Of a stretch of 45,419 nt of DNA, positions 1 through 45,419 are shown one piece after another (positions within the stretch are counted from its first letter, which is position 1; the number at the start of each line of letters is the position of its first letter). The position numbers were made by a program, and so were the translations under genes. Origin of the DNA: Candidatus Wolfebacteria bacterium (lineage in GTDB: Bacteria > Patescibacteriota > Minisyncoccia > Phycocordibacterales > Phycocordibacteraceae); assembly GCA_002400985.2 (NCBI GenBank), contig NVRX02000006.1, positions 169,368 through 214,786 of the forward strand. The letters run 5' to 3'. Under the pieces are notes generated by a model. It made no database searches. It was not told the origin of the DNA and saw nothing but the letters and a program-made list of their open reading frames with translations.

Positions 1-315
1 ATGATCCACCAACTGAAGGCCATTATTGGTTTCCAGGAGGAGGAGCTTGAAGTTCCTGCTCCAGTTGAAGAAGAGGCTGTTGAGGAAGAAAGTGCAGATG
101 CACCAGAAGACCTTAACAAGACTCGAATTGAAACACTTGAGCTTGGAGGACGTGTAGCAGGTGCTCTTGATGAAGCAGGTATAAGGACAGTAGGAGGACT
201 TGTAAAGAAGAGTGCAAAAGAGCTTAAGACTCTTGACGGTCTTGGAGCAAAGGGTGTTGATGAGATTGAAGAGTCTCTAAAGAAGCTTGGAGGAGCACTT
301 AAGGAAGATAAGTAA
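1..315 (+). CDS. rpoA: RNA polymerase alpha subunit, C-terminal part (5' end outside window)
   Basis: Alpha-CTD-like sequence (IETLELGGRVAGALDEAGIRTVGGL...GLGAKGVDEI) directly upstream of rplQ. Confidence 0.93.
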   Translation: MIHQLKAIIGFQEEELEVPAPVEEEAVEEESADAPEDLNKTRIETLELGGRVAGALDEAGIRTVGGLVKKSAKELKTLDGLGAKGVDEIEESLKKLGGALKEDK

Positions 316-320
316 ATAGT

Positions 321-677
321 ATGAAAAAGCAAACAAAAGCAGGAAGAACATTTGGACGAGTAAGAAAAGTACGCACAGGACTTATGCGGTCTCTTGCACG
401 TGGACTTATTCTAGAGGAGAGTATTGAGACTACTGAAGCAAAGGCACGAAGTCTTCGTCCGTATGTTGAAAAGCTTGTTACTCGAGCAAAAGTAGACAGT
501 GTTGCAAACAGACGTCTTGTTGCAGCACGGCTTGGAAATGACACTGAGACTATGAATAAACTATTCACAGACCTTGGTCCAAAGTACAAAGACCGAGCAG
601 GAGGATATACTCGTATTGTAAAAAGCCCGCGAGTACTTGAGGATGGGCGAAAAGTAGCGTACATTAGCTTTGTTTAA
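321..677 (+). CDS. rplQ: 50S ribosomal protein L17
   Basis: IETTEAKAR and RAGGYTRIVK motifs; follows rpoA. Confidence 0.97.
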   Translation: MKKQTKAGRTFGRVRKVRTGLMRSLARGLILEESIETTEAKARSLRPYVEKLVTRAKVDSVANRRLVAARLGNDTETMNKLFTDLGPKYKDRAGGYTRIVKSPRVLEDGRKVAYISFV

Positions 678-678
678 T

Positions 679-1032
679 ATGGAAGATAAAATATACACAA
701 TTGATGCAACAAATCGTCCTATTGGGCGTGTTGCCACAGAAGTAGCAACTATTTTGCTTGGGAAGAATACTCCTCACTTTGCAAAGAACGTTGTTGTATC
801 TGCACAGGTAACTGTTGCACACATAGATAAGCTAAAGATTTCTGAGAAGAAACGTTCTCAAAAGGAATACCAACGGTACTCAGGATACCCAGGAGGACAA
901 AAGATCCAGACTCTACAAGATCTTATTGCTAAGAAAGGGTATGAAGAGGTTATGCGAAAGGCAGTGTACGGTATGCTTCCAAGTAACAGACTTCGAGCGG
1001 AACGAATGAAGCTACTAGCATTTAGTAAATAA
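679..1032 (+). CDS. rplM: 50S ribosomal protein L13 (short form, 117 aa)
   Basis: IDATNRPIGRVAT, YSGYPGG and AVYGMLP motifs; ATG at 679 chosen over TTG at 670. Confidence 0.96.
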   Translation: MEDKIYTIDATNRPIGRVATEVATILLGKNTPHFAKNVVVSAQVTVAHIDKLKISEKKRSQKEYQRYSGYPGGQKIQTLQDLIAKKGYEEVMRKAVYGMLPSNRLRAERMKLLAFSK

Positions 1033-1034
1033 AT

Positions 1035-1433
1035 ATGGCAGAAACACGATACATAGAAGCAATTGGACGACGAAAAAGCGCAGCAGCACGCGTACGTATT
1101 ACTCCTGCAGATAAGATTAGTATTATCGTAAATGATAAGCCTGTAGATGAGTACTTTAGCTCTCGTGAGTATGTTGCTATTGCAGAGGAGGCATTTAAGC
1201 CCGAGGAAGTAACAGAGGATTTTTCAGTAACAGTAAAGGTAAAGGGAGGAGGACAACGAGCACAAGCTGATGCTGTACGGCATGGTATTGCTCGAGCTCT
1301 TGTAAAGAACAAAGAAGAACTACGAGGACCTCTAAAGTCTGGAGGACTTCTAACTCGAGACCCTCGAGTAAAAGAAAGGAAGAAACCTGGACTTAAAAAG
1401 GCTCGAAAGGCAGCACAGTGGAGTAAGCGATAA
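1035..1433 (+). CDS. rpsI: 30S ribosomal protein S9
   Basis: GRRKSAAARV, GGG..QADAVRHGIARAL, LTRDPRVKERKKPG...QWSKR. Confidence 0.98.
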   Translation: MAETRYIEAIGRRKSAAARVRITPADKISIIVNDKPVDEYFSSREYVAIAEEAFKPEEVTEDFSVTVKVKGGGQRAQADAVRHGIARALVKNKEELRGPLKSGGLLTRDPRVKERKKPGLKKARKAAQWSKR

Positions 1434-1439
1434 AGATGG

Positions 1440-1467
1440 AAACCGGCGAGAGTCGGTTTTTGTTTTT
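1440..1467 (+). terminator. Intrinsic terminator after rpsI
   Basis: aaaccggc-gaga-gtcggttt hairpin followed by T-rich tail. Confidence 0.8.
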
Positions 1468-1575
1468 AATATAAGAATCTCCCTCCTTTAATTGACTTTT
1501 ATAAAATAATGTACTATCGTCCATATTAGGAGTGTTCACAATTGTGTGTGCATTCCTTTAAAACAGGAGGGAAAG

Positions 1576-2208
1576 ATGCGTTTAGTTCTTTCTATATTTA
1601 CGTTTTTGTTGTTTATTGCAACAGGATCGTTCTATCTTAAATTTGGCTCTACAGCTAATGCTGGATGGATTGTAACAATTGTTATAGTTAGTATCCTTTT
1701 AGCTTTTGCATGGCGACATGGCCTTTCAATGGGCATGAATCCACCAGCTCTTCCATTTGCGCCATCACCACTTGCTGATCGCGGACACAATGTGTATGCG
1801 GTTGCAAATGAAGATGTGCGCAATCTTGTGCAAGTCGCGTTCATAAAAGCGGGGTATGCACTGCAAGGCACATTCAGTGTTGGACCAACGAATCAAAGAT
1901 TATTTGGTTCTGACTTGGTGCTCATGCTTTTAGATGGTGCACCAGAAAAAGATCCGAACTATGATCCGGAAGTACTTCCGTTCATTGCTCGATCTCTTGT
2001 GGTTCCAAGTCCTCAAATTGACGCGCTTCATTTTGTACACTTGCTTCGACAAGAAGGTTTTGCAACAAAAGTGCATGAACCACTTCCAGATCATTTTGAA
2101 AAGTTTTACATGATTACAAGTGATGCTTTTCTTGGTGGATGGGGTCTTGCCTTTCGTGTCTCGGGCCCTAAAATGGGCAAACCTGATACGTGGAGTGTTG
2201 GAAGATAA
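1576..2208 (+). CDS. Hypothetical protein with two N-terminal TM helices and a soluble domain
   Basis: Open frame; AGGAGG SD before ATG 1576; two hydrophobic stretches; own promoter and terminator. Confidence 0.75.
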   Translation: MRLVLSIFTFLLFIATGSFYLKFGSTANAGWIVTIVIVSILLAFAWRHGLSMGMNPPALPFAPSPLADRGHNVYAVANEDVRNLVQVAFIKAGYALQGTFSVGPTNQRLFGSDLVLMLLDGAPEKDPNYDPEVLPFIARSLVVPSPQIDALHFVHLLRQEGFATKVHEPLPDHFEKFYMITSDAFLGGWGLAFRVSGPKMGKPDTWSVGR

Positions 2209-2224
2209 TAACTGCCAAATTAAC

Positions 2225-2258
2225 AAGAGTCGCTTTTTCTGAAAAGGCGACTCTTTTT
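2225..2258 (+). terminator. Intrinsic terminator
   Basis: aagagtcgcttttt-ctg-aaaaggcgactctt stem followed by T run. Confidence 0.8.
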
Positions 2259-2260
2259 CC

Positions 2261-2288
2261 TTGACACAGCCCTAAAAATTCCCATAAT
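2261..2288 (+). promoter_or_regulatory. Sigma70-type promoter of grpE-dnaK-dnaJ
   Basis: TTGACA (2261) -16 nt- CATAAT (2283), 8 nt before the grpE ATG. Confidence 0.6.
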
Positions 2289-2296
2289 AGTACCAA

Positions 2297-2806
2297 ATGA
2301 GCACACACGAAGAAGACATTGAAATTGTAGAAGAAGTAGAAGCTGAGTCTTCTATTAAGACTGCAGATATAAAGAAGGTGAAGGAGCAATTAAAAGCTTG
2401 CAAGTCTGAAAGACAGGAGTATCTTGATGGATGGCAGAGAGCAAAAGCAGATTTCATAAATACGAAAAAACGACTGGAAGAAGAAGGGGGAAAGAAATTT
2501 GAGTATGGAGTTCAAGCTTGCATTGAAAAGGTTTTACCCGCTCTCGACAGTATAGACATTGCACTTTCTCAAAAAGAAGATGAAGGGCTTGCGATGATTC
2601 AAAAACAAATACTTGAAGGTCTTGGTATAGAAGTGCTAGACCCAATGGGAGAAACATTTGACCCAAAAATACACGAACCTATGGGAACCGTAGAGGGAGA
2701 AAAAGACCAGGAAGACAAAATCGTACAAGTTTTACAAAAAGGATACACATTAGGAGATACCATTATTCGCCCACCAAAAGTACAAGTAGCAACATACAAT
2801 AAATAA
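2297..2806 (+). CDS. grpE: Nucleotide exchange factor GrpE
   Basis: [30 protein letters not shown]; upstream of dnaK. Confidence 0.96.
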
Positions 2807-2814
2807 AAAATAAT

Positions 2815-4731
2815 ATGAGTAAAATTTTAGGAATAGATCTAGGAACAACAAACTCAGCAATGGCTATTGTTGAAGGAGGAGAGCCAACTATTATAGAAAA
2901 CAGTGATGGTGCACGAACAACACCGTCTGTTGTTGCTATTGCAAAGAATGGAGACCGTTTGGTAGGAACAGTAGCGCGTAGGCAAGCAGTAACAAACCCA
3001 AAGAATACTGTATACGGTATTAAGCGATTTATGGGACACCGATTTGATGATAAGTCAGTACAAAAAGATCAGGAGTTTGTACCATATGAACTTAAAAAAG
3101 GTTCTGATGATGGTGTGCTTGTAACACTTGGAGACAAAGACTATCGACCTGAGGAAGTATCAGCAATGATTCTTTCAAAGATGAAAACTGATGCAGAAGC
3201 AAAAATAGGAGAGAAAATAACAGAGGCAATTATAACAGTGCCTGCATATTTTGATGACGCACAACGAAATGCAACAAAGGCTGCAGGAAAGATTGCTGGT
3301 CTTGATGTGAAGCGAATCATCAATGAGCCAACAGCAGCAGCTCTTGCATATGGATTTAATAGAAAGAAAGATGAAAAGATCGCAGTATATGACTTTGGAG
3401 GAGGAACCTTTGACGTTTCTATCCTTGAAGTAGGCGATGATGTTATTGAAGTGCTTTCAACTGACGGAGACGCACACATGGGAGGTCGTGATATTGACCT
3501 TGCAATTATGAAGTATATTGCTGATGAGTATAAAAAGGATAGCGGTATTGATGTAAGTAAAGACCCTCTTGCGCTTCAGCGTCTCGATGAGGCTGCAGAA
3601 AAGGCAAAGCACGAGCTTTCAAATAATTCAGAGACAGAAATAAACATTCCATTTATTACATCAGATGCTGATGGTCCAAAGCATCTTCTTCTTACACTTA
3701 CACGTGCAAAGCTTGAAGAACTTGCAGATGAGTATGTGTCACGTTCAATTGATATTACAAAACGTGCGCTTGAAGCTGCAAATATGAAGGCATCAGATAT
3801 TGATGAGATTATCCTTGTAGGAGGACAAACTCGAATGCCTAAGGTACAGGAGCTTGTAAAAGAACTATTTGGAAAAGAACCAAACAGGTCTATTAACCCT
3901 GATGAGGTAGTAGCACTTGGTGCAGGAATACAGGCTGGAATTATGCAGGGAGATGTAAAAGACATTCTTCTTGTAGATGTTATCCCTCTATCTCTAGGTA
4001 TTGAGACTATGGGAAATGTTTCAACAAAGCTTATTGAAAAGAATACAACTATTCCTACACAGAAAACACAGGTATTTAGTACAGCAGCAGATAATCAACC
4101 ATCTGTTGAAATCCACGTAACACAAGGAGAGCGAGCTATGGCAGCAGACAATAAGAGTCTAGGACGGTTTGTGCTTGAAGGTGTTGCTCCAGCACCACGT
4201 GGCGTACCTCAAATTGAGGTTATCTTTGATGTAGATGCAAATGGAATCTTGAATGTAACCGCAAAGGATAAGGCAACAAACAAAGAACAATCTATTAAGA
4301 TTGAGGCAGGAACAGGGCTTTCAGATGAAGATATCGAAAAGATGATGAAAGATGCAGAAGCACATGCTGATGAAGATAAAAAGAAGAAAGAACTTGTAGA
4401 TGCAAAGAATGCAGCAGATCAGATGATCCACTTTGCAAGTAAGTCTCTAAAGGATGCGGGAGACAAGGTACCAGATGATGTGAAGACTGAGATTGAAGAG
4501 AAATCAAAAGCTCTTACTGATGTAAAGGAAAAAGATGATCTTGAAGCAATAACAAAGGCTTCAGAAGAACTTTCAACAAGTATGCAGAAGATTGGTGAGA
4601 TATTGCAAAAGCAGGCAGAGGAAGCAGCAAAAGCTGAAAAAGAAACTCCAAAAGATGATGTGAAAGATGCAGACGTGAAGGAGGAGGAAAAAACAGAGGA
4701 AACAAAGGAAGAAGAGAAAACTAATGAATAA
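2815..4731 (+). CDS. dnaK: Chaperone DnaK (Hsp70)
   Basis: [32 protein letters not shown]. Confidence 0.99.
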
Positions 4732-5785
4732 GGATTATTACAAAATTTTAGATGTAGAGAAGTCTGCAACACATACAGATGTGAAGAAGGCTTTTCGTAA
4801 GCTTGCTCAAAAGTACCATCCAGATAGAAAGACTGGAAATGAAGCAAAGTTTAAAGAAGTTTCTGAAGCCTATAGTGTTATTGGAAATGAACAGAAGCGA
4901 AAAGAGTACGATTCATACGGAAAGACCTTTGGGGGCGGGCAACAGCAAGGTGGCGGTTTTGATTTCTCAGGATTCCAGCAAGGAGGGTTTGGTGGAGGTA
5001 TCGATATAGAAGACATTCTTCGAGGTTTTGGTGGTGGATTTGGACAGCAACAGCAACAGGTACGAAAGGGAAGAGATATTTCTATGGATATTGAAGTATC
5101 TTTCAAAGATTCTATTTTTGGAACCCAAAAGAAGGTACTCATTGCAAAAGTATCAAAGTGTTCAGAATGTGACGGATCTGGAGGAAAGAAAGGAACCTCT
5201 ATGAGTACGTGCGCTGCATGTAATGGGCAGGGGAAAGTGCATCAAACACAAAATTCATTCTTTGGAGCATTTCAAACAGTTGTTGAGTGTATTGAATGTG
5301 TAGCGACAGGAAAGGTTCCAAAAGAAAAATGTAAAGACTGTAGAGGTGCTGGAGTACGAAAACAGGAGGAAGAAATAACGGTAACAATACCTGCGGGAAT
5401 CAATGCTGGCGAGATGATTCGCATGGGTGGACTTGGGGAAGCTGTTAAAAACGGTACTCCTGGGGATTTATATATTAAGGTCCACGTAACGCCGCACGAG
5501 CTCTTTAAGAGAAGTGGGGTCAACTTGGTGGTAGAAGTGCCACTGAAGCTAACTGATGCACTCTCAGGGACTGTATACAACCTAACCACACTTGAAGGAA
5601 AGAGGCTTGAAGTAAAGATTAGTCCTTTGAAAAAAACGGAGGAAACCCTTCGTGTAAAAGGGTATGGAGTACCACAAGGATCAGCTCGAGGCGATATTTA
5701 TTTGAAACTATCAGTATCTCTTCCACAGAAGCTCTCTTCTAAAGCGAAGGACCTTGTGTCACAATTAAAAGAACATGGACTCTAA
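4724..5785 (+). CDS. dnaJ: Chaperone DnaJ
   Basis: J domain with HPD, G/F-rich linker, four CxxCxxxG zinc-finger repeats. Confidence 0.98.
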
Positions 5786-6308
5786 CCTAAGTTTTGAAGC
5801 TGCAGGAGAACTATTTCAAGCTACTACTGCAAATGCAGGGAACTTCGTAAATGATTTTCTTCTAATCATTATTCTTGTAGGGCTGATGCTTTTCTTCATG
5901 TTCCGAAGTGGAAGGAGAGGAGTTGTTGCCCTTACTATGGCAGTGTATATTGGCATTTCTTTATACGAACTTTTCCCATTTAAGGAAATGGTACTTGAAG
6001 CTGCTGCAGATTCTCCGATGGCGAACCTTGCACTTATGGCAATAATGCTTATCGCTCTTACAACTTTCCCATACATTGTATTAAAACGCGTTGTGGTTAC
6101 TGATTTCTTAGGGAGATTGGGAATTGTATTTCTATTAATCGTTTCATTCCTTCTTACTGCAACATTATTGGCAAGTGCATACCATATTCTCCCTATACGA
6201 GAGTTTTATGCATTTACCCCAGCGCTTGATGCGCTCTTTGCGCCAAAAGAGTTTTTCTTCTGGTGGTTTATCTCTCCACTAGTTGCTTTATTCGAGATGG
6301 CGAAGTAA
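5775..6308 (+). CDS. Hypothetical integral membrane protein (about 5 TM)
   Basis: Highly hydrophobic ORF overlapping the dnaJ stop. Confidence 0.8.
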   Translation: MDSNLSFEAAGELFQATTANAGNFVNDFLLIIILVGLMLFFMFRSGRRGVVALTMAVYIGISLYELFPFKEMVLEAAADSPMANLALMAIMLIALTTFPYIVLKRVVVTDFLGRLGIVFLLIVSFLLTATLLASAYHILPIREFYAFTPALDALFAPKEFFFWWFISPLVALFEMAK

Positions 6309-6382
6309 GTCAAATTGCATAAAAAGCTATTGATTCTTTGCTAAAAAAGTGCCATAGTATCTAATACTATTCGAACTGCACT

Positions 6383-7897
6383 ATGAATGAAGATTTAATA
6401 AAGCTCCAAAAAAATCAATTGAAAAGGCTTCCGAATCTCCTGAAAAAGCAAAATTCAGATTATTGGATTAAGGCAGGAAATAAAGAAAAACTGCGTCTTT
6501 TTCATGCGGTTGCAGAAAACGTACCTGCGTATAAAGATTTTCTGCAGAAAAATAAATTGGACCCACGGACAATAAAGACAGTAGAAGATTTAAAAAAAGT
6601 TCCTACAATTGATAAAGATAACTATTTACGAGCATATCCACATGAAGATCTGATGTGGAATGGCACTTTAAAGAAACCTCTTACAATTCATGCCACGTCT
6701 GGATCAACAGGGGAGTCAACCTACTTTGAAAGAGAACTCTCATCAGACTTAAAAAGAGCTTTTATTGTAGATTCTTTTTATAAACAAAATAAAAAAACTA
6801 CCGAAGGACCAACTTTATTTATAGTTGCTTTCGGAATGGGTATTTGGTCTGCTGGAATGGGTATTTATACAGGAGTATATCTTGCTGGACAAATACACCA
6901 GTACCCAGTTTCAATTATCACGCCAGGAGTAAGTAAAGAAGAGGTGTTAAAAATATTAAGAAACATTGCACCAAGGTTTAAGCAGGTCATCATTGCAGGC
7001 TATCCTCCTTTTGTTAAGGATGTAATTGACGAAGCTCAATCTGAAGGAATTCCTTTAAAGAATTTCAATTTAAGATTTATTTTTACAGGAGAAGCCTTCA
7101 CAGAGGAGTTTCGAGATTATCTATCAAATCGAGCTGATGTAAAAAATGTTCTTTTAGACACAATGAATACATATGGAACTGCTGAGCTTGGACCCATGGC
7201 TGTTGAAACACCTCTTGTTATATTAATTCGTCGTCTAACAGATAAAAAAATATTCTCAAAACTTTTTGGTGATATTACAAAAACTCCAACTCTCACACAG
7301 TATATTCCAAATTTTGTAAACTTTGATTGTGAAAATGGGGAACTTTTATTTACAGGCGATAGCACGATACCTTTAGTGCGCTATCGTTCAGGAGATCACG
7401 GAGGCATTCTTACTTATAAAGAGGTTGCAGGAAAACTCAAAAAACAAGGCGTTGATTTAGAGAAAAAATGTAAAGAGGCGGGAATTACTGACTATATATC
7501 ACAATTACCAATGGTGTATGTATATGAACGTAAAAATCTTGCGGCAACATTGTATGGAATCCTAATATATCCAGAGTTTGTAAAGTCAGCTGTTTTGCAT
7601 CCGACATTTTACGATATTCTTACCGGAAAATTTACCTTAGTCCAAAAGTACGACAAAAAACAAGACCAATATTTAGAGGTTAATTTAGAATTAAGAAGTG
7701 GTGCTGATCCAACTTCGAAACAGAAAGCTCTTATCCAAAAACGCATTTTAAACGTTCTTAAAAAAAGAAGTTCTGAATTTAAAGAGCTTTGTAAAAATTT
7801 GGATGAAAGAGTACACCCCAGAATTGTTTTTTGGAAAAATGAAGATCCAAAGTTTTTTACACCTGGTTCTAAACAAAAATGGGTGCAAAAAACCTAA
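6383..7897 (+). CDS. Phenylacetate-CoA ligase (PaaK)-family adenylate-forming enzyme
   Basis: VPAYKDFL, TSGSTG P-loop, GYPPF, TGE, YGTAE, PLVRYRSGD motifs of the ANL/PaaK family. Confidence 0.85.
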   Translation: MNEDLIKLQKNQLKRLPNLLKKQNSDYWIKAGNKEKLRLFHAVAENVPAYKDFLQKNKLDPRTIKTVEDLKKVPTIDKDNYLRAYPHEDLMWNGTLKKPLTIHATSGSTGESTYFERELSSDLKRAFIVDSFYKQNKKTTEGPTLFIVAFGMGIWSAGMGIYTGVYLAGQIHQYPVSIITPGVSKEEVLKILRNIAPRFKQVIIAGYPPFVKDVIDEAQSEGIPLKNFNLRFIFTGEAFTEEFRDYLSNRADVKNVLLDTMNTYGTAELGPMAVETPLVILIRRLTDKKIFSKLFGDITKTPTLTQYIPNFVNFDCENGELLFTGDSTIPLVRYRSGDHGGILTYKEVAGKLKKQGVDLEKKCKEAGITDYISQLPMVYVYERKNLAATLYGILIYPEFVKSAVLHPTFYDILTGKFTLVQKYDKKQDQYLEVNLELRSGADPTSKQKALIQKRILNVLKKRSSEFKELCKNLDERVHPRIVFWKNEDPKFFTPGSKQKWVQKT

Positions 7898-7916
7898 TAA
7901 CTGTTAGATTAATAGT

Positions 7917-9038
7917 ATGGAAAACCCAATCATAATAAATCCTAAAGAGAAAAATTTAGAAAAAATAAAAAAAGAGTATTCACCAGACCATATAATCGAC
8001 ACCTACGAGCTACAACTTGAGGACCTTTATCAAATTAGAAACCCTCAATCAAAGTTCATGAAGGATTTCAGCAATGAACTAAAAAAGTTCATTGAAGAAC
8101 ACTCGCAAGGTGATTCTCTTGAGGATTGTGGTAGATGGGTTTATTTTCCCTGGAATAAAACACTTGTGCATTATCTTGAAGATGAAACTCATCAGGAGAT
8201 ACGTACGGCACGTAATAAAAATATTATTACCAAAGAAGAACAGGATAAATTTTATAATTTTAGTATTGGTGTTGCCGGCCTTAGTGTAGGAGGGCACAGT
8301 GCCTTAACAACCACACTTATGGGCGGAGCTGGAGAAATTCGCCTTGCTGATCCTGATGTTATTTCCCCAACAAATCTTAATCGAATACGTTTTGATTTCA
8401 GTCACGTTGGAAGAAATAAAGCAGACCTTGTTGCTGAGTATGTATACCAGCTAAACCCATACAATAAGGTCCATGTATTTGATGAAGGAATTACTGAAGA
8501 AAATATTGGTGACTTTCTAGACGGGTTGGATCTTCTGGTTGAAGAACTCGATGATATCGTAATGAAGGTAAGGCTTCGAGAAGAAGCTAAAAAGCGTGGC
8601 ATACCTGTGATTATGGCAACAGACAATGGGGATAATGTTATTTTGGATGTTGAACGTTATGATCTCAATCCCGATTATCCAATTTTCCATGGAAATCTTG
8701 ATGGTTTTGATTTGAAAGAACTTAAAGACTCTCCTCAAAAAATGTTTGAAGCAATGGGAAGAATCATTGACATAACTCTCGTACCAATTCGAGTCCAACA
8801 TTCTATTCATGAAGTTGGGAAGACCATCTATTCATGGCCGCAGCTTGCTTCAGCAGCAACCTTGTCAGGGGTGGTTATTGCCTACACAGCAAGAAGAATT
8901 GCTCTTGGACAGAAAGTAAAAGAAGGTAAGCTTGAGATAAATATTGAATCTGCAATTGATCCAGACTACCCACAAGTAAGAGAAGTACAATTAAAAGAGG
9001 CACAAAAATTCTTGAAGATGCTTGGAATTAAACAATAA
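7917..9038 (+). CDS. ThiF/E1-like adenylyltransferase, Rv1355c/OxzB N-terminal type
   Basis: WVYFPW, RTARNKNIIT.EEQ, VAGLSVGG, LADPD...TNLNRI, D.ERYDL.P, SWPQLAS. Confidence 0.88.
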   Translation: MENPIIINPKEKNLEKIKKEYSPDHIIDTYELQLEDLYQIRNPQSKFMKDFSNELKKFIEEHSQGDSLEDCGRWVYFPWNKTLVHYLEDETHQEIRTARNKNIITKEEQDKFYNFSIGVAGLSVGGHSALTTTLMGGAGEIRLADPDVISPTNLNRIRFDFSHVGRNKADLVAEYVYQLNPYNKVHVFDEGITEENIGDFLDGLDLLVEELDDIVMKVRLREEAKKRGIPVIMATDNGDNVILDVERYDLNPDYPIFHGNLDGFDLKELKDSPQKMFEAMGRIIDITLVPIRVQHSIHEVGKTIYSWPQLASAATLSGVVIAYTARRIALGQKVKEGKLEINIESAIDPDYPQVREVQLKEAQKFLKMLGIKQ

Positions 9039-9054
9039 AATACATTTATCGCTT

Positions 9055-10101
9055 ATGAATAAAGAATTATTACAAAAGATTATTGAAGCAGGAAATATTG
9101 CACCGTCAGGAGGTAATTCACAGCCTTGGAAATTTCATGTACGAGGAGATGAAATTGATGTAATTGCACTTCCTGAAAAAGATCATGCGGTTTTGAATGT
9201 AAAAAACAGGGGAACATATATAGCAAATGGAGCACTGCTAGAGAATATTAGTATAATGGCCAAATCTCTCGGGTACAGAGCAAATTTTCAAATATCTACA
9301 GATGAGGAAGTTCTTGCAAAGGTGTCATTTTCTGATTCGGTAAAAGATAATGAGCTTGCGCCGTACTTAGAAAGTCGTCATTCTAATAGAAAGCCTTATA
9401 TAAAAGAGACTCTTTCAAAAGAACAAAAAGAATATTTGTTTGCCAGAGAAGAAGATTATGAAAACTGCACTATTGCTATTGTTGAAGGAGAATCAATAGA
9501 ACCTGCAGCAAAGATTCTATCGTATGACATCTCTCTTAATATGCAAAATAAATGTCTCCATAAAATGCTTTTCGAAGAAGTTTTATGGAAAGAAGAAGAC
9601 CAAAAAGATAAACCAGGATTATATGTAAAAACAATGGAAACGGAACCTCCAAAGTCTTACATGTTTAGACTTTTAAAAAATTGGAATGTTGCAAAGTTTT
9701 TTACTAAAATTGGGCTTATTGAAAAGATTCAAAGTGAAAATACAAAAACTACTTCCAGCGCTGCTTTAATAGGTGCAATTATTGTCTCAGATAATAATCA
9801 AGACTTTGTTTCTGCGGGAAGATTTCTTGAAAATATTTGGTTACGAGCAACAAAACTTGGTCTATCGATGCATTTGAGTGCTGCTGTATCTTTTTTGGGT
9901 CAACAAGTAGAAGCTGGTGAAGAATCTTGTTTTTCAAAAACAGAGGTTGATCTATTAAAGAAATTAAATGTTCAGTTAAAATCTTCTTTTAAGGTTCCAG
10001 AGGGAAAGCTAATTTCAATCGCATTTCGACTAGGGCGTGGAGAAGATCCTTTGGCAACATCCTATAAGAGGTCTCCAGAGATTGAGTGGAGTAAGTCATA
10101 G
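9055..10101 (+). CDS. Nitroreductase-fold protein, Rv1355c/OxzB C-terminal (Acg-like) type
   Basis: APSGGNSQPW, G.LLEN, RHSNRKPY, GRFLENIWLRATKLGLS, FRLG; ATG 9055 preferred. Confidence 0.82.
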   Translation: MNKELLQKIIEAGNIAPSGGNSQPWKFHVRGDEIDVIALPEKDHAVLNVKNRGTYIANGALLENISIMAKSLGYRANFQISTDEEVLAKVSFSDSVKDNELAPYLESRHSNRKPYIKETLSKEQKEYLFAREEDYENCTIAIVEGESIEPAAKILSYDISLNMQNKCLHKMLFEEVLWKEEDQKDKPGLYVKTMETEPPKSYMFRLLKNWNVAKFFTKIGLIEKIQSENTKTTSSAALIGAIIVSDNNQDFVSAGRFLENIWLRATKLGLSMHLSAAVSFLGQQVEAGEESCFSKTEVDLLKKLNVQLKSSFKVPEGKLISIAFRLGRGEDPLATSYKRSPEIEWSKS

Positions 10102-10134
10102 AAGTTATCTCACAGTACGTTATTATATAAGTAC

Positions 10135-11769
10135 ATGTTTGAGTTTTTGCTAAACTTTCAAAATTTAGATCTTTTTTCTGTTGGTGCTGCAGTAGCGGGT
10201 ATGTTACTACTTGGTTTTGTTGTTCTCTTTGGAGACGTTAAAAGTGCAACAAACCGTACTTTTTTATGGCTCACAATTACTGCCAGTGCTTGGGGGATGG
10301 TTAATTATGCTGTATATCAACCTTTTTACTCGGAAGATTTTTCTTTAATATTACTGCGTATAGCAGTATTTTTCTCTGTTTGGGCTGCTTTTTCTACATT
10401 TACTTTTATTTATGTTTTCCCTAATAAAAAATTAGAATTATCGTGGCCTTATGTATATGTTCTTATTCCAATAACAATCTTTGTATCTTTTATTGCATTA
10501 ACACCGTTTGTATTTCAAAGCGTAACTGAACTAACTGCAGGAGGTAGTATTTTAACAGTGTTAAATGGCCCGGGTATTTACCTTTATGGAGCTCTCATAA
10601 CTTTTTTTAATGCAGGAAGTGTAATCCTTTTAATTAAAAAATTGTTAAAGAAAGATGAAAAACAAAATAAACAACTTCAACTAATTTTAGTTGGCGTAGC
10701 ATTAATGTTGGCCTTGATAACAACTTTTAATTTTATCCTTCCCGCTTTCTTTAATAATTCTAGCTTTATTGCTTTAGGAGGAATTTTTCAATTCCCATTC
10801 ATAGTCCTTGCTTCGTATGCAATACTTCGGCATGGATTATTCAATGTAAAAGTAGCAGGAGCAGCACTTCTTGTTCTAGCTTTGTCAGTTTTAACTCTTG
10901 GAGAGGTTATAAACGCTGGTACCTTAGGTCTTGTTCTTTTTAGAATTAGTATTTTCATATTAGTTTTGATATTTGGCATAAACTTAATTAGAAGTGTGAT
11001 TAGAGAAGTGAAACAGAGGGAAAGAATTGAAAAGCTAGCAAAAGATCTTGAAGTTGCAAATAAAAGATTAAAAGAACTTGACCGACAAAAATCAGAATTT
11101 GTTTCTATTGCATCACACCAGCTGCGAAGTCCTATTACCGCAATACGTGGATATATTTCTCTCATTATAGAAAAAGAGTTTGGAGATTATCCGCAAGCTA
11201 TTCGAGAGCCACTAGATCGTATTTTAGAGTCTAGTCGTCTCATGGTTAAGTCTATTGAAGATTACTTAAATATATCTCGCATTGAACAGGGGAGAATGAA
11301 ATATGAAATGAGCGATTTTGATATATCAAAATTATCTAAAACTGTCGTTAATGAATATAAGCCTATTGCTGACAAGAAAGGTCTAGACATAATGTTTAGC
11401 GGCCCAGAAAAAAATATGGTCCATGCTGATATTGGAAAAATAAAACAAGTTATTGCAAATCTTGTAGACAATTCAATAAAGTATACTCCAGCTGGAAATA
11501 TAAATGTAAAAGCAACCGCCTTTGAGGGTAAGGCAAGAATTACTGTTTCTGACACAGGAGTGGGTCTTGAAAAGGAGGACCTTGGTGACCTATTTAATAA
11601 ATTTGTACGTGCTCGTGGCGCAAATAAAATTAATACTTCAGGAACAGGTCTTGGACTTTATGTAGCAAAACAAATGATAGAAGCTCACAAAGGGAAGATA
11701 TGGGTAGAGTCTGATGGAAAAGGGAAAGGTTCAAGATTTATTTTTGAACTTCCAATAGCTACTTCTTAG
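10135..11769 (+). CDS. Membrane sensor histidine kinase (multi-TM N-terminal region, HisKA, HATPase_c)
   Basis: About 9 hydrophobic segments; H-box IASHQLRSP, N-box NLVDNSIKY, DTGVG, GTGLGL. Confidence 0.93.
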   Translation: MFEFLLNFQNLDLFSVGAAVAGMLLLGFVVLFGDVKSATNRTFLWLTITASAWGMVNYAVYQPFYSEDFSLILLRIAVFFSVWAAFSTFTFIYVFPNKKLELSWPYVYVLIPITIFVSFIALTPFVFQSVTELTAGGSILTVLNGPGIYLYGALITFFNAGSVILLIKKLLKKDEKQNKQLQLILVGVALMLALITTFNFILPAFFNNSSFIALGGIFQFPFIVLASYAILRHGLFNVKVAGAALLVLALSVLTLGEVINAGTLGLVLFRISIFILVLIFGINLIRSVIREVKQRERIEKLAKDLEVANKRLKELDRQKSEFVSIASHQLRSPITAIRGYISLIIEKEFGDYPQAIREPLDRILESSRLMVKSIEDYLNISRIEQGRMKYEMSDFDISKLSKTVVNEYKPIADKKGLDIMFSGPEKNMVHADIGKIKQVIANLVDNSIKYTPAGNINVKATAFEGKARITVSDTGVGLEKEDLGDLFNKFVRARGANKINTSGTGLGLYVAKQMIEAHKGKIWVESDGKGKGSRFIFELPIATS

Positions 11770-12538
11770 ACTCTTTGCTAATACGTTTTGCCTCACTATG
11801 TGCAAGATCAAAGATATTTTTTGACATTTGTGCAATTTCTTTATCTTCAATAATTACTGCTGTTCCACCATTAGCGCTATTCATGTAGGCGATTTTGTCA
11901 TCATAAATTGCATAATCAGAGGTAAAATCAAAAGATTTAGAAGGAATAAGTACTGCATCATCACGCGCTGTTTTACTAGATTTCATAGACATGAGAATTC
12001 TTCCAAGTTTATTGTCTGGGTGTATACCAATCATTTTTATTCCTAGTTCTGCTCTTTTGTCTATATACTTAGGCATATATAAAGGTAGTAGTTTACTTAT
12101 TTTTAAAACAGAAGAAGCAATGCGTATTACTTTTTCTTTTGTTTGAAGAGAGTCTTCAAATGTTGCTATTAAACCTTTTCTGCCTTCATAAACTCTAACC
12201 TTGGGCTTGCTCCTCGTGTCTTTGTGAAGGGCTTTTAACTCAGGAAGTATTTTGTGTAAACCTTCCTTAATAAGATTTTTCTCTTGAATGGTAGATTCAA
12301 TTTCTTGAATAAGGATTTCAGGATTAGTGGCAATATACTGTTTTACACTCTTGTCTTCAGAGATGCTTACCAATCCTTTGTTGAGTAGGGAATCAAGCAC
12401 CACATATGTAGAGCTTCGATTTACATCAGCTCGTTCTGCCACTTCATTAGCTGTTGCTACCTCAAGTTCAATAAGAGCAACGTATACTTTTGCCTCCTTT
12501 TCACTCAGCCCAAATTTTTCTAATTGCTTAGTTAACAT
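11759..12538 (-). CDS. TrmB-family transcriptional regulator (N-terminal wHTH, C-terminal PLD-like effector domain)
   Basis: GLSEKEAKVYVALI...RSSTYVVLDSLLNKGLV, PKVRVYEG..G, IYDDKIA. Confidence 0.88.
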   Translation of the reverse strand: MLTKQLEKFGLSEKEAKVYVALIELEVATANEVAERADVNRSSTYVVLDSLLNKGLVSISEDKSVKQYIATNPEILIQEIESTIQEKNLIKEGLHKILPELKALHKDTRSKPKVRVYEGRKGLIATFEDSLQTKEKVIRIASSVLKISKLLPLYMPKYIDKRAELGIKMIGIHPDNKLGRILMSMKSSKTARDDAVLIPSKSFDFTSDYAIYDDKIAYMNSANGGTAVIIEDKEIAQMSKNIFDLAHSEAKRISKESKK

Positions 12539-12549
12539 ATGTAATTACG

Positions 12550-12732
12550 TGTTGGTTATATACAACATAAAAGCAGACTATTTGACATAATGCAAATATT
12601 GTTGTTGGAGACTAACAACAATATTGAAATAACCCTTTAACTAAAAGCTTTAAAACTGTTTGTTTCTGTTGGCTTGTTTTGACAGCTTAAATACTTTTAT
12701 TGCGTTGTTTTTGTTAAATATTTACGACATTT
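12550..12732. promoter_or_regulatory. Four TGTTR-N8-YRACA (TGT-N12-ACA) operator-like boxes between the divergent trmB-like and vanX-like genes
   Basis: 12550 tgttg-gttatata-caaca; 12603 tgttg-gagactaa-caaca (inside a perfect 12-bp inverted repeat 12595-12625); 12667 tgttg-gcttgttt-tgaca; 12712 tgtta-aatattta-cgaca. Confidence 0.75.
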
Positions 12733-12740
12733 CTAAATAG
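12679..12740 (+). repeat. Direct repeat copy 1 (about 60 bp; copy 2 at 14919-14982)
   Basis: 12704-12732 is identical to 14944-14972 (29 nt); flanks similar; offset 2240 nt. Confidence 0.92.
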
Positions 12741-12780
12741 GGCAAAATTTATTTTGGATGTTCTATGAAAGGAGCTCAAA

Positions 12781-13587
12781 ATGTCTACAAATACAAAAAA
12801 CTCACTTTGCATGGAGTCAGCAATGCAAATAATTTCCTCCAATACTCAAAAAGCATACGCAAAAAGATCTTGGAAGGAAGTTCCCATTATTGCAAGCAAA
12901 GAACCCTTAATAAGTCTTCCGTCTGCAATATCTTCTCCTTACTATTCAAAAGTAATGAATCTTGGGGGCGGAAACACAATATATCTTAGAGAAAGTGTCT
13001 TAACTTCTTTGAATGAGGCGCGAGATAAATTACTTTCTCTCGGTTATGATTTACAAGTTTATGATGGTTGGAGGTCTGTAGAACTTCAAGAAGAACTTTT
13101 TTGGTTTTATATGAAGAAGTTCACTATTGAACTGTTTCCAGAAATAAAACACTTATTTGAGAAGGCTATAAGAATTTCTCAAATAAAAAACTGTTTTTAT
13201 GAATTGCCAATCATGAAGCAAAAGCTTGTAAAGAAAGCGAATTGTGAATACGTAAGTTGGCCGTCAAAAGACCCTATGGTTCCAAGTCCTCACTCTACTG
13301 GGGGCGCTGTAGATGTCTGGCTTTACAAGGATGGCAAGGCTTTAGATTTTGGCGTTCCCTTTGACTGGATGGAAGATTCAGCTGGGGCTTTCTATCATCT
13401 AAAAAAGAATCGAAAAAGATTTCCCAATGATTCTGAAGTCTGCAGGAACAGGACTCTGTTAACTTTGTCTATGGAAAGTGTTGGGTTTTCTTGTTATCCG
13501 TCAGAATTTTGGCACTTTAATCTGGGTAACCAGATGGATGGTCTTGTTAAGAATACAGACGCTTTGTATTCTTATATTGAACCATAA
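12781..13587 (+). CDS. D-Ala-D-Ala dipeptidase, VanX/DdpX family (peptidase M15D)
   Basis: YDGWRS..LQ, SPHSTGGAVD (SxHxxGxAxD), SEFWHF (ExWH); AAGGAG SD. Confidence 0.88.
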   Translation: MSTNTKNSLCMESAMQIISSNTQKAYAKRSWKEVPIIASKEPLISLPSAISSPYYSKVMNLGGGNTIYLRESVLTSLNEARDKLLSLGYDLQVYDGWRSVELQEELFWFYMKKFTIELFPEIKHLFEKAIRISQIKNCFYELPIMKQKLVKKANCEYVSWPSKDPMVPSPHSTGGAVDVWLYKDGKALDFGVPFDWMEDSAGAFYHLKKNRKRFPNDSEVCRNRTLLTLSMESVGFSCYPSEFWHFNLGNQMDGLVKNTDALYSYIEP

Positions 13588-13590
13588 TCT

Positions 13591-13621
13591 AACGGAGGGC
13601 AATTATGCCCTCCGTTTCTCT
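13591..13621 (+). terminator. Hairpin, probable terminator between vanX-like gene and ddl
   Basis: Perfect aacggagggca-atta-tgccctccgtt stem; short T tail. Confidence 0.7.
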
Positions 13622-13638
13622 ATGATAATATATTTAAA

Positions 13639-14688
13639 ATGCCAAAACGTAAAATAATACTTTTTTTTGGAGGAGAATCAGAAGAGCATAAAATTTCAAT
13701 TCTTTCTGCAAAAAACATATTGAGAGCAATAGACAAAGATAGATATCAGGTTTGTTTGGTTGGCATCACAAGGAGTGGTGTGTGGCGAAGAATAGAGCCA
13801 GCTCAATTATTAGACAGCTCGTATGACGAAGTTGAGGATAAAGACTCTGAAACTGAAGTACTTTTTTCTTTTAGTAAAAAAATGTTTTGTTTTGTTAAAA
13901 AAGGAAGTAAACAATGGATTAAGTTTGATAATGCTTTCCCAATTCTACATGGAAAGAACGGGGAAGATGGGACAATTCAAGGTTTTCTTGAAATTGCAGG
14001 AATTAATTATGTTGGCGGAGACGTTCTTGGCTCCGCAATTGGAATAGACAAAGAAATTTCTAAAAAAATATTACAACAGGCAGATTTATTAGTTGCAAAA
14101 TATCTTACAATTCAAAGTTCTGAAAAAACCCCAACTTATCAGACTGTATCAAATCTTCTAGGAAGATCTCTTTACGTAAAGCCAGCACGCTCAGGGTCCT
14201 CTTTAGGAGTGTCTAGAGTAGAAAATGAAAAACAGTATAAGGAAGCGCTGAAAGCTGCACACAAGGTCGATTCCAAAATTATTGTAGAAGAGAATATTAT
14301 TGGGCGAGAGATTGAATGTGCAGTACTTGGCAACTTACTACCAAAAGTTTCGACACTAGGAGAAGTGCTTGTAAAAGACAGGTTTTATAGTTATGAGGAA
14401 AAATATAATGCCACTTCTACAACTAAAGTAATAATTCCTGCAAAACTAACTGAACAAGAAGCTCTTACTGCAAAGAAATTAGCAATGCAAGCATATAAAG
14501 TCTTGCGTTGCAGAGGTCTTGCTCGTGTGGATTTATTTTTCTCAAAAAATATTTTTTATGTGAATGAGATAAATACAATGCCAGGTTTCACTAATAAAAG
14601 TATTTACCCAAAACTATGGGAAGACAAAGGCCTTTCATATAAAGAACTTGTAACTTGCTTGTTAAAGCTTTCTGATGAGAAAAAATAA
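13639..14688 (+). CDS. ddl: D-alanine--D-alanine ligase (DdlA-like)
   Basis: FGGESEEH.IS, LHGKNGEDGTIQG, KPARSGSSLG, FYSYEEKY, ARVD, NEINTMPGFT. Confidence 0.93.
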   Translation: MPKRKIILFFGGESEEHKISILSAKNILRAIDKDRYQVCLVGITRSGVWRRIEPAQLLDSSYDEVEDKDSETEVLFSFSKKMFCFVKKGSKQWIKFDNAFPILHGKNGEDGTIQGFLEIAGINYVGGDVLGSAIGIDKEISKKILQQADLLVAKYLTIQSSEKTPTYQTVSNLLGRSLYVKPARSGSSLGVSRVENEKQYKEALKAAHKVDSKIIVEENIIGREIECAVLGNLLPKVSTLGEVLVKDRFYSYEEKYNATSTTKVIIPAKLTEQEALTAKKLAMQAYKVLRCRGLARVDLFFSKNIFYVNEINTMPGFTNKSIYPKLWEDKGLSYKELVTCLLKLSDEKK

Positions 14689-14787
14689 CTAGTGTTTCTA
14701 TTTAATAGTTTGACAGATTTATTGTCGAAGGTTCTTTTTGCTAAAAGTAGAGAAACACGACGCATAAAGAAATTAATTTATACGCTG

Positions 14788-14982
14788 TGTTAGTTATTCA
14801 CAACATAAAAACATGTCATTTAATATAGCTCTGCCTATGTTAGATATAGTCTAATGGTGACATATTCTAATGTCTTTTATACAAGCCATGATAAGTCACT
14901 AGTAGATGTGGGTGTATCTTGACAAAATAAATAGTTTTGTTGTGTTGTTTTTGTTAAATATTTACGACATTTTCTAAAATAG
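14788..14982. promoter_or_regulatory. Second regulatory region with three TGT-N12-ACA boxes, including direct repeat copy 2
   Basis: 14788 tgtta-gttattca-caaca; 14907 tgtgg-gtgtatct-tgaca; 14952 tgtta-aatattta-cgaca; 14787-14810 matches 12549-12572 at 21/24 nt. Confidence 0.75.
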
Positions 14983-15049
14983 TAGTTTTACTTAAAGAGA
15001 AAGGCATTCTGCTTTTCTTAAAACTGTTCTTTACAGAAAGGAGGACACA

Positions 15050-15547
15050 ATGCGTACCAATTTACGTATCGTTGAAGACATTGATACTCAACTTTGTAAT
15101 GCAGCAAAATTATATGGTCAAATGCAAGAGTATTCGAACAAAGGTCTTCTAAATAAGTTGATCGAGGACGGATACTCACGCCATGATGCAAAAGAACTTA
15201 TTGACGATGTCAAAAAGTTTCTTGCATTAGCCGCAAGTGTTTCAGAAGCTATTGCTCCAACAAAAGCACTGGATATTGGATGGCACGCCTTTATTCTCTT
15301 TACAAGGGAATATAGTAAGTTTTGCTTACGGTATTGTGGTTGGTTTATACACCATGAACCAGTTGATAAAGAGTCTGATTTACCAGACTATGAAATGTTG
15401 CCACGAACAAAAAAGCTTGCAAAAGCTGCCTTTGGTGCACTTTCTAAAAATTGGGAAGTTACAAAAGGTCAAAATGATGTCGATTGCAACCCTATTGGGT
15501 GTCAAGACAAAGAATGTTCAGTTCCTGACTGTTCATCAAATCAGTAA
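15050..15547 (+). CDS. Glycine-rich domain-containing (GRDP/DUF1399-like) protein with C-terminal CX4CX4CX4C tail
   Basis: KKFLAL...P...LDIGWHAFILFTREYSKFC...FIHHEP family signature; tail CNPIGCQDKECSVPDCSSNQ; AAGGAGG SD. Confidence 0.75.
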   Translation: MRTNLRIVEDIDTQLCNAAKLYGQMQEYSNKGLLNKLIEDGYSRHDAKELIDDVKKFLALAASVSEAIAPTKALDIGWHAFILFTREYSKFCLRYCGWFIHHEPVDKESDLPDYEMLPRTKKLAKAAFGALSKNWEVTKGQNDVDCNPIGCQDKECSVPDCSSNQ

Positions 15548-15551
15548 TACT

Positions 15552-15590
15552 GTGGGCGCATGTACACGTGTGTATATGCGCCCACTTTTT
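15552..15590 (+). terminator. Intrinsic terminator after GRDP-like gene
   Basis: gtgggcgcatgtac...gtatatgcgcccac long stem followed by TTTTT. Confidence 0.8.
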
Positions 15591-15601
15591 ATACTAAGAA
15601 T

Positions 15602-16180
15602 ATGAAATGGGATAAATATTTAACAAACACAGAAAATGGTCCGGCTAGGATTCTTTTAAAAGAATCTATTAAGTATTTAGAAATTTACTCAAAACCAAAA
15701 GCGTTGGACTTGGGTGCGGGATCTCTAAACGACACAAAATTCTTATTAAAAAAAGGATTTGATGTTGTTGCCGTTGATTCAAACAAAAAAGTTAAAGAGT
15801 TGGCAAAACATTTACCAAAAGAAAATTTTGAAATGAACGTATCTTCTTTTGATAAATATGATTTCAAAAAAAATTCTTTCAATATTGTTAATGCCCAGTA
15901 CGCTCTTCCATTTAACAGTCCTAAAACTTCTAATAAAGTAATTTCTGATATAAAAAACTCAATTAAAAGTAATGGAATTTTTGTTGGACAGTTTTTTGGG
16001 ATAGAAGATGATTGGTCAGATATAAAAAGTATGACATTTCATGCTTTGGAAGATGTAGAAAGTTTTTTTGAGAAAAACTGGGTTGTGCATAAACTTGAAG
16101 AAGAAAAACAATTTAAAAAAACAGCGGCTGGTAAAGACAAATATTGGCATGTCTTTCATGTTATTGCGCAGAAAATTTAA
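15602..16180 (+). CDS. Class I SAM-dependent methyltransferase (TehB-like)
   Basis: ALDLGAG motif I, VVAVD, GIFVGQFFG, KYWHVFHVIAQK; ATG 15602 follows TATACT. Confidence 0.85.
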   Translation: MKWDKYLTNTENGPARILLKESIKYLEIYSKPKALDLGAGSLNDTKFLLKKGFDVVAVDSNKKVKELAKHLPKENFEMNVSSFDKYDFKKNSFNIVNAQYALPFNSPKTSNKVISDIKNSIKSNGIFVGQFFGIEDDWSDIKSMTFHALEDVESFFEKNWVVHKLEEEKQFKKTAAGKDKYWHVFHVIAQKI

Positions 16181-16181
16181 A

Positions 16182-16799
16182 ATGCTCAAAATACAAATAA
16201 AACACAATAGATTTTTAGATCCGGTTTTTTGGTGTCATTTTCAACAACGTTTTAAAATAACAATTTTAAAACGAGAAACTCAAGATGAAATAGATCTTAT
16301 TATAAAAGAATACAAAGAGACCTGGTTCAAAAATGAAAAGAAGATTTTAAAAGCAATACAGCAAATAACAAAATTGACTTTTAAGCACTCTCTTATTGAT
16401 GTACATATTGTTCGTAGAATAGATCGGAGTTTTAGTAGGCCTATAATTTTTGATATAAGAAAAGCTCCAGAAAATTTTTGTGATCAACTAACTCACGAGT
16501 TATTACACATAATTCTCCAAGAAAATAATAATATTGTTTCTTGGGAGGTTTTAGAGTGGTTAAACGAGAGGTTTCCAAAAGAAAGTGACACAACAAGAAA
16601 TCATATTTTTATTCATGCGGTTTTAAAGAAAATCTATATAAATATCTTAAAGAATCCTAAACGCCTTAAGGAAAACATGAAGCGATCACAAGGCCACCAC
16701 AACAATGATTATGTGAGGGCCTGGGAGATTGTAGAAGAGTATGGAGAAGATGAAATAATCAAAATGTTTACAAAATATTACAGAAGTGTAAACGCTTAA
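16182..16799 (+). CDS. Hypothetical protein with HExxH motif (putative zinc metallopeptidase fold)
   Basis: LTHELLH plus downstream NHIFIHA; ATG 1 nt after the upstream stop. Confidence 0.6.
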   Translation: MLKIQIKHNRFLDPVFWCHFQQRFKITILKRETQDEIDLIIKEYKETWFKNEKKILKAIQQITKLTFKHSLIDVHIVRRIDRSFSRPIIFDIRKAPENFCDQLTHELLHIILQENNNIVSWEVLEWLNERFPKESDTTRNHIFIHAVLKKIYINILKNPKRLKENMKRSQGHHNNDYVRAWEIVEEYGEDEIIKMFTKYYRSVNA

Positions 16800-16840
16800 A
16801 TAAAATCAATAACTTTCCTCTGTGCTGTATACTTCTGAAC

Positions 16841-18589
16841 ATGCAAGACATACCCAGCAAACCTTTTAAGTTTCTAATATTTTCCAGCAAGCCATACAAA
16901 GGCTGGGCTTTTTCTGCACTTCTCGCGGTAACTATTGCAGAGGCACTTGCAACACTCCTGCCGTACTTTTTTGGAAAAATTGTAGATGCTGCAAATTCAG
17001 GGGAAAGTTTTGATGAGGTACAATTTTGGCTTCTTATAACCACGGCAACTCTTGCTCTTACGTATGTTGCATGGCGTAGTTCAGATTTTTTAGGAATGCA
17101 GTGGGTAACAAGAGCTAATGCATATAGTTACAAAAAGTTATTCTCGTATCTTTCAGGTCATAGCCATTCATACTTTGGTAACCGTTTTGCAGGGGCTTTA
17201 AGTAATAAAGTTTCAAATGCATCTGATGGAGCATCAGGCCTTACAGAAAGCATTCTTTGGCAATATTACAGCACCATACTTTCAATTTTATTCTCAGGAA
17301 TTCTTATTTTTATTGCCAATGTATATTTGGGATATATTTTTGTGATGCTCATTACAGCACTTATCATTCTAAATTACATACTAGTACTGATGCGAAAAAA
17401 ACACGTAATCAAATATGTAAAGGAAAACTCAACGCTACGTGGACAAGCTGTTGATATAGCAACAAATATGGACGCTGTGCGTGTTTTTGCACAAGGAAAT
17501 TTTGAGAAATACTTCCTTGGAAAACAAATTGACAAAAGACGTATCGCAAACATAAGGCAGTGGCGCTTTAGTGAGTACATTCTTGTATTAAACAATATAA
17601 TTATTGTTGCAGCAGTTGGTGGAATGTTCTTCTTGTTACTTAATCTTTTTGAAAAAAACGAAGTAACTTTAGGAGTGTTTGTTATGGTTCTTACGCTCGT
17701 ATTTAATTTATCTGGGACTCTATCTTACATTGGAAGTATGATGAATGGCTTTATTCGTAGGTATGGAGAAATTGAAGAAGGTCTTTCTGAAATTCTTCTT
17801 CCACACGATATTGTAGACATGAAAGGTGCAAAGAAGCTTTCTGTAACAAATGGATCACTTTCATTTGAAAACATGGCCTTTGCTTACAACAAAGAGAATG
17901 TTTTTACAGATTTTAATCTGTATATTGCACCTGGAGAAAAAGTTGGGATTGTAGGTCCTTCTGGAGCAGGAAAAACAACACTTATAAACCTGCTACTTCG
18001 CCAACATGATATAACAGGTGGTGCAATTAAGATTGATGGGCAAGATATTCTTCGGGTAACACAAGACAGTCTTCGAGAAGCTATTGCTGTTGTTCCGCAA
18101 GAATCACTTCTTTTTCATCGTTCAATACGGGAAAACATTGCATATGGAAACCAAAAGGCTACTCAAAAACAAATTGAAGAAGCTGCAAAAATGGCAGAGG
18201 CACATGATTTCATCATGGATACTCCTGAAAAGTATGATACTGAAGTTGGAGAACGTGGCGTAAAGCTCTCAGGCGGACAGAAACAGCGTATTGCAGTGGC
18301 TCGAGCAATGCTTAAGTCTTCACCTATATTAGTGTTAGATGAAGCAACAAGTGCACTTGATAGTGAAAGTGAGTCACTCATTCAAAAAGCACTCCATGAC
18401 CTTATGAAAAGAAAAACAGTGCTTGCGATTGCACATAGACTCTCAACACTGCGAGAGATGGATAAAATTATCGTTATGGAAAATGGTGTGATTGTACAAA
18501 GTGGGACACATCAAGAGTTAGTTGCTGAAGAAGGAAGTCTCTACGCAAGACTTTGGGCACATCAGGCAGAAGGATTTATAGCAGAATAA
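16841..18589 (+). CDS. ABC exporter, fused permease/ATPase (MsbA/MdlB-like)
   Basis: N-terminal TM domain, GPSGAGKT, LSGGQKQR, LVLDEATSALD, IAHRLST. Confidence 0.95.
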   Translation: MQDIPSKPFKFLIFSSKPYKGWAFSALLAVTIAEALATLLPYFFGKIVDAANSGESFDEVQFWLLITTATLALTYVAWRSSDFLGMQWVTRANAYSYKKLFSYLSGHSHSYFGNRFAGALSNKVSNASDGASGLTESILWQYYSTILSILFSGILIFIANVYLGYIFVMLITALIILNYILVLMRKKHVIKYVKENSTLRGQAVDIATNMDAVRVFAQGNFEKYFLGKQIDKRRIANIRQWRFSEYILVLNNIIIVAAVGGMFFLLLNLFEKNEVTLGVFVMVLTLVFNLSGTLSYIGSMMNGFIRRYGEIEEGLSEILLPHDIVDMKGAKKLSVTNGSLSFENMAFAYNKENVFTDFNLYIAPGEKVGIVGPSGAGKTTLINLLLRQHDITGGAIKIDGQDILRVTQDSLREAIAVVPQESLLFHRSIRENIAYGNQKATQKQIEEAAKMAEAHDFIMDTPEKYDTEVGERGVKLSGGQKQRIAVARAMLKSSPILVLDEATSALDSESESLIQKALHDLMKRKTVLAIAHRLSTLREMDKIIVMENGVIVQSGTHQELVAEEGSLYARLWAHQAEGFIAE

Positions 18590-18591
18590 AT

Positions 18592-19149
18592 ATGAATTAT
18601 CCAAAATACTTTGCAACAGGAAACAGGAACAAATTACGTGAAGTGAACAGCATTCTTGAAGAAAAATTAGAACAAATCGATCTTGACCTTGTAGAGATTC
18701 AATCTACAGACGTTATTGAAGTTGTAAAAGCAAAAGCAATACAGGCTTATAAAGAAACAGGAAAGATTGTTCTTGTAGAAGACACAGGACTTTCTTTTGT
18801 TGCTTGGAATAACTTACCAGGGGCTCTCATTAAATGGTTCTTAGAAGAAGTTGAACTTTCTGAGATAATAAAAATGCTTGAAAGTTTTGAAAACAAAGAA
18901 GTTGTTGCGCATACAGCCTTTTGTTTCTTCGACGGTAGCAAAACACATATTTTTGAGGCAAAAATAAAAGGAAGTGTGGCGAAAGAAATTAAAGGCGAAG
19001 AAGGTTTCGGCTGGGATGCTTTATTTATTCCTGAAGGAGGTACAAAAAGTTTTGCCGAAATGAACCCTGAAGAAAAAAATAAAATATCTATGCGTCGCCT
19101 TGCATTAGAAAAACTGGCCAACATCTCTGTTGGCCAGCCTACTTCTTAA
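18592..19149 (+). CDS. rdgB: Non-canonical purine NTP pyrophosphatase (RdgB/HAM1/ITPase)
   Basis: ATGNRNKLRE, VEDTGL, LPGALIKWF, FGWDALF.P, EKNKISMR. Confidence 0.9.
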   Translation: MNYPKYFATGNRNKLREVNSILEEKLEQIDLDLVEIQSTDVIEVVKAKAIQAYKETGKIVLVEDTGLSFVAWNNLPGALIKWFLEEVELSEIIKMLESFENKEVVAHTAFCFFDGSKTHIFEAKIKGSVAKEIKGEEGFGWDALFIPEGGTKSFAEMNPEEKNKISMRRLALEKLANISVGQPTS

Positions 19150-19733
19150 AACGGATCTTCCATCCTATACTTTTTCTTATATTCTTTCCATACAGGGAGA
19201 AAATTTTCTGGAAAAAGTTCGAAATGAACCTCGTCACATACTTTACCTCTCCGAATATGTTCACCTTTGAAAACAGCAACACGTTTATGTCCTGTTTTTT
19301 CGAGATAACGCATACTGCGTGGGTTAGTTGAAATTACAGAACTTCTAATTTTTCGAAGGTTTCGAAAGTAGAAAGCATAATAGAGCTGAAGCATTTTTGC
19401 CTCTGTGCCGTATCCTTTGTCGCAAAACTCAGGATCAAGCACCGCTCCGGTAACTGCAACACCGTCAGGTCTCAAATGAAGTCCAATGTGCCCAATATAT
19501 GTACTGGGCTCACCAGAATTCTTTTTAAGAATGGCAAAAACAATATCTGTCTTTGACTCTTCCAGACTATCCAACCATTCTTTTTCAGATTTGAGTGAAA
19601 GCGGTGGAACAGCAAGAAGGTACTGGGATACACGCACATCATTTATAATGCGAGTAACGTGTGTCAGATAGCTACTCTGCATTAACCCAAGGTCAATACG
19701 ATTACCGCGTAAGATAATTACATGATCAGTCAT
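19146..19733 (-). CDS. GNAT N-acetyltransferase, RimJ/RimL family
   Basis: DKGYGTEA (motif A), NLRKI...NPRS.RYLEKTG; AGGAG SD before ATG 19733. Confidence 0.85.
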   Translation of the reverse strand: MTDHVIILRGNRIDLGLMQSSYLTHVTRIINDVRVSQYLLAVPPLSLKSEKEWLDSLEESKTDIVFAILKKNSGEPSTYIGHIGLHLRPDGVAVTGAVLDPEFCDKGYGTEAKMLQLYYAFYFRNLRKIRSSVISTNPRSMRYLEKTGHKRVAVFKGEHIRRGKVCDEVHFELFPENFLPVWKEYKKKYRMEDPF

Positions 19734-19770
19734 GTGATACTCCTGTTTTAGATTTAAAGAACAATGCTGT

Positions 19771-19907
19771 AAAAAAGCCTCATGCTTATATACAGCTGAG
19801 GCTTTTGGAGGTTTCTTCAAGAGATTCAGCTACATACAAACATTACAAAGTCGGCCCTTTGCTAGGGATACTTCTGTAATATTCATATATGTGCTGAATA
19901 AATTCAT
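19771..19907 (-). promoter_or_regulatory. Candidate attenuator leader: 25-aa uORF (19907-19830) in a long hairpin, followed by an intrinsic terminator
   Basis: TTGACA-16-TACAGT promoter; uORF MNLFSTYMNITEVSLAKGRLCNVCM; terminator gcctca...tgaggc-TTTTTT upstream of the GNAT SD. Confidence 0.6.
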
Positions 19908-20074
19908 ACTTTTACTGTACCTAATATAAAAAACTTGTCAATAATCTCAATTCATATACTATAGAGAGATAAATTATGCAGTCACAAAATCATCATACGC
20001 ATATCTCTCATATTGAAGCGCTCAATAGCGCTCGTAAGATGCGTGCTTGAGCACAAAGCTTAACAACTAAATAA

Positions 20075-20902
20075 ATGCGTATGAATATACCCGGAACTAT
20101 TTCGGTTATGACTGGTCTCTCGACCGGAAAAAGACTTGTGGTTATGGTAGGAACCCATGGAAACGAAACATGTGGTCCACTAATGTTGAGAGAAAGATTT
20201 TCTGAAATACAAATACAAAGAGGGGAGGTAATCTTTATTGAGGGAAATCCAAGGGCTATAGAGGAAAATGTAAGATATATAGACGAAAACTTAAATCGAA
20301 TGTTTCGAGCTGTAGACTCCTATTCTGCAAAAGAAAGAGAATCTTATGAATTTAAAAGAGCGCAAGAGTTAAAGCCCCTTTTGTCTTCTTGTGATGCACT
20401 TCTTGATATTCACTCAAGTGGAACAAAAGATACTGTACCGTTTGTAATCTGTGAACAAAATTCATTTGAAATAGTAAAGGAGTTTCCTTTTGAGATTGTT
20501 TCGTATGGGTTTGATCAAATTGAACCAGGAGGAACAGATACTTACGTAAATGAAAATGGAGGAAACGGTATCTGTATTGAGTGTGGATACCACTATGACC
20601 CAAAAGCAAAAGATAGGTCTTGGGAATCTCTGAAAGACTTCCTTATTATTAATGGTGCAATAGATGGCGAACTTAATACTCCCAGAGATCAAATGGTAGT
20701 AAACTCAAACTACCTCTACAAAACAAAAGTTAACTTCAGACTACACAAATATTTTGCTGACTTTGAGGAAATAAGAGAGGGAGATTTCATTGGTACTGAC
20801 GGAAATGAAAAAATACATGCACCAAAAGACGGTTTGATTATATTTGCCCGTAATAGGGAAGACTCAGGAGAAGAAGCGTTTATTGTGGGAGATGTAGAAT
20901 AG
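20075..20902 (+). CDS. Succinylglutamate desuccinylase/aspartoacylase-family (M14-like) zinc hydrolase
   Basis: GTHGNE, NLNRMF, LLDIHS, IECG. Confidence 0.88.
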   Translation: MRMNIPGTISVMTGLSTGKRLVVMVGTHGNETCGPLMLRERFSEIQIQRGEVIFIEGNPRAIEENVRYIDENLNRMFRAVDSYSAKERESYEFKRAQELKPLLSSCDALLDIHSSGTKDTVPFVICEQNSFEIVKEFPFEIVSYGFDQIEPGGTDTYVNENGGNGICIECGYHYDPKAKDRSWESLKDFLIINGAIDGELNTPRDQMVVNSNYLYKTKVNFRLHKYFADFEEIREGDFIGTDGNEKIHAPKDGLIIFARNREDSGEEAFIVGDVE

Positions 20903-20930
20903 ATGCAAAAGAATTTGCTACACTACACAC

Positions 20931-22163
20931 ATGAACCTAAAACAGGAACTCAAAAACCGAGGATTCATCCACCAAGTAGCAGGTGGAGAATTAGGGGATG
21001 TTCTTAAAGAAAAGAGAACCTTCTACCTCGGCCTTGATCCTAGTGCTGATTCCTTTCAAATAGGAAACTTAGCACCTCTCATGCTTGCAAAGCGACTTAT
21101 AGATCATGGACACAAAGCCATAATCCTCATTGGTGGTGCAACAGGACAAATTGGAGATCCAGGAGGAAAGAAGAGTGAGCGTGTATTGCAAGACGTAAAA
21201 GTAATTGAAAAGAATGCAAAAGCACAAATTAAGCAGATTCAAAAACTATTTGGTACAAAAGACCTAATGGTAGTGAACAATGCAGACTGGTTAAACAAAC
21301 TCAATCTCATTGATTTCCTCAGAGATATTGGAAAGCACTTTACCGTAAACTCTTTAATCAAGAGAGATTTAATAAAAGACAGACTTCAAGGAGACGAAAA
21401 CAGTATTTCATACACTGAATTCTCATATGCACTCCTTCAGGCGTATGATTTCTATCATCTCCATGAGAAATACAACTGTGACCTGCAAATAGGAGCATCA
21501 GATCAATGGGGAAACATTGTTTCTGGCATGGAGCTTGTTCGAAAGAAAACAGGTAATAGTGTATACGGGCTAACAATGCCACTCATAACAGACACAACAG
21601 GGAAGAAATTTGGAAAGAGTGAAGGAAATGCAGTATGGCTTGATATAAAAAAGACATCAGTGTTTGCCTTTTATCAATTCTGGTTCAATACAAAGGATCA
21701 AGATGTAGAACATCTACTCAATATCTATACTGAACTAACACATGAACAGATACGAGACCTCATGGATAAAGATCCTCAAGCACGAAATGCACAAAAAACT
21801 CTCGCACATGAAGCAACAACACTGGTACATGGAGAAAAAGAAGCAAGAGCTGCACAAGAGGCCTCAAAAGTACTCTTTTCTGGTGACTTGAGTACTATTA
21901 CGAAACAGACTAAGAAGATGCTTCTGGAGGGCGCACCAAGCCTTAGCGTAGCTTCTGGAGATGCATTCATAGACATTCTTATACACGCACACCTCGCACA
22001 ATCAAAAGGAGAAGCAAAACGACTTATAGAAGGTGGAGGTGTAGGAATAGGGAATAGAAAAGTATCAAATATTGGAGAAACTCTTAATTCAGAAGATTTT
22101 TCAAATGGATTGGCACTTCTAAAGAAAGGGAAGAAAGAAGTAGTACTTCTTGAGCTTACGTAG
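20931..22163 (+). CDS. tyrS: Tyrosine--tRNA ligase
   Basis: GLDPSADS, GGATGQIGDP, LQAYDF, QIGASDQWGN, KFGKS, C-terminal S4 domain. Confidence 0.97.
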   Translation: MNLKQELKNRGFIHQVAGGELGDVLKEKRTFYLGLDPSADSFQIGNLAPLMLAKRLIDHGHKAIILIGGATGQIGDPGGKKSERVLQDVKVIEKNAKAQIKQIQKLFGTKDLMVVNNADWLNKLNLIDFLRDIGKHFTVNSLIKRDLIKDRLQGDENSISYTEFSYALLQAYDFYHLHEKYNCDLQIGASDQWGNIVSGMELVRKKTGNSVYGLTMPLITDTTGKKFGKSEGNAVWLDIKKTSVFAFYQFWFNTKDQDVEHLLNIYTELTHEQIRDLMDKDPQARNAQKTLAHEATTLVHGEKEARAAQEASKVLFSGDLSTITKQTKKMLLEGAPSLSVASGDAFIDILIHAHLAQSKGEAKRLIEGGGVGIGNRKVSNIGETLNSEDFSNGLALLKKGKKEVVLLELT

Positions 22164-22210
22164 TCAACACTCTTTACATTCTTGACACTAATAACTGCTA
22201 TACTTTATAT

Positions 22211-23020
22211 ATGGTAACTAGATGGACAAAAGAAGAGGAATTTTTCTATAAAAAACAGTTAAAACAACTGTATGTTACAGAGAATCTTTCCATACAAGAA
22301 GTAGCAAATGTTCTTAAAATGTCAGACAAAGGAGTGTACGACCGTCTCGTAAGGCTTAATATCAAAACAACGCCTAATCTTAAAGTTAAATACTTAAATA
22401 GAAGGCCTCCGGTAAGACTTCCAAGAAAATCGAATGATCTCGCTGAATTCCTTGGAATAATGCTGGGTGATGGTCACGTTGCTCATTTTCAAACATTAGT
22501 AACTCTTGGAACAAAAGAAAAAGAATATGTCATATATGTCCAAAAACTAATGACAAAACTATTTCAAGTTCCAGCTACAGCAACTACAAATAAGAAAGGG
22601 TATAGCAATGTATACATTGGCTCAGTAGAAATAACCAAATTTTTAAAGCAAAAGCATGGACTTGTTCAAAACAAAGTTAAAGCACAGGTTGATGTCCCAT
22701 CTTGGATTTTTGAAAGAAAGTCATACATGAAAGCATTCTGTAAAGGATTTTTTGATACTGATGGGTCAATATATCGCTTAAAGTTTGGCGTGCAGATATC
22801 AATAACAAACTACTCAAAACCCCTGCTTCTCTCTTTACAAAGAATGCTTCGAACGTTAGGATACAGCGTATCTGAGATTAGTGTTGTTCGCTTTTACATA
22901 ACAAAAAGAAGTCATGTTGAGCGGTTTTTTGCAGAGATACAGCCTGCAAATAGCAAACACTGTGAAAGATACAAAAGATTCATGCGTCGATCGGATAGCG
23001 GCTATTCCAGGAGACTGTAA
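22211..23020 (+). CDS. LAGLIDADG homing-endonuclease-like protein with N-terminal HTH-like segment
   Basis: Two motifs LAEFLGIMLGDGH and FCKGFFDTDGS; 3' end overlaps tRNA-Tyr. Confidence 0.85.
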   Translation: MVTRWTKEEEFFYKKQLKQLYVTENLSIQEVANVLKMSDKGVYDRLVRLNIKTTPNLKVKYLNRRPPVRLPRKSNDLAEFLGIMLGDGHVAHFQTLVTLGTKEKEYVIYVQKLMTKLFQVPATATTNKKGYSNVYIGSVEITKFLKQKHGLVQNKVKAQVDVPSWIFERKSYMKAFCKGFFDTDGSIYRLKFGVQISITNYSKPLLLSLQRMLRTLGYSVSEISVVRFYITKRSHVERFFAEIQPANSKHCERYKRFMRRSDSGYSRRL

Positions 23021-23065
23021 CTCTCCCGCCATCAGGCATCGTGGGTTCGAGTCCCTCTCGGCGCA
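22984..23065 (+). tRNA. tRNA-Tyr (GTA); CCA not encoded
   Basis: Acceptor GCGTCGA/TCGGCGC-A; anticodon arm GGAGA-CTGTAAC-TCTCC; long variable arm; GGGTTCGAGTCCC T arm. Confidence 0.93.
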
Positions 23066-23076
23066 CAACATAAAGA

Positions 23077-23104
23077 AAAAAGGTCGGTATATACCGACCT
23101 TTTT
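23077..23104. terminator. Bidirectional terminator
   Basis: aaaaaggtcggta-ta-taccgaccttttt. Confidence 0.85.
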
Positions 23105-23123
23105 CTTATATAAGCACCAGTCT

Positions 23124-23558
23124 CTATTTAAGAGGTAAGTTTGAACCTTGTCCTGCAAACTTTGTCTCCATATATCCCATAAAGAGCCCTATGATTACAC
23201 CATCAATAAGTGTCCAAAATGGTGAGCTGAGCCCTGTCCATGACACAATATTTGACTGCATAATCACCTCAAGTGAGTCATGGCTTAGCAGTATGTACAT
23301 TAATGTGAATAGAAAACCTGCAACAGCTCCTCGTATCCACCACCGCATCTTGAAACCAAAGATTGGATGATAATCAAACATTCCCATGAGTCCAAGAGTG
23401 AGTCCCATCAATACAAAAGTGATGAGTGTGCCAAAGCCAAACATGCTGAATAGAGAGAATCCAAAGATTGGTGACATGGTAATAACCAGAGCACCTATAA
23501 TCAGACCTGTCATAACTCCAATGAACATTCGGCCAGTCACTGATTGAATTTTAAACAT
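23124..23558 (-). CDS. Hypothetical membrane protein (about 4 TM, Gly-rich)
   Basis: Hydrophobic ORF with TATAAT upstream, convergent on the terminator. Confidence 0.8.
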   Translation of the reverse strand: MFKIQSVTGRMFIGVMTGLIIGALVITMSPIFGFSLFSMFGFGTLITFVLMGLTLGLMGMFDYHPIFGFKMRWWIRGAVAGFLFTLMYILLSHDSLEVIMQSNIVSWTGLSSPFWTLIDGVIIGLFMGYMETKFAGQGSNLPLK

Positions 23559-23639
23559 ATTTTTTACTAAAGATTAATACTTTCATTATATCATTGCCAC
23601 AGTTTTTTCTTGGTAATTGTTTGCTATAATTCTCTCCAT

Positions 23640-24611
23640 ATGACAAAGCCAACATTACTTTCAGGTGTAAAGCCATCAGGGCAACTACATGTTGGAAACT
23701 ATCTCGGAGCGATAAAGCAATTCGTAGATCTACAACATAAGTACAATATGTACGTAATGGTTGCTGACTATCACGCTCTCAATACCGTGCAATCTAAAGA
23801 GAAGATGCAACAGCAAACAAAAGAACTTGTTGCAGCGTATGTTGCCGTAGGACTTGATCCAAAAAAGGTAACTATCTTTAAGCAGTCAGACATACCGCAA
23901 CACACTGAACTCACATGGATTTTTAATACCATAACAACCATGCCGTATCTCATGCGTGCACATGCTTTCAAAGATGCGGAAGCAAAGAATAAGGACATAT
24001 CGGTAGGAACCTTTGATTATCCTATGCTTATGGCATCAGATATCCTTCTGTATAGCCCAGATGTAGTTCCTGTAGGGAAAGATCAGAAACAACACATTGA
24101 ATTTGCACGAGACACTGCACAAAAATTTAATAACACATATGGAGAAACATTTACGCTTCCAAAAGAACTCATTCCTGCAGAAGTAGCAATAATCCCTGGA
24201 ATAGATGGACAAAAGATGAGTAAGAGCTACAACAATGTAATCCCTCTCTTTGGAACAGATGAAGACATAGATAAAGCGGTAATGGGAATTAAAACTGACT
24301 CAAAAGAAAAAGGAGTAGCACTTGATCCTACAACTGACATAACATTCAAACTGCACGAACACTTTAGTAAAAAACAAATAGAAGAATTGAGAGAACGATA
24401 CCTAAAAGGAAGTATTGGATACAAAGAATCAAAAGAGATTCTCGCAACAAATATAAAAGAACTTGTTGGTCCTATGCGGGAAACGTATACTGCATTGCTA
24501 AACAATCCTAATAAGATTAAGAAAATACTAGACAAGGGAGCAAAAAGAGCAGGAAAGGTAGCGGCAGCAAAAATGAAGGAGGTTAAAAGAGCAATAGGAG
24601 TAACACAATAA
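23640..24611 (+). CDS. trpS: Tryptophan--tRNA ligase
   Basis: SGVKPSG.LHVGNYLGA, YPMLMASDIL, VPVGKDQKQH, KMSKS. Confidence 0.98.
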   Translation: MTKPTLLSGVKPSGQLHVGNYLGAIKQFVDLQHKYNMYVMVADYHALNTVQSKEKMQQQTKELVAAYVAVGLDPKKVTIFKQSDIPQHTELTWIFNTITTMPYLMRAHAFKDAEAKNKDISVGTFDYPMLMASDILLYSPDVVPVGKDQKQHIEFARDTAQKFNNTYGETFTLPKELIPAEVAIIPGIDGQKMSKSYNNVIPLFGTDEDIDKAVMGIKTDSKEKGVALDPTTDITFKLHEHFSKKQIEELRERYLKGSIGYKESKEILATNIKELVGPMRETYTALLNNPNKIKKILDKGAKRAGKVAAAKMKEVKRAIGVTQ

Positions 24612-24613
24612 TT

Positions 24614-25957
24614 ATGGAACGAATACTTATAGGAGACTTAAAAGATCACATTGGGAAAGATGTAACTATAAAAGGATGGGTAGATGGCGTACGAGACCAT
24701 GGAAAGGTAGCTTTTCTGGTACTTCGAGATAGGAGTGGAAACGTACAAGCTGTTGCATCTGGTGATTATAACGAAACTGCATTGCCTGCAGCACAAGAGC
24801 TTGGTGAGCAATATGCAGTGGAAATAATGGGAGAAGTAAAAGAACGTCCTGAAAAGATGAAAAGAGAAGAAGTAAACGGAGAACTTGAGTTTGGTATTAA
24901 GGAAATAGTAGTACTTAGCAAAGCAGAACAGATGCCATTTGATATGTCTGCAGAACTAAACATAGACACACACCTAGATAATCTTCCACTAACACTGCGA
25001 ACAGAGAAATCTAGAGCAATTTTTAAAGTACAAAGTGAAATCCTTATTGCATACCGTGCATTCCTAAATAAAGAAGGATTTACTGAGTTCCAATCTCCAA
25101 AAATTACAGGTGATGATGCAGAAGGAGGAGCAAATACATTCTCTTTTGATTACTTTGGAGATACGAAAGCGCACCTTGCAACCTCTCCTCAATTCTATAA
25201 GCAGATAATGACCGGCGTATATGAGCGAGTATTCTCTACAGGAACTGCATTTAGGGCAGAAAAACATAGCACCAGCAGACATTTAAATGAATATACATCC
25301 CTAGACTTAGAGATGGCATTTATCAAAGACTATAAAGATGTGGCAAACCTTGTTGCTGATCTTATGCGACACATCGTAGAACACCTTAAAGAGACATGTG
25401 TGGCAGAATTTAAGCTTCTCGATGCTGAGTTTCCACTAGCGCCAAAGGAATTTCCAATGATGAAACTTGTAGAAGCACAGGAACTTATTAAAAAAGAAAC
25501 AGGAGAAGATACAGTGGGGGAACCAGACCTTGAACCAGAGCACGAACGATGGCTGTGCACCTATGCAAAAGAGAATCTAGACTCTGATTTCATCTACATT
25601 ACGCACTATCCAGTGTCTAAACGTCCAATGTACACATTTGAAGACCCAGAAACACCTGGATTTACCGGAAGTTTCGACATGCTCTTCAGAGGAGTTGAGA
25701 TTATGAGTGGAGGACAAAGAAGGCACGAGTATGACAACCTTGTAGAGGGAATAAAGATGAAAGGGCTTGATCCTGATAAATTCTCATATTATCTACAAGC
25801 ATTTAAGTATGGAATGCCAGCACACGGCGGAATTGGAATGGGACTTGAAAGACTAACTGCAAAGTTCTTAAATATTAAAAATGTAAAAGAGGCAACACTA
25901 TTCCCTCGAGACATGAATCGAATAGATACATTGCTCCACAAAAATGACAGCGAATAA
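24614..25957 (+). CDS. aspS: Aspartate--tRNA ligase, short archaeal/eukaryote-like (probably non-discriminating) type
   Basis: OB fold, EGGANTF, LATSPQFYKQ, FRAEKHSTSRHLNEYTSLD.E, EIMSGGQR, GMGLER; 447 aa without GAD insertion. Confidence 0.9.
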   Translation: MERILIGDLKDHIGKDVTIKGWVDGVRDHGKVAFLVLRDRSGNVQAVASGDYNETALPAAQELGEQYAVEIMGEVKERPEKMKREEVNGELEFGIKEIVVLSKAEQMPFDMSAELNIDTHLDNLPLTLRTEKSRAIFKVQSEILIAYRAFLNKEGFTEFQSPKITGDDAEGGANTFSFDYFGDTKAHLATSPQFYKQIMTGVYERVFSTGTAFRAEKHSTSRHLNEYTSLDLEMAFIKDYKDVANLVADLMRHIVEHLKETCVAEFKLLDAEFPLAPKEFPMMKLVEAQELIKKETGEDTVGEPDLEPEHERWLCTYAKENLDSDFIYITHYPVSKRPMYTFEDPETPGFTGSFDMLFRGVEIMSGGQRRHEYDNLVEGIKMKGLDPDKFSYYLQAFKYGMPAHGGIGMGLERLTAKFLNIKNVKEATLFPRDMNRIDTLLHKNDSE

Positions 25958-26681
25958 CTTTCAAATAAAAACAGAATCCTTTGAAGGTCCGTTTGACCTT
26001 CTTGTATCTCTTATTGAAAAGAGGAAACTTCATGTAAGTGATGTGTCACTTGCACAAGTTGCAGATGACTACATCCAATACGTACACAAACAAACACATT
26101 TTCCTGTAGAGGAAACTGCACAGTTTATCCTTATTGCAGCCACACTGCTTCTTATAAAATCAAAAAATCTTCTTCCAGTACTAGATCTCAGCACAGAAGA
26201 AGAGGGAGATGTCGTAGAGCTTGAAAACAGATTGAGGTTGTATAAGAAATATAGACGTATTGCACTCCTATTGTGGCCACATTGGGGTAAGAATAAACTA
26301 TATGAACGGTCTTTTGTTCCGGCAAAAGAACCAATGTTTGTGCCAGATGACAATATTACCTCTGAAGTACTCGAAGGCTCTTTACATATATTCTTAAAAA
26401 AAGCACGAAAACAATTTATAGCCCTCCCCAAAGCAAAGGTGAAAGAGGTTATATCTATTGAAGATATGATGGAAAGTCTTTCAAAGAGAATTCAGTCTTC
26501 TCTCTCTATGTCTTTCAAAGATTTCTCTAGAATAGGAAAAGCAGAGAAGATAGAGGTTGTTGTGTCATTCCTTGCAATGCTTGAGTTGGTAAAGAGGGGG
26601 GCGCTGAGTGTAGTACAACAAGGAACATTTCAAGATATTGAGCTCTCTACAACATCTGTTTCTTCTCCGAAGTATAACTAG
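25944..26681 (+). CDS. scpA: Segregation/condensation protein A (kleisin)
   Basis: FEGPFDLLVSLI, AATLLLIKSKNLLP, VVSFLAMLEL. Confidence 0.95.
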   Translation: MTANNFQIKTESFEGPFDLLVSLIEKRKLHVSDVSLAQVADDYIQYVHKQTHFPVEETAQFILIAATLLLIKSKNLLPVLDLSTEEEGDVVELENRLRLYKKYRRIALLLWPHWGKNKLYERSFVPAKEPMFVPDDNITSEVLEGSLHIFLKKARKQFIALPKAKVKEVISIEDMMESLSKRIQSSLSMSFKDFSRIGKAEKIEVVVSFLAMLELVKRGALSVVQQGTFQDIELSTTSVSSPKYN

Positions 26682-26682
26682 A

Positions 26683-26718
26683 ACATCCGCAAAGCAAGTG
26701 CTTTGCGGATGTAGTTTT
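26683..26718. terminator. Terminator hairpin between scpA and convergent ORFan
   Basis: acatccgcaaagca-ag-tgctttgcggatgt. Confidence 0.75.
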
Positions 26719-26971
26719 AAGAGAATGAATGTGCATATATTGCAAAAAATGTGCATATGCTCGCTGCTATTAAGCCAAATCTAAGACACCAAGACCAAAA
26801 AATGTGTTTCTTTCGAGCACCTTCTTGATCAAAAGTAAGTACTTTATAATCTTTCTGATGTGGATTATTTTGTTCTATGTTTTCCCGTTTCCAACAAGAA
26901 ATCGCAGCCCACAAACCAAAAACAGCAGTACACCCAAAAAATAACTTCGGATAGTTTATAAAACCTTCCAT
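26717..26971 (-). CDS. Small two-TM hypothetical protein
   Basis: AAGGAGG SD; two hydrophobic segments. Confidence 0.65.
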   Translation of the reverse strand: MEGFINYPKLFFGCTAVFGLWAAISCWKRENIEQNNPHQKDYKVLTFDQEGARKKHIFWSWCLRFGLIAASICTFFAIYAHSFS

Positions 26972-27063
26972 GTAATCCTCCTTTATTACTGAGACGAAAT
27001 GTCCCTCTAAATAAAAGAATACAACACCAAATAGACTATTCCAAGAATGCTATACTCACACCA

Positions 27064-27615
27064 ATGGAAACAAGCATTCAGATTGAAGCAGTGCTTTTCG
27101 CACAAGGAGAGCAGGTTGCAATAAAAGATCTTGCAAAACTTTTTGAAATACCTGAGGCAGAAGTGAAGAGAAACCTCACTATTCTTGCAGAAGAGCTCTC
27201 ATCTCGTGGTATTACACTTCTTCGTACTGATACACATGCAGAGCTCCGAACAGCATCGGAAGCAAGCGAGATATTGAAGAAAATGCAAAAGGAGGAACTC
27301 TCTGGAACTATTGGAAAGGCAGGAATAGAGACTCTATCCATACTATTTTATAAAGGGCCATCTACACGAGCAGACATTGAATACATTCGAGGGGTAAATG
27401 CAGGAGCAGCACTTAGGACACTCCTTATGCGTGGACTAGTGTCTCGTATAACAAACCCAAAGGACTCACGAAGTTATTTATATAAACCATCAACAGAAGC
27501 ATTGGCACACCTTGGCGTTGGATCTCGAGAAGAATTACCAAACTATGCCGAACTATCAAAAGAACTAGCAGCACTAGAAGAAACACTGAAAGAGAAAGAT
27601 GAGGAAGATACATAA
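27064..27615 (+). CDS. scpB: Segregation/condensation protein B
   Basis: IEAVLF, ETLSILFYKGP.TRADIEYIRGVN, L..LG....ELP. Confidence 0.95.
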   Translation: METSIQIEAVLFAQGEQVAIKDLAKLFEIPEAEVKRNLTILAEELSSRGITLLRTDTHAELRTASEASEILKKMQKEELSGTIGKAGIETLSILFYKGPSTRADIEYIRGVNAGAALRTLLMRGLVSRITNPKDSRSYLYKPSTEALAHLGVGSREELPNYAELSKELAALEETLKEKDEEDT

Positions 27616-27624
27616 TATAAAAAC

Positions 27625-27648
27625 AGGATGCGTATAAATACGCATCCT
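27625..27648. terminator. Hairpin between scpB and convergent ORFan
   Basis: aggatgcgtat-aa-atacgcatcct. Confidence 0.7.
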
Positions 27649-27654
27649 TGAGTT

Positions 27655-27897
27655 TTAAAAATGAAGTGAAATTATGGCAGCTGCTACTGCTGTAACAAGT
27701 ATTGTAAAGGATGCCAAGAAAATAATAAGTAGAAATAAAAATTTCCTATCTACCTGCTCGTCATCCATAACTACCCGTAACCAAGTATGTTTATGCAAAT
27801 TCTTTTTAACAATATATTCAGCGCCAAGAAAAGAAGTTGTGGCGATGATATATAAAAACAAGAAAACGCCTGCCATGAGAAACTGTTGAGCTTCCAT
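27655..27897 (-). CDS. Small two-TM hypothetical protein
   Basis: GGAG SD before ATG 27897; TTGACG-17-TACGGT promoter; two hydrophobic segments. Confidence 0.65.
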   Translation of the reverse strand: MEAQQFLMAGVFLFLYIIATTSFLGAEYIVKKNLHKHTWLRVVMDDEQVDRKFLFLLIIFLASFTILVTAVAAAIISLHF

Positions 27898-28018
27898 GTG
27901 TATCTCCATTTCCGAAAAGCGTCGGTGTTCGCTGAGGCAAAGTACCTCGTCTACATACAACCGTACAGTTCTGTTTACTAAACGTCAATAATCTGAGGTA
28001 TTTGCTATACTCATAGCA

Positions 28019-28942
28019 ATGAATGAGAGTACTCAACAAGGACAAAAGATTTTTACCATTGGAGGAATCCTACTTCTCCTTATTGCGTTACTCATTGGCA
28101 TCTCATACCTTGCTCCATCGAAGGCTATTGAAGTAGCCGCTGATCTTGAAATTTCTCTACCAAACCCATATGACGACATAACACTCTCTGCACAAGCAGC
28201 ACTTGTATATGACCTCAACACACAAGAGATACTATTTGGAATAGAAGAAGAGACACAACTTCCACTTGCATCTCTAACAAAACTCCTGAGTACATACCTT
28301 GCAACAAAAGAACTTGGAGAAAATAGGTACATACGCATAACATCTGAAGACCTTCGTACAGAAGGAGACAGTGGACTCTTTGTATCTGAAGTATGGAAAG
28401 TGGGGGACCTGGCTCGGTATACACTCATCTCCTCATCAAATGATGGAGCACATGCACTTACTCGTGCATTGAGTACACAATCAGGGAAAACTCCTGCACT
28501 CTTTCTCTCTCAAGCTGCAGCGGCACTTGCACTCCCTCAAACATTTGCGCTTAACGGAAGTGGGCTTGATACCAGCACACAAATGTCTGGAGCATATGGA
28601 TCTGCGTATGACATAGCAGTACTCCTTGGTGTGATATATAAAGAAAACAGAGATCTGTTGCTTGATAGCTCAAGTGCAACAGCAGTATTTACATCAGCAG
28701 ATGGCTTTACACATGAAGCTAAAAGTACAAACAGTCTTGCAGATACTCTTCCTCTACTTGTAGGGGCAAAGACGGGATACACAGACCTTGCAGGAGGAAA
28801 CTTAGCGGTACTTGTTGAAGTTGCTCCCGGGAGGCCAATTGCTATTGTTGTATTGAGTTCAACACGAGAGGGAAGGTTTACTGATGTAGAGACACTTGTA
28901 GAGAAAACTCTTCAACACTTTACCTATAACCCAGTATTCTAA
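28019..28942 (+). CDS. D-alanyl-D-alanine carboxypeptidase (peptidase S11)
   Basis: ASLTK (SxxK), SSN (SxN), KTG; N-terminal TM. Confidence 0.92.
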   Translation: MNESTQQGQKIFTIGGILLLLIALLIGISYLAPSKAIEVAADLEISLPNPYDDITLSAQAALVYDLNTQEILFGIEEETQLPLASLTKLLSTYLATKELGENRYIRITSEDLRTEGDSGLFVSEVWKVGDLARYTLISSSNDGAHALTRALSTQSGKTPALFLSQAAAALALPQTFALNGSGLDTSTQMSGAYGSAYDIAVLLGVIYKENRDLLLDSSSATAVFTSADGFTHEAKSTNSLADTLPLLVGAKTGYTDLAGGNLAVLVEVAPGRPIAIVVLSSTREGRFTDVETLVEKTLQHFTYNPVF

Positions 28943-28960
28943 CTGGTATAGTATATCCAC

Positions 28961-30025
28961 ATGATTGAATCTGAAATTCTAAAAGTATTTGTCCCTGCTA
29001 TCGTTGCTTTTCTCGTAGGTATTGGAGGAGCTCCTGTACTTACTCATTTTTTATACAAACATAAAGCATGGAAAAAGGTTGGTGGAAGAGGTGTTGGTAT
29101 GGGTGGGGGAGCGACACCAATATTTGATTCATTACACGGAGAAGATGAGACAAAAGTGCCTCGTATGGGAGGAATACTCATTTGGGGATCAGTAGCCATT
29201 ACACTTTTTGGTATTTTTATATTTGCACAACTTGCACCCAATACTATTGCAACAGAACTTGATTTTCTTTCTCGAAGCCAAACATGGATACCTGCAGCAC
29301 TCTTCTTTCTAGGAGCGTTTGTTGGTTTAATTAATGATCTCATTGAAGTTGTGCAAGGAAAGGCTGGTCTTAAACTTCCTGCGCGCCTTCTTATTGTTGG
29401 GTCTGCTGCGGCACTTGCTGCTGTATGGTTTTACACAAAACTTGAAGTTACCTCTATTGGGATTCCTTTTGCGGAACCGCTTGAGCTTGGTATATGGATT
29501 ATTCCATTCTTTATCCTTGGAACACTAGTTATTTATGCCAGTGGAGTTATTGATGGAATAGATGGACTCTCAGGTGGAGTGTTCTCTATTATATTTGGGG
29601 CATATGCAGCGTTAGCATTTTTCCAAGGACAATTTGATATTGCCGCTTTCTCCGCAACAATTGCAGGAGCAACACTTGCATTCCTTTGGTTCAATGTGCC
29701 TCCTGCACGTTTTTATATGACAGAGACAGGAACCATGGCACTCACGCTCGCTCTCGCTACCATTGCCATAATGACAGACACCCTTGGAGACGGTATTGGT
29801 ATTGCAGTACTTCCAATCATTGCACTCCCTCTTATTGGTACAGTTATTACAAATGTGATTCAAGTGTTCTCAAAAAAGGTATTTAAGAAAAAAGTATTTA
29901 AGGTTGCACCTATACATCATCACTTTGAAGCAATAGGGTGGCCATCTCATAAAGTTACAATGCGATATTGGATCATTACCCTTATGTTTGCAATTATTGG
30001 CGTAACGATAGCGATCATTGCCTAA
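28961..30025 (+). CDS. mraY: Phospho-N-acetylmuramoyl-pentapeptide transferase
   Basis: VPRMGG, DGIDGL, FLWFNVPPARFYM, APIHHHFE. Confidence 0.95.
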   Translation: MIESEILKVFVPAIVAFLVGIGGAPVLTHFLYKHKAWKKVGGRGVGMGGGATPIFDSLHGEDETKVPRMGGILIWGSVAITLFGIFIFAQLAPNTIATELDFLSRSQTWIPAALFFLGAFVGLINDLIEVVQGKAGLKLPARLLIVGSAAALAAVWFYTKLEVTSIGIPFAEPLELGIWIIPFFILGTLVIYASGVIDGIDGLSGGVFSIIFGAYAALAFFQGQFDIAAFSATIAGATLAFLWFNVPPARFYMTETGTMALTLALATIAIMTDTLGDGIGIAVLPIIALPLIGTVITNVIQVFSKKVFKKKVFKVAPIHHHFEAIGWPSHKVTMRYWIITLMFAIIGVTIAIIA

Positions 30026-31124
30026 CATACTTAAAAAGGTAGATAAAACATTCCTCATTACCGTGGGGATTCTTGTTATTATCGGTTTCTTTACCTTCTC
30101 CTCTGCGAGCTTGGGACTCCTTCCTAGAGAAAGTGTCTCAGTATCAAAGCTTTTTGCTACACAGCTCATCCTAGGACTCCTCCTGGGGAGTATCGCACTA
30201 ACCATAACCCTCTTTATTCCTCATAAGTTCTATAAGCGTGTAGCATTCTATGGATACATAGCTGCAGTAGCTGCAACAACACTTGTATTTGTCCCTGGTC
30301 TTGGAATAACAGCCAATGGAGCAACGAGGTGGCTTGATCTTGGAGGATTTTCTATACAGCCTGCAGAGTTCTTAAAAATTGGATTGGTATTATATTTGGC
30401 TACATATCTATCTGCTGCAAAGTCACGTATAAAGTTTATGCGTACAGGACTTATTCCTTTTTCTATAATCCTTGGTATTCCCGTACTGATACTTCTCCTT
30501 CAGCCAGATACAGGGACTGCGCTTGTACTTATTGCAACAGCAATAGCAATGTACTTTGCAGCTGGTGCACCATGGAGAGATATAGGACTCCTTGGTCTTG
30601 GAGGTGTGTTGGGGCTTGGAGTGTTAGCTGCCTTCCGTCCATACGTACTTGAGAGGTTTATGACATTCTTGCAACCAGGGAGTGATCCACTCGGTGCCAG
30701 CTACCAAATACAACAATCTCTCATTGCTATTGGTTCTGGAGGAATCTTTGGGAGGGGAATAGGGCAGAGTGTACAAAAGTTTAGTTATCTTCCAGAGCCT
30801 GTAGGGGACTCAGTGTTTGCGGTATTTGCTGAAGAAGTTGGATTTATTGGTGCATTAATACTTCTTGCTCTCTTTGTTGCACTCTTTACCAGAGGTATGA
30901 ATATAGCAACACGAGCACCCAATCAATTCACAGCCCTTGTTGTTGTTGGAATAGTTTCTTCTATTACATTCCAGTCTATATTGAATATAGGTGCAATGCT
31001 GGGCGTATTCCCCCTAACAGGGCTTCCTTTGATTTTTGTTAGCCATGGAGGGACAGCCCTCTTGGTTGCTTTGGCTTCTGTTGGTATCATTCTTCATATA
31101 TCGGCGCATAGCAAGAAGGGGTAA
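30018..31124 (+). CDS. ftsW: SEDS-family peptidoglycan polymerase FtsW
   Basis: NGATRW, QPAEFLK, QPDTGT, GSGG.FGRG, PLTGLPLIFVSHGGT; between mraY and murG; start codon uncertain. Confidence 0.9.
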   Translation: MPNILKKVDKTFLITVGILVIIGFFTFSSASLGLLPRESVSVSKLFATQLILGLLLGSIALTITLFIPHKFYKRVAFYGYIAAVAATTLVFVPGLGITANGATRWLDLGGFSIQPAEFLKIGLVLYLATYLSAAKSRIKFMRTGLIPFSIILGIPVLILLLQPDTGTALVLIATAIAMYFAAGAPWRDIGLLGLGGVLGLGVLAAFRPYVLERFMTFLQPGSDPLGASYQIQQSLIAIGSGGIFGRGIGQSVQKFSYLPEPVGDSVFAVFAEEVGFIGALILLALFVALFTRGMNIATRAPNQFTALVVVGIVSSITFQSILNIGAMLGVFPLTGLPLIFVSHGGTALLVALASVGIILHISAHSKKG

Positions 31125-31142
31125 ACCGTCGTCACTAATAAA

Positions 31143-32006
31143 ATGACCGTAGTAATAGGACAACATTTTTTTGAAGGAGTAATAATAATAGCTGATAGTA
31201 GATCTAGCATTCAAAAAAATGGAGCTGTTGTTCCTTGGAGAGATAACACTCAAAAGATATTCTTTTTAACAAAAGATATCGTCATTAGTTTTGCAGGAGA
31301 CGTTGAATTTGCAGGAGCTATCATTTCTTTCCTTTCAGATCAAATTAATAAAAGACCTAAGTTAGGTATATTAAGTATTTTTATAACCAAAGGTCCGCGA
31401 CTTATAAAATATGCTTACAACTTACTTTCAAATAAAAAAGGTTTCCGTGATGTTGGTTTTATAATTGCTGGGATAGATCCAAAAAGACCTGCACGAGTCA
31501 ATGACTCTAACGGTAAGCAAACTGGTTATATTAATATTTATGATAAAAAAGTTCTAAAAGTTGTTTCTCCAGATTTTGAAACTCAAGAAGCAACCATTAA
31601 AAATCCTTTTGTAATTATGGGAAGTGGAGAACAAGGGATTGAAGGTTTGGAAAAAGATTTTCAAAAACTTCAATTTGGACAATTTTCTAACAACTTAGCT
31701 TTTCAGGCAGTAATAATAGAAACCTCTCTGCGTAAAAAAATAGAATCTCTAGGAATTGATACAGTAGGAGGTCTCTCTCAAATTGCAATAATTGATAGCC
31801 AAGGAGCAAGATTCCAAGGGTATCAAGGAAAGAGAGACCCTTTTGAAGATGGCGATCTGAATGTTGAAATGATCGTTGAAAATGGAAGATTTATTCAAAA
31901 GGATCTCAAAACCGGAAAGGAAATAAAACTTCTTTATCCTCCAGAAGTATTGAGTGTAAATGAGGATGGTAGTGACTTATTTGCAGAACTTGATAATCTA
32001 AAATAA
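31143..32006 (+). CDS. Proteasome-beta/Ntn-hydrolase-like protein
   Basis: N-terminal MT followed by ADSR, QKIF, FAG, MGSG, TVGG in the order typical of HslV/proteasome beta/Anbu. Confidence 0.65.
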   Translation: MTVVIGQHFFEGVIIIADSRSSIQKNGAVVPWRDNTQKIFFLTKDIVISFAGDVEFAGAIISFLSDQINKRPKLGILSIFITKGPRLIKYAYNLLSNKKGFRDVGFIIAGIDPKRPARVNDSNGKQTGYINIYDKKVLKVVSPDFETQEATIKNPFVIMGSGEQGIEGLEKDFQKLQFGQFSNNLAFQAVIIETSLRKKIESLGIDTVGGLSQIAIIDSQGARFQGYQGKRDPFEDGDLNVEMIVENGRFIQKDLKTGKEIKLLYPPEVLSVNEDGSDLFAELDNLK

Positions 32007-32008
32007 TA

Positions 32009-32671
32009 ATGGAGTCTGAAACAGTAAATTTTCAAGCTTGGAACACAGTAATTCTTGCAATAACAGCTTTGGTCATCTGGGCTTATACTTTTGAAGCTCA
32101 AAAAAGTAATGAGATACAAGAGCGTCCTTTGCTTGATTTTTATATTAAAAAAACAAGTACTGGCGCAAACACTGATCTACTTTTTTATATTAGAAATATA
32201 AGTAAACGCACAGCGTTTAATATAGAAATTGAATCAATAAGAACACATGGAAATTTTATTTACACTCCAAACATGGAAGATGAGGTGAACATGAGAGTCT
32301 CTCCACTATCAGAGGAAGAGATTAGATTTTGGATCAAAATGCCTGACAATGCCACTCAAATCTACCCTACAATTACTGGCGTTCAATCTTTAATTTCCAG
32401 ACTCTTTTGTATAGATGCTAATCTTGCGAATGAGCAACTTCGCAAGATTGGAGGTTTATTTGTAGTTAATTTCCAAGCTGCTAATGGAAAATTTTACCAT
32501 GAAGTTTTTCGATTTTACCCACCGCTAACACTTATTTTTGATAGCGACTTAATAGTTCAATTTGTAACAGGAGGTAGTGGTAAAATAACAAAAGCAGAAG
32601 CTTTAGCAGAAGCTGAAACAATGCCACTATTAAAACATGCAGCAGAACGTAACACGCAAGATTTAGTATAA
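32009..32671 (+). CDS. Hypothetical protein with single N-terminal TM
   Basis: 220-aa ORF 2 nt after the upstream stop; hydrophobic residues about 10-28. Confidence 0.7.
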   Translation: MESETVNFQAWNTVILAITALVIWAYTFEAQKSNEIQERPLLDFYIKKTSTGANTDLLFYIRNISKRTAFNIEIESIRTHGNFIYTPNMEDEVNMRVSPLSEEEIRFWIKMPDNATQIYPTITGVQSLISRLFCIDANLANEQLRKIGGLFVVNFQAANGKFYHEVFRFYPPLTLIFDSDLIVQFVTGGSGKITKAEALAEAETMPLLKHAAERNTQDLV

Positions 32672-32679
32672 TAAACAAC

Positions 32680-33825
32680 ATGAAAATCGCACTAACAGGA
32701 GGAGGATCAGGAGGGCACTTTTATCCACTTATAGCAGTAGCGGAGGAAATCCGTGCTATTGAAGATGAAAGGCACCTCGTACCACCCAAACTCTTCTATT
32801 TCGCGCCATCTCCATATAACAAACAAGCACTCTTTGAAAATGACATTGAGTTTGTGAGAATACCCGCAGGGAAGGTATATAGGTATTTCAATATAAAAAC
32901 CTTCACGGGTATCTTCGTAACACTATGGGGAACACTCATTGCGCTATGGACGCTCTTTCGTATATACCCAGACGTTATCTTCTCTAAAGGAAGCTTTGCG
33001 AGTGTGCCCGTAACACTTGCTGCACGAGTACTCCGTATCCCTTTAATAATCCATGATTCAGATGCAAAGCCAGGGAGAGCAAACCTTTTGGCAAGTAAGC
33101 AAGCATTCCGTATTGCGGTGTCATTCCCAGACACAACAAAGTACTGGCCAGAGAAAGTACACGCAAAGATTGCATACACGGGGACACCAGTGCGAAAAGC
33201 ACTCCATACTCTAGATGGGGAAGGTGCACGAGAGTATTTGAATATAAAAGACAATCTTCCTGTTGTATTGGTTGTAACAGGATCTTTGGGAAGTCAGTAT
33301 GTAAATCAGGTGGTGGTAGATGCGCTAACAACAATACTTCCTAAAGCACATGTAATACACCAAACAGGGAAGAACCTCTTTAAAGGAGTGAAGGCACGAA
33401 CAGGTGTAATACTGCATGAGAAAGAATATAAGGATAGATACCATGTACAGCCATACCTTTCAGCGAGTGCACTGCAACAAGCAGCAAGTATTGCTGATGT
33501 AATAATATCTAGATCTGGAGCAACTGCTTTATCTGAGTTTGCTCTATGGGGGAAGCCTTCAATCCTTATCCCTATACCTGAGAAGGTATCCCATGATCAG
33601 CGTACAAATGCATACGCATACGCAAAGAGTGGAGCTGCTGTTGTATTAGAGCAAGAAAATATGAGTCCAGGCATCTTGGCTTCTCAAGCACTTTCTATAA
33701 TTTCAGACAATAACAAGAAGCTGGTTATGGGCTCAGCCGCAAAACACTTTGCACGCCCTGATGCAGGGAAGGTAATAGCAGAGGAACTAGTACGTATAGG
33801 CCTTGAACACGACTCGAAGGAATAA
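32680..33825 (+). CDS. murG: UDP-GlcNAc:lipid I N-acetylglucosaminyltransferase
   Basis: TGGGSGGHFYP, PGRAN, GSLGS, SRSGA, HDQRTNA. Confidence 0.96.
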   Translation: MKIALTGGGSGGHFYPLIAVAEEIRAIEDERHLVPPKLFYFAPSPYNKQALFENDIEFVRIPAGKVYRYFNIKTFTGIFVTLWGTLIALWTLFRIYPDVIFSKGSFASVPVTLAARVLRIPLIIHDSDAKPGRANLLASKQAFRIAVSFPDTTKYWPEKVHAKIAYTGTPVRKALHTLDGEGAREYLNIKDNLPVVLVVTGSLGSQYVNQVVVDALTTILPKAHVIHQTGKNLFKGVKARTGVILHEKEYKDRYHVQPYLSASALQQAASIADVIISRSGATALSEFALWGKPSILIPIPEKVSHDQRTNAYAYAKSGAAVVLEQENMSPGILASQALSIISDNNKKLVMGSAAKHFARPDAGKVIAEELVRIGLEHDSKE

Positions 33826-33826
33826 C

Positions 33827-33859
33827 AAAAGCCCCGCACATGATATGTAGGGCTTTTTT
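33827..33859. terminator. Bidirectional terminator
   Basis: aaaagccc...gggctttttt. Confidence 0.7.
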
Positions 33860-33880
33860 GTAGATTTAATTAAAGAGTTT

Positions 33881-34165
33881 TTATGGCCAGTTATTTTCAG
33901 CCATTTCTCCAAAGTTCTCATACTTGCGGCATGAGGTCTTTTCCTTTTTGAGACCCCTAAATATAAGAACGGATCCCATAAATAGGACAGTAGAGATAAT
34001 GGCAGTGATCGTTGGGACAATCCCCCCGAACACACCTTGGTTCTCCACAGGATATAACATGTTAAGTCCTGCGAGTACTGACATAGCAAAAAATGCAAGT
34101 GCCAGAAGAAAGATAAAACAAGCTGCTCCTAACTCTAAATTAAGTTGTATTTTTTCAAGTGACAT
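33881..34165 (-). CDS. Small two-TM hypothetical protein
   Basis: AAGGAGG SD; TTGACA-17-TATATT promoter; two hydrophobic segments. Confidence 0.7.
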   Translation of the reverse strand: MSLEKIQLNLELGAACFIFLLALAFFAMSVLAGLNMLYPVENQGVFGGIVPTITAIISTVLFMGSVLIFRGLKKEKTSCRKYENFGEMAENNWP

Positions 34166-34297
34166 CGCTGCCTCCTTCAAATTTTCATGTTTCTAGTTCT
34201 AATCAAGAATATATCACACATATTGTCTTTTGTCAAAGTAGAAGTATGTGGTACTTTATAAACAGAAATTTAACACAAACAAAGTGGAGAATGTCTA

Positions 34298-34696
34298 ATG
34301 ACATACGAAAACTACGCAGTAGCAACATTAGTTTTTGGCCCAACGGATATATTTCCAATGATCATGAACTTAAAAGGCTCGTCTGTACTTTATTGGAAAT
34401 TTCCAGAAGGACGAGGCAAAGAAGGAGAAGCTCCTGAAGAAACAGCTATACGAAAAGTGAAAGAAGAAACTGGTTTAATAATTAAAGACCGCATTGCACT
34501 ACTCGCTAAGAGAACCAGAAAGACTCATGTACTTTATTTCTTTCTTGCACAAACTGAATCTTTCGACACCTTGATAGAACAGGGCGAACACGGTGAATAC
34601 GTAGAAATGTTTACTGAGGGTGGAATTCTTCGGAACAGAACCTTCTTTGGTTTACACAGAGAGTTTCTAGAGCAGATACGGGACAAATATCCGTAA
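34298..34696 (+). CDS. NUDIX-domain protein (degenerate box)
   Basis: WKFPEGRGKEGEAPEETAIRKVKEETGL; GGAG SD. Confidence 0.8.
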   Translation: MTYENYAVATLVFGPTDIFPMIMNLKGSSVLYWKFPEGRGKEGEAPEETAIRKVKEETGLIIKDRIALLAKRTRKTHVLYFFLAQTESFDTLIEQGEHGEYVEMFTEGGILRNRTFFGLHREFLEQIRDKYP

Positions 34697-34718
34697 CCCT
34701 CTATATAAAATCAAAACA

Positions 34719-34747
34719 TCGGGTACGCAATTGCGTGCCCGGTTTTT
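34719..34747. terminator. Terminator between convergent genes
   Basis: cgggtacgc-aatt-gcgtgcccg followed by T run. Confidence 0.7.
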
Positions 34748-35000
34748 ATTTATTTATCATCTTCTTAAGATCCTCAACCATCTTGCGCATTTCCCGTTCA
34801 GTATTAGAACGCTCTGTTGTAAGTGTTAGAAGACCTCTCTCAATTGCATCGTATTCAGCTTCTAGTTTTCTAACAGTGTCCTTTGCTTTTGTAACCTCTC
34901 TTTCTTTTGAAGTTTTCTTGAGCTCCATTTGCTGCATTTCTCTTCCTTTTTTATCAAAGTCTCTTTTTAGAGTCTCCATCGCTTGTTTTGATACATTCAT
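34746..35000 (-). CDS. Small coiled-coil hypothetical protein
   Basis: 84 aa, K/E/R-rich, heptad-like. Confidence 0.65.
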   Translation of the reverse strand: MNVSKQAMETLKRDFDKKGREMQQMELKKTSKEREVTKAKDTVRKLEAEYDAIERGLLTLTTERSNTEREMRKMVEDLKKMINK

Positions 35001-35091
35001 ATTTTAATGCCTATCTATAATGTATCTAGTATAACGCCAAAATGATAAAACAGTTTTACATACAACCCCTGTACCTGTTATTATTTAATCC

Positions 35092-35631
35092 ATGAAAAAA
35101 CTTCTCATACTTATAGTACTTGTACTCATTGCAGGATTTGGATACTACGCAATCTCTCCACTCTTTGATGTACAGGAGGTAGACGATGCACTCCCAGAGG
35201 TGGCAAGTGGTGTTGAAAAACTAACACCAGTACAGAAAGAAGAAATGGACGCACTTATAGTAGAGGCAAACAAAGAACCTATTGTAGAAATGGAAGAGGT
35301 AATGCCTGAAATGATTAGTGTTTCAAAAGCTTTTCCTGTTATGGGGACGTTTGGGCACCCTGCAAGTGGAAGCGTAAGAGTTATAAAAAGTTCAGGGGAG
35401 ACTATTCTTCGTTTTGAAGACTTTGAAACAATCAACGGGCCAAACCTTCACTTGTATCTAAGCAAAGATCTTGAAGCGGAAGATTTTATTGATCTAGGAG
35501 CTATACGTGGTACAAAAGGAAATATTAACTATACTGTTCCTGAGGGAGTAGACCTTTCTGAATACAGATATGTGATGTACTGGTGTGTGCCATTCTCTGT
35601 ACTCTTTAACTACGCAGAAATATATGAATAA
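35092..35631 (+). CDS. DM13 domain-containing membrane-anchored protein
   Basis: GHPASG.V, NGPNLHLYLS, DLG.IRGTKGN.NY, WCVPFSVLF. Confidence 0.85.
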   Translation: MKKLLILIVLVLIAGFGYYAISPLFDVQEVDDALPEVASGVEKLTPVQKEEMDALIVEANKEPIVEMEEVMPEMISVSKAFPVMGTFGHPASGSVRVIKSSGETILRFEDFETINGPNLHLYLSKDLEAEDFIDLGAIRGTKGNINYTVPEGVDLSEYRYVMYWCVPFSVLFNYAEIYE

Positions 35632-36949
35632 AATACGAACACGAATAGCGCCATCTCCAACAGGAGTACTCCACATGGGTACTGCACGTACCGCACTGGT
35701 AAACTATCTCTTTGCAAAAAAGATGGGAGGTGAATTTTTAATACGAATTGAAGATACAGACAAAGAACGAAGCACCAAGGAATTTGAAACAAACATCCTT
35801 GATGGGCTTGATTGGCTTGGATTGCAACACGATGCACTGTCTAGGCAAAGCGAGGATTTAAAACACCATACAGATGCAATAGCAAAACTTATTGAAAGTG
35901 GCGCAGCGTATGAAAGTGAGGAAGATAGTAAAAGGGAAGAGGGAAAGAAAGTAACCATAGTACGGCTAAAGAACCCTGGAAAGAAAATAACCTTTAATGA
36001 TCTCATCCGTGGAGATGTGACATTTGATACTACAGACCTTGGAGACTTTGTAATTGCGAGAAGCGTAACAGACCCTCTATACCACCTTGCGGTTGTTGTA
36101 GATGATGAGCGATCAAAAATAACTCACGTAATACGAGGAGAAGACCACATCTCAAACACTCCACGACAAATACTCATACAAGAAGCCCTTGGGTATGAGC
36201 GACCGCTATACGCACACCTTCCTCTTATACTTGGAGAAGATAAATCAAAACTCTCAAAGAGACATGGGGCAACATCAGTAGATGATTATAAAGAGATGGG
36301 ATACACCAAAGATGCATTCCTAAACTATCTTGCACTCCTTGGATGGCACCCAACAGACGAACAAGAGATATTCACGCTCGTTGAACTCGTAAAAGAATTT
36401 GATATTGCACGAGTACAGAAGGGAGGTGCAATCTTTTCTGTAGAAAAATTAGATTGGATAAATAAGCATCACATAGAGAAGCTTTCAGATGAGGCATACT
36501 TCGTAGGACTTGATCTCTCAGAAATAATAACGCTCCCCCAATACTCAGACGAAAGAATGAGCATGGTACTTCCTCTAGTGCGAGAAAGACTTCATAAGTT
36601 TGGTGATTTTGAACATGAAGAAATTGCATTCTTTTTTGATACGCCAACATACAAAACAGAAAACCTACTCTTTAAAGGCAAGGGTGATATCGCAGATACC
36701 AAAAAGCACCTTGAGCACGTACGTAAAACACTTTCAGAGCTTGGAAATGACGCATGGAGCGATACAGAAGTACTTAAAGCATCAATATGGGACTATGCAA
36801 GTGAAGTAGGGAGGGGGGACGTTCTGTGGCCTTTGCGATATTGTCTTTCTGGACGTGATAAATCACCAGATCCTTTTACAATTCTTCCTATTCTTGGAAA
36901 AGAAGAGTCTTTGAAGAGAATTGACACAGCACTTGAGGATATTGTGTAA
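35624..36949 (+). CDS. gltX: Glutamate--tRNA ligase
   Basis: RIAPSPTG.LHMG, RIEDTD, ITHVIRGEDH, KLSKRHG. Confidence 0.97.
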   Translation: MNKIRTRIAPSPTGVLHMGTARTALVNYLFAKKMGGEFLIRIEDTDKERSTKEFETNILDGLDWLGLQHDALSRQSEDLKHHTDAIAKLIESGAAYESEEDSKREEGKKVTIVRLKNPGKKITFNDLIRGDVTFDTTDLGDFVIARSVTDPLYHLAVVVDDERSKITHVIRGEDHISNTPRQILIQEALGYERPLYAHLPLILGEDKSKLSKRHGATSVDDYKEMGYTKDAFLNYLALLGWHPTDEQEIFTLVELVKEFDIARVQKGGAIFSVEKLDWINKHHIEKLSDEAYFVGLDLSEIITLPQYSDERMSMVLPLVRERLHKFGDFEHEEIAFFFDTPTYKTENLLFKGKGDIADTKKHLEHVRKTLSELGNDAWSDTEVLKASIWDYASEVGRGDVLWPLRYCLSGRDKSPDPFTILPILGKEESLKRIDTALEDIV

Positions 36950-36996
36950 TTAGTGTATATATAGAGATAGCTTGAACATTGAAAAGGAGAAAGCTT

Positions 36997-37476
36997 ATGG
37001 GAATACTTGTATGTCAGTCAATGACACGATTACTTGCCATGTCACCACCAAGGCTTGAACTAGGACCTTATAAAGTTCTTTTTCACACCAGAAACTCTCA
37101 TGTCATTTTGCAAAAAATGAACATTCGTCCATTTGGCGATCTTAAGAAGCTTAGTCATGACGGAAAATTTCTAACAGTTTGCGACGCAAAATACAAAACA
37201 GGACTCCGTTTTGTAAACGGAACAGCACCTGAAACACTGTTGCAACCCTTGCTTCAGCATTTTATTCCAGAACCATGGAAACAGTTCCGATTATTTTTTC
37301 TTGGAACCACTTTTTCTTCACTTGAAAAAGGCCAGGAGGAGACTCAATGGGTTCGATGTTTTTTTTGGAATAAGAGAGAACGAGTTTGGGCTTTGCAATT
37401 TGCAAGGCTAGACAAGGTGTTCGATCTTATCCATTCCAAAGATCTGGGAATTCACAAGGTGGTGACCTTAAATTAA
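36997..37476 (+). CDS. Hypothetical protein (Trp-rich C-terminal motif)
   Basis: AAGGAG SD; IPEPWK...FFLGT...VRCFFW...W motif. Confidence 0.65.
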   Translation: MGILVCQSMTRLLAMSPPRLELGPYKVLFHTRNSHVILQKMNIRPFGDLKKLSHDGKFLTVCDAKYKTGLRFVNGTAPETLLQPLLQHFIPEPWKQFRLFFLGTTFSSLEKGQEETQWVRCFFWNKRERVWALQFARLDKVFDLIHSKDLGIHKVVTLN

Positions 37477-37494
37477 CGCAGTTTAAGTACTGCT

Positions 37495-37525
37495 AAAAAC
37501 CCCGCATATTATGTGCGGGGTTTTT
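37495..37525. terminator. Intrinsic terminator
   Basis: aaaaaccccgcat-attat-gtgcggggttttt. Confidence 0.8.
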
Positions 37526-37540
37526 GCTATACTACGAGTA

Positions 37541-38854
37541 ATGAAATACCTACTTGCCATAAGTATATTCTTTTTATTTGCCACCCCTGCATTTGCGGCA
37601 AGTATTGATAGTCTCAAAAATCAAATCGTAGATCGAAATGCACAGATTGCAGACATAGAAAGACAGATTGCAGAATACCAACAGCAACTCCTTGTAGTTG
37701 GATCAGAAAAGAAAAGTTTGCAAAGTGCCATTGCCTCACTTGATCTATCTCGAAATAAGCTTTCAGCAAGTATTCGCGTAACAGAAAACAGAATTTCAAA
37801 TGCAAACCTCACACTGCAAGAACTTTCACGAGAAATATTTAAAAATGAGAATGTAATAGCAGGGCACGAAAATGCTATTGCTAAATCGATACGTGAAATA
37901 CACAAAGCAAGTGCGCAAACACTTATAGAGCAACTTCTTTCAGAAAAGAATGTGTCCGATATATGGAATGACACTGGAATACTTCTTCAATTCCAAGGAG
38001 CACTCCAAGCAAGTGTTGCATCCATCACGCAAGTACAAGTAGCGCTTGCGGGAGACAAAGATTATGAAGAACGAAAAAAGAAAGAGCTTGCTGCTCTTAA
38101 ACAAGACCTATCGTCTGAGAAATATGGATTAGACATAAGTAAGAGAGAAAAAAATACTCTCCTTACACAAACAAAGAACAAAGAAAGTAACTACCAGAAA
38201 CTCATTCGAGAAAAAGAAGAAGCACAAGAAGCTTTTGAAAAAGATCTCTTTGCGCTTGAAGCAGAGTTACAAATTGCTATTGATCCAAATAGTATTCCAA
38301 GTGTAGGATCAGGAACACTCAAGTGGCCATTTTCTGCAGACTTTATGCGTAGGTGTGCAGACAGGGAAAGCTGGTATGGAAACATCTTATGTATTACTCA
38401 GTATTTTGGAAATACTCCTTTTGCTACAGCAAACGCACAAGTGTATAGCGGAAAAGGGCATAACGGAATGGACTTTGGTGCATCTACCGGAACACCACTT
38501 GAGGCTGCACTTGCAGGTGTAATACAAGGAACAGGGAACACCGATCGATATGCAGGATGCTACTCATATGGAAAGTGGATTCTTATAAAACACGGAAATG
38601 GTCTTGCAACACTCTATGCTCACTTATCTGAAATAGCGGTATCGCCTGGACAGCAGGTAAGTACCGGGGATGTTATTGGATATTCGGGAAATACTGGCTT
38701 CTCTACAGGGCCACACCTACACTTTAGTGTGTTTGCAAACCAGGGTGTAAAGATAGTTCGCTTTGGAGATGTGAAGGCTATAACTAACTGTCCAAACGCA
38801 CATATCCCCATAGCCCCTCGCGAAGCGTACCTAAATCCGTTATCATACTTATAA
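37541..38854 (+). CDS. Secreted coiled-coil M23-family peptidoglycan peptidase (EnvC/CwlO-like architecture)
   Basis: Signal peptide, long coiled coil, HNGMD, YAHL, STGPHLHF. Confidence 0.92.
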   Translation: MKYLLAISIFFLFATPAFAASIDSLKNQIVDRNAQIADIERQIAEYQQQLLVVGSEKKSLQSAIASLDLSRNKLSASIRVTENRISNANLTLQELSREIFKNENVIAGHENAIAKSIREIHKASAQTLIEQLLSEKNVSDIWNDTGILLQFQGALQASVASITQVQVALAGDKDYEERKKKELAALKQDLSSEKYGLDISKREKNTLLTQTKNKESNYQKLIREKEEAQEAFEKDLFALEAELQIAIDPNSIPSVGSGTLKWPFSADFMRRCADRESWYGNILCITQYFGNTPFATANAQVYSGKGHNGMDFGASTGTPLEAALAGVIQGTGNTDRYAGCYSYGKWILIKHGNGLATLYAHLSEIAVSPGQQVSTGDVIGYSGNTGFSTGPHLHFSVFANQGVKIVRFGDVKAITNCPNAHIPIAPREAYLNPLSYL

Positions 38855-38856
38855 AC

Positions 38857-39060
38857 ATGTGGCATTTACTTAAATTGGCAATACTTGTAATCGCAATACT
38901 TTTCGTACTGAGCTTCTTTGGTATCTCAATACAGGGAATTATTGAATCTCCTGCGGGACAAGCAAACATTGGTTTCGTCTGGGGATATATTCTTATAGCG
39001 TGGCAATGGATTATAGAATTCTCACTAGACTTATTAGACGTTATTATTTTCTGGAATTAA
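38857..39060 (+). CDS. Small hypothetical membrane protein
   Basis: Hydrophobic 67-aa ORF tightly packed in an operon. Confidence 0.7.
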   Translation: MWHLLKLAILVIAILFVLSFFGISIQGIIESPAGQANIGFVWGYILIAWQWIIEFSLDLLDVIIFWN

Positions 39061-39061
39061 T

Positions 39062-39310
39062 ATGGAAGAGAAAAAACAAATACAAATCGCAATACCCAAT
39101 GAAGCAAAACCTTCATTTTCTAATGCAACACAGATCACGGTAAATGATGATGCGGTAACAATGCAATTCGCATACGTACGACCAAACACAGAACAAGGAC
39201 AACTCATGTCTGAAGTTATCCTTACGCCAAAACATGCCATGGACTTTCAAAAGGCACTTGATACAACTCTAAAGAAGCACTTTACAAAGCATTTAGACGA
39301 AAATGAATAA
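39062..39310 (+). CDS. DUF3467-like small protein
   Basis: FSNATQI...TMQF...VILTPKHA pattern. Confidence 0.65.
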   Translation: MEEKKQIQIAIPNEAKPSFSNATQITVNDDAVTMQFAYVRPNTEQGQLMSEVILTPKHAMDFQKALDTTLKKHFTKHLDENE

Positions 39311-39791
39311 AAAAGCATACTTTGCAGGTGGGTGCTTCTGGGGAATAGAAGATTTATTTAAAAAGATTGATGGAGTTATTGATACTGAGACAGGATACAC
39401 AGGAGGAAGTAATGAAAATCCCACATACCAAAACCATGAAGGACACGCTGAAGCACTAGAAGTAACGTACGATACAGACAAAGTTTCGTACAAAACACTT
39501 CTGGATTGGTTTTTTCGAATACACAACCCAACCACACTCAACCAGCAGGGGAATGACAAAGGAACTTCATATAGGTCTGCTATTTTCTATCAAGATGCTG
39601 AGGAGAGGGGAGAGGCATCTTCTTTTATAGATATTGTAGATGAATCAGAGAAATGGCCTAATCCTGTTGTTACAACTCTTGAAGAGTTTTCTACATTCTG
39701 GGCAGCAGAGAGTGAGCACCAAGACTATCTTCAAAACAATACTGGAGGATATACCTGCCATGCTGTGTATTTTGATAGTTATATAAAATAA
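39303..39791 (+). CDS. msrA: Peptide-methionine (S)-S-oxide reductase
   Basis: FAGGCFWG, GYTGG, HAE, QQGND.G.SYRSAIF, AESEHQDY, TCH. Confidence 0.97.
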   Translation: MNKKAYFAGGCFWGIEDLFKKIDGVIDTETGYTGGSNENPTYQNHEGHAEALEVTYDTDKVSYKTLLDWFFRIHNPTTLNQQGNDKGTSYRSAIFYQDAEERGEASSFIDIVDESEKWPNPVVTTLEEFSTFWAAESEHQDYLQNNTGGYTCHAVYFDSYIK

Positions 39792-39792
39792 T

Positions 39793-39816
39793 AAAAACCG
39801 CCAGTTAAGACGGTTT
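39793..39816 (-). terminator. Terminator (probably bidirectional) between msrA and the ncRNA
   Basis: Minus strand aaaccgtc-ttaact-ggcggttttt. Confidence 0.7.
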
Positions 39817-39819
39817 AGG

Positions 39820-39969
39820 TGAATGCTTAGATAAAAGAGGGGGACTGTTATTGTTACAGCCATCGGGTGCCAGAACCCTGACACGGGATTGGAGAAACCA
39901 CACTCTTTAGACGATTCTGGACAGCAAACTGATCTGCTCATACTGGGCCTTTAGATACCCAAGCGTTCA
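39820..39969 (-). ncRNA. Structured RNA of about 150 nt, 6S (SsrS)-like
   Basis: 5' UGAACGCUUGGGUA pairs with 3' UAUCUAAGCAUUCA; inner stem CCAGAAUC/GGUUCUGG; TATGCT -10 upstream and terminator downstream; GC-rich relative to flanks. Confidence 0.55.
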
Positions 39970-40097
39970 TATAGAGCATACACTTTTTTCTTCATAGACA
40001 AAATATTTTAATATTTAATACATGCTGTCAACAATGTAAAGAAGTTTTCCACAGTAGGGGAGTACACATTCTTTACACAGTGGTATACTCCATGTAT

Positions 40098-40742
40098 ATG
40101 CACGTAACACAAGCACAATTATTGACACTTATCAGAGGGAAAGCAAAGCTAGGAAGCCTTAGTTTGCGACAAATTGCTAAATTAATAGAACAAGAAGGAA
40201 AGCCGCAGATTGTAAAGTATCACCTACAACAGCTTGAAAAAGCTGGTCTTATACAGATTGATCTCTCAAAAGGCGTTATAAAGCCTGTTAAGCGAGGATT
40301 TGCAACAGGAGTAAAGAGTTTATTCTATTCAATACCTATTGTAGGGGCTGCTAACTGTGGACCTGCAACAATCTTCGCTGAGGAGCGTACAGAAGGGTAT
40401 GTGAAGGTTTCTTCAAGTCTTCTGCCTAAACGTCGCCAGGATCTCTATGCGCTTGTTACAAACGGACCTTCTATGAATAAGGCTGTTATACGTGGGACTC
40501 TTACTATTGAGGATGGAGACTTCGTTATTGTAGATAAGTCTCAGGTAGTACCTAAAGATGGAGATATTATCGTAGCGGTAATAGACGGGATGGCCACTAT
40601 CAAAAGGTACAAACTAGACAAAGAAAATGAACGTATCATGCTTGACGCTGACTCTACTGAAAATTATTCTCCAATACTTATTAGTCCAAATGATGATTTC
40701 CAGATTAGTGGGAAGGTGATTGATATTATCAAAAAGAGTTAG
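40098..40742 (+). CDS. LexA-like repressor (wHTH plus peptidase S24)
   Basis: YHLQQLEKAGLI wHTH, ANCG cleavage site, GPSM (Ser), TIKR (Lys); start 40092 or 40098. Confidence 0.85.
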   Translation: MHVTQAQLLTLIRGKAKLGSLSLRQIAKLIEQEGKPQIVKYHLQQLEKAGLIQIDLSKGVIKPVKRGFATGVKSLFYSIPIVGAANCGPATIFAEERTEGYVKVSSSLLPKRRQDLYALVTNGPSMNKAVIRGTLTIEDGDFVIVDKSQVVPKDGDIIVAVIDGMATIKRYKLDKENERIMLDADSTENYSPILISPNDDFQISGKVIDIIKKS

Positions 40743-40761
40743 ATTTGTTATACTAGGCTTT

Positions 40762-41199
40762 ATGAATGAAAACTTCTCAATAGAGGCATCTTTACTTTGT
40801 GAAAAAGTTATATCGAGCACAAAAGGAAGACTTAGTATTATAAATATTTTTGACAGAACAAGCATACCTTCTAATGGAATTACCAGAGATGAACTAAACG
40901 TGGTTTTTAGGGTTAAACGAACTAACCCAACAAGACAAGAGTTGAGTGTTTTAAAGGTGAGAGTGATGAAGCCTGACGGAACTCAACTTCAGGCAAGGCG
41001 TGATGGAAACCAAACTCTATCGCCTGTTGAGCTCACAAAAAATTACTTATGGACAGACAAAAACTACTTAAACTACATAACGACTTTTAAAAATTTGCAC
41101 CTGATAGATACTGGACTGTATTCTATAGATCTTTTTATTGATGGTGGAGATGATCCTATAAAAAGTATCACTTGGGAAGTTATAACAAAACAAACTTAA
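40762..41199 (+). CDS. Hypothetical protein (DUF6941-like beta-sandwich)
   Basis: LLCEKV....GRLSIINIFD...GLYSIDLFIDG pattern; TATACT 7 nt before ATG. Confidence 0.6.
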   Translation: MNENFSIEASLLCEKVISSTKGRLSIINIFDRTSIPSNGITRDELNVVFRVKRTNPTRQELSVLKVRVMKPDGTQLQARRDGNQTLSPVELTKNYLWTDKNYLNYITTFKNLHLIDTGLYSIDLFIDGGDDPIKSITWEVITKQT

Positions 41200-41202
41200 C
41201 TT

Positions 41203-41535
41203 ATGGTTCCCACAGTAGAAATATATGGAGAACCTCAAAGTGATCCAGATACAGGATCTGGAAATACTTCAAATGATAATTCCTTTGATGCTGACGTAGA
41301 AAAAAAACTTAATAATCAAGAAGTTCGAATTGGCCAAATGGAAGACCTGATGCAACTTGGACACATGATTCTTCTTATTACTGCACTTGGAGTAGCAATT
41401 GGTTTTACAACAGTTGTAATAACTTCAGTTTCTTCTTTATCAAACAATTGGACTCAAGTAGAGTTACTTAAGATGGGGCAGCTGAATGATCTAAACTCAA
41501 AGTTACTAGATAAAAGATTTTATATTATTGAATAA
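41203..41535 (+). CDS. Hypothetical protein with single TM
   Basis: ORF 3 nt after the upstream stop; one hydrophobic segment. Confidence 0.6.
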   Translation: MVPTVEIYGEPQSDPDTGSGNTSNDNSFDADVEKKLNNQEVRIGQMEDLMQLGHMILLITALGVAIGFTTVVITSVSSLSNNWTQVELLKMGQLNDLNSKLLDKRFYIIE

Positions 41536-41683
41536 GTCGCAAAAGATATATTGTGCGACGTATACATAATTAAAGCCACCCTACACATTAAATACATGTT
41601 TACTCAATAATCTATCCTCCCCTACTGTATACTTATGAGAGTTGAACATTTACTAATTAAACTTAATTAAACAATTAATTATT

Positions 41684-42115
41684 ATGAAAAAACTTCACGA
41701 ATCTCAAAGCTATGAACTTTGGGCTCCTGTATTGGGACGAGTTTTAATTGCCTCTCTCTTTATTATTGCAGGTTTAGGAAAACTTATGGATTTTGCTGGA
41801 ACTGTAGCATTTGCTACAGCCTTCAATGTTCCTTTTCCTGAGGTAGCAATTGTTATTGCAATTATCATAGAGCTTGGAGGTGGACTATTACTCCTATTTG
41901 GATTCTGGTCACGTCTTGTAGCATTCAAGATTGGATTATTCCTTCTTGTAGTTACATTATTCTTCCACACTGATTTTGCTGATCAGGCACAGATGATGCA
42001 GTTCTTAAAGAACATGGCAATCATTGGAGGTCTTCTGTATGTAAGTGTTCATGGAGCACGGAAAGCTGCACTTAAAAAATGTGACTTACCACACAACGTG
42101 CACGAAGCACACTAA
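41684..42115 (+). CDS. DoxX-family membrane protein
   Basis: GRVLIASLFIIAGLGK, ELGGGLLLLFG, FFH, FLKNMAIIGGLL. Confidence 0.92.
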   Translation: MKKLHESQSYELWAPVLGRVLIASLFIIAGLGKLMDFAGTVAFATAFNVPFPEVAIVIAIIIELGGGLLLLFGFWSRLVAFKIGLFLLVVTLFFHTDFADQAQMMQFLKNMAIIGGLLYVSVHGARKAALKKCDLPHNVHEAH

Positions 42116-42122
42116 GACACGT

Positions 42123-42147
42123 AAAAAGCCCCGTGAGGGGCTTTTTT
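42123..42147. terminator. Bidirectional terminator
   Basis: aaaaagcccc-gtga-ggggcttttt. Confidence 0.85.
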
Positions 42148-42148
42148 G

Positions 42149-42853
42149 TTAGCACTTGGCGTTCTCTACAATATATTCGTACGCATCGTCTACGGAGTCT
42201 ACAAGCTTATATAGATTCACGTCTTCTTTGCTAATTGTTTTGTATCCTTTTACAAAATGAGAATCGATGAGATCGAGAATTGGTTGCCAATATGCTTTTC
42301 CAACAAGAACAACTGGCACTGGTTTAATTTTCTTTGTTTGTATAAGTGTAAGTATCTCAAACAACTCATCCATGGTTCCAAAACCTCCTGGATAGTATAT
42401 GTATACCTCTGCAGCAAAAGCGAGCATTACCTTTCGACTAAAGAAGTGGTCGAAGCTTACACTTTCGGTAAGATACGGGTTTGAAGTTTGTTCGTTAGGT
42501 AAATCTATATTCATCCCCACAGATTGCCCCCCCGCTTCAAATGCACCTTTGTTAGCAGCTTCCATAACCCCATGACTTCCTCCGGTAATAATAGTGAAGC
42601 CTCGCACTGCAAGCTTACCTGCAAGTTCTTCCGCACTTTTATAAATTTCATCACTCATAGAGCAACGCGCGCTTCCAAAAAAGGTTGCGACTAGACCATA
42701 TTTTTGAATCACTTCAAATCCAGACGCAAACTCGCTCATAATTTGAAAGATTCTCCACGGCTCTATGTTAACCGGCTTACACACAAGAGGTGCTACGGTC
42801 TTTGGCACTTTGATATTTTGATTTTTTCTAACTTCTTCAATAAATTCTCGCAT
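42149..42853 (-). CDS. LOG-family (TIGR00730) nucleotide monophosphate nucleosidase
   Basis: FGSAR, TGG..GVMEAANKGA, RKVML, PGGFGTMDE. Confidence 0.92.
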   Translation of the reverse strand: MREFIEEVRKNQNIKVPKTVAPLVCKPVNIEPWRIFQIMSEFASGFEVIQKYGLVATFFGSARCSMSDEIYKSAEELAGKLAVRGFTIITGGSHGVMEAANKGAFEAGGQSVGMNIDLPNEQTSNPYLTESVSFDHFFSRKVMLAFAAEVYIYYPGGFGTMDELFEILTLIQTKKIKPVPVVLVGKAYWQPILDLIDSHFVKGYKTISKEDVNLYKLVDSVDDAYEYIVENAKC

Positions 42854-42884
42854 ATACGCTCTAATGTATCACATCTCTACCCTT

Positions 42885-43475
42885 CTATTTCCATGGAATA
42901 TCCAACGTCTCGAATTCAGGAAGTAATTTCTTGTCGTACAGAAGTCTAGATACAACCTCGGCATGACTCATTGCACCAGTAAGTGCATTGTGTGGTTCTG
43001 GCTCATCCGGAATACCACAATAATTGAGTACTGCGTCTAAATTAAGTGCAGATCGATGCTTTTCATGCGCAGGAACAATATTTGCCTTTACCATGTGCAT
43101 ATACGCTAGTGTGTGCGTATCTATAGTTCGCACTGCAAACGGATAATTTAATCCTGCACGTTCTGCAGCATGTCTAATAAAATCTCTATCAAAAGAAACA
43201 TTTTGCCCTGCAAGAGTCCTGTCACCATCTATTGCTGTTGCCCACTCAATAAACATTTCTGTTATTGCTGCTTCTGTCTTTTTTGAAGGATCTGTTATTT
43301 CTTCTTTAGTAAAACCATTTACTTCAAGTGCCTGAGGATCTATGTGTGCTCCTTCCCATACTTTGCACTCCTCATAAAACTGATTGGTTGGATTATTAAA
43401 TTCAATTGCCCCAATAGAAACAATTGAGTGTTTTTCTGCATTTACTCCTGATGCTTCTATATCTAGTACTATCAT
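42885..43475 (-). CDS. DEDDh 3'-5' exonuclease (DnaQ-like)
   Basis: VLDIEASG, GQNVSFD, IDT, HNALTGA; ATG 43475 follows TATAAT. Confidence 0.88.
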   Translation of the reverse strand: MIVLDIEASGVNAEKHSIVSIGAIEFNNPTNQFYEECKVWEGAHIDPQALEVNGFTKEEITDPSKKTEAAITEMFIEWATAIDGDRTLAGQNVSFDRDFIRHAAERAGLNYPFAVRTIDTHTLAYMHMVKANIVPAHEKHRSALNLDAVLNYCGIPDEPEPHNALTGAMSHAEVVSRLLYDKKLLPEFETLDIPWK

Positions 43476-43482
43476 TTCTTTA

Positions 43483-43830
43483 TTATATACCCTTACAGTT
43501 CCCTGCTGGAGTATATCCAGAAAGTTCTGCATCTTCTTTGTTATCAAACCAGATTTTATTTTCTTCTTTTATCCTCTTTGCTCCAGAACAACTTGGGAGA
43601 TGGTATTTTGCACCTGATATTGATGCCACATACTTCCCTTCTCCCTTTACTATCTCTGCATTATAGACTGCTGCACTTGTATCTATAAAAACCTCTTGTT
43701 TTAAGCCATCTTTTGCCGCCAGGTATCCCAAAGAGAAGCTTATACTTGAACTAAGCACCAAAACTATCAAAATAAAGAGATCTGTACCTACCACCCCCTT
43801 GAATTTTCTCATTCTCTCTGGTATATTCAT
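43483..43830 (-). CDS. Membrane-anchored protein with Ada metal-binding-like C-terminal domain
   Basis: TM followed by YVAS..G.KYH.PSC.GAKRI..EN..WF...A...GY.P..NC. Confidence 0.75.
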   Translation of the reverse strand: MNIPERMRKFKGVVGTDLFILIVLVLSSSISFSLGYLAAKDGLKQEVFIDTSAAVYNAEIVKGEGKYVASISGAKYHLPSCSGAKRIKEENKIWFDNKEDAELSGYTPAGNCKGI

Positions 43831-43849
43831 CGGACTAAGTATATAACAT

Positions 43850-44122
43850 ATGGCACATAGAAAAGCAGGTGGTTCGGCAAAGAACCTACGGGACAGTAAT
43901 CCCAAATATCTAGGAACAAAGCTCGCAGACGGACAATCAGCAAAGATTGGTTCTATTATCGTACGTCAGCGTGGAACAAAGATTGAGGCTGGAGAGAACG
44001 TACGAGTAGGAAAAGACCACACTCTGTACTCTATAGCTGAAGGAACTGTTGCTTTCAAGAGTAGAAGGAAGACTCGTTTTGATGGAAAGATAGTAACAAA
44101 GAAAGTCGCACACGTTATATAA
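43850..44122 (+). CDS. rpmA: 50S ribosomal protein L27
   Basis: [29 protein letters not shown]. Confidence 0.98.
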
Positions 44123-44134
44123 CATTCTCCATAT

Positions 44135-44163
44135 AAAAAAGCCCCACATTGTGGGGCTTTTTT
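44135..44163 (+). terminator. Intrinsic terminator after rpmA
   Basis: aaaaaagccccac-att-gtggggctttttt. Confidence 0.85.
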
Positions 44164-44282
44164 AGTGTCTTACGTAATATCAACACATTGACCTTGTCTT
44201 TAATTAATGGCATTATATGACAAGTAAGTAAGGGGTATTTTACCTAAACGTATCCGGCGTTTCTCGGAATTGGAAGGCTATT

Positions 44283-44477
44283 ATGCCAAAACTTATAAGT
44301 AAAATTCTCTACACATTGGTCTTTATTTTCAGCAGTAACATAATTATATTGGCAATTATTCTTGCTGGTAGCGATATTAACATCAAACAAATAGAGATTG
44401 ATGTAGTAACTATAATTGCTCTTATTGTGGCCACGATTGCAGCACTAGTTTCATTTTTAAAACTTATGCACAATTAA
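44283..44477 (+). CDS. Small two-TM hypothetical protein
   Basis: 64 aa, very hydrophobic; TTGACC-17-CATTAT promoter, GGAAGG SD, downstream terminator. Confidence 0.6.
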   Translation: MPKLISKILYTLVFIFSSNIIILAIILAGSDINIKQIEIDVVTIIALIVATIAALVSFLKLMHN

Positions 44478-44496
44478 AACATCCGGCAACAAAACC

Positions 44497-44531
44497 AAAA
44501 AAGACCCACGTATTAACGCGGGGCTTTTTTT
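44497..44531. terminator. Bidirectional terminator
   Basis: aaaaaagacccacgt...acgcggggctttttt imperfect stem. Confidence 0.65.
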
Positions 44532-44543
44532 ATTTACAAACCT

Positions 44544-44993
44544 CTACGAAACCTCTTCTACTATAGAGACAGTAATTGTTGCTGATACTTTATCATTTGA
44601 AACTGCAACTGAATACTCTCCAACAGCATCAAATGGCGCCTTGAGTGTAATTGAATCCTCTGGAAGTTCTGCATTTTTAACTTCAGAGATCTTTGAAATG
44701 ATTTCTTTTACATCAACCTTGTCATATAGCCCTCCTTTGTCGTTTACCTTCTTTGAGAAAGAAAGTACTTCCCCATCAAGAGATTTGATAATATCTCCCA
44801 AAAGCTCGTGCTGAACTTCTTTTCTGTCTGCTGCTTCACCCTTCTTTTGGATTGCATTCTTTGCAATATAACTCTTCTCTGATACTGCAAGACCTTGAGG
44901 AATAAGAAAATTGAGCGCATATCCGTCTTTCTGCTCAACAGCATCTCCTTTACTTCCAAGACCTTTTACATCTTTTATTAATACAACTTTCAT
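44544..44993 (-). CDS. rplI: 50S ribosomal protein L9
   Basis: MKVVLIKDVKGLG..G......GYALNFLIPQGLA. Confidence 0.96.
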   Translation of the reverse strand: MKVVLIKDVKGLGSKGDAVEQKDGYALNFLIPQGLAVSEKSYIAKNAIQKKGEAADRKEVQHELLGDIIKSLDGEVLSFSKKVNDKGGLYDKVDVKEIISKISEVKNAELPEDSITLKAPFDAVGEYSVAVSNDKVSATITVSIVEEVS

Positions 44994-44999
44994 ATCTGT

Positions 45000-45419
45000 C
45001 TATTTAAGTAATAAATCAACGGCAGCTTCTAGCTGTTCGTCTATTGTAGTATCAGGATCATACGCTACTTCTACGTCCGGAATCAAGCCCTCGTGTGAAA
45101 TTGAGATACCATTTGGTGTAAGCCACCTCGCAACAGTAACTTTGAGTGCTGTGTCACTTGTAATATCTATAAGCTCTTGCACTGATCCTTTTCCAAACGA
45201 AGTTGCTCCGATAAGTGTTGCTGCACCATGATCTCTCAGTGCTCCTGCGAGAATTTCAGATGCTGAGGCACTCCCGCCATCTATAAGCACAGCCAGATTA
45301 AGGTTTTCATTAAATGCATTGTACCCTCGAGACCTTTGTACCTTTTCTTTCTTTCCTGTCCCCTGATCTTCTCGAACAACAATTGCTCCATCAGGAAGGA
45401 ACCAGCTTGCCATGTCTAC
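45000..45419 (-). CDS. S41-family carboxyl-terminal processing protease, C-terminal part (5' end outside window)
   Basis: GSASASEILAGAL, SFGKGSVQ, TVARWLTPNG, GLIPD. Confidence 0.93.
   Translation of the reverse strand, partial: VDMASWFLPDGAIVVREDQGTGKKEKVQRSRGYNAFNENLNLAVLIDGGSASASEILAGALRDHGAATLIGATSFGKGSVQELIDITSDTALKVTVARWLTPNGISISHEGLIPDVEVAYDPDTTIDEQLEAAVDLLLK

Follow-up and report, generated by a model that had tools for sequence, protein, structure and literature searches.

What would a patescibacterium with a 0.59 Mb genome make with an adenylate-forming ligase, a ThiF-like cyclase, and a flavin oxidase, and why would these enzymes be encoded beside a sensor kinase? The question is raised by four ORFs at positions 6383-11769 of the window, the 45,419-nucleotide stretch of Candidatus Wolfebacteria DNA analyzed here (Table 1). 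As the initial annotation stated, the four genes are co-oriented, and the gaps of 16 to 33 nt that it reported are found as 19, 16, and 33 nt, the second of which assumes that the oxidase starts at the ATG at 9055. The oxidase reading frame extends back to a TTG at 9022 (359 aa), and the ATG fits the N termini of the aligned homologues.

We propose that the four genes are a biosynthesis-plus-sensor cassette, in which the ligase replaces an N-acyltransferase and the product is read by the adjacent kinase, and we assign this reading a probability of roughly 0.45. Most likely, an unusual ligase that uses ATP lets the cassette make a small, oxazolone-like molecule. Judged from its sequence, the cassette is a real new form of the oxazolone pathway; its interpretation as a signal-receptor system is plausible. 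If true, the locus would represent a candidate chemical signaling circuit in ultra-small, host-dependent Patescibacteria. In the literature, we found no paper describing this cassette.

Table 1. Features of the cassette and of two genes downstream of it (window positions)
Feature	Position	Strand	Basis
PaaK-fold adenylate-forming ligase, 504 aa	6383..7897	+	PDB profile search, AF2 model + Foldseek
ThiF-like ATP-dependent cyclase, TrzS/OxzB (Rv1355c) type, 373 aa	7917..9038	+	NF005901, Pfam ThiF
Acg/TyzC-type flavin-dependent oxidase, nitroreductase superfamily, 348 aa	9055..10101	+	NF005901, NF047509
Sensor histidine kinase, 544 aa	10135..11769	+	HisKA_7TM, HisKA, HATPase_c (Pfam)
TrmB-family transcription regulator	11759..12538	-	Pfam TrmB 3e−19
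ABC exporter, fused TMD + NBD, 582 aa	16841..18589	+	Pfam ABC_membrane, ABC_tran

Ligase, cyclase, and oxidase

The PaaK-like identity originally given to the first gene is upheld by profile and structure searches, despite the lack of a match in Pfam. The NCBIfam PaaK model (TIGR02155) matches the ligase below threshold (7e−20; 70.9 bits versus a cut-off of 646.3), a profile search of the PDB retrieves PaaK (2y4o, E = 9.7e−19), and the AF2 model (pLDDT 89.7) has PaaK2 as its best Foldseek match (E = 1.1e−22), followed by BT_0428, NatL2, AjiA1, and ClxA. With PaaK, NatL2, AjiA1, and ClxA the ligase shares the two-domain ANL fold (Foldseek E of 1e−22 to 1e−14), conserved P-loop and Tyr-Gly motifs, and a near-C-terminal Lys; among 32 homologues, S106, G107, and G110 (P-loop), Y264, G265, D338, and G340 are invariant, and K497 is nearly so. 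It differs from them in sequence (only 14-19% identity), in being about 70 residues longer, and in falling below every curated cut-off, and, unlike PaaK, it has no paa catabolic genes nearby.

Characterized PaaK relatives are mostly CoA ligases, and CoA for such an activity could be scavenged. NatL2, AjiA1, and ClxA, however, share the PaaK fold and form esters or amides independently of CoA, and we propose that the window ligase activates a free acid without CoA and so yields the N-acyl amino acid substrate. It would adenylate the acid and pass the acyl group straight to the amino group of an amino acid, thereby standing in for an acyl-CoA/ACP-dependent N-acyltransferase. A CoA-independent ligase would suit this organism, because searches of its genome, a MAG that is 95% complete, detected neither ACP nor CoaE nor a FeeM-like enzyme; at this completeness, the absence of CoaE is not certain. 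The absence of a FeeM-like gene, noted by the initial annotation, extends to the whole MAG (no match to PF13444 or PF21926), with the PaaK-fold enzyme occupying its place; profile searches of the same genome also returned no match to PF00550, PF01121, PF01855, or PF01515.

The ThiF ORF aligns with positions 24-344 of the 722 positions of NCBIfam NF005901 ("Rv1355c family") at 321.7 bits (9.4e−96) and also matches Pfam ThiF (1.5e−23), whereas every other ThiF model reaches about 90 bits at most; the value is 90.2 for PRK08223, which we take to be a MoeW/TyzB-like model. The oxidase covers positions 370-713 of NF005901 (160.2 bits, 6.7e−47), with further matches to PRK14851 (1e−43), the Acg family NF047509 (3.1e−34), and Pfam Nitroreductase (2.5e−11); a PDB sequence search with it gave no match. 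Homology identifies the two proteins as the halves of an oxazolone synthetase of the type of TrzS, OxzB, and TyzB plus TyzC, and the scores place the ThiF protein in the Rv1355c/TrzS cyclase family, as the initial annotation implied, and not with MoeB or TcdA. Residues G121, S123, V124, G125, D145, D147, N153, N155, R156, K168, D212, and 233-240 are invariant across 27 ThiF homologues, as are A16, S18, N21, Q23, W25, R108, R112, G188, G255, R325, and G327 across 24 homologues of the oxidase.

The ThiF protein could instead serve housekeeping sulfur-carrier, molybdopterin, thiamine, or tRNA ct6A chemistry (MoeB/ThiF/TcdA) and be unrelated to its neighbors. TcdA is its closest solved relative by sequence (1.1e−9 in the PDB search), and the NCBIfam ThiF, MoeB, and TcdA models do match it, but weakly, at 32-72 bits against the 321.7 bits of the Rv1355c family. 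Moreover, the gene occurs in only 26 of the 301 CPR genomes sampled (about 9%, at thresholds of our own), which is not a housekeeping pattern, and is accompanied always by the ligase (26/26 genomes) and almost always by the oxidase. The NCBIfam scores and this distribution contradict the housekeeping reading, which we hold to be the least probable of all.

Alternatively, the enzymes could modify a peptide or protein in a RiPP-like or E1-like manner, with ThiF adenylating the C terminus, the oxidase dehydrogenating an azoline-like ring, and the ligase adding an acyl cap. Peptide C termini are the targets of the E1-like MccB and PaaA, both among the weak PDB matches of the ThiF ORF, and in TOMM pathways an E1-like protein works together with a dehydrogenase of the nitroreductase type. 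Nevertheless, the intergenic gaps of the cassette are too short for a precursor gene, YcaO was not found in the genome, and, with scores well beyond those of other ThiF models, the ThiF protein and oxidase match the two halves of TrzS, a small-molecule enzyme. Because the accessory genes of related loci also encode amino-acid-converting enzymes and not proteases or leader-binding proteins, we regard peptide modification as very improbable.

Characterized oxazolone synthetases adenylate the carboxylate of an N-acyl amino acid, close the ring to a 5(4H)-oxazolone, and then desaturate it with O2 (available portions of PMC12856293, PMC10404671, and bioRxiv 10.1101/2020.06.11.147165). In the cassette, ThiF and the oxidase would likewise convert the N-acyl amino acid into an oxazolone-type heterocycle. 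A close counterpart is TrzA-TrzS (Rv1356c-Rv1355c), the N-acyl tryptazolone pathway of mycolic-acid bacteria (PMC12856293, in its available part). Both systems combine a ThiF cyclase with an Acg-type flavin oxidase of NF005901, of which the window pair spans positions 24-713, and the ATP-site Asp appears to be conserved: alignment to TcdA and invariance, rather than direct alignment to TrzS, suggest that D212 is equivalent to Asp217, the residue mutated in TrzS (same excerpts). In contrast to TrzA-TrzS, the window pair is encoded by separate genes (fused in 9 related CPR loci), is preceded by a PaaK-fold ligase and followed by a histidine kinase, and belongs to a small CPR genome with no detected TrzA/FeeM-like acyltransferase, ACP, or CoaE.

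The initial annotation was right that the ThiF and nitroreductase domains are separate genes here, but the split is not unusual, since TyzB and TyzC of the tyrazolone pathway TyzA-TyzC-TyzB (Rv2336-Rv2338c) are already a separate ThiF-like cyclase and FDO (PMC10404671, available sections). That pathway also proceeds through an N-acyl aromatic amino acid; it differs in its acyl donor, which is acyl-CoA via TyzA, in lacking a sensor kinase (same sections), and in the type of its cyclase, given that PRK08223 matches the window ThiF far less well than the TrzS-type model does. OxzA-OxzB of Pseudoalteromonas rubra similarly uses ThiF and nitroreductase domains to make oxazolones from N-acyl amino acids (excerpts of bioRxiv 10.1101/2020.06.11.147165 and PMC12596934), but OxzB is fused and its partner is an N-acyltransferase (excerpts of the preprint). 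In the accessible text of that preprint and of a 2025 ThiF review (PMC12596934), neither "histidine kinase" nor "Patescibacteria" was found, and "ligase" occurs once in the accessible text of the preprint, in a reference title.

Recurrence and neighborhood of the cassette

Among 80 related loci fetched with the ThiF protein, 45, from many CPR lineages, have the uninterrupted order ligase, ThiF, oxidase (sometimes fused to ThiF), optional methyltransferase or hydrolase, and kinase; the others mostly run into contig ends or carry insertions. A tblastn search of all 80 loci detects the ligase in 71 of them, and the corresponding counts are 73 for the oxidase and 67 for the kinase. The arrangement thus recurs far more than expected by chance, in agreement with the recurrence anticipated in the initial annotation, although the exchange of PaaK with FeeM that it envisaged was not found as such in related loci. 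In one genus, a protein that belongs to no known family replaces the ligase in situ. The most constant unit of the cassette is the ligase-kinase pair, which is new here: of the 33 ligase-positive genomes among the 301 (thresholds again our own), 27 have a 7TM-kinase match on the ligase strand and no more than 2.5 kb away, and the two genes are also found together where the TrzS-type ThiF and oxidase are missing.

Where enough upstream DNA was available (57 loci), the ligase is directly preceded by an ELFV dehydrogenase in 16 loci, with the ScyB tryptophan dehydrogenase as best NCBIfam match, and has a HisC-like aminotransferase upstream in 13; no locus (0/66) has both. A methyltransferase, an alpha/beta hydrolase, or an ABC exporter each occurs in subsets of related loci, and these accessory genes fit small-molecule biosynthesis. 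The dehydrogenase or aminotransferase encoded upstream in the relatives probably converts an aromatic or branched amino acid into the acid for the ligase, which would be a 2-oxo or aryl acid. The genome studied here lacks both enzymes, and its acid would have to be scavenged.

Downstream of the cassette, the TrmB-family gene is convergent with the kinase gene and overlaps its end by 11 nt. A TrmB homologue lies near the cassette in only six of the loci searched (L002, L005, L014, L016, L018, and L041), and the regulator is a possible partner rather than a core component. The ABC exporter of the window, 5 kb downstream, is 38-41% identical to exporters directly 3′ of the kinase in loci L012, L034, L036, and L037; it possibly exports the product, although its linkage here is weak.

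The sensor kinase and its possible ligand

The kinase combines a nine-helix membrane sensor (residues 1-299, with HisKA_7TM, 1.3e−7) with HisKA (1.1e−14) and HATPase_c (3.4e−28) domains. Its sensor had been described as entirely intramembrane, which is not borne out by the AF2 model of residues 1-300 (pLDDT 91.1): besides the nine helices, the model has one beta-hairpin loop of about 25 residues (127-144), predicted to face outward. We suggest, with less confidence than for the enzymes, that the hydrophobic product or a close relative would be the ligand of this sensor, so that synthase and receptor would form an autoinducer-type circuit.

Cassette-linked sensors form a subfamily of their own, on one side of a tree split with an SH-aLRT of 99. 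Across 35 loci, the sensor half follows the divergence of the enzymes more closely than the kinase half does (Spearman 0.42-0.59 versus 0.25-0.38; pairs non-independent). In a single genus, congeners with different synthesis genes have sensor halves that are 36% identical, whereas their kinase halves are 73% and their flanks 55-94% identical. At agr and comQXP loci, too, synthesis genes and the sensor half are polymorphic, while the kinase half and flanks are conserved. The likeness to agrBDCA of staphylococci and comQXPA of Bacillus, in which synthesis genes stand beside a membrane histidine-kinase receptor, is one of working and not of membership: the presumed signal here is a small heterocycle and not a peptide, no response regulator is adjacent, and sensing is putative.

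The sensor and enzymes may, however, have diversified together around a substrate, which fits these patterns equally well, and the ligand could equally be the substrate of the pathway. The kinase would then detect a compound that comes from outside the cell, from the host, namely the aromatic or 2-oxo acid or the amino acid that the ligase uses, and report its presence while the enzymes convert it for detoxification, storage, or modification. Consistent with this, the tightest link is that of the kinase to the ligase, the first and substrate-binding enzyme, even in cassettes without ThiF and oxidase, and a genome devoid of acid-making enzymes must obtain the acid from outside. Yet two ATP-spending steps (ligase and ThiF) that end in a reactive heterocycle are unlike catabolism, many relatives make the acid within the cassette, and the ABC exporters and tailoring methyltransferases found in relatives point to a product that is finished and exported. 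We therefore judge the detection and processing of an external compound to be unlikely.

The product may also be an oxazolone metabolite without a signaling role, such as a lipid-like membrane compound, an antimicrobial, or a host-bacterium effector, with a kinase that regulates the genes or is co-inherited with them and does not bind the product. Two Streptomyces loci have the ligase-ThiF-oxidase trio without the kinase and resemble ordinary secondary-metabolite clusters, with a P450 gene beside one (L070) and an ABC exporter gene beside the other (L079). HisKA_7TM kinases are also common in CPR genomes without the cassette (a match in 84 of 301, 53 of these without the ligase). In the available text of PMC12856293, a physiological role of oxazolones is not established even for characterized systems, signaling is not proven, and the related N-acyl tyrosines are antimicrobial. 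On the other hand, the kinase stays beside the enzymes in very distant CPR lineages despite changes in gene order, and it is the distinct, cassette-linked sensor half, not the kinase half, that tracks the enzymes. A role for the metabolite outside signaling thus appears improbable to us.

No receiver is encoded next to the kinase in the window. The genome has four receivers, and their similarity to cassette-adjacent receivers of relatives singles out no partner. In the signal-receptor reading that we prefer, the best candidate, by elimination, is an orphan receiver whose gene lies between those of PilB and PilT. Each of the four consists of a receiver domain on its own, and three are encoded within type IV pilus gene clusters, so the cassette would more likely act on pilus or attachment behavior than on transcription.

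The cassette and its enzymes

The cassette is a real feature, out of the ordinary and conserved widely. The co-oriented genes with short gaps that the initial annotation had reported are present as four plus-strand ORFs that occupy positions 6383-11769 of the window and are separated by 19, 16, and 33 nt. The second gene (ORF2, 373 aa) matches the N-terminal half (positions 24-344) of NF005901, the NCBIfam "Rv1355c family" model of 722 positions, at 321.7 bits, with the next ThiF model at 90.2 bits. The third (ORF3) matches the C-terminal half (positions 370-713) at 160.2 bits, as well as PRK14851 and Acg-type FMN oxidoreductases; a sequence search of the PDB gave no match for it. We therefore predict that ORF2 is a ThiF-like cyclase of the TrzS/OxzB clade and that ORF3, whose gene adjoins that of the cyclase, is a flavin-dependent oxidase of the nitroreductase superfamily. 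Invariant motifs (the P-loop, the Arg finger, and D212 in the ThiF protein; the flavin-site motif in the oxidase) argue that both enzymes are likely to be active. Residue D212, the candidate ATP-site Asp of the ThiF adenylation motif (Asp217 in TrzS), is invariant in 27 homologues and pairs with a conserved Asp of TcdA, the alignment being to TcdA and not to TrzS. ThiF and oxidase are fused in 9 related loci.

For the product of the first gene (ORF1, 504 aa), Pfam returned nothing, and its NCBIfam matches to PaaK and F390-synthetase models are all below threshold, including those to TIGR02155 (70.9 bits; cut-off, 646.3) and NF041878 (69.7 bits; cut-off, 700), so that the PaaK equivalog cut-offs are missed. 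A PDB search with a 32-sequence ORF1 profile recovered PaaK structures (2y4o at 9.7e-19), and the AF2 model of the protein (pLDDT 89.7) matches PaaK2 and BT_0428, followed by the ester- or amide-forming ligases NatL2, AjiA1, and ClxA. The adenylation motifs are invariant among homologues. ORF1 is thus predicted to have the two-domain ANL/PaaK fold with adenylation motifs. The PaaK-like ligase of the initial annotation is borne out in its fold by the 2y4o match and the model, and what it has in common with the phenylacetate-CoA ligase PaaK is fold and adenylation motifs but not scores above the curated cut-offs.

Rv1355c is TrzS, a fusion of a ThiF cyclase and a flavin oxidase. From the N-acyl tryptophan that the acyltransferase TrzA supplies, TrzS forms N-acyl tryptazolone, with cyclization requiring ATP and desaturation requiring O2 (PMC12856293). 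The same two activities reside on separate proteins in TyzB and TyzC (PMC10404671), and OxzAB is the founding example of the oxazolone synthetases (bioRxiv 10.1101/2020.06.11.147165; review PMC12596934). All three systems obtain their substrate from a FeeM/LuxI-fold N-acyltransferase that uses acyl-CoA. The physiological role of these recently discovered enzymes is described as still open (PMC12856293). The cassette would work like an oxazolone synthetase and likewise has a ThiF cyclase and a flavin oxidase, which are two of the three proteins that define OxzAB, TyzACB, and TrzAS. Because the third, the FeeM-type acyltransferase, is absent from it, we do not count the cassette as a member of the oxazolone synthetase systems. 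Our literature search found no paper describing the cassette, and supplementary tables of the oxazolone papers might include CPR sequences.

Where the acyltransferase would be, beside the cyclase, stands the PaaK-fold ligase. The absence of a FeeM-like gene, as first claimed for the window, extends to the 95%-complete genome: PF13444 and PF21926 match in neither. Profiles for ACP (PF00550), CoaE, PFOR, and Pta were also unmatched in this genome, and most control genomes matched these four. An acyltransferase dependent on acyl-CoA or ACP would lack a donor, a constraint that a ligase driven by ATP and using a free acid would escape. We infer that the putative ligase replaces such an acyltransferase, although CoA could be scavenged. 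N-acyl amino acids would then arise by a new route that does not depend on CoA. With respect to a TOMM/RiPP azole pathway, the genome has no match to YcaO (PF02624), and the intergenic gaps leave no room for a precursor peptide gene.

Coordinates of the cassette, of related loci (L handles) and of other features in the source genome (G000; contigs C1 and C3) and genomes G018 and G158
Feature	Location	Strand	Remark
Window	G000:C1:169368-214786	forward	genome of 592,536 bp, 7 contigs, 95.3% complete
Ligase (ORF1)	window 6383-7897	+	
ThiF (ORF2)	window 7917-9038	+	
Oxidase (ORF3)	window 9055-10101	+	
Sensor kinase (ORF4)	window 10135-11769	+	
VanX-like dipeptidase and D-Ala-D-Ala ligase	window 12781-14688		
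AstE/AspA-type deacylase	window 20075-20902		
TyrS	window 20931-22163		
LAGLIDADG_3 ORF	window 22211-23020		
tRNA-Tyr	window 22984-23066		
Second class Ib (W/Y) tRNA synthetase	window 23610-24611		
Type IV pilus clusters with stand-alone receiver genes	G000:C1:1518-12101 and 14148-24304		outside the window
Matching contig ends	G000:C1:1557-2246 and G000:C3:205774-206463		
ThiF-ligase-kinase	L093-L095		variant order
Small canonical ThiF (263-276 aa), PaaK-like ligase, 7TM kinase, receiver	L088:4971-9301, L089:4220-8937		without nitroreductase-type oxidase
SAM methyltransferase, PaaK-like ligase, 7TM kinase	L087:4126-7286, L100:4136-8907		without nitroreductase-type oxidase
Protein X	L121:11214-12281 (G018), L122:4190-5215 (G158)	-	locus syntenic with congener G071

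Recurrence and accessory genes

The neighbourhood analysis proposed in the initial annotation confirmed that the arrangement recurs. The ThiF query retrieved 80 loci. By tblastn, 71 of these have the ligase, 73 the oxidase, and 67 the kinase; ORF maps show the uninterrupted order of ligase, ThiF, oxidase, optional insert, and kinase in 45 of the 80, and most of the others end at contig ends or have insertions. The closest public-genome relatives of the source genome are Patescibacteria/CPR metagenome-assembled genomes (the top one, UBA3533, has 81% ThiF identity), and the lineage labels of the loci include Saccharibacteria, Paceibacteria, Kaiser-, Lipton-, Magasanik-, Doudna-, and Gracilibacteria. 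Five loci are from Streptomyces; the ligase-ThiF-oxidase trio is found in two of them (L070 and L079) and the kinase in none. Of 301 evenly sampled CPR genomes, 33 have the ligase (E <= 1e-20) and 26 have ThiF (E <= 1e-30), and each of these 26 also has the ligase. The cassette is therefore patchy (about 9%) yet phylogenetically wide.

The genes that accompany the cassette are features of small-molecule biosynthesis. Outside Streptomyces, 57 loci extend 1.3 kb or more upstream of the ligase. The gene that immediately precedes the ligase in these loci encodes a short ELFV amino-acid dehydrogenase in 16, a HisC-like aminotransferase in 13, and another protein in 28. The top NCBIfam match of the dehydrogenase, below the cut-off, is the tryptophan dehydrogenase ScyB. 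Both enzyme types convert between an amino acid and the corresponding 2-oxo acid, and they never occur in the same locus (0/66); neither was found in the window's own genome. Between oxidase and kinase, a methyltransferase-like gene is present in 8 loci and an alpha/beta hydrolase gene in 3. An ABC exporter matched in 8 searched loci, directly 3' of the kinase in 4, and the predicted exporter of the window is possibly part of the cassette. The same is possible for the TrmB-family regulator, whose convergent gene overlaps the 3' end of the cassette and which has a homologue near the cassette in 6 searched loci. Other downstream genes (AstE/AspA-like deacylase, GNAT, Ham1, methyltransferase, and VanX-like peptidase plus Ddl) matched in 0 to 3 searched loci each and were dropped as parts. 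Overall, we consider the biosynthetic reading of the cassette probable.

The sensor kinase and its divergence with the enzymes

ORF4 carries HisKA_7TM (PF16927, 32.2 bits; cut-off, 28.6), HisKA (PF00512), and HATPase_c (PF02518) domains and is accordingly predicted to be a sensor histidine kinase with a 7TM region. The AF2 model of the sensor (pLDDT 91.1) has nine helices and one short beta-hairpin loop. A solved homologue was sought with Foldseek against the PDB, which gave weak generic GPCR-bundle matches only (best E of 5.4e-3; TM of 0.4-0.55); we count none of these as a homologue.

From the coordinates of ligase and 7TM-kinase matches in the 33 ligase-positive genomes, a kinase match lies within 2.5 kb and on the same strand as the ligase in 27; in the remainder, it lies at 5-6 kb in two, is adjacent by tblastn or ORF inspection only in two, and is missing in two. 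The ligase-kinase pair is kept even where the TrzS-type ThiF and oxidase are absent or elsewhere. The family of 7TM sensors is a broad one, with matches in 84 of the 301 CPR genomes. A tree of 64 sensor domains, however, contains a split (SH-aLRT of 99) that places all 35 cassette kinases on the same side, along with 5 of the 9 kinases from variant-order loci and 3 kinases classed as "unlinked". The putative synthase genes are conserved next to a receptor-type gene, a feature that the cassette has in common with autoinducer synthase-receptor circuits.

Two of these three "unlinked" kinases, those of genomes G018 and G158, proved to be linked, following a divergent ThiF and oxidase. In both genomes, protein X (341-355 aa), which has no known family, precedes ThiF in the place of the ligase, and the dehydrogenase is also replaced; at the same place, the congener G071 has the order oxidase, dehydrogenase, ligase, ThiF, hydrolase, and kinase. 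Between an X-type genome and G071, ten flanking genes are 55-94% identical, whereas ThiF and oxidase are only 27% and 26% identical, respectively. The kinase is divided in the same way, with 36.2% identity (94/260) in its sensor half versus 73.1% (196/268) in its kinase half; between the two X-type genomes, the corresponding values are 79.3% and 69.4%. Low identity of the sensor half, combined with high identity of the kinase half and flanks, implies that the unit differing between congeners is the synthesis genes plus the sensor half, with a breakpoint within the kinase gene. The pherotype loci agr and comQXP have this pattern, and the CPR congeners resemble them in it.

Across 35 complete loci, whose pairs are non-independent, divergence of the enzymes correlates with that of the sensor half at Spearman coefficients of 0.42-0.59 and with that of the kinase half at 0.25-0.38; the partial correlations, subject to the same non-independence, are 0.39-0.56 and 0.16-0.30, respectively. 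Since the pairs are interrelated and the contrast between congeners comes from one genus, we take this co-divergence as support and not as proof. It would fit sensing of the product and sensing of the substrate alike.

Protein X has 223 representatives (E <= 1e-3) in a library of 1.84 billion proteins, and among the 150 listed, one (P0079) is fused to a ThiF domain. It had no match in Pfam even at an E value of 10 or in PDB profile searches. An hhalign comparison with the ligase profile was negative (probability of 0.2), and PF13444 matched only 1 of 62 family members, outside the X region. Its Atlas neighbours are GNAT/FeeM-like at 0.86-0.88, below the Atlas reliability line.

In the full signal-receptor reading, as in the initial annotation, the ligase would activate an acid or form an amide, ThiF and the flavoprotein would make a hydrophobic heterocycle, and the kinase would detect it. 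We regard this as plausible as a whole statement, with a probability of 0.45.

Receivers and genomic surroundings

The source genome has four receivers (G000:C1 11309-11710, 11718-12101, 18637-19047, and 129287-129667), all of which are stand-alone domains. Two in tandem head a type IV pilus operon (PilB, PilC, and pilins) that ends in a MASE3 protein and a PAS kinase; the third is flanked by PilB and PilT in a second pilus cluster; and the fourth follows a third kinase. The terminal kinase of the pilus operon has 762 aa with FAD/NAD-binding and PAS domains, and its MASE3 neighbour is a membrane protein. This leaves the cassette kinase and the PilB-PilT receiver without partners, and we infer that they may pair, in which case the output would be on pili or attachment. 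A search for the partner by similarity failed: receivers encoded next to the cassette in relatives share 28-39% identity with several of the four, with no clear best.

A wider proposal would be a widespread, pherotype-like cell-cell signal of Patescibacteria, in which a PaaK-fold amide synthetase working without CoA, together with ThiF and a flavin oxidase, would assemble an oxazolone autoinducer wholly from parts derived from amino acids; a cognate nine-helix kinase would act through stand-alone receivers on type IV pili and host attachment, and synthase sets and sensor halves would be exchanged together between close relatives. We consider this proposal, in its entirety, unlikely. The cassette itself ties predicted oxazolone chemistry to a putative dedicated membrane sensor across many ultra-small, mostly uncultivated lineages. 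This offers the first concrete, testable hypothesis of oxazolones as signals, and an uncommon way into the question of how CPR bacteria, which depend on hosts, might sense one another or those hosts. The question is directly testable, because all parts are small and could be expressed in E. coli.

Upstream of the cassette lie dnaK, dnaJ, and a gene for a 177-aa membrane protein without a family. The window's closest relative, locus L002, has the same gene order from dnaJ through the membrane-protein gene and the cassette to TrmB. Between these two, the ligase, ThiF, whole kinase, TrmB, and DnaJ are all 75-83% identical, and the most diverged parts are the oxidase (55%) and the kinase sensor (69%). 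G+C content (window positions 6001-17000) is about 0.40 in the dnaK-dnaJ region, falls to 0.33-0.35 across the cassette and 5 kb beyond it, and then rises again. Scans of positions 5700-12800 found 12 promoter-like sites, fewer than the 23.3 in shuffled sequences, and 4 terminators versus 4.0 by chance, and we draw nothing from them. The public sequencing runs listed are DNA runs from two studies, with none of RNA.

Several further features of the genome deserve mention. An AstE/AspA-type deacylase gene lies 8 kb downstream of the cassette; this family hydrolyses N-acyl amino acids, and a homologue is near the cassette only in locus L072, which makes the link weak. The gene for a VanX-like M15 D-Ala-D-Ala dipeptidase is directly upstream of a D-Ala-D-Ala ligase gene, a pairing that is unusual outside van clusters; by tblastn, the peptidase is in none of the related loci and the ligase is in one only (L063). 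Between the TyrS gene and the gene for a second class Ib (W/Y) tRNA synthetase, a LAGLIDADG_3 homing-endonuclease-like ORF extends into the beginning of tRNA-Tyr. Finally, segments at the ends of contigs C1 and C3 gave tblastn matches equal in score and identity, which suggests that the two contigs may overlap or join there.

What the first reader, a model, noticed from the sequence alone, without database searches (positions are those of the whole stretch)
12549..14982. Duplicated regulatory architecture with seven TGT-N12-ACA boxes defines a TrmB-like mini-regulon
Seen: the regions upstream of the vanX-like gene and of the GRDP-like gene are paralogous. They share an identical 29-mer (12704-12732 = 14944-14972), a 21/24 match further upstream (12549 and 14787), and near-identical spacing. 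Both carry palindromic boxes of consensus TGTTR-N8-YRACA at 12550, 12603, 12667, 12712, 14788, 14907 (one mismatch) and 14952. One box lies 11 nt from the trmB start codon. The conserved TTGACA is the right half of a box and has no sigma70 -10 at 17 nt. Both target genes have an SD and end in a hairpin. Inference: the divergent TrmB-like protein autoregulates and co-controls two unrelated-looking genes. I know of no described operator for this CPR regulator type.
Basis: partly seen in the sequence, partly recalled or inferred. Interest (0 to 1): 0.75.

Follow-up and report, generated by a model that had tools for sequence, protein, structure and literature searches.

The report
Operator array of a CPR TrmB-like repressor
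Two copies of a ~240-base promoter-plus-operator module, most likely controlled by the neighbouring TrmB-like regulator, switch a small set of swappable accessory genes in a tiny-genome (Patescibacteria) bacterium, and the same operator motif sits upstream of this regulator's relatives across the whole order.

Summary
The two regions upstream of the vanX-like gene and the 165-aa GRDP-like gene are collinear paralogues. They hold 8 of the window's 22 TGT-N12-ACA sites in 603 nt, and they are the only two such clusters in the 592-kb genome. An unbiased scan upstream of 37 homologous trmB genes from other genomes ranked TGT-N12-ACA first of 1344 palindrome/spacer combinations (36 of 37 loci, 72 sites against 2.4 expected). 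The consensus is TGTYR-N8-YRACA.

The protein is a TrmBL2-type TrmB-family member (wHTH, long helix, PLD-like C-domain) and the only TrmB gene in the genome.

The box inside the identical 29-mer overlaps a -35-like hexamer (TTTACG), with a -10-like hexamer 16 nt downstream. This geometry recurs in 13 of 18 modules, so repression is the most likely mode. No binding or expression data exist.

A sister genome and a metagenome contig carry the same two modules with different cargo (a Gly-rich peptide plus a C39-like protein; an acidic peptide). The module therefore behaves as a portable control cassette for accessory genes.

No paper on TrmB in Patescibacteria, Parcubacteria or CPR was found in the held library. 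I rate it a new variant of a known kind, of moderate interest.

The parts
11759..12538 (-). trmB-like regulator gene (259 aa): wHTH, long helix and PLD-like C-terminal domain, of TrmBL2 type
   Evidence: Pfam TrmB 69.1 bits against a cut-off of 25.6. The profile hits PDB TrmBL2 over the full length at E 3e-8. AF2 model pLDDT 88. Foldseek best match is TrmBL2 5bpd at E 4e-15, and the C-domain resembles PLD-like Nuc/Zucchini. It is the only TrmB-family gene in G000.
12539..12780 (.). Module A: divergent control region between trmB and the vanX-like gene
   Evidence: Collinear paralogue of module B. Conserved in G002 and in a metagenome contig.
12550..12567 (.). Box 1, TGTTGGTTATATACAACA, 11 nt from the trmB start codon
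   Evidence: A proximal box at -19 to -30 recurs in 16 of 39 homologue loci.
12595..12625 (.). Box 2: perfect 12-bp inverted repeat, with two overlapping TGT-N12-ACA registers at 12600 and 12603 (TGTTGT-N9-ACAACA)
   Evidence: Pair I16. The same double register occurs in G002, G024, G237, G155 and G246.
12667..12684 (.). Box 3, TGTTGGCTTGTTTTGACA; its TTTGAC is invariant in all six modules compared
   Evidence: The left half is not conserved in G002 or the metagenome contig.
12712..12729 (.). Box 4, TGTTAAATATTTACGACA, inside the 29-mer; it overlaps the -35-like hexamer
   Evidence: A 24-nt core is invariant in six modules.
12721..12748 (+). Predicted vanX-ddl promoter: -35 TTTACG (12721-12726), 16-nt spacer, -10 CAAAAT (12743-12748)
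   Evidence: Positional test: 13 of 18 modules have A2 and T6 at exactly this offset, against 0 to 5 at the 38 other offsets. This is an inference; there are no transcript data.
12781..13587 (+). vanX-like M15 peptidase gene (268 aa), cargo of module A
   Evidence: Pfam Peptidase_M15 60.8 bits. It falls below the NCBIfam VanX and D-Ala-D-Ala dipeptidase cut-offs. Among the four genus genomes it was found only in G000.
13639..14688 (+). D-Ala-D-Ala ligase gene (349 aa), probably co-transcribed with vanX
   Evidence: NF002528 395.7 bits against a cut-off of 262; no Van-type cut-off is met. All four genus genomes also carry a separate ATP-grasp gene whose open frame is 309-311 aa. The gap to vanX is 51 nt, with a hairpin and no module.
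14787..15049 (.). Module B: second copy of the control region, upstream of the 165-aa gene
14788..14805 (.). Box 5, TGTTAGTTATTCACAACA (paralogue of box 1)
14907..14924 (.). Box 6, TGTGGGTGTATCTTGACA (paralogue of box 3)
14952..14969 (.). Box 7, TGTTAAATATTTACGACA (identical to box 4)
14961..14988 (+). Predicted promoter of the 165-aa gene: -35 TTTACG (14961-14966), -10 TAGTTT (14983-14988)
   Evidence: This is an inference.
15050..15547 (+). 165-aa GRDP-like (PF27765 UCP032817-like) gene, cargo of module B
   Evidence: No hit in the local Pfam copy. Precomputed PF27765. Atlas clusters are PF27765/GRDP-like. It is 30% identical (E 7e-12) to a GRDP-like gene that lies divergent from trmB in G358.
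15552..15585 (+). Terminator-like hairpin with T-run after the 165-aa gene

Best explanation
The TGT-N12-ACA boxes (consensus TGTYR-N8-YRACA) are the operators of the divergently encoded TrmBL2-type TrmB-family regulator.

The regulator probably binds each palindrome as a dimer or a larger oligomer. Several boxes are arrayed over a ~200-bp bidirectional control region.

The promoter-distal box (box 4 or 7, inside the 29-mer) covers the -35 hexamer of the cargo promoter, so binding should block RNA polymerase. The boxes next to trmB (boxes 1 and 2) lie over its own promoter or leader, which would give negative autoregulation.

The whole module is duplicated. One regulator therefore controls two transcription units: vanX-like plus ddl, and the GRDP-like gene.

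The module is portable. Close relatives keep both copies but carry different accessory genes behind them.

What is shown: the motif, its clustering, its association with this regulator clade, and its position relative to promoter-like hexamers. What is inferred: binding, the repressor sign, the oligomeric state and the signal, which is unknown and possibly sensed by the PLD-like C-domain.
For: 1. Clustering. 8 of the 165 genome sites fall in two regions totalling 603 nt, and these are the only clusters in 592 kb. Other non-coding DNA sits at background, 12 sites in about 49 kb.

2. PWM scan. Only two untrained sites score 14 or more among the three top-ranked outside the modules, and those two lie inside ORFs; the third (14.1) was not inspected.

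3. Footprinting.
- In 39 homologue loci (33-100% identity), 38 have at least one site in the 300 nt upstream: 6.9/kb against 0.26/kb in the rest of the loci.
- The remaining 33 places from the order search give 24 of 33, 3.2/kb against 0.22/kb.
- An unbiased scan of 64 trinucleotide palindromes by 21 spacers, without G000 and G002, ranks TGT-N12-ACA first: 36 of 37 loci, 72 observed against 2.4 expected.

4. Recurrent architecture. Boxes lie near -20, -72 and -180 from the trmB start. Of 23 successive spacings, 9 fall within 50-56 nt and 7 within 107-115 nt.

5. Promoter overlap. 13 of 18 modules have a -10-like hexamer (A2 and T6) exactly 16 nt after a -35-like hexamer at box positions 10-15. 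No other offset exceeds 5.

6. Conservation. The 24-nt core around box 4 is invariant in six modules from three genomes, while the flanks diverge.

7. Candidate binders. G000 has one TrmB gene. Its four receiver-domain genes have open frames of 130-145 aa, too short for a DNA-binding output.

8. Fold. It matches TrmBL2/TrmB. In archaea, TrmB-family proteins are sequence-specific repressors or activators at palindromes, and TrmBL2 is tetrameric (passages read in PMC4158304 and PMC4877046).
Against: - There are no binding or expression data. No RNA run was listed for this DNA.
- G001 (same genus, 99% complete) has no TrmB match by protein or by PF01978. It still carries one promoter copy with a 2-mismatch box upstream of a small peptide gene. 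The element can therefore exist without the regulator.
- The ACA half-sites partly coincide with -35-like hexamers, so part of the signal could be promoter conservation.
- Among more distant homologues (28-31% identity), only 1 of 9 loci has a site.
- Related genomes are not independent, so the counts overstate the support.
- Box 3's left half and the extended box 2 palindrome are not conserved in G002.
- TrmBL2, the closest solved relative, binds DNA without sequence specificity.
Confidence: 0.72

Rival explanations
1. The same protein binds the boxes but activates the cargo promoters, or acts both ways. This would compensate for their weak -35 and -10 hexamers, while the protein still represses its own gene.
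For: - The predicted hexamers are weak: TTTACG / CAAAAT in module A and TTTACG / TAGTTT in module B.
- The consensus promoter scan did not find them. Its total count was no higher than in shuffles (8 found, mean 10.7).
- TrmBL1/Tgr and the Halobacterium TrmB act as both repressor and activator (Table 1 and text passages of PMC4158304).
Against: - The box is centred on the -35 hexamer itself (box positions 10-15). That geometry more often occludes RNA polymerase.
- G001 keeps the promoter without any TrmB gene. This fits a promoter that works unaided.
Confidence: 0.13
2. The boxes are not TrmB sites. They are promoter architecture or sites for another factor, inherited together with trmB through synteny.
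For: - G001 has the box plus promoter but no TrmB.
- In the large single-box group, the right half-site is the TTGACA -35 hexamer of the trmB promoter itself.
Against: - The left TGT at a fixed 12-nt distance is conserved across dozens of genera whose flanking genes are unrelated.
- The motif is at background in the other non-coding DNA of G000.
- No other DNA-binding regulator is linked to the locus. The receiver-domain genes lack output domains.
Confidence: 0.1
3. The duplicated region is only a scar of segmental duplication or cassette insertion and has no regulatory role.
For: The two copies flank an accessory vanX-ddl cassette that is absent from this locus in G002.
Against: Within the modules, conservation is concentrated on the boxes and the 24-nt core, while the rest has diverged. 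Both copies persist in three genomes with different cargo.
Confidence: 0.03

Closest known systems
TrmBL2 (Pyrococcus furiosus / Thermococcus kodakarensis TK0471), PDB 5box/5bpd/5bqt
   Same: - Same length class: 259 aa against 264 aa.
[quoted passage not shown]
- Best sequence-profile hit and best fold hit over the full length.
- Represses when bound at promoters (passages of PMC4158304).
   Different: - TrmBL2 is an abundant chromatin protein that coats coding and intergenic DNA without sequence specificity.
- Here the evidence points to a specific 18-bp palindrome at a handful of sites.
- Identity is about 24%.
- The NCBIfam TrmBL2 equivalog scores 32 bits against a cut-off of 530.
- This protein is bacterial (Patescibacteria), not archaeal.
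TrmB / TrmBL1 (Tgr) of Thermococcales and TrmB of Halobacterium
   Same: - TrmB-family wHTH regulators that recognise inverted repeats at promoters.
- The gene lies next to a regulated operon.
- Autoregulation is reported for some members (Table 1 of PMC4158304).
   Different: - Their motifs are TACT-N3-AGTA, TATCAC-N5-GTGATA and TACT-N7-8-GAGTA, not TGTYR-N8-YRACA.
- They carry a sugar-binding effector domain that is absent here (259 aa; fold).
- They control sugar metabolism, not variable accessory genes.
BlaI/MecI-type wHTH repressors with divergent autoregulated operons
   Same: - A weak Pfam Penicillinase_R match to the wHTH (23 bits), with MecI among the fold hits.
- A divergent repressor gene.
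- Palindromic operators overlapping both promoters.
- Cell-wall-related cargo in G000.
   Different: - The protein architecture differs: long helix plus PLD-like domain.
- No sensor-protease partner was seen.
- The similarity is limited to the wHTH.

Membership tests
TrmB family (Pfam PF01978) | N-terminal TrmB-type winged helix-turn-helix above the Pfam gathering score | tested here: met
   69.1 bits against a cut-off of 25.6, covering residues 6-74.
TrmB family (Pfam PF01978) | Long amphipathic dimerisation helix followed by a C-terminal (PLD-like) domain, as in the solved TrmB and TrmBL2 structures | tested here: met
   The AF2 model has helix 73-105 followed by an alpha/beta domain. Foldseek matches TrmBL2 at E 4e-15 and TrmB 3qph at 2e-8. 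The C-domain matches Nuc/Zucchini and the TrmB sugar-domain entry 2f5t.
Sugar-sensing TrmB/TrmBL1 subgroup | Additional C-terminal sugar-binding subdomain (proteins of about 340 aa) | tested here: not met
   The protein is 259 aa. The NCBIfam TrmB and TrmBL1 equivalogs score 22-40 bits against cut-offs of 600-650, and only over the N-terminal part.
TrmBL2 orthologues | NCBIfam equivalog NF041141 above its cut-off | tested here: not met
   32.3 bits against a cut-off of 530. The protein has the TrmBL2-like architecture but is not an orthologue.
TrmBL2 orthologues | Sequence-independent coating of DNA | not testable with these tools
   The conserved specific motif argues for specificity, but binding was not measured.
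VanX D-Ala-D-Ala dipeptidase | Equivalog score, or at least the M15 domain | tested here: inconclusive
   Pfam Peptidase_M15 is met at 60.8 bits against a cut-off of 27. NCBIfam VanX scores 40.5 against 320, and PRK10178 scores 59 against 176, so neither is met. The translation shows SPHSTGGAVD and EFWHF. I recall these as the Zn-binding and catalytic motifs of this family; that is recalled, not tested.
Van-type D-Ala-D-Lac / D-Ala-D-Ser ligases | NCBIfam exception or equivalog models above their cut-offs | tested here: not met
   The best Van model is VanG, at 329 bits against a cut-off of 495. The generic D-Ala-D-Ala ligase subfamily NF002528 is met at 395.7 against 262.
GRDP-like / UCP032817-like (PF07173 / PF27765) | Family profile match | tested here: inconclusive
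   The local Pfam copy gives no hit. The collection records a precomputed PF27765 for this protein and its three relatives. Atlas feature and structure hits are PF27765/GRDP-like clusters, with scores of 0.92-0.93 and TM of 0.62-0.70. A 30%-identical relative reaches PF07173 at 23.5 bits against a cut-off of 22.7.

The most novel reading that the evidence does not exclude
A bacterial TrmBL2-type protein has become a sequence-specific master switch in Patescibacteria.

- Arrays of 18-bp operators are phased about 54 nt apart (five helical turns). They would nucleate a higher-order, TrmBL2-like oligomer that silences a portable ~240-bp promoter cassette.
- Copies of this cassette would act as landing pads. 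Accessory genes (cell-wall enzymes, Gly-rich and acidic peptides, GNATs, radical-SAM enzymes) would be exchanged there between close relatives by recombination.
- The conserved convergent 7TM histidine kinase occurs in genomes without DNA-binding response regulators. It may feed its signal into this regulator by a non-canonical route.
Probability: 0.15. Interest if true: 0.75.

Novelty: new variant of a known kind. Interest (0 to 1): 0.55.

Why it matters
Patescibacteria (CPR) have tiny genomes, few transcription factors and almost no described regulatory sites. Here a single comparative signal gives three things:
- a testable operator (TGTYR-N8-YRACA) for a widespread, uncharacterised bacterial branch of the TrmB family;
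- a promoter model for these organisms;
- evidence that the regulator governs a swappable set of accessory genes rather than a fixed pathway.

The finding also offers a natural contrast to archaeal TrmBL2. The architecture is the same, but DNA recognition here appears to be specific rather than non-specific.

The practical value is limited by the lack of cultivated hosts. Even so, the protein and the 240-bp module are small enough for in-vitro binding assays and heterologous reporter tests.

Tried and rejected
- Rfam scan of 12300-15300 at E<=1: only two chance-level hits, no RNA family.
- Consensus sigma-70 scan: 8 sites against a mean of 10.7 in shuffles, so uninformative. It listed TTGTTA-18-TAAAAT in module B. 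I rejected that assignment because only 3 of 18 modules have a -10-like hexamer at that offset.
- Extra PWM hits at G000 C1:230126 and C1:230589 lie inside ORFs. A lone non-coding site at C1:61552 lies just upstream of what reads like a tRNA gene; no tRNA scan was run. None was accepted as a target.
- The second ddl-like gene of G002 (43% identity) has no box nearby.
- Response-regulator rival: the four receiver-domain genes have open frames too short for a DNA-binding output, and none lies at this locus.
- TOMM/RiPP reading of the upstream ThiF and nitroreductase pair: NCBIfam shows the two halves of an Rv1355c-family protein instead. I dropped this reading.
- Sequencing runs: no RNA holder was listed. 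Laying DNA contigs of four runs showed contig breaks at the repeated modules and no joint across the cassettes, so there is no information on expression or on cassette loss.
- Literature: searches for TrmB with Patescibacteria, with 'candidate phyla radiation' plus 'transcription', and with Parcubacteria returned 0 papers. A broader regulon search gave only unrelated listings.
- Complex prediction was not used. A homodimer pass would mostly reflect likeness to solved TrmB structures.
Full report
**Context.** The window is G000:C1:169368-214786. The genome is 592 kb with 39% G+C in its large contigs.

The local gene order is as follows:
- a PaaK-like enzyme;
- a ThiF-like and a nitroreductase-like gene (the two halves of an Rv1355c-type protein);
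- a 7TM histidine kinase, 10135-11769 (+);
- the trmB-like gene, 11759-12538 (-);
- a 242-nt intergenic region;
- the vanX-like M15 peptidase gene, 12781-13587;
- ddl, 13639-14688;
- a 361-nt intergenic region;
- a 165-aa ORF, 15050-15547;
- a hairpin terminator;
- a methyltransferase gene.

**Observation.**
- The 29-mer is identical in both regions and lies within a 66-nt repeat of 83% identity. The 41-nt upstream repeat is 76% identical. The SD regions repeat as well, and the two intergenic regions align collinearly.
- TGT-N12-ACA occurs 22 times in the window against 14.7 expected, which alone is unremarkable (5 of 100 shuffles reach it). Eight of the 22 fall in the two regions, 603 nt in all.
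- Genome-wide there are 165 sites (0.28/kb). The only clusters of three or more within 300 nt are these two.
- In an ORF-based approximation of non-coding DNA (49.7 kb) there are 20 sites: 8 here and 12 elsewhere. That is 0.24/kb, no higher than in coding DNA.
- A PWM built from the boxes finds three sites scoring 14 or more outside the modules. Two lie inside ORFs; the third (14.1) was not inspected.

**The regulator.**
- Pfam places residues 6-74 in the TrmB wHTH family.
- A profile of 36 homologues matches Pyrococcus TrmBL2 over its full length (E 3e-8), and TrmB more weakly.
- The AF2 model (pLDDT 88) shows a wHTH, a 33-residue helix and an alpha/beta C-domain.
- Foldseek ranks the TrmBL2 chains first (E 4e-15, 24% identity). 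The C-domain resembles PLD-like nucleases, as in the TrmB effector domain.
- The protein fails the NCBIfam equivalog cut-offs for TrmB, TrmBL1 and TrmBL2. It is therefore a TrmB-family member with TrmBL2-like architecture, not an orthologue.
- G000 has only this one TrmB-family gene.

**Phylogenetic footprinting.** I examined homologue loci from two searches.
- Loci at 33-100% identity: 38 of 39 have at least one TGT-N12-ACA in the 300 nt upstream. There are 81 sites in 11.7 kb (6.9/kb), against 0.26/kb in the remainder of the same loci.
- I chose that identity cut. There, 10 of 10 loci at 33% identity or more had a site, but only 1 of 9 loci at 28-31%.
- To remove the selection, I fetched the 33 remaining places of the order search (E 1e-40 to 7e-29). 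Of these, 24 of 33 have a site, 3.2/kb against 0.22/kb.
- Together with G011 (no site), 52 of the 63 places outside G000 at E<=1e-28 carry the motif.
- An unbiased enumeration covered 64 trinucleotide palindromes by 21 spacers on 37 loci, without G000 and G002. It ranks TGT-N12-ACA first (36 of 37 loci, 72 sites against 2.4 expected). The next combinations are its own sub-patterns.
- Related genomes are not independent, so these counts overstate the statistical support. However, the flanking genes differ widely, which argues against simple co-inheritance.

**Architecture.** Two layouts recur.
- In the clade nearest G000 (37-100% identity), boxes lie near -20, -72 (often a double register, TGTTGT-N9-ACAACA), sometimes -127, and -180 from the trmB start. 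Of 23 successive spacings, 9 are 50-56 nt and 7 are 107-115 nt. This suggests placement on one face of the helix.
- In the larger, more distant group, a single box (TGTGGAAA..ATTGACA) lies at about -47. Its right half is the TTGACA -35 hexamer of the trmB promoter itself.
- The histidine kinase lies convergent to trmB in 8 of the 39 loci, all of the multi-box type. In a ninth locus, L054, the kinase lies on trmB's upstream, divergent side.

**The cargo promoter.** I aligned 18 modules on the distal box.
- Box positions 10-15 form a -35-like hexamer (TTTACG, TTTACA, TCGACA, TAGACA and the like).
- Thirteen of 18 modules have a hexamer with A at position 2 and T at position 6 starting exactly 16 nt later. 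At the 38 other offsets the count is 0 to 5.
- In the window this gives -35 at 12721-12726 and -10 at 12743-12748 for vanX, and -35 at 14961-14966 and -10 at 14983-14988 for the 165-aa gene.
The promoter lies one box further on.
- A protein bound to box 4 or 7 would sit on the -35 hexamer, so I favour repression. This is an inference, because no transcript data exist.

**Portability.**
- G002 (same genus; TrmB 83% identical, kinase 76%) keeps module A next to trmB and a module B 914 nt away, both with the identical core. It has no vanX or ddl there.
- In G002, module A drives a 23-aa Gly-rich peptide and a stand-alone C39-like protein. Module B drives a 69-aa acidic peptide and a GNAT.
- A 555-kb metagenome contig has the same two modules with a 27-aa Gly-rich peptide, the C39-like gene and a shorter acidic peptide.
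- Aligning the six modules leaves three invariant parts: the left half of box 1, TTTGAC of box 3, and a 24-nt core around box 4.
- The B copies keep several boxes although no trmB gene adjoins them. This hints that the array, and not only the -35 box, matters.
- Within the genus, the vanX-like gene was found only in G000. The 349-aa ddl was found only in G000 and, at 43% identity elsewhere, in G002. All four genomes share a separate ATP-grasp gene whose open frame is 309-311 aa. The vanX-ddl unit is therefore accessory.
- Across the order, the genes divergent from trmB are varied: GTP cyclohydrolase II, nitroreductase-like, radical SAM/SPASM, pilin-like, NUDIX, EamA, SLOG, another GRDP-like gene and many of unknown function.

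**Evidence against, and open points.**
- G001 (same genus, 99% complete) has no TrmB by two searches. It nevertheless has one promoter copy with a 2-mismatch box and a good TTTACA-N16-TAATAT promoter ahead of a small peptide gene. The promoter can stand without the regulator. That fits a repressor model (constitutive expression after loss) but also leaves room for the 'promoter architecture' rival.
- The invariant TTTGAC is unexplained.
- The metagenome relative's TrmB is about 90% identical over the first 120 residues and about 30% over the C-domain. The effector domain therefore evolves independently of the DNA-binding part. The signal remains unknown.

**Comparison with known systems.** According to the passages I read in the TrmB-family review (PMC4158304), the known motifs are TACT-N3-AGTA, TATCAC-N5-GTGATA, TACT-N7-8-GAGTA and ATAATACT repeats. 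TrmBL2 binds coding and intergenic DNA alike. Passages of PMC4877046 describe TrmBL2 as a tetramer covering about two turns of DNA. None of these matches TGTYR-N8-YRACA.

Searches of the held library for TrmB with Patescibacteria, with 'candidate phyla radiation', or with Parcubacteria returned no paper. Papers outside that library were not searched.

**Verdict.** It is a new variant of a known kind: an autoregulated wHTH repressor with palindromic operators. It has three notable features: a TrmBL2-type protein with apparent sequence specificity, a phased operator array, and a duplicated, portable control module with swappable cargo.

Noticed in passing
window 10135-11769 (+) and 11759-12538 (-): A 7TM histidine kinase converges on trmB and overlaps its end by 11 nt. 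The kinase lies convergent to trmB in 8 of 39 homologue loci, and on the divergent side in a ninth, L054. G000's four receiver-domain genes have open frames of 130-145 aa, too short for a DNA-binding output, and lie elsewhere.
   Followed up: partly
window 6383-10101: A PaaK-like adenylating enzyme (504 aa) is followed by a ThiF-like gene (7917-9038) and a nitroreductase-like gene (9022-10101). These two match the two halves of the Rv1355c-family model. Nitroreductase-like genes also lie divergent from trmB in two other genomes.
   Followed up: partly
L022 6533-6604 (-) and L084 2611-2694 (+): Module A in G002 and in a metagenome relative drives a 23-27-aa Gly-rich peptide with a conserved N-terminus. 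A stand-alone 166-aa C39-like cysteine-peptidase-domain protein follows it. Function unknown.
   Followed up: partly
L032 about 1490-1760 (G001): A genus member without any TrmB gene has one promoter copy, with a 2-mismatch box and TTTACA-N16-TAATAT. It lies ahead of a small hydrophilic peptide gene flanked by terminator-like hairpins.
   Followed up: partly
L084 1553-2326 (-): The TrmB of the metagenome relative is mosaic. The N-terminal 120 aa are about 90% identical to the window's protein, and the C-terminal domain only about 30%.
   Followed up: no
window 12679-12684 and 14919-14924: TTTGAC, about 33 nt upstream of box 4 or 7, is invariant in all six modules compared. It has no -10 partner, and its left half-site is not conserved. 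Unexplained.
   Followed up: partly
window 22211-23020: A LAGLIDADG-domain ORF (269 aa) lies between a tyrosyl-tRNA synthetase gene and a second class-I W/Y synthetase gene.
   Followed up: no
G000 contigs C4, C6, C7: Three short contigs (3.3-5.0 kb) have 55-59% G+C, against 39% for the rest of the genome. They may not belong to this organism.
   Followed up: no
window 15560-16799 compared with L022 3656-4856: The methyltransferase and the neighbouring gene of 210-243 aa with no Pfam family are conserved between G000 and G002, but their order relative to the direction of transcription is swapped. The region beyond the modules is therefore also rearranged.
   Followed up: no
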